DNA from: the human T2T-CHM13v2.0 reference genome, Homo sapiens
Length of the DNA: 64,000 nucleotides
Assembly: GCF_009914755.1 (NCBI RefSeq)
Contig: NC_060944.1
Reading direction: 5' to 3' (one strand)
Shown here piece by piece: positions 1-64,000 of the stretch. The notes beneath the pieces were generated by a model that worked only from the letters and a program-made list of their open reading frames with translations, was not told the DNA's origin and made no database searches. A program made the translations under genes and the position numbers. Each line of letters starts with the position of its first letter. The first letter of the stretch is position 1.

Positions 1-145
1 TGAGAACATGTGGTGTTTGGTTTTCTGTTCCTGCATTAGTTTGCTGAGAATGATGGCTTCCAGCTTCATCCACATCCCCGCAAAGGACATGAACTCATTC
101 TTTTTTATGGCTGCATAGTATTCCACGGTGTATATGTGCACATTT
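1..145 (-). mobile_element. L1PA 3' region fragment, cut by window edge
   Basis: TGAGAACATGTGGTGTTTGGTTTTCTGTTCC...ATGGCTGCATAGTATTCC is the reverse complement of the L1PA ORF2 end/3' UTR. Confidence 0.9.
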
Positions 146-706
146 AAACATTTCTTAAGAGGGTAGGTCTCATGTCAAGTGTCCTTACCACCAAAAATAA
201 ATAAATGAATAAATGAATAAATAAATAAATCATATATAAAAGCAAAGGAACACATGGTCACTGAGAGACAAGAGATTCAGTCTTCACTGAGGTTGAAAAA
301 CAAGGAAGGGAGAAAGAAAGTGAACTGGGGATCCCTTCTGCCACCTTCCCCCACAACCCCTGGTTTTATTGAGGTATAACTGATATGTTAATATAAAAAA
401 AGACATATATTGAATATCTACAATCTGATATGATAGTATACCATCACCAGAATCAAGTTTTGTGGAGCTCTGCTACCTTTTTGCTGGGTGACTTCCCCAG
501 TCTGGGCCTGTGTCTATTTGAAAAATTGAGGATTCATTTTGACTGGAGGGTTTTCCACCTGAGTTCTCCAGAGCCTCAGCATTCCAGGACATCAGGGTGA
601 TTTGAAGTCAATCACAGCAGAGAAACTTTGGTCTGTTGGTGTTTTAAGTATCTGGGTTTTTTTTTGTTTGCTTTTTTTTGTTTTGTTTTGTTTTTGTTTT
701 TTTCAG

Positions 707-1170
707 TATCCCTTCACCTTCTTCTAGGAAAACATCTGGACTTCCTTTGGGTAGTTCCCCATCTCTTCATCCTCTGTTTCTGTAAGTTCCAGAGGCAGAT
801 CCTGGAAGATTTTAACTAGCTAATGTAGCCCACCCCGTTGGCCACCACTATTAGTTCAGAGATGTGCATTTTACCCAAACTGAGCCAGTGAGAGTGGGGC
901 CCAGGGTCTTTCCAACTCTTTGGATGGACTTTGAAGCTGAGAGGCTGTAAGTGCAGGGGCAGTTGCAGCAACCTTGAGAACATGAGGGGAAGAGGCAGAG
1001 TGGTTGGGGGCCACCAGATGTGGGAAGCATGGAAGTGAGCTGAGAGGGAGTGGAGTGGGTTCTAATGACATTGCTTAAGTCCTGCACCTAGTTAAGAAGC
1101 CATGACTCCCCTTGGACAATTACCTGCACCAGTGAATTCACTTTTGTGCTTGATTCAAGTTTTTGGAAAC
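707..1170 (+). mobile_element. Old MaLR LTR (MLT1 family), degraded
   Basis: MLT1-like blocks (ACCCAAACTGAGCCAGTGAGAG; GAATTCACTTTTGTGCTTGA); subfamily not resolved. Confidence 0.55.
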
Positions 1171-1212
1171 CAGCCCGGAGTGAAAACATTTCCTTCAAAA
1201 GTTTTTGTTTTT

Positions 1213-1450
1213 CAAAGTGAAAGCAAGTTTATTAAGAAGGTAAAGGAATAAAAGAATGGCTACTCCATAGACAAAGCAGCCTCGAGGGCTGCTGGTTGCA
1301 CATTTTTATGGTTATTTCTTGACGATATGCTAAACAAGGGGTGGGTTATTCATGCTTCCCCTTTTTAGGCCATGTAGGATAACTTCCTGATGTTGCCATG
1401 GCATTTGTAAACTGTCATGGTGCTGGCGGGAATGTAGCAGTGGGGATGAA
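1213..1450 (-). mobile_element. MER41A-type ERV1 LTR fragment
   Basis: GTGAAAGCAAGTTTATTAAG...GGCTACTCCATAGAC...AACTTCCTGATGTTGCCATGGC matches the MER41 reverse complement; the MER41B GAS-containing insert is absent. Confidence 0.8.
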
Positions 1451-2427
1451 CTGGAAGTCCAGCTTTCCAGGAGAACCTTCTAATGAGCACCTCTTACCTG
1501 CTTTGTGTAGTCTAAAGAGAGAAATCGCTTCAGCCTCAGCAGGGGCTGCATCATCCCCCAGGGAAGAGCCACAGCTGGGCGAGGATTGCCACAAGACATT
1601 TACAAGGAGATGATGCCACGGAGACTAACGCAGACTGGTAAACGGAAACACGGGGCTTTGGCTCGAACACCCTCTTTCAAGAAAGTTGTTTATGACCACA
1701 AGGAAGGTTTGAGTCTCTATATTTTTGCATGTACTAGATTTCTCCTTTTAAAAAAGATTCAGTTATGAATTCAGGCGTTCAAGTTAATCCTTGAGAATTA
1801 AATCAATTGAATTAATTATTTGTAAAAACATCCTCAGTTTCTTCAGATGAAAGGAGTATGATCTTCACAGAATTCTGCTTGTAATTCCCAGAGCAGTTGA
1901 TGTATTTTGTTGTATTTTGCTGATTGGCTTTGTGTGATGTGCAAAGTTCTTTACAGAGAGGCTGGGAGAGAGTTGGGGGGCCAAAGGTGAGAGGGCTGTG
2001 TTCTTCCCACGCTGGCTCACAGCCTCTTGGGAGTTTATCATGGAGCTGGGTGGCGGCCACTGTCTTCACTTTCCCAGTTTCTGGTTTTGTTTTTTAAAGT
2101 TTTCATCCTCCCACTTTGGAAGCCTATGGACTTCATCTGTCATGCGATTTGTAAATCAAGACCCCAACAGGCAGCTGTCTGCTTCTATTAGCTTTCATGA
2201 CACAGGTGACACTGCATGGAAGGCCTGCCTCTTTCTTTAAGTCAGTTATTAATATGAAATGACACCAAGTTGTTTCTCAAAAGCCAAACAGCCTAAGAAT
2301 AGTAAAGAAAAATCATAATCTCACAGTATTATAATTCAATAACTATCATTATTAAAATGGTGGCATAAAGCCCAAGCTTTGCAATGTGTGGGGGAAGTTG
2401 AGTGAGAAATTCACCCTGAAATTCATC

Positions 2428-2660
2428 TGTGTATCAGTCGGAGAAATTAATGCTGGCAGCTGAAACAGGTAAATCCACCAAGGCTTTTAACCCAATGAAG
2501 GTTTATTTATCATCAGGCAAAGTCCAGTAAGTGCACAATTTGGGCCTGTAGGTTGGCTGTGGCAGGGGAAAAGATGAAGAAAGCACAGTGGCTATTAAAT
2601 TCTATTGGCCAGAACTAGTCCTGTGACCATGATCTATTTGCCAGGGAGACGAGGAGGTGA
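2428..2660 (-). mobile_element. MLT1-family LTR fragment
   Basis: TGTATCAGTC start and TTGGCCAGAACTAGTC motif. Confidence 0.45.
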
Positions 2661-2795
2661 GAATGAACACATAGATACTGAATGCATGTGGTTCCTCTAG
2701 CAATGTAAGGCGGATTTCTACTGTTGTTAGTCAGAAATGAAACTCAAAACTCATTTAGATGATGGAATTACGAAGAACTTGAATGTGGGCCTAAC

Positions 2796-3291
2796 ATAAA
2801 TCATGCTGCTATAAAGACACATGCACACGTATGTTTATTGCGGCATTATTCACAATAGCAAAGACTTGGAACCAACCCAAATATCCAACAATGATAGACT
2901 GGATTAAGAAAATGTGGCACATATACACCATGGAATACTATTCAGCCATAAAAAAGGGTGAGTTCATGTCCTTTGTAGGGACATGGATGAAATTGGAAAT
3001 CATCATTCTCAGTAAACTATCGCAAGAACAAAAAACCAAACACCGCATGTTCTCACTCATAGGTGGGAATTGAACAATGAGAACACATGGACACAGGAAG
3101 GGGAATATCACACTCTGGGGACTGTGGTGGGGTGGGGGGAGGGGGGAGGGATAGCATTGGGAGATGTACCTAATGCTAGATGACGAGTTAGTGGGTGCAG
3201 CGCACCAGCATGGCACATGTATACATATGTAACTAACCTGCACAATGTGCACATGTACCCTAAAACTTAAAGTATAATAATAAAAAAAAAA
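2796..3291 (+). mobile_element. 5'-truncated young L1 (L1PA2-like): ORF2 C-terminus, 3' UTR, polyA
   Basis: ORF 2831-3073 is the L1 ORF2 C-terminus (...KTKHRMFSLIGGN); 3' UTR has GATGACGAGTTAG (GAG, not the L1HS ACA/ACG) and CTTAAAGTATAAT; ends in an A tail. Confidence 0.93.
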
Positions 3292-3349
3292 GAATCACAT
3301 TTCCAATCCTGGTGTCTCATAGAGGATCAAAAAACAGTGTATGAAAGAC

Positions 3350-3530
3350 GCATGATGTGGGCATTTAGAGCATTGGCTTTGGTTTGGGAGGAAGCCAGGG
3401 CTTAACACCAGCTCTATTATTCACCTTGTGTGAGCTTGATTAAGTGTATTCAACACTTTGAGTCCTTATTGCTTTGTCGGTAAAATGGGGAAAATAGTAA
3501 CACCCCTCTTACAGGTTTTTTGAGAAGTCA
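3350..3530 (+). mobile_element. MIR
   Basis: GTAAAATGGGGAAAATAGTAAC core-like sequence. Confidence 0.65.
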
Positions 3531-3719
3531 TTGCTATTACTCTTACCACCATCACTGCCCCGGGAACTTGTCTTTGTAATAAGATTTTTGGTGGATCTGA
3601 AGCTGTGGGTTATTGTTTAACCTCCTTCGTGTACACAGGCTGCCTTCCTTCATGCATACATGCACGTGGCAAATACTTATCAAATGCTTAGTGAATGCTA
3701 AGCCTGTGTTACCATTTTG

Positions 3720-3880
3720 CCTACGTTATTTAATTCTCACTTTCTGTTTTCACCCCATTTTGCAGATGAGGAGAACAAGGCTGGGAGAAAGCAAAGGAGC
3801 CACTTGTTTAAGGTTATGCAGCTGAGAAATGAACAAGGTGGGGTTCGAGTCCAGAGTGCGCATTCCCCATCACCCCTTAA
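3720..3880 (-). mobile_element. MIR
   Basis: CCCCATTTTGCAGATGAGGAGAACAAGGCT core. Confidence 0.7.
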
Positions 3881-4052
3881 CAAAAAGGCATGTTTCCCAG
3901 GAGACTACAGAGGAGAATCGGCAGGTGGTCACAATTGCAGGGCTGTCTCAGGCTGAGCAGAGAGTACGGTGGAGGGGCATGGGCCTGCTGTTGGCGGTGA
4001 GGGCCTTGGAAATGGCTTCCTGGAGGAGATGGCAATTATCCAGGTAGACAAG

Positions 4053-4053
<1 letters not shown>

Positions 4054-4093
<40 letters not shown>
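4054..4093. repeat. (TG)20 microsatellite
   Basis: Perfect dinucleotide run. Confidence 0.98.
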
Positions 4094-4094
<1 letters not shown>

Positions 4095-5913
4095 TCATGA
4101 AGAAGAAATAATGTGCAAAGCCCTGGTCATAAATAACTTTTCCTCTGCAAACTGTGGATGGCAGTTCACCATGTTTCTCACCACTGGCCTGGTCACTGCT
4201 TATCCAATATGTATGTAAGAATTACTTTTTCTCTTTTTTCCCTTCTATAAATTCTCATAGAACTTCCTTTAATGCATTAAAAAAGCAACTAGCATGTTCA
4301 ACCCATGATATCATATATCCTATGTTTTAGGATGCAACTAAAGTGAATATATAGGTGAAGAGGGTGAATCAGTGCAGCCGGCAGCACAGGGAAAACCAGG
4401 AACTGTCAATATAGCAAAGGTGGGAAGCCCAGGGAGCTGAAGCTTCAGGAACCCTGGGACAGAGAGTGTCTCCCTGCATTCCAGCTTAGAAGTGCTGCTC
4501 TTCAAGACAGAGTGTCACCAGCTCCATTTGTCCATAAAGCCACATTGTTCGAAGGGAAGGCAATGTCCCTCTGCCACTGCTCACCATGAAAAGACAGTGC
4601 TGTGTCAGGAACTGTGGGGCCAGAGCTTTGTGCTCTGGGGGAAGGGTCATGAGGCAAAAGGTCACAAGAGTAGCCAGGAAAGTTCTAAATTAGCCTTGGG
4701 AACAAGCCAGGCCCAGAGCAGAGACCCAGAGTTCAGGAATGTTCCCTGGCCCTGCCCTTGAAGTCTCTGCTCATAGCCTCGGAGCCGTGGCTACCAGGGA
4801 GGGTGGCTAAAAATACCTTGGTCAGGGGCCTAGAGATTGCACTTAGGAGACTGCTTTCCAGAGGCAGCCCGGGGAGAGCCGACAGCAGTGTGGGCGCCAG
4901 GGCCCCCACCAGCTACAAAGGTCAGCCAGCCCCCAGCTGCCTTCAGGTGGGTGTTTCTGCCAGTTCTCCTTTAGTGTTCAGGCTCAAATGAAAGGCCACT
5001 TTCAGCAAGTTTTCCTGACATTGTCGGAGACTGGAGCCAAGGCCCTGTCTGTTTTACTTTCTGAAAGAGCCAGTCTGAGAGATGGATGGGTTGGCGACTG
5101 AACACCACAAACAACAGCAGTGGGCTTTAACCTGATGGTGGAGGCTCCGGCACAGGTGGGGAAGGCCAGTGGCTCAGAAGGCCTGACAAGGACAGGACCA
5201 AAGCTCCAACAGCTCAGAGCTGGACTCCTTCCCATCCCAGATCTGAGCTCTTTGGTTCTCCTTCACAGAGGTGATTATGGTTCATAGTATCTTCTAAATA
5301 GAAATGCATATCATTTAAAATTTTTAATACCAATGTGTAAACTGAACCACACTTTAATTTATTCACCTAACAATCCACCTAAGAGATCCTGCCCTGTCAA
5401 CATAGGTATAGTTATTGCACTTTTTAGAGTTTTTATGTCATTGTTTGTACGACTGTGTTATAACTTAAGCAGTTTTCTGCTGAGAATATTCAGGCTATTT
5501 CTGGCTTTTTGCTACAACAAACAGTCCTGCTGAGAACATTCTAATTCACACTTTTTCTATGCATGCATGAACATATTGTTAGGATACAGTCCTAGCAGTG
5601 AAATTCCTAGAGGAATGGGAACATACGTTTACAATGTTAATACCTATTGACAAATTGTTTTCCAACATTCCCACCAGCAGTGTGTATTATCAGTTTTTAA
5701 ATATTTACCAGCCTAAGTAAAATAACTTAAAAAGGGTCTGTAATTTTAGTCTTAACCTCCATAACTTTCATTATAAATGAAGCTGGAACATATGAAATTA
5801 TGTTTATGAGCCACTTATTTTCCTGTGAACTGCCTGTTTTTGTCATTTACCCATTTTTTTTTTTCTGATAGGTTGGTGGTCCTTTTTATTTATTTGTAGG
5901 AATGCTTTGTATG

Positions 5914-6271
5914 TGGTATGGTTTGGCTGTGTGCCCTCATTCAAATCTCATCTCGAATTGTGATCCCACATGTTGAGGGAGGGAGGTGATTGGATCACGG
6001 GGGGCGGTTCCCCCATGCTGTTCTTATGATAATGAGTGAGTTCTCACGAGACCTGGTGGTTTTATTTGGGGCTCTTCCCCACTTTACTTTCTCTTCTCTC
6101 TCTCCTGCCACCTTGTGAAGAAGAGCATGTTTGCTTCCCCTTTCGCCATGATTGTAAGTTTCCCGAGGCCTCCCCAGCCCTACAGACTGTGAATCAATTA
6201 AACCTCTTTTGTTTATAAATTACCCAGTCTCAGGGAAGTTCTTGAAAGCAGTGTGAAAACAGGCTAATACA
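5914..6271 (+). mobile_element. THE1/MST (MaLR) solo LTR
   Basis: TG(G)TATGGTTTGGCTGTGT...AATTACCCAGTCTCAGG...CTAATACA; near 5-bp TSD GTATG/GTATA. Confidence 0.9.
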
Positions 6272-6360
6272 GTATATGAGGATATTAGCTCTGTTTGTTA
6301 TCTATGTTACCTTTTTTTCAGTTTGTCCTTTGGTTTTTGATATCTTTTTCCATGCAAAAA

Positions 6361-6362
<2 letters not shown>

Positions 6363-6392
<30 letters not shown>
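6363..6392. repeat. A30 homopolymer
   Basis: Seen directly. Confidence 0.97.
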
Positions 6393-6394
<2 letters not shown>

Positions 6395-9114
6395 TGAAGT
6401 CAAATGTATCACTCTTCTTTATGGCTTTAAGAGGACACTGATTTCTGAATGGTGAGAAAAGGAGGTGACAAGAAACTTCTGCACCTTCCTGCACCAAACC
6501 AGACTTGACCCTGGAACACAGCAATCTGACCTGGGGGCGTGTTTCATGTGTGGTGGGTTGATGGCCCATCTCTCATCCTGGTCACTGTCACCTCTGTTTC
6601 CTACCTGCTTAGCCTTTAAGCTGCGAAGTCATCCTGGACACGCATCACCTCCCCAAACTCTGTCTTGTCCCCATTGCCACCCTTCCCCCAGCCTCTGGAC
6701 AAATCTCCCTGCTTCAGTGTCTCTCATCTGTTGGGTACAAACATCCCCAGAAGATCCCCCGCCACACATTCCCTGGATCAGAACCCATCAGTGGTTCCCT
6801 AGTGCCTGGGAATTTCCATTCAATGGCCTCCGAACCATGAGCCTGCCTTTTCTGCCTGAAGCCCAAAACCCCAGCTACAGATCTTTACCCCAGAGACCAT
6901 CTTGGGCCTCCCTCCAGGCTTTTGCTTACTCTGTGCCCTCATCCTGGAGTCCTGTCCCCACCCCTATCTACAGAAACTCCACCAGCCCTCCTGGCTGCCC
7001 CGATGGTCCTCGCACAGGGAGACTTGTCTACCTCCCGAGGTCACGTGTGGGCTCTGGTCCTCTTGCCATCATGGCAGAGATTTTGCTGTATCTCCCCCTG
7101 GCTGCTGGTGCTCTGCTTACCTCCTCCAGAGTTGTTAACAAAGAGCTGAGGATGCTGAGCTGCCCAGGGACTTGGCTGCAGGTGGCATAGGGAGCAGCAA
7201 GGGCTGGCCAGCCCATGAGCTACACGCCCGAGTCAGCTGCCTCCTCTGGGTAATGAAGTGGAAACGTTGCTCTCCACCTGCCACCTCCAGGGGCTTTCTT
7301 GCTCTCTCAAGTGATTCTAACCACTGGTCATTCTTAGTTACCAACCACAGCTCCAACACTGGGCACCAGGGATGCTGAAGGGAGCAAAAACAATGAGCCT
7401 CCCAAGAGGTGAGATGGAAATTAATCTAATAACTACACAGAAAAAAATGCAATCATAACTACATTCAGTGCCACACAAAAGGTTTGTGAATCAGGAGAGT
7501 GTATCTCCAGGGGTCTGACGTAGTCTGGGGGTTGGGGAAGCCCCACAAATGCCCGAGCTGCCTGTGAGTATGAACAGCGAACTGGAGGGGGCAGTGTCCC
7601 AGTGGAGGGACAGCAGGAGGGAGCCTGGTGCACCCGTGACTCACACGGCTGGGGAGAGGGCTGAGGAAGCTCCAGCATTCCTGCTTCCCCTGATCTTGCC
7701 CTTCAGAGGGTTTGAGGCTGAACCAGTCCCTCTTTGAGGGAAGAAAGGGAAGATGTGTCCCCTGCCTGACAATTGACAAACAGAGCACATTCCTTTCTTG
7801 GTTCCAATGTCATTTGCTTGAGAACAAATGGACCAAGGAGAGGTGGCAGAGCAGGGATCCTCCAGCAGTGAGTTGTGCTGGCCCTGGCTGGTGTTTCAGG
7901 ATAGGGTCCTGGTGAAAGGTGACAGAGGTACAGCCATTGAACCACAGGCTCCTCTCCCGATGGTGATCCTCAAAAGGGAGGCTGCTCCCAGGTGGGGTGC
8001 CAGCTGCAAGGGAGCCTGAGAGCATAGGCGAACACTGGAAACAGAACATCTGGGGATTCTTCTGTGCCTTGACTTTCTGTATTCTTAATATCTCGATGGC
8101 AGAGAAATCTGAGATCAAGGCTAAATATTTGCCTCTGCTTCGGATTTTGATTCCACTAGAAAGACAGTTGAAATAATGTACATTTCAGCTTCCGATGAAA
8201 TAGCCAGCAATGGAGGATCTGTGTTTGTTTGCGAAGTTTACTCACCCAATAAATCATTCCTTTGCAGAGATGCCATTAACTAATAATTCAAGGTTGGTAA
8301 CCTCCAATCAACAGTGATTAAAGAACTTTCGCTGAATGGCAGAGAGAGAACACGTTTTTCTGAACGCTAGCAGCAGTCGGCTTGCACCATCCATCTTTTC
8401 TTTGATAAACTGCTCTGGACTAATAATTCCAGATGGAAAGATTTTAAATCAAGTACGGAGGTTGGCAGGATCAGGGAAAACTCTGAATAATTGTAAAGAC
8501 TATTTTATTGCAGACTCTTTTCAGATGGGAGACAGTCACCTAGGTTCTCAAGAGTGGATGGTGTTTCCAGGAGGGGTATTTCCTCCTCACCTCTTATTCA
8601 TACTCTGTGGGCACTCCACGCCCATCGCATGAGAGTTTAACTGTGAAGTGTGGATTTCACATGTTGCATTCCTGTCATCATTGCCCCCAGGACGGAAGGC
8701 CAGATTCTGCACTTGACACCCTCAAGCCTATCTCTTCCACACTCTGCCTGGAATTTTGTGTCCCAATCATACTGAGGTTTTCCTGGCTCTTTCCTTCTCA
8801 GCCTTCAGGTGCCAGCAGGGATGGTCACTGGGCCAGATTTCTCCTCTGATCCCTGCAGTGCCTCACAGAACCACTGGAAAACACACTGCCTCCTGGCTTG
8901 TCTGCCCCTCCTCTAGGCTGTAGGCGAGCTCACTGGGGGCCAGTGATGTGTCTTATCTTCTTCTGTAGCCTCCATACTCAACACAGTGCTGGTGAGAGGT
9001 GAAACCTTCATCAATGTATGTTGCACTAAAGGGTGAACGAACACACCCCTTGATGTTTTATGCTAACAAAGGGTGGTTGCAGGACAGAAGTAGGTCATGA
9101 GGGGTGGAACCTAA

Positions 9115-9620
9115 CCTACCAGGCACCAAAGTCTCTGGGGAGTGTGTTAAAATGCAGATGCTGGGGTCCCACCTCCAGAGGCTCATTCAGCAGGTCTGGG
9201 CTGAGGCCTTGGGAATCTGTTTTTCTGGTTTTTTGTTTGTTTGTTTTTTGTTTTTTTTGTTTTTTTTTTTTTTGAGATGGATTCTTGCTCTCTTGCCCAG
9301 GCTGGAGTGCAGTGGTGTAATCAGCTCACTGCAACCTCCACCTCCCGGGTTCAAGCAATTCTCCTGCCTTGTCCTCCTGAGTAGCTGGGATTACAGGTGC
9401 CCGCCACCACACCTGGCTAATTTTTGTACTTTTTTAGTAGAGACGGGGTTTCACCATGTTGGCCAGGCTGGTCTCAAACTCTTGACCTCAAGTGATCCAC
9501 CCGCCTCAGCTTCCCAAAGTGCTGGGATTACAGGTGTGAGCCACTGCACCTGGCTGGAATCTACATTTTTAACAGTCTTCACAGGTGACTGGAGTTCCTG
9601 CTGAAATTTGAGAACCTCTG
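9115..9620. mobile_element. MER5-type hAT relic split by an Alu
   Basis: GTTAAAATGCAGATGCTGGGGTCCCACC...AGTAGGTCTGGG-like left part; TTTGAGAACCTCTG terminus to the right of the Alu. Confidence 0.7.
9221..9554 (-). mobile_element. AluS (Sx-like)
   Basis: Full dimer in antisense with T-rich tail; GGAATCT flanking duplication. Confidence 0.95.
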
Positions 9621-10377
9621 CTCTTAACCTTTTTTCTTTGCCTCTAAAAGCCATGCCTGTGACCTTGAGCCTTGTCTTACCTTTCTAACTCTCTTGTGTT
9701 GAGGGCAATGGTGACAAGAGCCTCTGGACTTTGAATGCTCACAAATAAACAGTGGGAGGCATGTGGGAAGCCCTAGAAGGTCTGGATGGCCAAGGGAGCC
9801 TAATTTCAGATGGACTATAGTGAAAATTGCATATTCATTCATTCAGTCAGCATACATTTATTGAGCATCTACTATGTGTATCAGGAAGGACCAGGAGCTA
9901 GAGAAAAAGGTAAATAGGGATGACAGAGTCCACAGAAACCCGCAATCTGGTAGGCTCTGGGTTGTATAACTCAATGAGAAAGTGAAGAAGGTGAAGGCCT
10001 TACTTCACCACAGGCGGCAGGTGGGTGGGGGGGAGAGTACCCCATCGCCAAGGTCTTTGTCTGAACTCACTCCCTGCTCAGGGCAGGCAAGAATCCCCTT
10101 TCCAGAAGTAAGGCTGTGCTGACCAAAGTTGGCTGAGCTGTTCTGTAACAGCTGCAAAGCCCATGGTGTGAGGGGCTTTCTGTCTCATTGCAGCTTCATT
10201 GTGGGGATCCATGGGGAAATTTATTATGAGGTTTAGCAGACATTGCTCAGGCCACCCCAGACTTGCCTCTCAGTTTGGGCAATCTATTCAACCAAACTGC
10301 CGGGCAAACAATTGCACATTATAATTAGGAGAGACCTTAGGGGAGGTCTTCTATGAGGGGTTCATGAACCTTTGAAC

Positions 10378-10552
10378 ACCTTGCTACTCAACGTGTGGTC
10401 ACTGGACCAGCAGCACCAGCATTCTCCGGGAACCTGTTACAAATGCAGAATCTGAGCCCCCACCCCAGGCCTGCTGCACCAGAATCTGCAATTCAAAAAG
10501 AGACCACGATCCCCAGGTGATACATGTGTACATTAAGGTTTGAGACCCACTG
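10378..10552. mobile_element. MER5A-like hAT MITE
   Basis: GTGTGGTC...GGACCAGCAGCA...AAATGCAGAATCT...GTTTGAGACCCACTG. Confidence 0.8.
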
Positions 10553-11469
10553 GTCTATTGAATCCATTGGGCAAAATGTTTTGCATTGTCTGTGAGGGAT
10601 CCCGGAGTTCTCGTGTGATTTTCACATTGACCTGTGACTACAAAATTTAATCGCTGCTTTGGAGATGTGTGAAGTCCAGGGCAGTGTTGATAAAAGGTTT
10701 TGCTTCCCTGATCAATCCCTGTGAGTGATTTGGAGCTAGAGATTTCTTCTAGGGTTATACATTATGCAAGTATGGAAGATGGTGAAGAAGTCTATGGAAG
10801 GCTGTTGTCTCCAAACCTGGTGGTTGGCCTGAACTCACCATAGATCAGCAGGGCTGAGAGTCTGAGAGACAGGAAGTAGGGGAGAATAAGGAAAACCTGG
10901 AATGCACAAGGGACAAGAAGAACCCAGATCTGTCACAGGTGACCTGCAGAAGGAAGCTGCCAGGAGGCTGCTCTGCTCGCGCACCTGGCCCAGGACTCAC
11001 TGGAGCTGGAAGAGCTGCAGGCCTGGCCCATAATCAGCAACACCGAGCAGGTGCTTCAACATCGCCCAGCCCTTCTGAGCCTACTGGATGTGCCTTCACT
11101 TCTGCCTTCCAGTTCACTACAGGTTTCTTTTGTGGCCAACCTTGGCCTGGAAACATAAAGCAGAAAGAATTCTGGGAAGCACAGTTCCAGCTTAGATATT
11201 GTTGCTGCAGTACAAGTTGTCAAACTCAACCTTCTCCTGCGCTAGGTGAGTACTGTAACGAGCGGCGGGGCTGGGTGAGGTTGTGAGCACCTGGAGAGTG
11301 AATTGCTTTACCTAACTGTCTGCCAGAATAAATATGGACCTGGAGCTGCCAGATCTTTGAATTTTTTAGGATAAACTAGAATTTGGGGATATTATGTCAA
11401 ATTCCCTTTTTAAAATGGTAGAAACCAATTTGATTTTTGAAAATTATTAACCAAGAAAAATGGTTCTGA

Positions 11470-12431
11470 TGAAGGGGTGGCCTGCCCCTCACACCTGTGG
11501 GTGTTTCTCGTTGGGTGAGATGAGAGACTGAGAAAAGAAAGAGAAAAAGAGACAAAGTATAGAGAAAGAAAAGTGGGCCCAGGAGATCAGCGCTCAGCAT
11601 ACGGAGGACCTGCGCCGGCACCAGTCTCTGAGTTCCCTCAGTATTTATTGATCATTATCTCTACCATCTCGGAGAGGGGGATGTGGCAGGACAATAGGGT
11701 AATAGTGGGGAGAGGGTCAGCAGGAAAACATGCGAACAAATGTCTCTGTGTCATAAACAAGGTTAGAAAATGTGCTGTGCTTTGATGTGCACATACATAA
11801 ACATATCTGGTGCATTAAAGAGCTGTATTGCTGCCAGCATGTCTCACCTCCAGCCTTAAGGCAGTTTTCTCCTATCTCAGTAGATGGAACATACCATCGG
11901 GTTTTATACCAAGACATTCCATTGCCCAGGGACGAGCAGGAGACAGATGCCTTCCTCTTATCTCAACTGCAAAGAGGCCTTCCTTCCTCTTTTACTAATC
12001 CTCCTCAGCACAGACCCTTCACAGGTGTCGGGCTGGGGGATGGTCAGGTCTTTCCCTTCCCACGAGGCCATATTTCAGACTATCACATGGGGAGAAACCT
12101 TGGACAATACCTGGCTTTCCTAGGCAGAGGTCCCTGCAGCCTTCCGCAGTGTTTTGTGTCCCTGAGTACTTGAGATTAGGGAGTGGTGATGACTTTTAAC
12201 AAGCATACTGCCTTCAAGCATCGGCTTAACAAAGCACATCCTGCATAGCCCTAAATCCTAAACCTTGAGTCACAGCACATGTTTCTGCAAGCACAGGGTT
12301 GGGGGTAAGGTTACAGATTAACAGCATCTCAAGGCAGAAGAATTTTTCTTAGTACAGAACAAAATGGAGTCTGTTATGTCTGCTTCTACATAGACACAGT
12401 AACAGTCTGATCTCTCTTTCTTTTCCCCACA
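11470..12431 (-). mobile_element. HERV-K (HML-2) solo LTR, LTR5B/LTR5A type
   Basis: TGAAGGGGTGGCCTGCCCCT...TCTTTTCCCCACA termini; 962 bp; minus-strand TATAAAA (11902-11908) and AATAAA (11644-11649); near TSD TCTGA/TCTGT. Confidence 0.93.
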
Positions 12432-12449
12432 TCTGTAAACTAGACTTTT

Positions 12450-12570
12450 ATCATTTTTATTATGCCCATTTCCCTCATTTTATGGCTGTATAAATTGAGG
12501 CTCAGAGAGGGCAAGTGGTTTTCCAAACATAGAACAGCAAGTGTAATGGCTGGACTGGATTCAGAGCCAC
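12450..12570 (-). mobile_element. MIR
   Basis: ATTGAGGCTCAGAGAGGGCAAGTG core. Confidence 0.6.
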
Positions 12571-12724
12571 ATGCCCTCCAAGAACCCTTTGCACAACCTC
12601 CATCTTTCTACTGAGGAGTTTCACTAGGCCTGGCCCCCAGCCTGGAGGGTAGAGAAGATTTATTTAGCTCTCTCACAGACAATGCGAAACATTTGCCCAA
12701 TTAATTTCTTAATTGCTCCCCTTA

Positions 12725-13075
12725 AGGTAGTGCTTCTCGAACTTCAATATGCAGAGAAATCACCTGGCAATCTTATAAAAATGTCAGATTGAACTCAGCA
12801 GTTCTGGATGAGGCCTGGGATTGAGAACGTCTTGCATGGTCCCAGGAGGTGAGGAACACTGTCTTCAGGAGCTAACAGTCCCGCTGGGTCAGGGAGCTTC
12901 CATGAGATGACTAGAGCTGCACATTAGGATTACCTGGAGAGATTTAAAACTATCCCATTGCTGGGCTGCGCCAGAGACCACTGACATCAGAACACAGATG
13001 GGTGAAGCCCAAGCCTCAGGATGTTTAAAGTCCCTCAAGAGATTCCAGAGTGCAGCTAGGGTTGAGAAGCACTGA
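12725..13075. mobile_element. Two adjacent MER5A/MER5B fragments
   Basis: AATCACCTGG, GCTGCACATTAGGATTACCTGGAGA and GGTTGAGAAGCACTG motifs. Confidence 0.65.
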
Positions 13076-13224
13076 ATTAGGGAAAGTTGGTATGAATTTT
13101 TTGGTGCTAGAGGGAAGTTCAGGGGTGGGAGGGAGGCAGGAAGGGCTTTCTAGAAGAGCAGCTTCTAGAGTTTCCCAAGGGAAGGCCCTAGAACGGCACT
13201 GTCTGGGACAGGAGCTATGAGCCC

Positions 13225-13478
13225 CCAGTTGTTATGGGTCATCTGAAACTGCATTGAGCAAAATACACACTTGATTTGGAAAATTTGGTATAAATAAAAT
13301 AAGGAAAATATTTTATTAATCACTTTGATATTGACTATATGTTGAAATGGTAAAAGTTTGAATGTATTGGGATAAAGTATATCTTAAAAATTGGTTTCAT
13401 GGTTTCCTTTTGATTTTTAAAAACGTGGCTATTAGAAACCTTACAATTACATATGTGGCTTACATTTTATTTCTCTTG
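13225..13478. mobile_element. MER33-like hAT relic
   Basis: AAATACACACTTGATTT...GTGGCTATTAGAAA...ATTACATATGTGGCT. Confidence 0.65.
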
Positions 13479-13574
13479 ATGATCTAAAATCTTCATCATT
13501 AATAACTCCTTGATGATGCTTGTATATTCAAAAGTCTAAACACCACTGAGGTAGTTTGGAACTATTGACATAAC

Positions 13575-13746
13575 TTATTGTCTGTGGTCCCTGGACCGGC
13601 AGCATCAGCATCATCTGGAAATTGTTAGAAATAAAAATTTATCAGGTCCCACTGAATCAGAAATCCTGGGAGTGTGGTCCAGCAATCAGTATTGTAACAA
13701 GCCCTTCTGGTAATTTCTGATGCATGCTAAAGATGAGGAACCACTG
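13575..13746. mobile_element. MER5A
   Basis: GTGGTCCCTGGACCGGCAGCATCAGCATCATCTGG...CTGATGCATGCTAAAG...AACCACTG. Confidence 0.8.
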
Positions 13747-13932
13747 GTTTACATTTGTCAAGGGGGAGCTATGATCATGCCATAGGCAAGCTTTCCCTGA
13801 GTCTTTTCCCGGAGGGGAAGAGTAGCAGTTCCAGGCAGGCGAGCATTAGAGAGCCAAAGGGCCTGGCACCTCCCATCAACCCCATAGCAGGAATGGGGCG
13901 AACTTTGATTGATGTAAGAAAATGAAAATAGA

Positions 13933-15060
13933 TTTCCTTTGTTGTGTAGAAACTTTTTAGTTTGATGTAATCCAATTTGTCTATTTTCACTTTTGTTTCT
14001 TAGACTTTTGAGTTCTTGTCCAAAATTCTTTGCCCAGAACAATGACATGGAGCATTTCCCCTATGGCTATGTTTTCTTCCAGTAGTTTTATAGTTTCAGG
14101 TCTTACATTTAAGTCATTTAAGTCTTTAATCCATTTTGAGTTGATTTTTTTGTATGGTGAGAGATAGGGGTCTAGTTTAATTTTTCTGCATGTGGATATC
14201 CAGTTTCCCCAGCACCATTTATTGAAGAAACTGTCCTTTCCCCAATGTGTTTTCTGGGTGTCTTTGTGGAAAATCAGTTGGTTGTAAGTGTGTGGATTTA
14301 TTTCCATGTTTTCTATCCTGTTCTATTGACCTATTTTTAGGTCAATACCATGCTGTTTTGCTTACTATAGCTTTGTATTATATCTTGAAGCCAGATAGTT
14401 TGATGCCTCTAGCTTTGTTCTTTTTGCTAAAGATTGCTTTGGCTATTTAACTTCTTTTGTTGTTCCATATGAATTTTAGGATTTGTAAAAATTTCTGTGA
14501 AGACTGTTACTGGTGTTGTGATAGGAATTGCATTCAATCTGTAGATCGCTTTGGGGAGTATGAATATTTTAACAATATTATTTATTCCAAATCATGAACA
14601 TGGGATATTTTTCCATTTATGTGTGTCTTCCTCAATTACTTTCACTGATGTTTTATAGTTTTCATTGTAGAAGTCTTCCACCTCCTTGGTTAAATGTATT
14701 CCTAAGCAGATTATTTTATTTTTGTAGCTATTATAAGTGAGATTGCATTCTTGATTTCTCTTTCAGATGTTCACTATTGTGTGTAGAAATACTACTAATT
14801 TTTATAGGTTGATTTTGTATCCTGCAAATTTACTGAATTTATTAGTTTTAACAGTTTTTTTTTTTTTGATGGAGTCATCAGGGCTTTCTATATACACAAT
14901 TATGTCCTCTGCAAACAGGGACTATTTGACTTGCTCGTTTCAAATTGGAGGCCCCCCTTTTTTTTCCTGTGGCCTAATTGCTCTGGCTAGGACTTCCAGT
15001 GCTATGTTAAATAAAAGTGGTGAAAGTAGGCATCTTTGTCTTGTTCTAGATCTGAGAGGA
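13933..15060 (-). mobile_element. L1MA ORF2 segment, inverted 5' part of a twin-primed insertion
   Basis: ORF 13987-14307 ([12 protein letters not shown]...[13 protein letters not shown]) is an L1 ORF2 remnant on the minus strand. Confidence 0.9.
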
Positions 15061-16130
15061 TAAGGAAATAATCAACAGAGTAAAGAGACCACCTACAGAG
15101 TGGGAGGAAATATTTGCAAACTATGAGACTGACAAGGAGTTAATATCTACAATACATAAGGAACTCAAACAACTTAACAGCAAAAAGCAAATACAGCCGG
15201 CCCTCCCTTTCTGAGGGTCTCACATCTGTGGATTCAACCAAATGTGGATTGAAAATGTAGTATTTGTGGGACTTGAACATTGGAGGATTTTGGCATCTGA
15301 GGGGGGTCCTGAAATCCTGAGGGATGACTGTAATAGATTAATAAATGGGCAAAGATCTGAGTAGACATTTCCCAAAAGAAGACATACAAATGGCCAATCG
15401 GTACATGAAAAAATGCTCAGTTTCACTAATCATAAGATAAATGCAAATAAAAACTACAATGAGATATCACCTCACCCAAATTAGAATGACTATATTATTA
15501 AAAAGACAAAAAGTTTCAAATGCTGGCATGGATGTGAAGAAAGGGAACACTTAGACACTGTTGGTGAGAATGTAAATTAGTACAACCATTATGGAAACAC
15601 TATAGAGGTTTCTCAATAATTAAAAATAGAATTATCAAATGATTCAGAAATTCCACCACTGAATATTTATTTAAAATAAATGAAATCTGTATATCTAAGA
15701 GAGATTCAAACTCCTATGTCCATTGCAGCACTATTCACAATAGCCAAGATATGGTCAACCTTACTGTCTGGCAATGGATAAATGGACAAAGAAACACACA
15801 CACATGCACACACACACACATACAAACACACACACCATAGAATACTATTCAGCCATAAAAAGAATGAAATCCTATCATTTGTGGCAATATGGGTGAACCT
15901 GAAGGACATTTGTTAAGTGAAATAAGCCAGGGACGGAAAGACAAATAAGGCATAATCTCACTCATTTGTGGATTCTAAAAAAGCTGCCTTCATAGAAGCA
16001 GAGCATAGAATAGTGTTTACCAGAGGCAGGGGAGGGTAGGAGGAAGAGGATCATGCAGACAGATTGGCCATGGGTACAAAGTTACAGTTAAATAGGATGA
16101 ATAAATTCTGGTGTTTTACGGCAGAATAGA
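15061..16130 (+). mobile_element. L1MA ORF2 end and 3' UTR, forward part of the same element
   Basis: AAGGAAATAATCAACAGAGT continues the L1 consensus where the inverted part stops; L1MA-type 3' UTR (GGGTACAAAGTTACAGTTA...AATAAATTCTGGTG). Confidence 0.88.
15194..15330. mobile_element. MER2-like Tigger MITE nested in L1
   Basis: CAGCCGGCCCTC...GAGGGATGACTG inverted termini flanked by TA on both sides. Confidence 0.8.
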
Positions 16131-17949
16131 GTTTGAGTCGAAAGTATAATACACATATGAGTTTTACCTCTACTTTGGGGAAAGGCTTTAAAGCCATATT
16201 GAATAGCAAAAGAGAAGGAAAACAAACATCCTCTACTGGCTTTTGAATAAGCTCTATGAGACCTGCAAGTTACTGGACACCAAAGGAAAAGTGATTTTAA
16301 AACGTATCACATTTTGAATGCCTTCCAAGAAGAACGGTCCAGTAGATGATGGATTTGTGGCTAAGATCAAGGGGATTAACAGCTTCTTGGGAAGTCTCCC
16401 AGGAGGAAGGCTGGCCCGAGGGGATCAGAACTGCTCCCAGTGGAAAGTAGATGCCACAGTGATGTAGCTCTGAAAGAGAGTGCACCAGGACAAGGAGAAG
16501 TTCCTCTTTTAAAAACTAGACATAACACATGCTGGTTGCATGAGGAAGTGGAAGGAAAATTTATTGCCTAACAAAATAGCCATTCTGCTAGGAAAACGTT
16601 TGTTAGGCCTATTTGTCATGAGAGGTAAAGTATCTAGTGTTGCCTGGAATGGGGAAATATTGGCAAAGAAAGCCACATTGTTTTACACAATAAAGTAAAT
16701 GTGAGTCCTCCGTGTTCCAGTGTGAAATGTTTTTCACTCTTTGAGACAGAAATATTCCTCAATTCTAGTTTACACTTCTCAGTCTTCTGAGAAGTAGCTC
16801 CTAAACACAATTCTTTGGAGTAGGCCCTGAAGATAGATTTGAGGCAGGGCATGGGGCCCCAAGGAAGAATGGGCCCTGTGTGAGAGTGGGTGGCAGGGTG
16901 GGCTGGCACTGGAGGAGAGAGCAGCTTGGGGCTCCCACAATGGGCTGTGGCTGAGGGGCTGAGCCGGCATCATCAGGCATCTTCTGGCATCTGGTGTGAA
17001 GCTGCTTTCTGCTCTGCTCTGATCTGCCTTCGTCATGCTCTCTACAGCCCTCCTACTCCAATTCATCATGAGATTTTATATCCACTAACTTGGTAGGTAA
17101 GGTTCACCTGGTGTAAACTGTACCAGGTGGTATATTGGGAAAAGAAACAGAGGCGCTGCCACATTTGGGACAGAATGGAGCAGCCACAATAGAAATAAGA
17201 CATTAGTGACGTTGAGCAAAGCAAGAAGACAGGCAAGGTGACCATTGGAAAGCCCAGGGCCTCCTTCTCCCACTTCTTAGAATCTTCGGAAATATTCGGG
17301 AGGGGGCCAGATAGTCCACGGAGATTATGTGTGTTGCAGGGGGTGGGCGGGGGCCAGTTATTTTGCCTGGATGCTGAAGGGCTGGAGGATTGCAAGAGAA
17401 GAATGCAGCTGAAGGTTAGTCATGGTCACGGCTGTGGTGTTTCCAGCAGTGAAACTGACAGCCATGGAGGAATATGGGAATCCACTTTCCTGGATGTATA
17501 ACCTGGCTTTTCATCGTGACATTCAAAGTAATTCACAGCAGGAAACTTAACACGCACTGAGCTCTGTCTTCATCATATGAAGAGGACAGCAGTTTGCCCA
17601 TTTTATAGGTGAGTATCTTGAGTCCTTAGGAGGATCAGGGTAATGTATTGAAAGTCATCTTAGGAGTCAGTGACGGAACAACAATGTGTGTGCTCTGACG
17701 ATGCAGGTCTAACCCAGCAATCCTTGTTACCATTGCCCGAGTGTAATACAGGAGGTTGGAAGTGGCTTTATAAGAAAAAAAATTATGATAATAATAATGA
17801 TGATGGTGACGGTTATGACGGTGGTGATGAAGATAATAGCAGCGAATATTTCAATACATTTTAACAGCTCCTTATTTGCCATACACTAAGCTAAATCATC
17901 TACTTGGATTATTTCTTCAAACTGTCAACAAACTAATTTCCATCTAGCC

Positions 17950-18170
17950 TGAAATTTTTCATGCTCAGTACCATTGACATTTGTGGCTGGATAATTCTTC
18001 ATTGTGGGGGGCCATCATGTGCATTGTAAGATGTTCAGCAGCATCTCCGGCCTCTACCCACTGGACTCCAGCAGCAACCTCTCCTTTCCTAGTTTTGATA
18101 ACCACAAGTGTCTCCAGACTTTGCCAAATATCCGCTGGGGGACAGAATCATCCCCTGTTGAGAATCTCTG
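17950..18170 (-). mobile_element. MER20
   Basis: CATTGACATTTGTGGCTGGATAATTC...GGCCTCTACCCACTGG...GTTGAGAATCTCTG. Confidence 0.85.
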
Positions 18171-18440
18171 CAGAATCCCGCATTCTTTTCCATCTACCTA
18201 CAAGATCTCACCCACATGGGGATGCAGTCTCTTCCCCCAGTGCTTCCAGTACTTGCCCCTGGGCAGCCAGGTCCACTGTGAGGCCACTCAATTCATTACA
18301 TCACTCATGTTGACCATGAAGACCCTAAGTCATCAAGGAAGGTTCCACTGGGTGCAGCAAATGCCACTCAGGTAGTCAGGAAAAGTATGTGCTACAGTTA
18401 AGAAATATCTCTACCCTAGAAGGGCCCTCACTATTTTGTG

Positions 18441-18520
18441 TTTATTTTTATTTTAGATACAAGGTCTTGCTCTGTCATCCAGGCTGGAATGCAGTGGTGC
18501 AATTATAGCTCACTGTAGCC
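18441..18520 (-). mobile_element. Old Alu monomer fragment (FLAM/AluJ)
   Basis: GTCTTGCTCTGTCATCCAGGCTGGAATGCAGTGGTGCAATTATAGCTCACTGTAGCC. Confidence 0.8.
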
Positions 18521-18533
18521 AGTTTTATTCTTA

Positions 18534-18881
<348 letters not shown>

Positions 18882-19599
18882 CTAAGGCCTTAGCTATCTA
18901 GAAAGTTTGAGCCCCAAAGTAGATACATTTTTGGAGTGTTCCTCATAATCAAGATCTTCCTGCATTTGCCTCTTCAGAATATTTTACAAATGTTTGTTTT
19001 TGATTTTCCTGATTGCCTGTCTTTCCTTGAGGGCTGGGTTGTATCTTATTCATTTGTGTGTTCCTGATCCCTATTACAGCAGCTGGTATATGGTAGGGAC
19101 TCCGAAAGTATTTTTACATGATGGGTGAGTAAGTGCGCCAATGATTGCTTAGTAACAAAGTAACAAAGGTCTTTGACGATTCCAGGAGCTGCACTGGAGC
19201 CAGGGCTGCTGCCTGACTGATCAGCCAAGGTAGGAGCTGAAGTTTCATGGGCCAGCAGCCCAGGTGGGCTCATGAACACATCAGTCCTGGGTAGTGTGGT
19301 GGAGGTGGGGCTGCATGAATCCATCCCCAACTGTCATATCCCAGTGTCTGATATGTCTGCACAGCTGGAGGCGGCTAAGTTTGACATTGCTTCAATTTTC
19401 TCACTAGTAAAATGGGGATACAAATGCGTATCTGGCAGGGTTATGATGAGGATTAAATTGGAAAAAAACAACTATTTCAATTGTGCTTGACAGAGAGCAG
19501 GTGTCCAGGAAATTTCATTTTCCTTCTCTTCCCTTTCTGCCTTTTCTATCTGCCTAACACCCCTCATGCTGGGAACTTCTCTTCTGTCCATGTTGCTAT

Positions 19600-20150
19600 T
19601 GAGACTGTTAATCACATGTTCCAAACTGACCAATCAGAATACTCCTTTCTTCCTGGTTTCAGTGATTGGTCCAGCAGTGGGCACATGACCTGGGAAAGCC
19701 AATGAGAGTCTTTCGGGGAGGGGGACTCGATATAAACGCAGGGTTTTCTCTGGTCTGTAAGGTGGTGAAAATCCGAAGTTGAGCGCAGGCGGCCGGTTTG
19801 CTCACATCAGGCCTGCTAACTGGGGCTAATGATAATAATGATGACAGCTTGGATTGACAGCACACCTGCCATGTTCCTGTTGCCTTACAACCACTATCTC
19901 CAGCCTCCCTACCGTCTAGCATGTGCCTTGCTCCATACCTGCCTTCCTGAGGTGCAGAGGACAGCAGCGTGGAGAGATGGAGGGACAATGGGTGCCGATA
20001 CTATTGTTTCGACACCTGCATCCGGTTTTGCCTGAAGTCTTTTCATTTGCTGGATATCTTAGTTCCATGAGTCAATATTCTTCTACTTCTTTTTAATCCA
20101 GTTTATTTTAGGTTGTTGTGACTTCCCATCAAGAGGTCCTGACTAATATA
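19600..20150 (+). mobile_element. MLT1-family LTR containing an inserted ~150-bp local duplication
   Basis: CAGTGATTGGTCCAG...GGGCACATGACC...GCCAATGAGAGTC and 3' end GTCCTGACTAATA. Confidence 0.7.
19780..19927 (+). repeat. Direct duplication A, copy 1
   Basis: 5 mismatches over the 131-bp core against 21138-21268. Confidence 0.95.
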
Positions 20151-21119
20151 TGATTCATCTCTTTTCCTTCTTTCTTGTTTTTCTTCCTTCCTTTCTCTGC
20201 CCTCCCACTCCCTTCCTTCACCCTCTTGCTCCTCTCTCCCCTAGGGTCCTTGTCTCTCCTAGTTCCTAGCCTGGATCCCAATTTTGTCCTTGTCTTTCTG
20301 TCCATTCATCATATCCGTGGAGTCCTCAGATAATTGTCATACTGACTCCTAGACATTTACAGATTATAATGCAGATCTTTCAAGGCTCATAGGCACACAG
20401 CTCTATTAGGAGAAAGATGCGGTGATGTTGACATTTTGGATGAGGGGGTCAAATATTGTTCAGCTCCAGTCAGAGCCACACTTCATATTGCAGGCTTCTG
20501 CCTGGTTCATTTTCATTTTTATGCAAGCAAACCATCACAAGAGCCCGCCTGTGTTTACCCCCTGCCCAGGTGTATTATGAACATTGTCTCTAGTTCCTAC
20601 CTGTGGCTCACATAGCTAAGGACAGCAGGGCTTACCTGGCTGGGGCTGAGCGTCTCAGGTGAAAAGTGCCACCTGGAGGTGGGGTTGAGAATGAACTCCG
20701 CCTGATGGCCATGTCTGGGTCTGGCACCCCAGGAGTCCACTAAGCAGTCATAGGCAAAGGATGCCATTTGTCTCTTGGGTTCACTAGTGCAGTGGGTGAC
20801 TTCTGCCAGCAGGGAGTTGGTGGATATTGCAGGGTTGGACTGTGTTTTTCAGAGGAGCGGCGATGAATTAGCCCATTTATTTTCCCATGGTCTGAAACCC
20901 AAGGAACATCTGTCTGAGCCACAAGCGGCACGTTTTGTGGCTGGTGGGAGGACCCATGTTGCAGGGTTTGATTATGCCCATCAGCCGGGGTTGCTTGGAA
21001 GCGTCAGGGAGAGCTGGTGATTAATCACCAGGCACAGTGGCATGGATCCCCTGTGTAATTATCCCTATTGCCCTCAGAGCCGATTATGCTTCCAAAGGGT
21101 AGCGGCTTTCGGAAGGAGG

Positions 21120-21268
21120 TGAGTGCAGGCTGGCCCCTTTGCTCACACCAGTCCTGCTAACTGGGGCTAATGATGATAATGATGACAGCTTGGATTGACA
21201 GCACACCTGCCATGTTCCTGTTGCGTTACATCCACTATCTCCAGCCTCCCTACCGTCTAGCATGTGCC
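21120..21268 (+). repeat. Direct duplication A, copy 2
   Basis: Matches 19780-19927; offset about 1.34 kb. Confidence 0.95.
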
Positions 21269-21371
21269 ACCTTCAAGGTCTTGGCCGTGTTCTTCTAACG
21301 CTGATACTGTTATTTACTTCAGTTTTTTCTTTAAATCAACTCAATTTTTTATTTAAATGTATTTTTAAAGT

Positions 21372-21660
21372 GGGGTACAAAAAATTAGAAAGAATGAATA
21401 AGACCTACTATTTGATAGCACAACAGGGTGACTATAGTTAATAATAACTTAATTGTACATTTAAAAATAACTAATCAAGTATAATTGGATTGTTTGCAAC
21501 ACAAAGGATAAATGCTTAGGGGATGAATATCCCCATTCTCCATGATGTAATTACTATGCATTGCACACCTGGATCAAAACATTTCATGAACCCTATAAAT
21601 ATATATACCTACTATGTACCCCCAAAAATTAAAAATTAAATAAATTAAAAAATAAAAAAG
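21372..21660 (+). mobile_element. L1MA (L1MA2/3-like) 3' UTR with A-rich tail
   Basis: AGAATGAATAAGACCTACTATTTGATAGCACAACAGGGTGACTATAG...CTATGTACCC. Confidence 0.85.
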
Positions 21661-23394
21661 TAAGATTTCCAACTCTCTTCCAAGTAGAAAACTAGTAAGG
21701 CTTTCTAAGAATGGAAAGAAACCATACAAAATATGACATAAAACATACAACTAAATGCTGGTTGGTAGTATTGCCTGTGAGGACCCAGCTGAGCCCTGCA
21801 CCCTCTTTATTATGATGGGGTCTTTAATAGAGGTGAGTGCTGACCTGAGACTTTTTATGTAACCAGAGAAATAGAAGGGCAGTTAGAAAAAATAAAGCAC
21901 TTCTCATCATGTCTCTACTGGTATACCTCAAAAAATCACCAAGGTCTGTGTCTCAGGCATCAGGGGTGTTCATGTATTTGACTTCCCATACTTCTCACTC
22001 CTCAAGTTGGGCTCTGTTACGTCCATTTCAGAGTTGAAGAAACAGAGCCAAAAAGAGGTTGCAGAGAGAGGATGTTCAAGAAGGGGGATTCCAGCCCAGG
22101 CTCTGGAGATAGACCATCATTGTTCTGTACTAGATGCCATGTGCCAAGTTCTGAGCTTGGCACTTCACCTTCATTACCTTGTTCTATCCACATTCCTGCC
22201 CTGTGGAACTGTTATGGTTTTCATTTTATGGGGGACACAGAGGCTCAGTGGGGTGCAGAGATGGTCCCAAGCTCTCCTGGCAGTAAAACAAAAGCAGAGT
22301 TCTTGACCAGGGCACGGGGTGCTGCAGAGGACACACATTCCCACTCTCAGATGCTGCTTGTTCTCTCCACAACCAGCTGTGGGGCAGCTGCTTTGCCAGG
22401 GGCCCTGAGTGTCGGCAACAGCCAGAATAACAGGGAAGCAGAGAGGGAGTTTGCTGGAAGGGCTTGGGGGAATGCACAAATGTAGGGCAGAAGCTGGAGA
22501 AATGGACCTAGAAAGAACCAGAGCCTAGGCACTCTGGTGTCCGGGAGGCCTCAGGGCTGTGGCCAGAAGACATAGGCACCTTTTCTACTCTTTTGGGGGT
22601 CTTCTCCTCAAAGGTGGGGACCTTGAGCAAGAGGGTCCAGTGGATCTGCTCAGGTTACGTGCCTCCCCTCTGGGCAGGGTGAGATCCTTGTTTGGAGAGT
22701 CCCACCCAGCAGGATTCACACAATAGGAAGTTGAGGCGGGGGGATCAGGGTGCTATCATAAAGGGTAAGAAGGCTAAGACTAACCTCCGAACATGCAGAA
22801 GTTACCCACTATATGCCAGTTGGCCCTGTGCCAGGGGGCCTTCTATCATACTATCCTGTAGAGGTAACAAGAAGTCCCAGCCTCAAAAAGGGGCTGGCAG
22901 GCTGGGTCCTAGTTCTTCTTTGCCATGGCTCCAGCATGGACTTATACCCTGGATTGGTTGTCTCATTTCAAAGCAGGGAAAGATCTCTGAGAGCTTTGCC
23001 CAGCTCCCTGGATGCTCTGCTCCAGGTGATCTTGGCACCCTCTTCTGGGTCTGGCACCCACACACTGGCACACCTTCCATGACCCTGAGGCTCATGCAGC
23101 CTCCAGACTCACCTACCAGTTCTCTTCCTGGGATTCTCAGCTTTCTAGCATACCCTCTTCCAGAGGTGGGAGACCTCCAGTTAAAAACAAAATTGTACAC
23201 AACCGCAGCCTCATTTCCATTGTTTAAGAAATTAATTATCTTGGTGTATCTTTTCCAATAACAGCTTTCATTAAATTAAACCCAAGGCATTTATATTCCC
23301 TGGGAATAACAGGCTGCTTATATATGGCGGGAATGTGCTGGAATTTCTTTAGAAATCAGCACATTGGCTATTGAGGACTAGCTGGTGATCACAG

Positions 23395-23570
23395 GTATAG
23401 GTTTTGAAGTTAGATTGTCAGGATTAAAATCCAGGCTCTGCCATTGCTGGCTGTGTGGTCTTGAGCAAGTTACATTACCTCTCTGTGTCTCGGCTTGCCC
23501 ATCTGTGCAATTTGGACAGTAAGAGTTCCTATCTCCCAGGCTTGTGGTAAGGATTAAACACGTTCATGTA
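23395..23570 (+). mobile_element. MIR
   Basis: GGCTGTGTGGTCTTGAGCAAGTTACATTACCTCTCTGTGTCTC. Confidence 0.8.
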
Positions 23571-24519
23571 ATGATCAACAAGGTTAACTATGAACATGCT
23601 CACAAAGACACACATGGGCTCTTCTGGCGCAATAGGGACGTGGCCTGGAAGCTCACTGCCACGTGGCATTTGGGACCACAAGGGATCAGACCTCATCGTC
23701 TGTGCACAGATAGACAAGATCATAAAGAGGAAAAATTAGCATCGGGAAACTGGTTATTTATTTAAGATTGAAAGCGGGAGAAATCTGCCCTGGACATCTT
23801 CCCCTCTCCTCTGTTTGTTTTGTCTGCCAAACAGAGGCAGTACCCCCTCTCCACTCTATTTATTAATTGAGTAAACTCCGTGATCCTAAATGCAAACAAA
23901 CATGGGGCCAGCACAAACAAGCACGTGCTTCCTGTACGCGCCACTTCTGAGTAGCAGCCCGAGCAACAGGTGGACTGGCTGGGAGACAGAAACGGCTGCA
24001 GAAGGCGCCTCCAGGATTTGGCGTGAGAGCCCTGCAAGGTCAGCCCATGTGCTCCTTCTTTGTTAGATTGTTTGTTCATTCATTTGTTTATTCATTCCTT
24101 TATTCAAGTGTTTAGTGAGAACTTCCATGTGGAAGACAAAGACCTAGCTCACAAGGGGTGCATGGTCTAGGGAGCTAGGTGTGGACAAAGAGCCACGTAG
24201 GATGTCAGTGCTGAGATGTGGCAGCCACGGGGAGCTATGGAAGGGGGCAGAAAGAAGACCCCAGAGCTCAGGGAAGGCCTGCAGGGCAAGTAGGGAGTTG
24301 TCAGCCCAGCAAAGAGCCAAGAGTGTGAGGAGAAGGTCTGCCAGCGCCTGAAGGGGAGAAGCCATGGTTCACCAGCTTCAAGAGTTGATACAGTTGAAAG
24401 CATCATCTCTCCATGGCCAACATCCTGGGCTGTGGCTTTAATTTGGGCATAGTGTGTGCCTGCAAAACCTCGGCTGTATTCAACCTAGTCTGCCATTGAT
24501 GGAGTGAGAACTGCCCCCA

Positions 24520-24880
24520 AATTATTTACATTCAAATTTGGAAGCAACTGAAACCCAACAGTAGGAGATTCATTACAGTAATTCCATGGAAATGGAATAA
24601 TACGCTGTCGTTAAAAGTGTTCAAATCTTTTATGGTTATGATAAATCTAATAATAAAATCGAGACAATATTAGAATATATATTTTAACATTTTCCTAGTT
24701 TTGTGAAAAAAGCCCCAAATATCTGTATGAGCCTAGATAAATGACAAGAAAGGAAAACAGTAAGATTTTTATAATGGTTATTGCTCAATGGTTGGATTTT
24801 TAAAAATACTCTTCTATAATTTCTAAATTTTATGCCCTGAGGATGTATTACCTCCATAGTCAGAAAAATTATGAAAGGTA
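24520..24880 (+). mobile_element. Old L1ME-like 3' remnant
   Basis: AT-rich, with TGGAAGCAACTGAAA...GGAATAATACGCTG and TATTACCT...CAGAAAAA motifs. Confidence 0.45.
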
Positions 24881-27494
24881 TTTAAAACCCAAACTGGCTT
24901 TGGGCATGCAGAATGCTTGGTTATTTCTGAAGTATAAAAATAACTCCCCCTCTGTCCCATCAGCACGCGTGTTGCAGGGAGTCTGACGTTGCTCGCTAAG
25001 TCTCTTTGGTCGTTTCATACTAATGCCCTTTGCTCCCCTGATTATCTCTCTGAGGTTGGGGCCGGGGGATGGGGGTGTGCTAGGCCTCCTGGATGTCTGT
25101 CTGCTGCCAAAACATCCTCTCCTGTCTCTGTCTCATTGGTGCATTTTGATGAACCTGTATTGCCTGGTCACTGCGCGCTAACCACCAAATTATGAAACAT
25201 TTGTGCTGCAAGGGAGCTGAGAGATCCTTAAACTCAATGAACCATTAGGCATAAGACACACACACACACATACACACGTGAATACACACAAACACACAAA
25301 CAGCTTGGCTGCTCTGGGTGAAGCATGTGTGTGTTTGGGGGAAATTTCCTTCCCCACCCGTGGTCGTCCATTTGCCCATGAGCAGCTTCCGAGGCAGGTC
25401 CGTGGACCCCAACGCTGTGTAACACCGTGTGAAAAACACAAAGGCTTGCAGCCCTCTCACTGCAGACGTGGGAACACGACTCTGTTTAAAACCCTTCAAA
25501 GCCCGCCTTCTTGCCGTGTGATGCTGCCTGGGCCAGCAGGGCAGGTCACCACGCTGTCTCTTCAAAGCAGCTCGCTCATGCCCACAGCGCTGGGCACAAG
25601 GGCAGCCACGAGCTGTTTGATTTCTGCGTCCCCAGCAGATGGCTTGGTGCACAGGGGCAGGGCTCGTCTGTCCCTCTCACTGCTGCGTCCCAGGCTATGT
25701 CTCCACCATGTAACTTCAGACAAGTTCCTCAGCGTCTCTGTGTCCTGGTTCCCTCATTTGTAACATCAGGATATTGATAAGGATCATAGTAATAGGGATG
25801 TCCTTATGGGGCCTCATGAAAATGAAGAGTTCTCTGTGATGTGCCTGGAACCACAGAGGGCAGCAAGTGGGAGCCACAGAAAGTCATCTCTTTATCATAG
25901 TTGTCATTGGTAACTATGACGGTTATCAAGGGCAGGGGTCTCCCACCTTCTGCATCCAGGCCTTGTCATTCCTTATAAAATTTTCTCCTTTCAAGGACTT
26001 TCAATGCCCTGAAAACGGAATGCTCCTCCCTGCTCCCCATCAGCTGCTGCAGAGCCCTGAACCCCTTGAACTTGCCTTGCTTAGTTCTTTCAGGGGCTGC
26101 CTTGGATGCCACCTCACTTCCCTCTTCTTGGCTCTGTGGCTGTCAGAGGGGCTGGGCACTGGGTTACTTCATCAGTTCCTGGGTGTTGATCGGCAGGAAA
26201 CAGTGGTTTCCTGTTCATATCCTGCCTGAGCCTGGGCCGGGTGGAGGTGTCCTGCATGGAGTCTTGTGAAATCGCGTGGACTGCAACACCCAGCAGCGCG
26301 GTGAGTCCACCCTGAAATCCACAGTGACCCACGCGGCATGTGCTGGGAATTGAACGCTTGGGGAAAGAGCTGGGCTCCAGCGGATCAGCCCCGACCAAGT
26401 CGTTCCCACAGCTCAGGACCGGACGCTACAAGCCCACTTTGTAGCAGTTTGGCGGACGGCAAACTTTTGCAACACAGTGCAAAAACCATTTAACACCTTT
26501 AAGGGAATTGGAAATGGGTTTTTCATGTGTGGTGGTGCTGAAAATTGAGAATAATGACAGAATTATTAAAAACAGCCTTCTCGGCCTTAGACTCTTAATT
26601 GCCTCTGGTCTGTAAAACTGACAAATAAGCACTGTAGAAGCCACAGATGAAATATGTCGTCTTGGGAGCCCTGGAGAATTGTCTCTGAATTCTTTTGTTT
26701 ATGGATTGTAGAAACTGCTTTGGGGGTAGTTGGATGTAGAAGCAGGACAGAGTGGGGAGCTGGGAGCAGGAGGCCTGGGTTTGTCTCCTGAGTCTGTTTC
26801 CACTGGGGCCTGAGGCTCCCGTGTGAGGGAACATGAATGGGCCAGGCACATGGGCCCTGTGGGGTGACAGAGCTGTGGGCTCCATGGTGGCTCTGTGGGC
26901 AGCTAGCTTGGGGATGGCTGAGATAAAGACAAGTAGTTTTCCTTCCTGCAGGACTTCTCAGAGCCTTTAGTGTGGTTATAATGATAGAAAACAGTATTAA
27001 GTCCATACCCTGAACCAGAAACAATGCTAAAAGCTTTGCACTTGGCCTTTTTTTTTCTTTTTCTTTTATCAACATGTGTGAGGACGGAAGCTTAGGCTTA
27101 CAGATATGGACTCATTGAGAGTGAGTGGACGTGTCTGATCTTTAACCCAGTTCTGTCTGACCAAAAAGCCTGTGCTCTAACCACTGTGCACCCCTGCCTG
27201 TCTGTCCTGTTGAGAGAACTGTAGGGAAAGCCTTGAGATTATGTATCCAGTGCTCCCCTCCTCCTGATTGGAAGATGGCAGCTCAGAAGGTTAGGGTGCC
27301 TTCTCCTGTCCTCCGAGTGGTTAGATGCACGTGTCCTCTTCTGTCCTCTGCTCTTCCCACATCCCTCTCTCTCTGGTGCTCTGGTGGAGCCCCTGGGATC
27401 AGGGGTCACAGGAGCACCTGGGCCATTTGCATGGTTGTTGGTAAAGGGTGTTCCCCCACCCCCCATTAAGGTGCCTGCCATCAAAGTGCCTTAT

Positions 27495-27660
27495 TGCTTG
27501 AGTTCCAATCTCGGCTTCACAACTCTGTAGCTGTGTGACTTTGCACAATGTACTGAGCCTCTCTGTGCCTGAACATCCTTGTTTGTAGATAGTAAAGATA
27601 ATTGTCCCTTACTCCTAGGTTTCACATTGAGTGTTTAGCAAGTTAACGTTTGTAACGTGT
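27495..27660 (+). mobile_element. MIR
   Basis: TAGCTGTGTGACTTTGCACAA...CCTCTCTGTGCCT. Confidence 0.7.
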
Positions 27661-29489
27661 GAAGTCATAAGATGCAGGACTGGATGACTGCCCTACCCAC
27701 AAGAGGCCTAGGATCTTCCCAAGTTGCACTACTTATGGGACAGGTCTGCCAAGCAGCCCTTGTGAAGATAAAGGTGGTGATGAGTTCCTCCCACAAAACA
27801 AGAGCCTCAGAGAGACTGGAAAATAACCCCCGGTGCCTTTTATCAACTGGCCAGCAGATGGCAGAAGCAAGCCAGGAACAGAGCTTGTGTGCGGCGGCTG
27901 TGGCAGCTACCTTTGAAAATCCCGTGGTGTTTGGTGGTCGTATTAAGAGATCTCTGGTGTAGGAGCATCCTTCATTCTAAGCAGGATTCTGAACAAACTC
28001 AGAACTGGCTTTGTGGCTGGTACCGAGGACCCAGGGGTCACGGCTGCTCCCAGTGGGTGCTGATGCCCATTTGTTTGTGCAAGTTGGTCCCCTGTAGGGA
28101 GGACAGATGGTCTGTCTCGGACTTTCTGGCCTGTGCACCAAGGCCCAGGGATGGAAGTGGGGCAGCATGTCCCCATCATTAAATAGGGCGTTCTTGATAA
28201 TAATCCCATAAGGCCTAATGTGATGGGTGTGGTCAATCATTCATTCATTCTGTGAGGATTCAGTGAGCAGCTACTCCATGCCTCTAGGCTCTGAGGACGC
28301 AGCATGAGAAACACACGGAAGGCCCACGATGACCAGGGAGCTCGCCTTCCAGGGAGAGAGGAGAAAAATAAATGGTAGGGAGTTAAACACGACAAAGTAG
28401 AAAAGGGCCAGCTGCAAGAATGAAATTAAATAGGAGGCTGGTGGCAGGGGGGCAGGGAAGCCTGAAGCACCTGACTGCCCAGAACAAGCCGCACCTGTGA
28501 GGAGCTGGGAAGGGCACTCCAGGCAGAGGGAGCACCAGAGCAAACCCTGGGAGGGGGATGAGCCTCTTGTTGAAGAACTAGAAGGAGGCCAATGTGGCTG
28601 AGCAGAACACATGAGGCGGAAGGAGGAAGTGAGGGGCCCTGGGCCTGGCCACCAACCGGCAGATCAGGGGTGAGGACTCCACTTGGGAGAGTGTGAATGG
28701 CCCAGTGTGAATGACAAAGCAGTTTCATGCAGCTCAGCCTGTCTGGCTAAGTGCGCAGCCCTGAGGATTGGGCTCTGAGCGTTGCAGCCCTTCTGAGTCT
28801 GTGGGCCCCTCTCCCAGGAGGATCAGGTTGCCCAGGGCAGCTGGAAATGTCCTTAAGTGACTCCTTGCTGCTGCTGCCGCTGCGTCTTGCTGACATCATT
28901 TCCCCGCAACAAGCGCTGGTCTCCTGGGGCGGCTGCCCCCTCTCATCTGCACATCTAGCTCCCCTGCCAGGCCTGTGCTGTTTTCCGGGGCCTCACAGAG
29001 AAGCTCAGGCAGGTGGAGCCTCAGCAACAGGCGCCATCCTCCCCTTCAGCCTGTCGCGGCTCCTCCCTGGGGCATGCTTGAAAGCCCAGACATGTTCTTC
29101 ACATCTGAGAAAGCAGTTAAACTGAAATTCCTGGCAGACTCAGGTTCAAATCCTTATTAGGCTGTTAAGTGAGAGGGGATTTCATTTCCTTGCAGCCGCC
29201 CTGGGTCCTGCCACTGAGCAGCTGTTGGTAGGCTCTGCTGTGAGGTCTCCTCTTCCGGCTTTCCCACTTCCCAAGGTAACCTGGTGTGGGGAGGAAGCCG
29301 GGGGCCTCTGGTGAATGGGAACCTGTGCAAAGAAGGAGCCGAGGGCAGGGAGAGGTGGGATAAGACCCAGCGTGGGGGCCTGAAAGTGAGGCCAGCAGAG
29401 AGTCATTGAGAGGCCCTCGGAGAATACGTTCTGGGGACGCAGTCAGGGAACACCTGTTTCCTGCTGTGTGACTCTCACAACCCAGCTGT

Positions 29490-30258
29490 GGACACACACG
29501 TATGTACATATATGCACACACAGGAACACATATGCACACACAGGAACACATGCACACATGGACAGACATATACACACGATGAATACACATACAGACACAC
29601 ATTCATATATACACACATACCTATGTATACACATGTACACACATACACTCACATGCACATGCACATATAGACCTACAGATACATAAATGTACATCCTTAT
29701 AGATGCGTACATATACAGTACACATGCATGTACTCACAAATACTTATGCCCACATCTACATATATGTATAATACATATATACACATATAGATATATACAT
29801 ATATACTCACATGTCTATGTATAAACACACACCTATATGCACATGCCTATACATATATGCACATACATGCCCACATACACCTATGTAAACATATACACAC
29901 ATCTATATTTAAATATGCTCATGCATGCATATATACACACATATATACACATTTATGCATGTGCATTCATGTACATATACACACATGCACTGACATCGAC
30001 ACATGCATGACACAATGATATAGATATACACACATATATACATGCATGAACACATCTATATGCATACATACACATATGTGGATATAGAAAAATAGCAGAT
30101 ATACACATACATGCACATATCTGTATGCACACATATATACATACAGATAAACACATGTACATTCATCTAGATTTCCACATTTACAAGTGCATATTGGTAC
30201 ACATATGCATACATATGTGTATGTATGAATCTTTTCTCCCTCTATATCACACACATAC
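29490..30258. repeat. Degenerate (CA/TA)n alternating purine-pyrimidine tract, ~770 bp
   Basis: Continuous CACATATA/CATACA-type low-complexity sequence. Confidence 0.92.
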
Positions 30259-30309
30259 CTTTTGCTGAGGGCTTAGTATTTACTAGGTGCCAGACTCTGC
30301 TCTCTTAAT

Positions 30310-30720
30310 ATAAGGTCGCCCCAAAACAGACCCTGAGCTGAGGATTCGGGTGCAAGCGGCTAACATGGACGGTGATCCAGCAGCACCGTGAGGAAGTGGG
30401 GCTGAAACCTGGAAGGGAGCAAGGCCGGGGATTAGGGTGACCACAGACAAGGCCATCACTGAGGACCTTGGGGTTCAATTTCTCCAGTGGGGGTGTCTAA
30501 GCCACTATGTTGCGTCACGTGTCAGAATTGCCCTCTGGAGGACTGGAAAACTGGGTGTTGACTGCCACTTCCTGCTCCTGGCCATGAACTCCTGGTGCTT
30601 CTAGTTTGCCCAGCATAGGCCATGTGCTCCTGGGGCCAGCGAGGGTCCACAGGCAGAGGCTGGGGACCTGTGCTGCAGGTGATCGCAGGTGGGCCCTGGG
30701 CCACCACACGCTCCACACAG
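30310..30720. mobile_element. ERVL LTR remnant (LTR16/LTR33-like)
   Basis: CAGACCCTGAGCTGAGGATTCGGGTGCAAG...GGTGATCC...GGAAGTGGGG motif string. Confidence 0.5.
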
Positions 30721-33700
30721 GTGCTGCCTCATGGGTCTTTCACAACAACCCCCGTTTGACAAGGAAGAATCTGGGGCTTGGGGAGGTCTATAGATTTGAG
30801 GGGTGTTATGGGCGAGGCTCATAGCAGAACCAGGTCAAGAATCAAGGTTGTGTGATTCTAGCAGGTAAGTCCTGACAATGACTGGCAAGTGTGAGCCATG
30901 CAGGGGCAGGACAGGCCTCATGAGTGGTGACAGGAGGTGGTTCAGGGTTGTTTTGCACAGCCAGGCATTCTTTGAAGGGCAGCTGCAGTGAAGGGCCTGG
31001 CTGCACAGCCAGCCTGCCTGGGTCCAGATCCCAGACTCACCATGTCCTGAGGGAGCTTGGGGGAACTGCCTGTTCCCTCTGGGCTTAGTTTCTCGTCAAC
31101 ACTAAGAAGACTCAGTTGAGTCATGTTCATGATGGAGTGCTTGCAACACCACCAGAGAGGAAGGGATTGTGAATGAGGCCGTCCTGGGGAAGCGCAGGTG
31201 TGTTGGGGTGGGCGGGTAACCAGGTATTGCGACAGGGGCACAAGGTGGCACTCAGCCTCCTTGTGTTTGTAGCAGACTTTTGAACACTAGACTTTCTGGT
31301 GGCACCTGTAGCACCCTTAAAAAGTGAATGCTGCTGCCCAAATTAAATCTGAGCAGACTGAACTGAACGTCCCAGCATAACCTCAACGTCTCTGGGGCCC
31401 CATCTGCCCTGCTCTTAGCATCCCACTAAGAGAAGCAGCAGACACTCAAAGCAATTGGAAAAATGACCTGAGTTCATCCAAACCCTTTAAGGAGAAACCT
31501 CTCTATGACTTTCCCTACGATTCTTTCACCCCGTATTTCTCCCCTCCCATGGTCTCACTCCAGAGCTTTTCCAGAGCCCTTTTCTTTCCCAGAGGCTCCT
31601 TGGAGCCAGCCCTCACGGCTCTGGCCTTGTTTTCTGCTCCACGTTTTAGCATGAGGCAGGCATGCTATACGGCAAACATGACATTTTCTTTAGTGGGTAG
31701 GGGAAGAGGAGGGCTGAACCTCTAGCGCCCGAATGCATTTGTCCCTGTCACACACAGTCATTGTCCAATTACCTTTTGGGAGGGAAAACCCAGTACTGAT
31801 CACTCCGCCTACTCCAGTTTTTCCTGATCTGAATGATCTGCCTTAACAATGTGTTAACATTTTACCCAAGTTCACTCAGAATAAGAAAGTGCGTAGAGGT
31901 GCCCACTAGAGGGTGGGCGCACAGCAGTGGGCATCTCGGCTCTCTGCCCGTGGGGATCCTGCCAGGTTGTTCAGAGCAGCTCCTCAGTGTCACTCTCCTC
32001 CCCACCCTCCCTTTCCTTGGGGTCTAGCCGTTTCTAGCTCCAGTGTTGCCCCTCCCAAGCTGGATGTAACCTAGCTTCTGTCTTTTACCTGTTACCTCAT
32101 TTGTGCAGTTAACATTTTATGCACGTCCCTTACAGTGTAGAAGGAAAACATAATTCTAATCTGACTCCATTCAGTGATGTTAAATACTGCATGTGAACAT
32201 CCCCATCCAGAAGTTCATCCAATGTAGACTCATCAAAAAGCAGGAGTCCTAAATGTTTGCATTGTGCAAGCATCCTTAGCACATTGCTATATAGGTGTTT
32301 AAGAGTGTCTTAAGAGATATTTGGAAAATTGGTTGGGGATTGTTTTTGTTGGCCTGGGAATGTATTATTATTTTTTCCCAGTTCACATAAAGGGGTGAAG
32401 CCCTGATGTCTGGAAATTTGCTCTCCAAAGTGTTTCCAGGAATTGACAATATTTGGATAATGAGGGGTGTCTGTACTTTCCTTGACCTAAACTGCTGGTA
32501 GAGGGGGATATTTTTGTATGATTGGGCAAGGTCAAACACAGAATCAAATCAGGAAGAACAGGGTCTGACATGATGAATCCCTGCCTCGCCTTGCCATTGA
32601 CAAGAGACAGAATAAATGCCCCCAAAGAACCCTGCACCATGAACGCTTGATGGCAATCCTGTCTCAGGGCTTTGCTGCTCGCTGTCAGGCAGCAGGTACA
32701 CTACCCAGGGCCGTGGGGAAGGCGTCTTGCAGCCACACTGCAGCAGGAGGCTGGTCATATCTACGGGCTCCACCAAGCCAGGATGCAGAGCTCGGCCCGT
32801 CTCATGGCACAGGCTCGGGCTGCTCGGAGCTTATAATGAATTAGAGCCACAGCTGATTATTTTCAAGGCTGGCGCTCACGCTGGGTGCCTGAGAAGACGA
32901 TGAATCTGCAGTGCCGAAGTGCTGCCTGGCCTCTCAGGAACCAGCTGCAGCTGGGATTCTCTGCAGCCTTCCCCGCAGCAAGCTGGGGTAGCCATGAGCC
33001 CTGCCTGTCCAACGTGGGGTCAGGCGGGCATGCCTGCTGTGTCTGGCAGCCTTGACACCCCCAGATTCTGCTGGAAGATGCTCGTGGCCTGAAAGCTCAT
33101 TTTGTAGTCGCTCTACCCTGGGATGCAGCTTCTGCACTGGCAGGATTAACGCAAACAGAATCTGCTTGGCTCATTCCTCGCCGGGCCTCAACAGGCCTGC
33201 AACGCCACTGTCTGCCAGGGAGAGCCACTCGGTGATACTGTTAATTAAAACCATGACTCTGGGGGCAAGAAAAAATTTTAAAACGCTGAAGTCATCTTCC
33301 CTAATAGAAATCTTATTTTGAAGGTGCTCACGGAGGTCAGGCTGACCAGAAAAACCCACAAGCCATAAATAAGCTCAAATAGTTTTATTTAATTTACTTA
33401 ACTCGGTGCCTGGAGTCCTCATGGGGAGAGGTGCCTGGCATCAACACAGGGTGGGGGTGGCCACCCTCATCTCTAGCCCCTGGGTCCCAGAGCTGAGAGG
33501 AGGGAGAGAACTGAACTTTCTTGGAAGAATGTGGAACTGCTGAGTAGATGCTTTGGAATTTGCTGACCCAGGCATCTGGGAGTACAGCCTGACCGGCCAT
33601 CTCTGCGCCAAGCTATCTATAGTCCAATGGCTATTTTCAATTGGAAATTCATTTTAAAGTGGTGGCAGTGACGGGGGAGTGGCTGTATCTGTAATCCATT

Positions 33701-34349
33701 ATTTCACACAGAGAATTCCCTTCTTTCATTTTTTTCTGGCCAAAGTTGCTGCTTTGAACGTGGGTGGGTCTTGGAGCCCAAGACTGAGCTGGCTGCTTGG
33801 AGAAAAATTGGAGGGATTTGAAAAGGCCCGAGGGAGGGTGTCCTCTGAGTTGGGGGTGGCAGAAAACATCTTAAATGTGCAGGCCCAAGCCTTCTGCAGT
33901 GAAGGGAATAGGACTCTGGCTTCGGCAGACCTAACTCAGTCTCTGGGTTCTTGGGCTAATTTGTGAAATTACCTCTCCCCTCAGGACTGGGAGAGAACGG
34001 CCTTAAATAAGTGCAATTTAATTCCCTTGATTGTGGTCCTCTTTAATGAAAAACCAAAATTTATTCTCTCTCCTGCTAGTTTCCCATTGAAAGTCACAAG
34101 AAATGAGGCTGGGGTGGAGGGCCTGGAGTTGCTATGGAAGCATGATGCCTAGAACCCACTATGGGATGGATGGTCATTGGTGTCACGGACTGTGGTGTAG
34201 ACATTGTCTCCTGTGCCAGGATGTGGCCTGGTCCTGCACCCCTTTGCCTTTGAAGCTGTGCCTGCCTGTGATCTGGGAGTGGCACGAACCCACAGAACCC
34301 AGCCCACCCTGCAGGAAGTGGGAGAGCTCCCCGGGTACTCTGGTGCTGA

Positions 34350-34613
34350 GGAAGCACAGCTTAAAGAGGAAATTTCCTTGAAATCCACACAGACCTCCTT
34401 CCAGAATGTTCTGGAAGGAAGCACAACTTCAAGAGGAAATTTCCCTGAAATGCACACAGACCTCCTTCCAGAATATTCTGGAAGGAAGCACAACTTAAAG
34501 AGGAAATTTCCCTGAAATGCACACAGACCTCTTTCCAGAATGTTCTGGAAGGAAGCACAAGTTAAAGAGGAAATTTCCCTGAAATGCACACAGATCTTCT
34601 TCCAGAATGTTCT
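34350..34613. repeat. 67-bp tandem repeat, ~4 copies
   Basis: Units start at 34350, 34417, 34484, 34551; consensus GGAAGCACAACTTAAAGAGGAAATTTCCCTGAAATGCACACAGACCTCCTTCCAGAATGTTCTGGAA. Confidence 0.97.
34368..34612. promoter_or_regulatory. Candidate composite NF-kB / STAT / HSF1 response array
   Basis: GGAAATTTCC at 34368, 34435, 34502, 34569; TTCN3GAA at 34374 and +67 repeats; TTCnnGAAnnTTCnnGAA at 34399, 34466, 34533 and a 3-pentamer version at 34600. Function is inferred from motifs only. Confidence 0.6.
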
Positions 34614-34829
34614 CTAAATCCTCCTCCAATTCAACTGTCATCACCACAGAACCCACACCCTATGATAAATGGCCAGAGCCCTTACTGTCTTTGTTTTACT
34701 CCAGGCGTCTCAGGCCACTAACAAGGAGGTGGAGGTCTCAAGGCTATTGTCAACTGATTCTGCTGGAGGCCAGACCAAAATGGCTTTCTTCCGTGACAGC
34801 GTCAGTCCAGTTACAAATCTCCCGGTTCC

Positions 34830-35480
34830 ATGATAAAGGATTTGGCTGGGCTATGGCCCTGGTTTCTTGGAGGAAACCTCTAAATCCTTGAAACTTCCCG
34901 AGTGATAGGAGAATCTATGTTATTCATGGTGGGCCTTTCCAACCATACCTGAGTTTATGCTTATGAAATTACCAGGATGGAAGCTGACCACACCAGAAAG
35001 GTCAGCCAGGTAATTGGAGGCTTGGGGCTTTGACCAACATGACGTCAGTCCTTCAGTGAGTGGAGGAGGGCTGGAGATTGAGTTTAATTGCATGGCCAGT
35101 GAGTTAATCAATCATGCCTATGTAACGAAACTCCAATAAAAATTCTGGACATGGGCTCAGGTGAGCTCCCAATTAGTGAACACATCAAGGTGCCTACAGG
35201 TGATATGTCCCGATCCACAGGGTGATGCCATGGAACCTTCCAGGCCTGGCCCTATGCATCTCTTCACTGGGCTGGGCTGTATTTCCACCATTTGATAATA
35301 ACACTGTAATCTTATCACTGCAGCAGTTTCCTGAGTTCTGCCAGTCGTTCTGGCAAATTATGAAACCTGAGGGGGTTGTGGGAAATGCCAAATTTTTGGC
35401 CAGTTGGTCAGAAGTGCCAGTTCTGGGGAGCCTGGAGCTCCTAGCTGGAAATTCTTGTGGACAGTGTACCTGGCCTCTGA
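34830..35480 (+). mobile_element. MER21-family LTR
   Basis: CCTCTAAATCCTTGAAACTTCCCGAGTGATAGGAG...GGGGCTGGAGATTGAGTT...ATCAATCATGCCTATGTAACGAAACTCCAATAAAA. Confidence 0.82.
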
Positions 35481-35599
35481 TGTCTGAGCCAGTTCTGGGT
35501 GTTGTGTGTTGGGATGGCACTGCAGTCCCTAAAGCAAGTTCTGGGGAATGGTAGGAAAGCATCCCTGCATCTATATTTCCATTTGGTCCCGGTCTAAAG

Positions 35600-35760
35600 C
35601 AGCTGGTCCTCAGAATTGTCTAGGGGGCTTTTAGAAAGAAGAGCCTTCTGGAACCCTTCCTGAACGATTCTGATCCCATAGTCCCGCAATGGGCCCTGGA
35701 GTCTGTATTTTTGAAAAGCTTTCCTAAGTAGTACTGAGGCAGAATCATATTTGAGACTAA
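35600..35760. mobile_element. MER5-type fragment
   Basis: GATTCTGATCC...GGGCCCTGGAGTCTGTATTTTTGAAAAGCT. Confidence 0.55.
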
Positions 35761-36279
35761 CTTTCCAGTGCAGCCAGGCATACCTCCCAAAAAGAGAAAA
35801 TCTGTTTGAAAGAAGGGAAAATGCAGAAAACTGGGGAGGCCATTCCCCAGTGTTCTAACAAGTCAGGGAACAAAGGGACGGCAGATAGAAAGTTCCATGC
35901 CGGGAGGTCAGTGCTGCAGCCTGCGTCCTTACGCTGAGGTCAGTCTACGAAAAGGCATATTTGGTGACCCTGCATCCCTTTCTGGGTGTTAAGCTCTGGA
36001 GACACTTGCGAGGCCTTCTTCCTTCTCCATATGTCCCCCCTTGGACCTTTCAGATGTCCTTATGGTCCTGACATCAGTATCCTATGATGGGATGCACATG
36101 CTCGACCTCGGGGACCAGCTGGAAGCCCTAGCTGCTGCTGGCAGGGGCCAGGACCCTCAGCACTGAGGGTCTGGGTAGATGGAACTGCACACCTTGCATC
36201 TGGGGCGAGGAAGCATGTCCTAAGAACTGAGTGGCGCACGAGGAATTCACGTGACAGTTTCTCAAGCTGGTGGCCTTCT

Positions 36280-36900
36280 CCCTGTCTCCTAAAACTGCCC
36301 TGAGCTGCCTCTGTCTCCCACCGGGGTGACAGCCACATCTCCTCTCTGATCTCCCTGCTTCTCATCTTGCCCCTATGCAGCCTGTTCTCCACACAGGGCG
36401 ATCCTTTAACAAGTCAACCATCCATGTCTTTCCCTTGCTTAAAATCCTCCGAGGCTCCTTTGCACTGTGAAAATTAGAGCAAGAGCCCTGGGGATCTGTC
36501 CTTGCCTGTTTCCTCCCCCTCACTTGGTCCTGTCATGCATCAAATCATAGCCACATGGTTTTTGCTTTCTGTTTTTCAAAGAATTTCAAATTCTCTTCTC
36601 CCACAGGGCCTTTGCACAAGCTTTTCCCACAGCCTGCAACACCTGCCCTTCTTCCCCACACTTGGCTTGTTCCCAGAAATTCATCATCCTGTCTTAAATG
36701 TCACACTCTTCAGAGAGGCCTTCTTTAGCCCAGATACATAGGTAGGTTGACCCTATTGTTGTCTGTGACATTATCTTCTTGATGTCTTTGGACTTAATCA
36801 CACTTTTAAATATATATTTGTTTTTCCTGTCTCTTCCACGAGGCTGTTGAATGCTGCATGGACCTGTGCCCGGCACAGAGAATGTGCTGGTTTCAGTAGA
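36280..36900. mobile_element. L2 remnant
   Basis: GCTTAAAATCCTCC, CAGGGCCTTTGCAC, AAATGTCAC...TCAGAGAGGCCTTC motifs. Confidence 0.6.
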
Positions 36901-36963
36901 GTAATTAATACAAGCAGCAGCAGTGAATAACCCAGACAACGTCAGTGGCTTATCTTGGAAAGG

Positions 36964-37276
<313 letters not shown>

Positions 37277-37880
37277 TGATCACATGACTCAGCCAGAGCA
37301 GGTGGGCATGGACCTCTGCTCTCCCCACTCCACCTAAAGAACCTTCTCCACCTCCTGGTCTCCTTACCTGGAATATGTGGCCTATGAGGTTTGCCAAAGA
37401 GGAGAAAATGGAGACACACTAGCTGTTATCAGCCTGGCAGCCACAGGCTCACTTCTGTTCTTGGCCCATTTGCCTGACCAGTCCTGTGGCTCCCACCACC
37501 TGCAGGAGAGTGGGGAACAGAGGAGGCAGGAAAGACACTAGGAAGAGTGGGGAGGGAGGAGAACTGCACAGCTGGAGAGGGTAGGAGGGATGCTGAGTGG
37601 GTGCTGCTGGGAGGAGGGTATGTACTACTGGGAGGAGGGACGCTGGGTGGGCACTGCCAGGAGGAGGGATGCTGGGTGGGCATTTCTGGGAGGAGGGGGG
37701 GAGGGGGAAGAGCCACACAGCCCGAGGTCCGTGGCAGGAGGAGATGACAAGCAGGGAGAACACCAACGGAATAAACTCTGCAGTTTCCTTCAGATCATCC
37801 CTGCATAGGTGTTTCTCGAAACTCATGTTCAGTGAGAACAGCAGACATAGACTCAGGACAAACCCTCCGTCTCCTTTCAG

Positions 37881-38050
37881 GTTAGGTTGGCCCATGGGCT
37901 GGAGCGTCTGCGTCTTGGTCGGCCCGGCAGTGTACATGTCAAGCAGCGCGCAAAGACTCCACAGCCATTCGTAGGCACTGCTGGCCTCATGCTCCAGACA
38001 GCCCTGGGACAATGGGCCACCAAGGGAAATCAATGATTGCGTGGGCGCAG
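37881..38050 (+). ncRNA. Candidate internal exon of a non-coding transcript
   Basis: Pyrimidine tract CTCCGTCTCCTTTCAG| and CAG|GTGACC donor; CpG-retaining non-repeat sequence; no recognisable protein. Confidence 0.3.
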
Positions 38051-38964
38051 GTGACCTCCAGCCTGCTTCAGGGCCACCCTTGTTCCCCATGCCAACTCCC
38101 TCCTTCCTATGGGCTCCCAAGAAATGGGTGGCAGAGACCAGCCTGGTGATTTACCTCCTGCCTTTCCGTGACTTCCTCCCAGTCCTGTGCATCTCATGTT
38201 TAATTATGAGGCTGTGGAAGGTGGTGATATTAATTATAGGGCTGAGGTTGTGTTACTTGGAGAAAGTCAGTGCACATGTCATTTGATTTTCCTCAAGAAG
38301 GAAAACTGTATTTTTTCCGATCTCAAAAATAATTCCAGGGAAATAAATGTGTACAATCACACTTTGGGGTTTAAAACTAACGAGTTTCAGTTTTAAAACA
38401 TGTTAAAAACCTTTCTATTTGGAGAAAGCTGGAAGAATCCACTTTGGGGATCTGGCGGTTCTCAGGAGCTGTATTACCTCGGGATGGTCTCACTGGTTGG
38501 TAGCAGCTTTTGTATGAGGAGGGGCATGGGGTCCCGACTTAGGCAGAGAAGGCTTTGCTGAAGAGGTGCAAAGCCCAGCTTAGGGCTGGGTTTTCTACAG
38601 ACCAGGAACAAAAGCATTGCTTGGCAAGATTTCTTCTCTGCTCAGAGAAAACACGCAGATTCCAAAGAGTGAGATGGAGAGAATTTGACATGTCTTGGTT
38701 TGAAAATAAGTCAAAAGAAGTCTAATATTAACAATAGCAATAATAATAACAACCATTAATTGTGCCTGCGTTAGGTACCAGGCCCTATTCTAAGTGTTGT
38801 GAGTGCCCTCTGTCATTTAATCTCCACGGAGTCCTGAAGGTGCTTCCCAGGTTTGTCCCCATCACACAGATGAGGCAATCGTTCTGTTAAGACTGTCCTT
38901 GGGTCATTATGTCAGCAATGAAATCGGTGCTGCCATTACTAAACCCTTACTGTGTGCTGGCATT

Positions 38965-39052
38965 TGTGTATGCATGCATGTGTGTGCGTGCACACGTGTG
39001 TGTTTGCGTGTACATGTGCATGTGTGTGTTGTGTGCCTGTGTGTGCACATGT
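38965..39052. repeat. Degenerate (TG)n tract
   Basis: Seen directly. Confidence 0.85.
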
Positions 39053-39479
39053 AGAAAGAAAGTGATGTGTGGGAATGGAGAATTCCAACCCAGGAGGAGA
39101 CTGTGCCTGGGGCTGCCACGAGAAGTGGTGACACTTCGAGAAACGGGTTCCAAATGCACGTTGCCTTCCAGTTCTCTGTGTGACCTTGGGCAAGTCACTT
39201 CAGCTCCCTGAGCTTTGTTTTTAAAAATATTTTTTAAATGTATAAAACCATGGACCATTACATATGAAGAGAAATGTGTGTGCAAACATTCAGTTAATAA
39301 TCACAAGGTGGAGGAGTGCCTGCTCAGACCCAGAGCTGACACAGGGAACTCTCCCAGAAGGCTGCAGGGCTTCCCTCCCAACCCTCCAACGGCCCACTTG
39401 CTGAGCCCGTGCTTATCTGTTCAGTGGAAATGCCATGTGCCACGTTCCTCAGAAGTAAAGCCACTAGGTAAGTGTGACA

Positions 39480-39690
39480 CTCTGTGCCCAGCTTGGTGCA
39501 AAGCCCCTTGTGTGTGCTATCTTATTGACCTCCCAAATAGCATGGTAAGGTCAGTACTGTCACTTCCCCCACTTTGAAGATGAGGAGAGCACAAATTCTA
39601 GATGGAAATGGAGGTCACGCAGTGGAAATAGGATCCAGACAGATTAATCCAATCTCAAGCCTGAATTCTTCCATTCCACGCTACGCTTGA
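39480..39690 (-). mobile_element. MIR
   Basis: CCCCACTTTGAAGATGAGGAGAGC core-like sequence. Confidence 0.55.
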
Positions 39691-41589
39691 AGCTCAATCT
39701 CTCTTCCTGGTTGATTCTCCCCACTTCCCCACCCCCAGATATATCCCATCGCTGCTTGGTGGACAGTAGCCATGACTGGGTTTTGGTAAAGGTTGCTGAA
39801 TAATCAGGCTGCTGGTTAGTTTTTACATTTCACCTTTCCCAGTGAAATGGGGCCCCATGAAAAAGGCAGCTCAAGTTGTAAATTACTCAAAGGAAGGACA
39901 GAAAGGTCTTCTGTTTGCACCTACCCTAAGGATTTGGGGTAGACACTGGGAATTTACTAATTATGAATTCCAGTGCTTTCCTTGCTGAAAGAGAGGCGTG
40001 GAATCAACGCTGAGTGAAGGCATCAAGTTTAAGCTGCTAATTACTTCCTGATCATGCAGAATAAAAGCTACGTCCCTTGAAATACACCAGGCAGCTAAAC
40101 ATAATCTTTGCGTTTCCGTAGTGTTGGTTAAGGAATCCAGATGTTACTGCAATAACCACTCCATAAACAAAAGGAACACCCAGCTGTGAGAACTGGCTTC
40201 TCAGCATTCGTCCCAGCAGAGGCTCTTCCGGGGCCAGCCCTGGAAGAACCCATCAGGGTTCTGATGGTTGCCCTGTTTCAGCACAGCCCTTATTGGCAGG
40301 CAGACGGCTACGGGCACAGCCACAGGCTGAAGGTGAGTCCAGCACACAACTTTCTGACAGTGAACAGGAGTAAACATGGGACCCACCCGAAACCTTTGTC
40401 TGTTGACTTCTTAGCAAATGGAGGCAGCTCTAGGCTCTGGAGAGTTCGGGTATAGGAGACCATGACTTGAGCAGACTGATATAAGTGGAATGCAAACATA
40501 TTTAGATGGCACAACTTAATTTAGATTTATCAGTGCTAATATAGAAAAAGCTAGTATTTATTGGGGCTTATTAGATTTTTAGTCTGAATCCTCACAACTT
40601 ACGAGGGGGTTCGTTTTACAGACTATGATCTTGCATGATTTCCCCAAAGATGCTCATTAAGTATATGGTGAAAGTAGAATTTGAATACAGAAGACCTGGT
40701 TCTGCTACTTTCTGTGTTTCTATTTGGTTCAAACCAGCCTTTCTTCTTTCAAAACAACTTCAGTGCAATTCATGGTTTTGGAAAATAAACTTGATTTTGA
40801 GATTCAGACAATAAGTGCATTTTTAATGTTTATTCTTTTATCTTGAAAAACTGATATATTTATGAAATGATATGTGCTCACTCAGTGTCAACACTTCAAA
40901 CAACACAGACAGTACAATGACAAATTGGAGATCAGCTCTAATCTCGGCCCCCAATTTAATGCATTGCTGAATATTCTTCTGAACATAGTCCATCCCACAC
41001 TGTCCCATGACACAAGACGCTCCAAGGGGCTGAAGATAGAGGGACTTCTGCAGTCAAGAGAGCTGGGAAACTCTTGGACAGTCACAATGTGCATTTGGGT
41101 ATTAAAGGCTCTGCAAAGTTCTGCACCAAATAAACCCTTGGATTGGCTTGATCCAATGCCATGTTTCCAAAACCTACTTGCCCGTGGGACACCTTAGTCC
41201 ATAACACAGGTTGGCATTTCTTCTAGAGAGTGTGCTGTGAAAAACACTGGTCTCACAGCACCGTGCATTCATCCAGCAGGTATTTACCAAGCAGGGACTT
41301 TGGGCCAGGTCCGTGCTAGGCTCTGCAGGTGGACCAGCCAGCCCTGACCTCCATGGTGTCTCTTCTCATGGGAGAGGCTGCACAGCAGTCATTGAGAAAA
41401 CGAAGAAACACACAGGTACTTTCAGATGCTGATAATGACTACCATGTGCTAAAAGAGCTCCAGGTGTTGTCTGTTTTGAGACAATCTTCTCGACAATGAG
41501 ATAGAATGAACCATGCAAACTTTGGGGGCTACGATGGTTTTAGGAAAGAGCTAGAGTGAAAAATCCTTTGACATATATACATACAAATA

Positions 41590-44090
41590 AAGATACATGT
41601 GTATAATTTTATGTAATTGACATCACATTATATGCTGGCACCTGCCTTTTTTGCTTAATGAAAATGTCAAAGGTAATATTACCAATCAATCAATATATTT
41701 CACCATCGTGTTTAATTTCTGCAGAGCACTTATTCAAGCACATACTGCATTTTTCTTAGTCACTCACTGGTGGGAATAGAAAGTTTTCTCAGGCATGCAT
41801 TTTTCCCACTTCTGAAATGATCTCCTTAGAATAAATTCCCCAAATTGTATTGCTGGGTTCAAAGGCATGAACATTTTACATTTTTATACAATAATGTCAA
41901 ACTACCTTCCGGAAATGATGCTCACTTTACTTTCCCTCCAAGACTGTGTGAAAATGCCCATTTTCCTAAATGCTTACTATGACTGGTTTCCAACTACATT
42001 TTAATTCTTGTTCAATCTGATAGGCAAAAAATGATATTTAATTTTTATTTGATTGATAATGACCTTGAACGTGCCCATTAGCCTTTTGCATGTATTCTTT
42101 TATGAAACATCTGTTCCTATCCTTCGTCAATGTTCCTCTTCATATGTTAACTTTTCTTATTGATTTGTTAGAGCACTTTGTATATTGTGAATATTAGCTT
42201 TTGTGATCAGAATTATGGAATTGTTGTTGTCTTTAGTTTTGCTTATCAAGTTTAAAGCCATTCAGAGATGTTGTAAATGTGTATGTTGTTAAATTTATGT
42301 CTTATTTTGTGTTTTCTGATGCTCATATGTTTAGAATGGTCAAGCAATCCCAACTTATGATTACATAAATATTCTCCCATATTTGCTCTTAGCATTTTTT
42401 TTCTTTTCATGTAACCCTTTGTTCTTTCAGGAATTTACTTTGCGGTAAGAAATGGGCTGGCTTCCAGTTTTATGTTTCCCAAATGGTGATTCAGCTGTTC
42501 CATTTCCATATTCTCCCTTATTAGAAATGACCACTATATTATGTTCTAAAATATCTGCGTACTTGTGTCCCTTCCTATAATCTCAGTTCATCTCTTTGAG
42601 CTATCTTTTGATTCCTTTTTCAAACCACACTGCTTTACTGAACTGTCATCATCTTATACATTTTTAATACTCAGCAAGACAAGTTTCTCAATGCCACTCT
42701 TTTTCAGAGTTTTTCTGGTGGTTGTAAGATGTTTATTCTTCTGGATAAACTTTAGAATCACTCTTTTTGTCCAAGGTAAAATATATCCCACATTGAGATC
42801 ATACTGAATATACAGACTAATTCAGGAAAAAATGTATGTCTTTATTGCATTGAGTCTTCTTATCCAATAAAAAAGATATGAATTTCCATGTATTGAAATC
42901 TTCACTGAGACTTATTTTTGGCTTTTCACATGTCCTGCAAATGTATTGTTAAATTTATTTTTAGGTATTTTAGGGGAAATGATTTTCTAAAGTTTGTATT
43001 TTCTAGCTTGTTATAATTTACATATGAGATAGTCATTGTTGTATATTATTTATAACTGATCATATTACTGTATTTGTATTGTTTTAATAGTTTTTCTATT
43101 ATTTTGGGTTTTCCTGGAATACAACCTTATTATCTACAAATTATGATTGTTTTGCCTTTTCCAATGTTCATAACTGTTTTTATATTCTTGTCTGATTGCT
43201 TTGTTCAGCACTTCTAGAATAAAGTCATGCAATACTAATGATAAAGGGTACTCTGAACTTGTGACTCTCATAGGATGCGGACAGTATTTTTACAAGAAAA
43301 TTTGATGATAATTTTTGGATTGGAATGTGCATTAAAAAAATTCTACGGTGCTCACACCTGCAATCCCAGCACCTTGGGAAGACAAGGTGGGTGGATCGCT
43401 TGAGCCCAGGAGTTTGAGACCAGCCTGGGTAACATACCAAAATCCTGTCTCTACAAAAAACAAACAAACAAAACCCAAACGACAACAAAAAAACCCAACA
43501 ATTAGCCAGGCATGGTGGCACACACCTGTAGTCGCAGCTACTCAGGAGGCTGAGGTGGGAAGATCACTTGAGCCCTGGAGGTGGAGGTTGCAGTGAGCTG
43601 AGATGGCATGGCGCCACAGCACTTTAGTCTGAGCGACTGAGTGAGAGCTTGTCTCTAAAAAAAAAAAAAAAAATCAAAAACCAACCAAACGAACAAAATC
43701 TTATAAGAAGGAGTTATTGATAATTTCAAGTATCAGAAATGGATGTTAAATCTTATCAAATGTCTTTATGACTTATAAGAAATGATCATATACTTCTTTA
43801 TCCTTTGTCCTATTAACACGTTGAGAGTATTTTTTAAAGTTTCCCAAACCATATAGCTCCTGGATTTTGCAAATGAGTTCCTCATCATCATGGTGTGTTA
43901 TTTACCAGCGCTTTTCTCAAGCTTTTTGGGTGAACTTTCTCTAATTACCTTTTCTGCGGGGAGTCTGTGTCAGGCCCTGGCATTCAGGTTATGCTGACTG
44001 TGGAGAAACCATTCAGTGACTTTTTGTCTTTCTCAATGTACTGGAATTGTTTCCATAGTACAGAAATAATCAGTTCCTTGAAGATTTGAG
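41590..44090 (-). mobile_element. Highly diverged L1M remnant interrupted by an AluJ
   Basis: T-rich antisense L1 motifs (ATAAACTTTAGAATCA, TGAGTCTTCTTATCCA, AATGGATGTTAAATCTTATCAAATG, TCAGTTCCTTGAAGATTTG). Confidence 0.65.
43347..43673 (+). mobile_element. AluJ
   Basis: GGATCGCTTGAGCCCAGGAGTTTGAGACCAGCCTGGG (J-type) and an A tail. Confidence 0.9.
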
Positions 44091-44244
44091 AAAATAAGAC
44101 TCTGGCAAGCAGTAACTTCTATCCCACTGTTGGGAATATAAATGGTTTCAGCCACTTTGGAAAGTCTTTTGTTAATATCTAGTTAAGTCAAAACACTTGT
44201 ACCCTATGCTTCCGCAACTCTACTCCTCTATCTGGGCCCTAGAG

Positions 44245-44810
44245 TCACGGTCCCCAGCGTTTTTGGCATCAGGGACGGGTTATGTGGAAGCCAGTTTTTC
44301 CAGGGACTGGGTTGGGTGGGGGATGGTTTCAGGATGATTCAAACACCTTACATGTACTGTGCCCTTTATTTCTATTATTATTAGCACAATACATTTATTG
44401 TGCACTTTATTTCTATTATTATATTGTAATATACAATGAAATAATTATACAACTCACCATAATGTAGAATCAGTGGGAGCCCTGAGCTTGTTTTCCTGCA
44501 ACTAGCTGGCCCCATTTGGGGGTGATGGGAGACAGTGACAGATCATCAGTCTTTAGATTCTCATAAGGAGCACATAATCTAGATCCCTCGCATGTGCACT
44601 TCACAGTAGGGATCACGCTCCTATGAGAATCTAGTGCTGCTGCTGATCAGACAAAAGACAGAGCTCAGGAGGTCATGCAAATGATGGGGAGCAGCTGTAA
44701 ATACAGGTTAAGCTTTGCTCACTCGTTGGCCGCTCATCTGCTGCTGTACAGCCCAGTTCCTAACTGGTTCCTAACCTGTACCGGTTCACGGCACGGGGTT
44801 GGGGGCCCTA
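44245..44810. mobile_element. MER1A (hAT-Charlie)
   Basis: GGTCCCCAGCGTTTTTGGCA...GGGGTTGGGGGCCCT termini; perfect 8-bp TSD CCCTAGAG (44237-44244 and 44811-44818). Confidence 0.9.
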
Positions 44811-45090
44811 CCCTAGAGAAACTCTCTTATGCATGCCCAAGAAATCGTATGTGTCAGAATTTTCATTGCAGTGTTGTTCGTGCTGGTTAACAAATCAGAA
44901 ATGACTTAAATGTTCCTTAGTAGCGGATTGGATTAGGTAATTTATGTAGTGGATTACTCTGCCACAGATGAAATGATTAAATTAGGTCTACTGATATCGA
45001 CCTGGGAAATTCTCAAAAAATTAGTATGGGGGAGGAGACAGTGAGAAGAAAGTGAAAAAGAACATGTTCATCATGATACAATTTGTGTAA

Positions 45091-45208
45091 AAATAACAGG
45101 AAACAATGTTACATATAATTTTGTTATATAACAAATAACAGGAAATAATGTTATATATAATTTTGTTATATAACAAATAACAGGAAACAATGTTATATAT
45201 TATTTTGT
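45091..45208. repeat. 42-bp AT-rich tandem repeat, ~2.8 copies
   Basis: AAATAACAGGAAA recurs at 45091, 45133, 45175. Confidence 0.9.
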
Positions 45209-46249
45209 GCACCAAGTGTGGATAATATATACACATATATCATCAAAAGCACAGAAGAGAGGGGTATTAATCACCTTCAAGAATCAGGGTTTCCCCTGTG
45301 GAGGGAGGGAGCGGAGACAAAATGGTAACAGAGAAGTGGAGCTTCAAAGGTCTTGTAGTATTTCATGCATTAACCAAAAAAGGTCTGTTGTAAATACAGA
45401 AACACATGATATCTTTGAAAGCTGTGTGGTGGGGCATGGATATTTGTTATATTAACCACACTTCATTTATGGTCTTTATGAATTTCTATCTGGTTTCTCC
45501 ATTAAGGATTAGAGAGGTATTTCAAAGGCTCCTATTGTATTTCTACCAATTCTGTCTGTTCATCTTCCTTTTAAAAATTGGAGATGGAGGCTGGACACTG
45601 ACAATTGTTATTCTTTAGATACTTTGAGTTAGATAACACAGTGCTTGGCACGGGGCAGGTGTCCAATAAGCGCTAGGTGGCATCATCATCCTCTTGGACA
45701 CTTTGGCTCTGTGTGCATCCCTCCAAATCCTCTGTTCCCTTGCCTTGGTGTGAAGCCAGTGCGCTTCAGGTGAACCCCCGTGGCTCCCAGCTCTTCCCAG
45801 GCTGAGGTGGGCATGGCGCCCCATCGAGAAGTTGGAGCATAGGCCCTTGTGCTTGGTGAGAACATTATGTGTGTCCCTTTTTGACTCCTTTGACTTGCAA
45901 CACTGATTCCTAGGTTACACTTCGGGACTGCCTGCCAGTTCGTGAAAATGACAGGGCTGTCCCTTCTCACCTGGGTCCTGCTGTTCACCTGACCTGCTGG
46001 GGTGGGGCACCAGCCCAGGCAGACAGTTTCTCTTTCTTCCTGGTAACCTGTGGTCCAGGCCCCACTCTCACATCTTCTCTTACTTGTCCATGAGCTAAAG
46101 TGACTCACCTCCTTTGCACCTTTCACTTTGACCTGATTTGGATTGCTTCTGGTGGATTTCCATCAGTGTGGCATGGCGGTGTGCTTTCCCCAGTTTCAGG
46201 GAAGGCTGACTTAACTAGTCTACTTGTGGATCCTTTGGGTCCATGGATC

Positions 46250-46470
46250 TTACTTTGGGGTGATTTTGCATGATGGGGATATTTGGCAATGTCTAGACAC
46301 ATTTTGGTCATCACAGCTGGGCAGGGACAGAGGGAGGGTGTGCTACCAGCATCTAGTGGTGGAGACCAGGGATGCTGCTGAATGTTTTAAGATGCACAGG
46401 ACAGGCCACCCCCCTTTAAACAAAGATTTATCCTTGAAGTATAAATAGTGCCCAGGCTGAGAAACTCTGC
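46250..46470 (+). mobile_element. MER20
   Basis: GGGGTGATTTTGC...ATTTGGCAATGTCT...GAGACCAGGGATGCTGCT...GCTGAGAAACTCTG. Confidence 0.85.
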
Positions 46471-46910
46471 CTTAGGCCCAATGAGCCAATTTTACTCTGG
46501 TATGCCTCACTTTGCTTCAACAGCTGGGCTTCGGAGAGACAGCATGCATTTTACATTGATGTGGTCTGATGTAACAAGCACCAGGCACCTTAGTATCATA
46601 ATATGACTGATTAGATTATCATTTGCATTGTCATTTTGTTAATGTGTAGAGGAGGAAATATTACTGGAAGTCAGAAGATGGATCTTTGTTATGCCACCTT
46701 CTTCCATTCATGCATGCGTTTAACAACTATTTACGGAGCATCTACTATGTGCTGGATATCATGCCAGATGATGCCCTTTTAGTGCTCTCAGTCCAGTAGG
46801 AACACAGGGGAAAAAACCCAACCAAATACACAGATAACTGTATGTCTTGGAGATGGTAGCGTGTAGCAGAAAGGAAATAAGAGCATCAGGGAATCCACCC
46901 ATGTAGGCGG

Positions 46911-47336
46911 TGTCTTAGCCTCCTGTGGCTGCTGTAACAAACACCGCACATTCAATGGCTCCAATCACTAGAATCATATTCTCTCCAGGTGTTGGTAGGG
47001 CCTTGCTATTTCTGGGGGCTTTAGGGTAGGATCCTTCCTTGCCTCTTCTGGTTTTCGGTGGCATCTCCTGGCCTTCCTCCCTGTGTAGCTGCATCACTCC
47101 CATCTCTGTCTCTGCCGTCATGTAGACTTCTGTGTCTGCATCTTCTTCTCTCCTGTCTCTTGTAAGGGCACGTGTCATTGATTTAGGGCCCACTCTAATC
47201 CAGAATGATCTCATCTCAAGATCTGTAATTACATCGGCAAAGACCAGGCCCTTCTTTCCAAGTAAGGTTACAGTCACAGATTCTGGGGATTAGGATGTGG
47301 ATATATCTTTTGAGTGACACTTTTCAAACCACTACA
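46911..47336 (-). mobile_element. MLT1B/C-type MaLR LTR
   Basis: GGCTGCTGTAACAAA...GATTTAGGGCCCACTCTAATCCAGAATGATCTCATCTCAAGATC...ACCACTACA. Confidence 0.85.
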
Positions 47337-47603
47337 GATCAGCAAAATGTTCCCTGGAAGCCCCTAGCTGATTTCTTTTCTGTTTTTTTTTTTTTTTTTT
47401 CTCTTTAATCACCAAAAGGAGATAAATGGATTAGGCCAAGCGAGATTCATCCACTTTTCCTAAGCACATTGTTGCTCAAACATAGATTTCTAAGAATCAA
47501 GAAGAAGGCAGGGAGCCAGCAGGGTCTGCCCCAGAAGCTCTCCCTGATTTTCAGATATGCCAAACTCCATCTTCTCTGTAGGTTTTTTTCTTTTTGCTTA
47601 AAA

Positions 47604-47757
47604 CAGCAGTTCTGAAGCTTGGGAAGGCATCAGCATCACCTGGGAGCCTTGCTAAAACGCTCTCTCCTGGAGTTTCTGCTCACAATGTGCATTTCTAAAA
47701 AGCTCCCAGGTAAGGCTGATGCTGCCAGTCCAGGGGCCACACTCAGAGAACCACTGC
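47604..47757. mobile_element. MER5A
   Basis: GCATCAGCATCACCTGGGAG...GCATTTCTAAAAAGCTCCCAGGT...GAGAACCACTG. Confidence 0.75.
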
Positions 47758-48094
47758 TCTGAAACATTCTTCCTGCTCCTGGCTCTTGTCACTCTTGTCT
47801 TCCCCCTTGAGGCTCCCTTTTGCCCAGAGCTTCCTGGTGTCTCCAACCCATGGGTTTCACCCTTTCCTTCTCTTCTGTGGCATTTACCACAGAAATCTTC
47901 CCTTCAGCTCCACACAGGGCACATGTCTTGCAGGCACAGATGTTGTCTTTCTGTCTCCATTTTCCCAGCACCCAGCGCCTCGAGTCCACAGGGACGGCAA
48001 TGCTGAGCGTCTGTTGGATGAACAAGTGAACGAGATTCATGCACGTTCTTTTCCTTCTCTGCAGAGTGCCTGAGCCTGCCAGGTCTTATGCTGT

Positions 48095-48275
48095 GGTGGG
48101 CTCTGGACTGGAGACTGGGTTCAATTAGTGCCTCAGCAATGTGACTCTGGTTAAGCCACTTAAATTCCCCGAGCCTCAGTTTCCCCATCTGTAAAGTGGG
48201 CATAATAGCACTTACCCTAATCTCAAGGGTATCAAATGTGATAAAACCATATAAAGTGTTCATTGCATTTATTAA
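48095..48275 (+). mobile_element. MIR
   Basis: GAGCCTCAGTTTCCCCATCTGTAAAGTGGGCATAATA. Confidence 0.85.
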
Positions 48276-49466
48276 GTGGCTGATCTGTGTTAATTACTGT
48301 TAGTATCATTTAAGGCTGGAGGAGTGCACCTTAGTTTTCTCTTGTTGGGACAAGGCCAGTTGGTTGTGTGTGCCCCTTGGTTTAACCCTAGGGCAGAACT
48401 TCTTTGGTTTGGGGTGCAGGCCTCAGGGGTGCAGGGCTGAGAGGCAGAGGCTGAGTCAAGCCCAGGGAGAAGGCTGGTGTGTTGCCCTGGAGCACCAGTT
48501 TCCTCCACAGTCAGCAATGTCAGCCTTTGAAGACTATTAAGACAAATGCAGTTACATTACAGAAAGCAATAAAAATGCTTGTGAATTTTTAAGGTAAGAT
48601 ACCTAGATTTTAGCCAGGTCCTGGGCTGGGGCCCCCTCCTTGCAGACGTTCCCTTCCTTTGCTGCCTCTCCCATGGCCCCTGCACAAGGCTGCAGGATGG
48701 GTGGGGCTCAGGCCTTGCAGCAGTGAATGGATTGATGAAGCTGCCCTTCAAGGCACTTCTCTTTTCCTTACACAAATGCTTTTGCAACTCCTGTGCCCTG
48801 AGGCTCTGTCTTAAACTGGTGTAGGCCCCAGTGGCAGGGCTGACACCTGACAGCTAAGCCTGGGAGGAAATGCTTTTGATTGTTCCATGCCAGAATACTC
48901 CAACCTTCACCTCCCTGGCCTTTTGTGCTGGAACAAGGCCAATCAGTTCTGTCTGCTCCTTCCAGTGGTGATTTGGTTTAATCAAACAATTGCATGTCTG
49001 GGAGAGTTCCCTGTCCGCCTTGATTATACATGCATCACCCTTGCCCCGCCTTGCACATACTCCCCAAGTCACATTCATCCAATTTCATTTCATTGCAGAT
49101 AAACCACACACAGAAATAGACAATGCAATCACCACAGCCCGTGTCTAGGAGAACATCTTGTCCAAGCGCAGGTGCAATTTTGCCTCCACTTGGCCGTGTC
49201 CTTGCTACCACCTGTGTGGTCTTGGGCCCTGCGTGGGGGAGCAAGAGGGCCTGGCCTCCTTCCTGTCTCATCTCACTGTTCTTCCACACACAGCAGGTAG
49301 CGCCCTCCCAGCCACCCTCCCCATCACCGTCCTCTGATTTGTGAGGTGCCTGACAGGGAGCCAGGGAAGGGCTCACTCCGCAAGCACAGTCTCCCAAAGT
49401 GGCAGCGTCTCAGCACTTTGCAGAGCTGGCATGATCGTTTCCGAAATGTCCACCCAGGCTCTAGGG

Positions 49467-49665
49467 CAGGGTTTCTTAGCCTCGGCGCTATTGACATTTT
49501 GTGCAGGATGCTTCTGTGTCATGGGGCTGTGCTGTGCACGGTACCCCGGCCTCTACCCACTCGATGCCAGTAGCACTCCCTCTCCAGATATGATAACCAG
49601 AAGCATCTCTTGACAAGGCTAAATGTTCCCTGGAAGTCAAAATCGCTGCCAGTGGAGACCCATTG
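49467..49665 (-). mobile_element. MER20
   Basis: CAGGGTTTCTTAGCCTCGGCGCTATTGACATTTT...GGCCTCTACCCACTCGATGCCAGTAGCAC. Confidence 0.85.
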
Positions 49666-51569
49666 AGAGACAGGAAGGTGCAGACAAGGCGTGACTGAAG
49701 AGCAGGTGGTCAGCCCCTGAGAGGCCTTGATGGAGCCTATCAAAGACCCTGCTCACCTGACCCCTGACCCCTCCGTGTGAGCTCTGCCCAGGCCTTGCTC
49801 TCAGCCTTGGGGTGCTCTGCATGCAGAACCCCTCCCGCCTGCACCTCTGAGGTGGCTCTTCCTCTGCAGGGTTGCTTTTGGCACAGGTGGAGGCTCTGAC
49901 TATGGGGACAGGGCTCCCCCTCTGTCATGCTCAGCGCTGTCCCGTCTAAGTCTCATCGCTCATCAGGAACACCCAGGCCCTTGGCTCCCTTTAAAGCTGG
50001 TGTTGGGCCTCAATGAATGCCTCTCTCTTTTGGCTGGAAGCTCCAATATTATTTTCCTCTTTTTATTGGATTATCTTTCTTGAGGTATTCAAATGATAAG
50101 ACAAAAAATATGTCAAAGCCTAGGCTGTCAGCTGCAGGGACTGGCAGTCCTCCATTCAGGAGGCTGAGCAGGTGAGGGCTTTTGATTAGGAAGCTATCAT
50201 GCTCTGATTTTTTCCAGAATGATCACTTATAGATCAAGTGAACTAATCTGTCCCAATTTGCTCATCATGACTTTAGGTCTTTATCTGCATGTCTAGGCTA
50301 TCCCTGTTCGATTTACAAAACCAAGAACAAGAAAGGTTGACCTTACAGCCCCTATGAGGCCTTGACCCAGACGGCCGCCTATAAAAACGGCCCACTCATT
50401 ATGCGGTCACCCAAATGGCTCAAAGGTATAATTGGCACATTTGACTGCATATTACTCGGCCCTTTAAATATCTCTTCTGATGTGTTAAAATTAGCTTCTT
50501 CCCAACCACAAAAAGGGAAAGGAGTGTCCTTTTTAAGCAAATATGGGGAAAAAGCTCCTCTTTGTCTGGCTTAGTTAAAAATGACCCCATCTAAAGTCAA
50601 GGGTATGTACTGGGTGACCTTTCAAGGCAGCACCCAGACTTAAGATGTAAGAATTCTCCTTTTTCGATTGAAAAAAATAGACTTTCTTGACACTTCAGAG
50701 CCATCATAGCACAATGGGAACCGGAGAGAGGGAAGGGGCGGAAGGGCAGAGACCCCAGCTGTACAATGCCCCTGGGTCTAGGCTTGAGCGAAGGTGTGGG
50801 AGTGGGAAGGAGACCATGTGGCTCACGGTGCACAGAAAGGATTTGATGTAACTCAGCCCTCCTCTGTCCCCCAGGTGAGTATCGTGTGTGCTGGCTTCTG
50901 TGGATAGGGGTACAGCACACAGGGAGTCTCACCTGGGTCTTCAATATGCTTCATCTCCATTTCACTGCAGACAGACCCAACCTCAACCTCAGGGGTTAAA
51001 CAGTTGCCCTGGGTCCCCCAGGGTGCAACGGAAAGAGCAGGAATTGGAACCCAAGTCTGTCTGACCCAAGGGCCAAGCTCGTTACAGTTTTCTGGTACTG
51101 AGGTTAAGGGAAAAATCAATCTTGCTTGATTTTCTTCCCTGACCAAATAAAAGCCCCCAAAGACCTAGAGAATTCATCTGAGGTTATAAAAATAAAGTAA
51201 AAGACAGCCCTTTGGGAACAGTCCTGGTCTTGAACTTGAGCTGGTGTTATTGCTGGTGGAGGTGCCCACAGTTTTCACTTGTGGACTCAAGCTCCTTCCC
51301 TGACAGCTTGCTGCAGAGAGCCCTTCACTGAGAGGATCCAGGTGATGCAGCCTCCAAAGTAGGAATGGGCAAGGTGTGCACCTGGAGGTGAGAGGCCGCT
51401 GTCCTGGGACACCGGTGGAAGGAGGTGCTGAGGAAGGTCACAAAAGACATGTTTATTTGACTTCATTAATATTTGAAGGGTGAGCTCTATGCCCCAAGCA
51501 GAGAAAAAAGAAGTGAGGAACTATTAGCATTTTTTATCATATTTAATGGGACAAACATCTAAGGGGCAG

Positions 51570-51740
51570 ATGTCATAGCGGTTAAGAACACGGATCTTAG
51601 AGTTAATCAGATTGGGATCAAGTGCCAAATTTGCCAGTTTCTGGCTGTGAGACTTTGGTCAAGTTACTCTACCTTTTCAAGCCTCAGTTTATGCATCTGT
51701 AAAGTGAGGATGATGGTAATCATATCCATTCACTAGAGTG
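51570..51740 (+). mobile_element. MIR
   Basis: ATAGCGGTTAAGAACACGG...GCCTCAGTTTATGCATCTGTAAAGTG. Confidence 0.8.
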
Positions 51741-52731
51741 TGATGCCTGATAGCTAGTACACAGAGCATAAAGGAGAGCTGGGATCTGTGCACTCACGGT
51801 CAGAGGTTGTGTTGTTTCAGCTCCGTTCTGTTCCCTACTTGATGTGTGACTTTTCTTTGGTCCCTTTGATTACCTAAGCCTCAGTTTCCTCATCTGGAAA
51901 AAATAAAAACAAAAAAGGTCGGGGCAGAGGGAGAATCACTTCCCAGTTTGGCAAAGAAAGGTAGAGATGATGGAAAGGAAACATTTTTGTAAACTGCAAA
52001 ATGCTGTCAAAATAGAAGCAGAGATTCCAGCGAGACAGGACTGATGAATGGCTGGGCATTGTCAGGCACCTCCTCGCAGGACCCTCAAACCATTAAGGAC
52101 TTGACTTTGCTGTCCCCAGTTCTTCCTCTGTCTAAGACGTGAGATTCAGAGATGAAAAGTCAGGGCCCACTGGAAAGACGATGGAGGGATTCATACTGGC
52201 TGGAATAGCATCCAGGCTCTCTGTTCTTTGTAATATCTGGGTTATGGGTGGCATGAAGAGGAAGCTGGGAGAGGTGGCGGCAGTGCCCAGGAAGTTGACA
52301 TAGAGAAGGGGTGGGTGGAGGAGGAGGAGGGGAAGAGAGGATCACTTTGGATATCAGGAGATTGATTTTGGGGTTTGGCAGGTGGGACATCAGGAGGATA
52401 TAAGGTAATTGGGGAAGAAAGGAAATTTGGAGAAGTGATGCTTTGGGTTATGAATAGGTTTCCCATTAATGTCTGTGGAGAGAAGCAAGAAAAGATGGTA
52501 ATTTATTGCTAATCATTTTTAGCTGTTGGAATGTGTGTCTTTGAATGTTATTCCATGCAAAGACTGGGCACTGGTGTGCATTTGTGCAAATTGCAAAGGT
52601 GTTTTAAACATCCTCTGCGAAATGAGATATTTCATCACGGGGCAGACAGTGTTTTGTAGTCCACAGAGTGTTTTTGAAAGTATTTTTCCCTTTGAGTCTC
52701 TTCCAAGCCCTCTGAAAAAGATATGGCATGA

Positions 52732-53003
52732 ATTATTATTATTATTGTTATTATTATTTTGACAGTGCCTCCCTCTGTCACCCAGGCTGGAGTGCAGTGG
52801 CATGATTTCGGCTCACTGCAACTTCCGCCTCCTGGGCTCAAGCGATCCTCCACCTCAGCCTCTTGAGTAGCTGGGACTACAGGTGCACACGACCATGCCC
52901 GGCTAATTTTTGTATTTTTAGTAGAGACAGGGTTTCATCATGTTGGCCAGGGTGGTCTTGAACTCCTGACCTCAAGTAATCCACCCACCTCGGCCTCCCA
53001 AAG
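52732..53003 (-). mobile_element. 5'-truncated Alu (J/S) with (TTA)n tail
   Basis: Antisense Alu ending at CCTCGGCCTCCCAAAG. Confidence 0.92.
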
Positions 53004-54539
53004 GAAATTTTATAATGTCTTCGTCCTAAGGGTTCACCTTTCCTGCTTGCTCTTAGAGTAGGATTCTGAGGCCTTGGTCATGCACGTTAAGCCTCAGCCA
53101 TTCACTAACTGTTAAGCTTTATGATTGCCTCAATCATTTCATTTATCCATTTAGGGAATGTACATAAGCACTCCCCTGTGCCATGCACTGTGTTGGGCAG
53201 TGGAGGTACAGCATGCACGGTCAGACATAGTTTCCAGATGAAGTAATATGTAAGGAGATTATGGAAGGATGAACAGGAAGTAGTTACGAGGACAGTCAGG
53301 AGGCAGGTGGAGGGAGGCATGCAAGGCAGAAGCACCCAGTATGTCAAAGCCTGGCTCAGAAAAACACGGCAAGTTTGTGGAGATCTTCTCAGATGTATTG
53401 TTTTGTTATCAAGTGTTCTTTTGCGTTTCATATCTTAAACTGAATGTAAATGGCATACAGCCCACCGTATCTATCTGCAATAAATTGCAAATAATTACAT
53501 GTTATAAGTAAAAGTTACCAAGAGGCCACAAGAAGTTGTTTTAATTTATTGTTCATTTTAACCCGATTTTCCCAAGTGTGTCATTGATTTTTGAATTTTT
53601 AATATTTTTTCTGGAGTTCATGTTAAGACATACCAGAAGCCAGCAATTCTGTTGTTCTATTTTACTAAATATTAGTTATTTTCCAAATAAATTATTGGCA
53701 ATGTATGTTAACAAATATTAAGTTGACAAAGTAACTTATTGAACTATCACCATATTTTTATTCTTAATAAACTTCATCAATTACATGGTACATATATGCC
53801 ATTCAAGATCGACATTCTTTTAGAATACTACAGAGTTATTTCCACTTTAAAGCAGAGAAAATTGAGGCACAGGATGATTCAATGATTTGCCCCTGTCCTC
53901 CTGCCAATAAAGGGTCAAACTGGAATCAGAAGTCAGCTTTTCTGATGGAGGCTAACTCCTGTAAAATCGCATGTGGAGAAAGGACTCTTGTGTTTGACAG
54001 TCTAAGGGCCTTTTCTGCCTAATCTAAGGTCTGTTTCCCTATATGCAGGCTGGGAGGGGTGATTGTGCAGAGGGACCCTTGGAGAACTGTTACATTATGC
54101 AAACTTGATTATCCTGTCTGACATTATTGATGTCAGCAGCCATTGTGAAATGAAGTTTGGGAGATGGAGTGTGGAAGGTGGCACTTGTAATTTTTAATAA
54201 TCATCCTCTTTTACTTCTTGGGGGGAGGCAGTGGGGGAGAAACAGAGCTTCAGGGTTGTGGATGCTTTAATGGAATCTGTCTGTCACAATAAGGAAGTAG
54301 AGAAAGTCTTTTAGCGTTCTACAGGCTAAATCACAGGGCTTGAACCATGGTGTTTTTGGTGAACAGAGATGCCGTACCATAAAGGCAGATGGAGAATGAC
54401 TGCAGGGTCAATGAGATTGTCACCCCCCGCGGCAGGGACAATGTTTATTCATCTCTGAAATCCTAGTGCCCTTCACAGGGCACTTAGCTGGAGCTGGTCC
54501 AGTGAGAGCTGATTCCAAATACACTCTATAAAGGACCTT

Positions 54540-55740
54540 GTCTGTGTAGAATTTTGGCATCTCAGGCACTGTGATGACCACTCCTCCCAGTTCAAAATCT
54601 CCATATCCAACTACCTGATGAATTTCTCCCTTTGGATCCCAAATGACCAGAACAGGACAGATAATGTCCCCTTCAAGAATTTTTTATCTTATGTGAAGTC
54701 CAGTGAATGGTGTTACTGTCTACCCAGTCTTCCAAGTAAGTGTGACAGCTTGGCATCATTTTTAAATTTCCATTCTCCTTTGCCCCACATACCAGATCAT
54801 TCACCAAGCACTGCCTCTTCTATTTTCTCATGATCTCTTGAATTTGTCCACTTCCCTCCATCTCTACCAACACCTCCTTGGACCATGCCAACACCATTTC
54901 TTGCATCTGCAGTTTCAGCAATCTCCTAATTGGTCTTCCTGCCATCACCTTCATTAATCCATTCTCCATGTAGTAGCTGGAATGACATCTAGTTAACCTT
55001 TACTTAAAACCTCCATGGCTCTTGAGGTCAAAGTTCAAACTCATTACATGGCCTAAGGCTTTTTGGGGTATGATCCCAACGAATTTCTCCATCTGTCTCC
55101 CATCCTGCTCCCTGCCTCCCTATCTTCTTCCAGTTCCTCTAATGCCACACTTCCCCACACCCAGCCTCCACTCATGCTGTTTCTTCTGCCAAGAACATCC
55201 TTCCCTGCTCTTGCCTAGCCAAATCTTGCTTATTTTCCATGTCTCAGTCTCAGTTCTTCAGTGGGGACTTCCCTGAATAACCGTATAAGCAAACATTAAT
55301 AAAGTTCTTGCTATGTGACAGATACTTGCCTTTACATAGATTAACCTGTTCAATCCTCACAATAACCCTATGACATAGATAACATACGGTCTACAGTTAG
55401 CAGATGGAGAAACTGAGGCACTAAGAGATAAATGAACTTGTCCAAGGTTACATGCAAGGTAGAAGAGCTGAGATTCAAATGCAAGCGTCTTGGTTCCCTA
55501 GTCTGTGTTTTAATCACTACACCCTGACTCCAGACTATGCTGAGTTGTACCTGCTGTAGCCTGGAATTCACTTCCACTGCACCCCTAATGCTTATGCGGC
55601 ATTATTCTCCCTTCTATAGTTACAGCATCACGTGGACAGGAACTGTGTCTGTCTTGTCCACGGGTGTGTCCGCAGTACCTGCACAATGCCTAGCATGTCA
55701 CAGGCACTCATGAAGATGTTTTCTGGTTGAATGAATAAAA
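54540..55740. mobile_element. L2 remnants with a nested MIR (55290-55530, minus strand)
   Basis: L2 motifs (CAAAATCTCCATATCC, CTTAAAACCTCC, GTTGAATGAAT end); MIR core CAGATGGAGAAACTGAGGCAC. Confidence 0.65.
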
Positions 55741-57669
55741 GATTAAAATTCTCCCTAAGCATATCAGCTGTTGGAGCCACTCTTGTTCCCAGTGTGTTTC
55801 AGATTCATTTGGGGGCAGAGAGCAAAAGTGTCTGCATGTGGCAGGTGAGATGCCCCTATATGAGGTGTTTGGATACAGTCGTATGCTGAAGAAGACTTTA
55901 CCTCTTGGTTGGTGTTTCCCTACTTCCACTCCCAATATGGATGGCAGCCAAGCTTTCATTTTGCAGGTCTAAGCCTCTGTGTCTAGAAAACGGAGGTTTT
56001 AGTGACTTGTCTTTTGCAAAAGTAAGAATTGGCAGACACCATGGCAGTGGGCGTCCTCTCTTGCTGAGGACAGGAATGGGGCTAGGCTGCAGCATGCCTG
56101 ATGAGAAGCTGCTGTGGGTGGTTGGGCAGTTAGGCACTATTTCCCATGGCCTGGAGAGCAGCTGAGAGGGTCCTGTGGGTCACTCTGTACTAGAATGGAC
56201 TGCAGCTAGGGGCGCCCTGAGCCCTTTCCCTGGAGCTGAGTGACAGCTTGAGCTCAGGGGACCAGCATGTAGAGTAGAAGACTTGGGCTGAGGTCCCGCC
56301 CTCGTGGCCCCATCTCTGTGGGGTGTCCACTACGTGTGAGTCCAGGCCCTTAAAGATACCATGGGGTCGGGGGAGTAATAATGAATGCAGTTGAATTTGC
56401 TGTCTCTTGGATAGTGGCGGTTATTTGCAGATGAACTTTGGCTTAAAGAAAATAAAGAATGTGGCATGTCTTTCTTCCTAATGTTGTGAATAGGAATTCA
56501 TTCCAGCTATGCTTGTTGGCACACCTCAAGCACGGTCCAGGGCTCAGGAACATATCGGTCTTATGCAGCTCTTGGATGCTTACCACAAAAGGAGGGCTGG
56601 TTGTGGGTGAGAGCCATGGCAGAGTCTGGGGCATGGCAGGTGCATTGCTGCAGGATGAGCCTTTGCGAAGGGCTAGGCTTGCTGCTTTGGGGCAGCTCCC
56701 AGGATGGCCACCAGCAGAAAAAGCTCCAGGCCTGGTTCCATGTTCTTTCTCCGGTCCCCACCTTTCCTTCCTCCACAGCACATTTTAAAGTCTGATTTCA
56801 GGGGCTTGGGAACGTCCCTCTGCCAGATCCACCTGCATGCTTGCGTCTTGGGATCTGACCACAGTCTTCAACCTTCTGAGGGAGTAGTTACCACCTTTTT
56901 AGGTCAGGGAGTGGGTGATGGTGAGAAGGGAGCAAACAAGCCTCTTGGGAGAGAGTGCAGGGAAGTGCACTGATGTTTTGGAGTACCTTCCATTACCATC
57001 ATTGTGCTTAACGTGTTCGTTACGAAGCAGCCTGGTGATGCTTGCTTCTCCTCCTATGGGTGACTCCTCCTCTGTCCAACAGGGGAGCCTCACGGTGGGT
57101 GCCTTTGCTCAAAGAGGACCCATCCTCAGGGAGTTTGCAGCCAGCCGAAGGGCAGCCAGGAGTGAAGAGTGAATGGAAGGTGAGGCGGGAGAGGAAAATC
57201 CACCTAAGCTGAACGTGGCTTCAATAATTAATAGCAGCGGGCAAAGCCGACATTACATTAGGAAAATTTAATTAGAACATGCAACTTATATATGTAATTG
57301 GATGCCTGGGGCAGTAATAATGCATTTTCACAGTACCTCAACCATCCCCCCAGGCTTGTTTTGACTCATAAAAAGGGATCAGTCATGAAGAGCTGTGATG
57401 CTGGAGTGTTATTTCTGTTGTCCTGGTGGTCACTTACGTAACCTAGTGTGTAGCCTGGGGCAGGCTGTAGCACCTAGTAGGTAGGTCCTCAGTTGATATT
57501 TGTTGACTGATTTAATGGGATTTTATGATGAGATTGAATAAATGAGGGCACACCTGGTTTTTAGGACTTCCCTGGATGGCTCCATGCTTCCTCCTGGACC
57601 AAGTGTGTTCAGATGAGAATGGCCCTTCCTTGCTGTGGGCACCCTCTTTGCTAGGGTGCCAAGGTCGGA

Positions 57670-58310
57670 GCTGATATTGGTTATCTCATCGGGCCTTGCA
57701 GCAGCGCCGCAGATATTCTGCCTCCCATTTTGCCCGCGGGGACGCCGAGGCCCGGCGCCGCATCCTGCCGCCCGTTTTGCCCGCGGGGAAGCCGAGGCCC
57801 GATGCCGTACCCTGCCGCCCGTTTTGCCCGCGGGGAAGCCGAGGCCCGGCGCCGCATCCTGCCGCCCGTTTTGCCCGCGGGGAAGCCGAGGCCCGGCGCC
57901 GTATCCTGCCGCCCGTTTTACCCGCGAGGAAGCCGAGGCCCGGCGCCGTATCGTGCCGCCCGTTTTGCCCGCGGGGAAGCCGAGGCCCGGCGCCGTATCC
58001 TGTGGCCGTTTTACCCGCGGGAAAGTCGAGGCCCGGCGCCGTATCCTGCCGCCCGTTTTACCCGCGAGGAAGCCGAGGCCCGGCGCCGTATCCTGCCGCC
58101 CGTTTTACCCGCGGAGACGCCGAGGCCCGATGCCGTATCCTGCCGCCCGTTTTACCCGCGGGAAAGCCGAGGCCCGGTGCTGTATTCTGCCGCCCATTTT
58201 ACCCGCGGGGAAGCTGAGGCCCAGTGCTGTTTAATATCTTACTCATGTTCACTTGATGAGAAAGTGACAGATCTGAGACAAACCCAGGTATGAGGCTGCA
58301 GAGCCCTGCT
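57670..58310 (-). mobile_element. MIR whose core has been tandemly amplified
   Basis: Flanks TTATCTCATC and AAGTGACAGATCTGAGACAAACCCAGGT, and last unit CCCATTTTACCCGCGGGGAAGCTGAGGCCCAG, align to antisense MIR CCCATTTTACAGATGAGGAAACTGAGGCTCAG. Confidence 0.7.
57714..58230. repeat. 47-bp CpG-rich tandem repeat (VNTR-like), ~11 copies; CpG-island-like
   Basis: Unit anchors at 57719, 57766, 57813, 57860, 57907, 57954, 58001, 58047, 58094, 58141, 58188; 8 CpG per consensus unit. Confidence 0.97.
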
Positions 58311-59099
58311 CTGAACCGCTGAGTCTGTCTCTTTTCTTGGGACAGGGACAGCTTCCTGTGGTGACAGCCTTGCTCTTGGCTGCAGGGATTAAGGGAGGAA
58401 TAAAGCTCGGGGCTACAGCCAGCCCATCCGGGATGGGGAGCTACCACAGGGCAGCAGGTTTAGCTCTCACTGCTTTTCTGACCTGAGTATGCCTAGAGAG
58501 GGGAGCTCAGAGCCATGGAGGAGCAAGGAGAGCCTTGGGTCCTACAGCGGCTACCAGACCTCTGCGTGCAGTTCTCGCCCTGGGCAAGCCCTCTGTGTGG
58601 GTGGGTGGGTGGGTGGGTGCTGCCAGGACAGGCCTCTGGGAAGACGTGGAACACTGACGGAAGGAGGGAGGAGGGCAGAAGCCAGGGTGTTTGCTCCTCT
58701 CTCCCGTGGCCTGGGATGGGGGTCTCGTGCACTGATGTGTTTCCCTCACCACTCCCGTGGCACAGCCCCTCCCCCTTTCTTCCCCGCTCCAGCCAGCACA
58801 CCCCTGACTTGACTCCACCTTCAGCAGGATGGCCTTGGCGTCTGTGTCCTGGCAATGTCACCCTCCTCTCATTTCTTCTTTAGTTCTAGAGGTTATGACA
58901 CCAGCCATGGAAGAGCAGAGAGGCCAATGAGGTGGGGAGGTTGGAAACAAAAGGCCTTCTCCACCCCAGCTTGACCAACCCAAAAGCTGGAAGGCAAGGA
59001 AGACCTAGGTGGGTTCTGTTTCCCTGAATAGACCTTGACTCATGGACCCTCCATATGGCCAGAAGGTGACCCAGGCCTGTTAATCAAAGGCCCGCACTG

Positions 59100-59748
59100 C
59101 CCTCTTTGCAGCCACTGATTCAGGGTAGGGCATGTGGGTTAATGAAGCCAATCATGAGCAATGGGACTGAGCTCTGAGTGTTTTGAGTGTTTTGGTTGAA
59201 TTGAGTAGGGGCTGCCTCTCTCTGTCCACTTCCATGTTGTGACATGGTGACAAGGAGCTGAGGCAGAGCAGCGTCCCTGCAATGCTACCAGAACAAGGCT
59301 GGTTCTGAAGGCAGAGCTCCTCTCCCTAACTTTGCTGATATGCAAGCAAATAACTTCCTTTTTAAACAGAAGCCAGTAGCCAGTTTGCATGGGATTTTAT
59401 CACCTGTAACAGAAGAGTCTTTTTTTTTTTTTTTTTTTTTTTTTTTGATGGAGTCTTGCTCTGTAGCCCAGGCTGGAGTGCAGTGGTGCAATTTCAGCTC
59501 ACTGCAACCTCCGCCTTTCAGGTCCTGATTCGAGCAATTCTCCTGCCTCAGACTCCTGAGTAGCTGGGATTACAGGCACACGCCACCATGCCCAGCTAAT
59601 TTTTGTATTTTTAGTAGAGACGGGGTTTCACCATGTTGGCCAGACTGGTCTTGAGCTCCTGACCTTGTGATCCGCCCACCTCAGCCTCCCAAAGTGCTGG
59701 GATTACAGGCCTGAGCCGCTGTAGCAGCAGAAGAGTCTTAACAGATAT
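59100..59748 (+). mobile_element. MLT1-family LTR split by an Alu
   Basis: AAGCCAATCATG motif and 3' end ...TATCACCTGTAACAGAAGAGTCT[Alu]TAACAGATA. Confidence 0.55.
59421..59725 (-). mobile_element. AluS (Sc/Sg-like) with a small internal insertion
   Basis: Antisense dimer with long T tract; TSD CAGAAGAGTCTT. Confidence 0.95.
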
Positions 59749-60747
59749 TGTTCACTTCCTCACAGTAGGAGTCACCCAGGCAATGGGATGATGTGGGAAG
59801 GGCATGCGATGCTCTCAGGTGAAACTGGTCCTGTGCCCACATCTCGCGTTAATTTGTTAACTGACCTTGAGCAATCCACTTCCTTCTGTGGACCTCATCT
59901 CCCACCCTCTCCTGTAAAACGAGAGGGGGGCTCTCCTTCCTTCCCCAGTCAGCAGCCCTACAATCTACAATGGCAGGAACGTGTGAGTGCTCCTGCTGCC
60001 ACCCCCGCTCAGCTTCGATGGTGCCCCGTTGTCCACCACACAGCTCTTCTTAGATGCCCTTTTTAAAATGAAATGCTTGCACTTAGCCACACGTATCTTA
60101 CAAGGAACAAATTCATTGATGGTTGCATTTCTTAGGGACTGGACAACAGTGTGTCATAGGCCTGGAATCTGAGGAAAGGGGGAGAAATGCAAAAAGGTGC
60201 AAAAAAGGTGCAAAAAGGGCCACTAGACTTGACCAGCCTCACCGTTTTCACAGAAACTAGACTGAACAAAAAGAAAGTGCTCACTGCCTGATAGAAGACA
60301 CGCACTGTTATCATCAATAAGAATGGACTTATGTATTGCTAATGTTTACTATGCAATTAACAATTTCCGTTGACTGTGTGAAGCATCTTAAGTGCATTTT
60401 AAATTTGCTCCTCCCAAAAGGGTACATGGGCACTGTCTTTATCCTCAAGTCACAGATGAGAAAATGGAGCCCCAGTCAGGTATTAATTAATTACTCAAGG
60501 TCACAAAGAGAGAAGCCAGGTGCCCCAGCAAATCGACCCTGAAGGCAGAGTCCCTGCCCTTCATCCTCCTCCTCTTCTTGGGGATTTTCACTGACTTGGA
60601 AACATTCTCCTCTGCTCCTGAGGATGGCCTGAGTTTATCAGAATGGGTGTATATTGGCAATTCTCCTAACATTTGCTGAATCTTCATCAAAGATGCCAAT
60701 ACTGTCTGTCAAGCCTGCAGTTCCAGTGTGGCCCCTCTGCCACCGCG

Positions 60748-61001
60748 CATTCTCCTCGGTTCACTTTCAATTGCCTTTTAATGGGAGAGAGATAAAGTGA
60801 AATTACAGCCTTGGGTAGCTTCTTACTTGGGAGGCTAGGAACAGCCCGGCCCTGTGCATCACTTACTAAAGCTGCATTTACAGTCCCGAGAGCGAAGGGA
60901 CAGATCGCAAATCAGATCATTTATTGCTGCTGCTAGCTCAGCGAGGAGAACATTCCCAAGGTGAGAGAGGTGGAGGCTCTGTCCGTGAGTAAAACAGTTT
61001 G
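60748..61001 (+). repeat. Direct duplication B, copy 1
   Basis: 254 bp with about 13 mismatches against 61635-61888. Confidence 0.96.
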
Positions 61002-61634
61002 TGTGTCCTGGGCTCTGGAATCCCACCCATCCCCTGGTGGGTCATTTTAAGTGGTAAACTTCCCAGGAGCTGCTTCAGCAGAATCTGAGCGGAGAGCCTT
61101 GGAGTGCTGAGAAGAACACGTGATTTGGAGGTGGGGTCTGAATCTTGAGTCCTAGTGCTCATTGGCTACCAAATGCTTATTGATGAAATGTAATTTCAGA
61201 GGAACCTTCTTCTGCCATTTAAAAACAGAAATTTAAGGGAAGGACTCTGCTAACTCCTCCAGGTTCTAAGAGGAGGAGCATATGGCAGTTCTGAGCAGAC
61301 ACTTTGGAATCTGGCAGAGCCAAGTTCAGCTCCTGGCTCCCTGACTTATAAGCTGAGACCTTTGCTGGACCTCACTCAGATTCTTCTACTGCAAATTCGT
61401 CTTGTGATATCAACAAAGGCATTTACATGTGCCCCTAGCACAGAGCCTGGCATCCAGAAGTGTTCCATAAGCAGCAGCAGTTATTGTGATGATTATTACT
61501 GTGACTATTATTAAGAGTTTGCCATTCTGCAAATAGTTGCCTTTTTTCCATTCCTTTAGCACCAGGTGCCTTTGGGCCACCAGCTGCCCTTCAGCAAGCA
61601 CTGCTCAAGGGTTCCAGGAGTTGCAAGCAGCCCT

Positions 61635-61888
61635 CATTCTCTTTGGTTCACTTTCAATTGCCTTTTAATGGGAGAGAGATAAAGTGAAATTACAGCCTTG
61701 GGTAGCTGCTTACTTGGGAGGCTGGGAACAGCCCGGCCCTGTGCATCACATACTAAAGCTGCATTTACAGTCCCAAGAGCAAAGGGACAGATCACAAATC
61801 AGATCATTTATTGCTGCTGCTAGCTCAGCGAGGATAACATTCCCAAGGGGAGAGAGGTGGAGGCTCTGGCCGTGAGTGTAACAGTTTG
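61635..61888 (+). repeat. Direct duplication B, copy 2
   Basis: Offset 887 bp from copy 1. Confidence 0.96.
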
Positions 61889-62605
61889 GTCCCAGGGCTC
61901 CTGAGGATCATACTGGGCAATGCTAGCGATATTGGCTGAGGAGAGCAGTAAACGATGACCCACAGAAGCTTGCTCTCTCTTCTCTCTCTGTGTTGTATCT
62001 CTCTATATTTTGCTCATCCATCAATCTATGTGTGAGATGGGGAGGCTCTCTGACCAATAGTCTTCAAAAATAAAATGCAATTTGCCAAACAAACAAAAAT
62101 GACTGAAGTATATGAAAAGGCCCCAGGCTTCCTGCAGTATGTGTGACCTTCTGGGCTCTCCTAGTTTTCTTGTGGGGGAAGATATCTTAGGGGAAGCAAA
62201 ACTGTTCTCCTCCAAGCTCCAAGGGACCTATTGCAGGAGGTTCCTTGCTTTATTTCCTGGTAGGATCTGGCCATTGAGTCACTGAGAGACCGTGGAGTCT
62301 TCATAGACCAAGACCATTCTCTTCATCAAAGTCTCCCTATTCCTGTTGGTGAGCATGGGGCTTGGGACAACACATAGTGCATTCCAGTAGAAAGTATTTA
62401 CTGAGTAATTTTTGTGAGTCATTATTGAACAAGTGGTGTATTCAGAATTCAGAAAATGTTGTAGGTCCCTTCACTGTCCCCCTGTATGTTCTGTATGTTA
62501 TACTTGTCTTATGTATGATATCTACATAGGGTGAAGACCCATCAGAGGTTATAATTGTTATTTTCCAACATCCAGCAGATTTTTTAAAACTCAGGAGGGG
62601 AACTG

Positions 62606-62921
62606 GGCTGGGCACCATGGCTCACGCCTGTAATCCCAGCACTTTGGGAGGCTGAAGCCAGTGGATCACTTGAGCTCAGGAGTTCAAGATCAGCCTGGGC
62701 AACATGGTGAAACCCACATCTCTACAAAAAATACAAAAATTATCCCGGTGTGGTGGCATGCACCTCTAGTCCCAGCTACTTAGGAGGCTGAGGTGGAAGG
62801 ATCATTTGATCCTGGGAGGTTGAGGCTGCAGTGAGCCATGATGGTGCCACTGCATTCAAGCGTGGGTGACAGAGCGAGACCGTGTCTCAAAACAAGCAAA
62901 CAAACAAACAAACAAACAAAT
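62606..62921 (+). mobile_element. AluJ with (CAAA)n tail
   Basis: J-type diagnostic positions; TSD AAA(A/C)CTCAGGAGG(G/A)GAAC. Confidence 0.93.
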
Positions 62922-62939
62922 AAACCTCAGGAGGAGAAC

Positions 62940-63540
62940 AATCTGTTATACTTACTCAGATTGTTACCATTTCTGTTGCTTCTTCATTCCTGATTCTTCA
63001 AGTTTCCTTCTTTTTGAAGAACTTCCTTTAGTACTTCTTGAAGTACATGTTTGCTGGCAATAAATTCTCTTAGTTTTCCTTCATCTGAAAACATCTTTAT
63101 TTTGCCTTTATTCTGGAAGTGTATTTTCTCTGGATAAATCCTGGTTTGAACATCCTTTCCTTTCAGCACTTCAAAGGTGGTGTGCCATTTCCTTCTGACC
63201 TCCATATTTTCTGATGAGAAATCTGTAGTCATTCAGATCATTGTTCTCCTACAGGTTAAATAGATTGCATTTCCCTGTCAGTTTCAAGATTATTATTATT
63301 AGTTACTTTAATTTTCACCATTTTGATTACAAAATAGTGAAATATTTGATTACAATTTGAATACAAAATAGTCTGGGTGTGGATTTCTTTGGGTTTATCA
63401 CCTTTGGAGTTTGCTGAACTTCTTAATTTGCAGGCTTATATCTTTTGTGAAATTTGGGAAGTTTTTGGCCATCATTTCATTACATATTTTTTCAGCCCTG
63501 CACTCTTTCTCCTCTATTTCTGAAACTCCAATGACTAGAA
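62940..63540 (-). mobile_element. Old L1M ORF1 remnant
   Basis: Translations DFSSENMEVRRKW...IKMFSDEGKLREFIASK and MAKNFPNFTKDISLQI resemble L1 ORF1p RRM/CTD segments. Confidence 0.85.
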
Positions 63541-64000
63541 AGGAGGCATCTCCTCCTTCAGAATTTTGGCTCTTGTGGGAACCTATTTCTGCCACTGATT
63601 ATTGCTTGGGGGCTGAGAGAATGGAAAAAAGAAAAATGTGGGGATTTCTGCACTCTCTCAGAGTCCTAGGAGTTTGCTTTCTCACTCCCCAAGCCAGACC
63701 AGAGGCCTCCCCACTGATTTCTCTGTCTGAGTCCTGATGCCCATGTCCAGGTCTCAGGCTGTGCTGGTATCAGGCTCGGGGGTCCAGAAGGAGAAGAATG
63801 GCGAGCCTGCTGCCCACTCAGTGGCACTTCACATTCTGGTCTTCTTCTGGATTTGCCTGCCACTGTCTACTTTCAGAGCTCACAAATAGTGCTCCATGCA
63901 ATTTTGCCCAGCTTTTATTGTTACACTCACTGGGAGAGACAGGGTAGAGCCCTGCCTTACCCAGGGTTCTTGCCTGGTTCACTTTTAATACAAAACCTAT

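What the first reader, a model, noticed from the sequence alone, without database searches (positions are those of the whole stretch)
34350..34613. 67-bp tandem array packing NF-kB, STAT and heat-shock elements into every unit
Seen: each unit has the palindrome GGAAATTTCC (reading GGGAAATTTCC on the minus strand in units 2-4), an overlapping TTCC(C/T)TGAA, and TTCcaGAAt(g/a)TTCtgGAA. Unit 4 stops after three pentamers, giving 15 nGAAn pentamers in total. A PU.1-like AAAGAGGAA precedes the kB site in 3 units. Substitutions between units all fall in spacers or flanks, though there are too few to be statistically meaningful. Established: these match the RelA/p50 kB consensus, the STAT GAS consensus TTCN3GAA, and the HSF1 inverted nGAAn element. 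Inference: a copy-number-tunable enhancer integrating fever/heat shock, inflammatory and cytokine signals, with likely kB/STAT competition because those two sites overlap. It lies ~200 bp upstream of a MER21 LTR.
Basis: partly seen in the sequence, partly recalled or inferred. Interest (0 to 1): 0.8.

Follow-up and report, generated by a model that had tools for sequence, protein, structure and literature searches.

The report
Tandem heat-shock-element array bound by HSF1
A four-copy 67-base repeat inside a human non-coding RNA gene carries a near-ideal docking site for the heat-shock factor HSF1 in every copy, and published maps place an HSF1 peak at this position in stressed cells, so it is probably a real heat-responsive control element, while its proposed NF-kB and STAT inputs remain untested.

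Summary
Window 34349-34613 is a 67-bp x 4.0 tandem array, 93% matches, no indels. It is single-copy in the genome and lies 209 bp outside an old ~700-bp LTR.

Units 1-3 each carry a perfect four-pentamer heat shock element; unit 4 has three pentamers. Every unit also has GGAAATTTCC overlapped by TTCN3GAA.

Published data support the heat-shock arm. HSF1 ChIP-seq peaks map onto the array in 4 of 4 datasets (MCF7 and K562, heat and arsenite), and three of the four are centred within 45 bp of the array centre (PMC10654513 supplements). The host lncRNA LINC02910 (C20orf197) is in the heat-up PRO-seq lists of both lines, with no HSF1 peak at its promoter. Nascent-transcription elements widen or appear around the array on heat shock.

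The NF-kB arm is only biochemically plausible. The strict p50/RelA consensus is not met, but the decamer equals the 'kB-33' RelA-homodimer site. The STAT motif is no commoner than chance.

Copy-number tuning was not testable; 5-10% divergence between units suggests an old array.

Verdict: an HSF1-bound heat-responsive element, a new member of a known kind. The three-signal integrator is unproven.

The parts
34349..34613 (.). 67-bp x 4.0 tandem array, unique in the genome
   Evidence: TRF. Unit alignment. Own-genome BLAST finds only itself.
34399..34416 (.). HSE 1: perfect four-pentamer element TTCcaGAAtgTTCtgGAA, the core of the 24-nt palindrome 34396-34419 that spans the junction of units 1 and 2
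34466..34483 (.). HSE 2: perfect four-pentamer element with central AT, core of the palindrome 34463-34486
34533..34550 (.). HSE 3: perfect four-pentamer element
34600..34612 (.). HSE 4: three pentamers only; the array ends here
34368..34377 (.). GGAAATTTCC ('kB-33' decamer) of unit 1. The same decamer lies at 34435-34444, 34502-34511 and 34569-34578. Each is overlapped by TTCN3GAA at 34374, 34441, 34508 and 34575.
   Evidence: Sequence.. Identity with kB-33. Strict consensus not met.
34038..34956 (.). Published HSF1 ChIP-seq peak, MCF7 heat shock, mapped from hg19 chr20:58638800-58639718. The other three peaks map to 34077-34913 (MCF7 arsenite), 34043-35430 (K562 heat) and 34115-34936 (K562 arsenite).
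   Evidence: PMC10654513 supplement file 7. The offset hg19 = window + 58604762 comes from the C20orf197 promoter interval and was checked on the CDH26 promoter interval: 29 bp off over 97 kb.
32998..33728 (.). Distal transcribed regulatory element present without stress in MCF7 (K562: 33078-33578). On heat shock it becomes 32678-34638 in MCF7, now covering the array. In K562 it becomes 32828-33858, and a new element appears at 34998-36438.
   Evidence: PMC10654513 supplement file 11, mapped with the same offset
34822..35524 (+). Old solo LTR-like repeat (copies begin TGTTGTA and end TTGCA), 65-74% identical to other copies. It is not part of the array. The K562 heat-only transcribed element overlaps it.
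26217..43242 (+). Host gene LINC02910 (old name C20orf197). The array lies in the intron between exons 29196-29275 and 40122-40332, 8.1 kb downstream of the transcription start.
   Evidence: Hub annotation. The heat-up promoter lists of MCF7 and K562 include C20orf197.

Best explanation
The array is a single-locus tandem quadruplication of a 67-bp segment. It multiplied a near-ideal heat shock element, giving three perfect four-pentamer HSEs and one three-pentamer HSE spaced 67 bp apart.

Supported by published data, placed by coordinate mapping: in stressed human cells an HSF1 peak covers the array.

Inferred: up to four HSF1 trimers load onto it. The array then acts as the heat-inducible module of a larger intronic regulatory region, window ~32.7-36.4 kb, whose upstream part is already transcribed without stress. 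On heat shock, nascent transcription spreads or starts around the array, and the host lncRNA LINC02910 is up-regulated even though its own promoter has no HSF1 peak.

Not shown: that the array causes this induction.

Potential only: the GGAAATTTCC site in each unit can bind RelA homodimers in vitro, but nothing here shows NF-kB or STAT input in cells.
For: - The anatomy is confirmed.
- The array and its 22-nt palindrome belong to no repeat family.
- 3 of the genome's 667 perfect TTC-first four-pentamer HSEs lie in these 265 bp.
- HSF1 ChIP-seq peaks occur in 4 of 4 sheets (MCF7 heat, MCF7 arsenite, K562 heat, K562 arsenite). Mapped peak centres are 34497, 34495, 34737 and 34526 against an array centre of 34481. 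About 18,000 peaks of roughly 500 bp cover about 0.4% of the genome (my arithmetic).
- Among rows sampled by numeric prefix, the array peak is the widest in 3 of 4 sheets: 918 bp of 10 rows, 836 of 9, 1387 of 14, and 821 as second of 6. This indirectly suggests a strong signal.
- C20orf197 is in the heat-up promoter lists of both MCF7 and K562.
- No chr20 HSF1 peak lies at its promoter in any sheet.
- Transcribed elements extend over the array (MCF7) or appear just downstream of it (K562) only on heat shock.
- HSF1Base lists C20orf197 as a direct, 'shared' HSF1 target from an independent study, Mendillo 2012. That study could not be opened, so this is gene-level only.
- None of the 9 variable columns falls in the fixed motif letters.
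Against: - The source paper stresses that most HSF1 binding does not activate transcription, so binding alone is weak evidence of function.
- Arsenite gives an HSF1 peak here, yet C20orf197 is absent from both arsenite-up lists.
- The heat-up call for the lncRNA could come from heat-induced read-through from CDH26, which lies upstream on the same strand, or from the upstream constitutive element. Neither was tested.
- In U-2 OS cells C20orf197 sits at the array floor and does not change with heat or TNF.
- RefSeq lists no functional element at the array (hub table).
- Only peak intervals were available, with no heights or summits.
- The coordinate mapping is by offset, not by alignment to hg19.
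- The substitution test is post hoc and non-significant for the HSE alone (P = 0.19).
Confidence: 0.6

Rival explanations
1. Bound but idle. HSF1 occupies the array simply because it holds very high-affinity sites, and the binding has no regulatory output. The heat-up signal of LINC02910 then comes from the constitutive element upstream, from read-through out of CDH26, or from a general heat effect. The array itself is a neutral old minisatellite.
For: - The source paper reports that most HSF1 peaks lie outside functional elements and do not activate transcription.
- There is an arsenite peak without arsenite induction.
- C20orf197 shows no expression or response in U-2 OS.
- No RefSeq functional element is listed at the array.
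- 2288 genes are heat-up in MCF7, so being on that list is not rare.
Against: - Heat-up in two unrelated cell lines, with no HSF1 peak on chr20 closer than the array.
- Heat-specific extension or appearance of transcribed elements right at the array.
- Motif letters are spared by all 9 substitutions (weak).
Confidence: 0.25
2. One reading: a three-input enhancer in which HSF1, NF-kB (RelA) and STAT or BCL6 all act on each unit, with kB/STAT competition at the overlapping sites and output scaled by copy number.
For: - The HSF1 arm is supported as above.
- GGAAATTTCC is exactly kB-33, the site used in RelA-homodimer-DNA structures, and a commercial p65 gel-shift probe is three copies of it.
- By my arithmetic from the counts 667 and 4793, chance pairing of a perfect four-pentamer HSE with this decamer within 40 bp is expected about 0.08 times per genome.
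- TTCN3GAA overlaps it in all four units.
Against: - The strict p50/RelA consensus is not met.
- The GAS match is at chance frequency.
- HSE, GAS, the kB half-site, ETS and NFAT motifs all share the word GGAA/TTCC, which occurs 4 times per unit. Their co-occurrence is therefore not independent.
- TNF did not change C20orf197 or CDH26 in U-2 OS.
- No RelA or STAT occupancy data could be reached.
- Units have diverged by 5-10%, which argues against rapid copy-number change.
Confidence: 0.1
3. A neutral minisatellite with chance motif matches and no factor binding at all.
For: - Before the literature check this was the default. The motifs were multiplied by duplication, so 'every unit' is one event.
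- The array lies in an intron and no element is annotated there.
Against: HSF1 peaks in 4 of 4 published datasets map over the array.
Confidence: 0.03

Closest known systems
Distal HSF1-bound heat shock elements (HSF1 enhancers / heat-activated distal transcribed elements)
   Same: - Inverted nGAAn pentamers.
- Stress-induced HSF1 occupancy.
- Heat-dependent nascent transcription nearby.
- A heat-up linked gene.
   Different: The HSEs were multiplied by a tandem duplication into four evenly spaced copies (67 bp apart) in otherwise unique DNA. Causality for the gene response is not shown.
Satellite III repeats, the HSF1 targets of nuclear stress bodies
   Same: Tandemly repeated, GGAA-rich DNA that HSF1 binds under stress and that is then transcribed. 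I saw only the search listing and abstract start of PMC8535310; the rest is recalled.
   Different: By recollection, satellite III is a pericentromeric array of short GGAAT-type direct repeats spanning very long stretches. This locus is a 265-bp euchromatic single-copy array with classical inverted-pentamer HSEs.
Minisatellites with a factor site in every unit, such as MNS16A at TERT (GATA1 sites) and VNTRs with embedded enhancers
   Same: Each repeat unit brings one more binding site, so site number scales with copy number. I saw only the abstract starts of PMC5438627 and PMC3762855.
   Different: Those are known to be polymorphic. Polymorphism here is untested, and the unit divergence suggests stability.
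kB-33 site (5'-GGAAATTTCC-3') of RelA homodimer-DNA structures, and multimerised response-element probes
   Same: Exact decamer identity. The commercial p65 probe is three tandem copies, so the array looks like a natural multimerised reporter.
   Different: In-vitro affinity only. It does not fit GGGRNWYYCC, and in-vivo RelA binding is unknown.

Membership tests
Heat shock element / HSF1 target site | At least three contiguous inverted nGAAn pentamers | tested here: met
   Three sites with four perfect pentamers and one with three
Heat shock element / HSF1 target site | Stress-induced HSF1 occupancy in cells | tested here: met
   Published peak intervals in 4 of 4 datasets map over the array. 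No signal heights were seen, and mapping is by offset.
Heat shock element / HSF1 target site | HSF1-dependent, heat-induced transcription of a linked gene | tested here: inconclusive
   C20orf197 is heat-up in 2 of 2 lines and transcribed elements change on heat. There are no knock-down or deletion data, it is not arsenite-up, and it does not respond in U-2 OS.
NF-kB (kB) site | Match to the p50/RelA consensus GGGRNWYYCC | tested here: not met
   0 of 7 window matches lie in the array
NF-kB (kB) site | Identity with an experimentally used RelA-homodimer site | tested here: met
   GGAAATTTCC equals kB-33 and is the repeated unit of the p65 gel-shift probe
NF-kB (kB) site | RelA occupancy in stimulated cells | not testable with these tools
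STAT GAS element | TTCN3GAA palindrome | tested here: met
   Four matches, one per unit. The motif is at chance frequency in the window, 26 against 21 expected.
STAT GAS element | STAT occupancy after cytokine treatment | not tested
   No data reached
Minisatellite / VNTR | Head-to-tail copies of a unit of 10 bp or more | tested here: met
   Period 67, 4.0 copies
Minisatellite / VNTR | Copy number varies between people | not testable with these tools
   Only one human assembly is held. Inter-unit divergence of 4.8-10% suggests slow turnover.
LTR family next door (reader: MER21) | The array lies within the family's boundaries or recurs in other copies | tested here: not met
   The array and its upstream flank are unique. 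The family's 5' edge, taken from 11 other copies, maps to ~34822. The family name was not checked.
Satellite III-type HSF1 target | Long pericentromeric arrays of short GGAAT-type direct repeats (definition recalled) | tested here: not met
   A 265-bp single-copy array with a 67-bp unit

The most novel reading that the evidence does not exclude
The array is a natural 'multimerised reporter'. Each unit pairs a perfect HSE with an exact RelA-homodimer site overlapped by a GAS-like site. Heat or proteotoxic stress (HSF1) and inflammatory signals (RelA, perhaps STAT, BCL6 or NFAT) would converge on the same 67-bp module. The number of modules would set the stress response of LINC02910, a lncRNA reported as vitamin-D-induced in monocytes and dendritic cells, and possibly of CDH26.
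Probability: 0.1. Interest if true: 0.7.

Novelty: new member of a known kind. Interest (0 to 1): 0.42.

Why it matters
It gives a clean natural case in which a tandem duplication multiplied a top-affinity HSF1 site, and the result is occupied in two unrelated cell types under two different stresses. This makes several questions testable at one small, unique locus:
- Does HSE number scale enhancer output?
- Does strong distal HSF1 binding drive a lncRNA whose promoter lacks HSF1?
- Do HSF1 and RelA meet on the same module?

The practical weight is modest. HSF1 has tens of thousands of peaks, the host lncRNA has no established function, and the site already sits unremarked in published peak lists.

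Tried and rejected
- **Part of the neighbouring LTR or another repeat family: rejected.** The array, its upstream flank and its 22-nt palindrome are unique. With up to 2 mismatches the palindrome appears only here and at 3 other places, against 3 control matches. The LTR edge lies 209 bp away.
- **Neutral minisatellite with no binding: rejected** after the ChIP-seq intervals.
- **Mendillo 2012 and Vihervaara 2013:** not held, so the independent HSF1 evidence is gene-level only, through HSF1Base.
- **Vydra 2019 supplement:** held no usable text.
- **Janus 2015 (U-2 OS):** its 'regulatory region' of -7.5 to +2.5 kb does not reach the array at +8.1 kb, so its 'no HSF1 binding' entry says nothing about the array.
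- **HSF1Base's CDH26 entry:** it is from mouse spermatocytes and irrelevant here.
- **The second MCF7 heat peak (window ~48655-49020):** it has no three-pentamer HSE, so it could not serve as a mapping check. The CDH26 promoter interval was used instead.
- **Single-strand DNA folding of the array:** z = -5.4. This only restates the palindromes, and no separate structural role is claimed.
- **Literature searches:** the exact HSE and flank strings found 0 papers. C20orf197 with HSF1 and heat shock found none in main text. C20orf197 with 'heat' returned heat-map papers only. HSF1 with minisatellite, VNTR or tandem repeat returned satellite III and general VNTR papers.
- **Not available here:** primate orthologues, other human assemblies, and RELA, STAT or BCL6 ChIP data.

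Full report
**1. The observation**

Tandem Repeats Finder reports one array in the region: 34349-34613, period 67, 4.0 copies, 93% matches, no indels. Aligning the four units gives 56 invariant and 11 variable columns of 67.

Each unit holds two palindromes:
- The decamer GGAAATTTCC.
- A 24-nt palindrome TCCTTCCAGAAT(G/A)TTCTGGAAGGA that spans the unit junction.

The core of the 24-nt palindrome, TTCcaGAAt(g/a)TTCtgGAA, is four perfectly alternating nTTCn/nGAAn pentamers. It lies at 34399-34416, 34466-34483 and 34533-34550. The last unit stops after three pentamers, at 34600-34612.

TTCC(T/C)TGAA overlaps the decamer in all four units. AAAGAGGAA precedes it in units 1, 3 and 4.

**2. Is it more than chance?**

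- Three-pentamer HSE patterns occur 9 times in the 64-kb window, 7 of them in the array, against 0.6-0.8 expected. None of 100 shuffles reached 9.
- The genome holds 667 perfect TTC-first four-pentamer HSEs (reversed-pattern control 477), and three of them sit in these 265 bp.
- GGAAATTTCC occurs 4793 times in the genome (control 3641). By my arithmetic, a chance pairing of the two motifs within 40 bp is expected about 0.08 times per genome.

Two cautions apply:
- The four units are copies of one ancestral segment, so 'in every unit' is one coincidence multiplied.
- HSE, GAS, the kB half-site, ETS and NFAT motifs all share the word GGAA/TTCC, which occurs four times per unit. Their co-occurrence is therefore not independent.

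TTCN3GAA alone is at chance frequency in the window, 26 matches against 21 expected. The strict kB consensus GGGRNWYYCC has no match in the array: 7 in the window against 13 expected.

**3. What it is not**

- The array finds only itself in the genome.
- Its upstream flank 33700-34348 is also unique.
- The 22-nt palindrome with up to two mismatches is found only here and at three other places, with a control of three.
- Downstream, 34830-35448 matches an old interspersed family at 65-74% identity, with 855 first-look candidates of which 40 were scored.
- All-against-all comparison of 11 other copies places the family's 5' edge (TGTTGTA...) at about window 34822 and its 3' edge (...TTGCA) at about 35524.

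I could not check the name MER21.

**4. Age**

- Units differ pairwise by 3-6 substitutions in columns 1-64, a Jukes-Cantor distance of 0.048-0.100.
- All nine variable columns there are private to one unit.
- The array has no CpG.
- With recalled neutral rates of 1-2.2e-9 per site per year, this suggests the duplications are very roughly 15-40 million years old, if no gene conversion occurred. This is inference.
- It argues against a fast-turnover VNTR. Copy-number variation itself could not be tested.

**5. Published experiments that bear on it**

LINC02910 was formerly called C20orf197; both names occur in PMC10289466 (search listings).

*HSF1Base.* The supplements of HSF1Base (PMC6888953) list human C20orf197 as a 'direct' and 'shared' HSF1 target, citing Mendillo et al. 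2012. That paper is not held.

*Ghosh Dastidar et al. 2023.* For this study (Nat Commun, PMC10654513) I read the abstract, passages and supplement tables. It used hg19, 42 C for 60 min or arsenite, and MCF7 and K562 cells. Its HSF1 peak tables contain these chr20 rows:

| Dataset | hg19 interval | Mapped window interval | Mapped centre |
|---|---|---|---|
| MCF7 heat | 58638800-58639718 | 34038-34956 | 34497 |
| MCF7 arsenite | 58638839-58639675 | 34077-34913 | 34495 |
| K562 heat | 58638805-58640192 | 34043-35430 | 34737 |
| K562 arsenite | 58638877-58639698 | 34115-34936 | 34526 |

*Coordinate mapping.*
- The promoter table gives C20orf197 as chr20:58629979-58631979, so the transcription start is 58630979.
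- The hub places that start at window 26217, which gives hg19 = window + 58604762.
- The same offset predicts the CDH26 start to within 29 bp over 97 kb (and the hub table).
- The array therefore maps to hg19 58639111-58639375, with its centre at window 34481. All four peaks cover it, and three of the four centres lie within 45 bp of its centre.

*No closer HSF1 peak.*
- Across numeric prefixes 5860-5865, the only other chr20 HSF1 row in any sheet is an MCF7-heat peak at window ~48655-49020.
- No sheet has a peak at the LINC02910 promoter.

*Peak width.* Among the rows those prefix searches happened to show, the array peak is the widest in three of four sheets and second in the fourth. This is an indirect hint of strong signal.

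*Transcription.*
- C20orf197 is in the heat-up promoter lists of both MCF7 and K562. It is in neither arsenite list.
- The distal transcribed elements, mapped with the same offset:

| Cell line | Without stress | After heat shock |
|---|---|---|
| MCF7 | 32998-33728 | 32678-34638, now covering the array |
| K562 | 33078-33578 | 32828-33858, plus a new element at 34998-36438 just beyond the array |

**6. The kB and STAT arms**

- GGAAATTTCC fails the heterodimer consensus. It is, however, exactly 'kB-33', the A/T-centred site of RelA-homodimer-DNA structures, as named in PMC9991059 (passage).
- A commercial p65 gel-shift probe is three tandem copies of it (PMC3398016, passage). RelA binding is thus biochemically plausible.
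- I could reach no in-vivo RelA, STAT or BCL6 data.
- In U-2 OS cells (PMC4768219, Table S1), C20orf197 and CDH26 sit at the signal floor and do not change with TNF or heat. That study's binding window does not reach the array.

**7. Substitutions against motifs**

- None of the nine variable columns in columns 1-64 falls in the 23 fixed letters of the decamer, the GAS and the HSE. The expectation is 3.2 (hypergeometric P = 0.013).
- With the PU.1-like site added, one falls inside (P = 0.034).
- For the HSE alone, P = 0.19.
- The motif set was chosen after seeing the sequence, so this is suggestive only.

**8. Most likely mechanism**

Supported by published data, placed by coordinate mapping: an HSF1 peak covers the array under heat and arsenite in two cell types. 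Shown in the published tables: the host lncRNA and the surrounding nascent transcripts rise on heat.

Inferred: several HSF1 trimers load on the evenly spaced HSEs. The array serves as the heat-inducible module of a larger intronic regulatory region and drives LINC02910 from 8.1 kb downstream of its start.

The main rival is binding without consequence. The source paper finds that to be the common case, and the arsenite result fits it. Heat-induced read-through from CDH26 could also explain the lncRNA signal.

The three-signal integrator remains possible but has support only for one arm.

**9. Novelty**

The site is present in published peak tables. No paper found by my searches singles it out or notes its tandem structure (supplements of other papers were not searchable).

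It is a new member of a known kind: a distal HSF1-bound HSE element. Its unusual feature is that a tandem duplication multiplied a top-affinity HSE together with a RelA-homodimer site.

Interest is moderate.

Noticed in passing
window ~32998-33728 (MCF7) and 33078-33578 (K562): A distal transcribed regulatory element is called without stress in both MCF7 and K562 (PMC10654513 file 11). The RefSeq functional-element list for this window has nothing there. The stretch 32700-33250 is relatively CpG-rich to the eye.
   Followed up: partly
window ~48655-49020: A second HSF1 ChIP-seq peak appears in the MCF7 heat sheet only (hg19 chr20:58653417-58653782). No three-pentamer HSE lies in it.
   Followed up: partly
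window 6808-6817: A perfect kB consensus GGGAATTTCC lies inside the RefSeq enhancer 6800-7301, in the CDH26 3' region.
   Followed up: no
window 4439-4451 and 4732-4744: These are the only two other three-pentamer HSE matches in the window. They lie within the CDH26 alternative last exon 3766-8261. No HSF1 peak row was seen there.
   Followed up: partly
window 35646-35664: An HSE-like pair TTCtgGAAcccTTCctGAA, with 3-bp rather than 2-bp spacing between the two halves, lies just past the LTR and inside the K562 heat-only transcribed element.
   Followed up: no
window 34822-35524: The old solo LTR next to the array carries an AATAAA at ~35136. The transcribed element that appears in K562 only after heat shock (34998-36438) overlaps it.
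   Followed up: partly
LINC02910 (window 26217-43242): The lncRNA (as C20orf197) is reported as a marker of vitamin D supply in human monocytes (PMC5240112, passage). It is also among the top up-regulated genes in vitamin-D-generated tolerogenic dendritic cells (PMC8564488, Table 2A). It appears in an 11-gene blood signature for subclinical tuberculosis (PMC9876034).
   Followed up: no
window 37583-37697 and 30018-30225: Two other short tandem or direct repeat families: a G-rich family of 36-nt copies (...GGGAGGAGGG...) spaced 21-29 bp apart, four copies, and an AT/CA-rich degenerate array.
   Followed up: no
window 33510-33545: The stretch TTCTTGGAAGAATGTGGAAC, inside the constitutive transcribed element, loosely resembles the array's CCAGAATGTTCTGGAA and contains a TTCN3GAA. 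This is probably chance.
   Followed up: no
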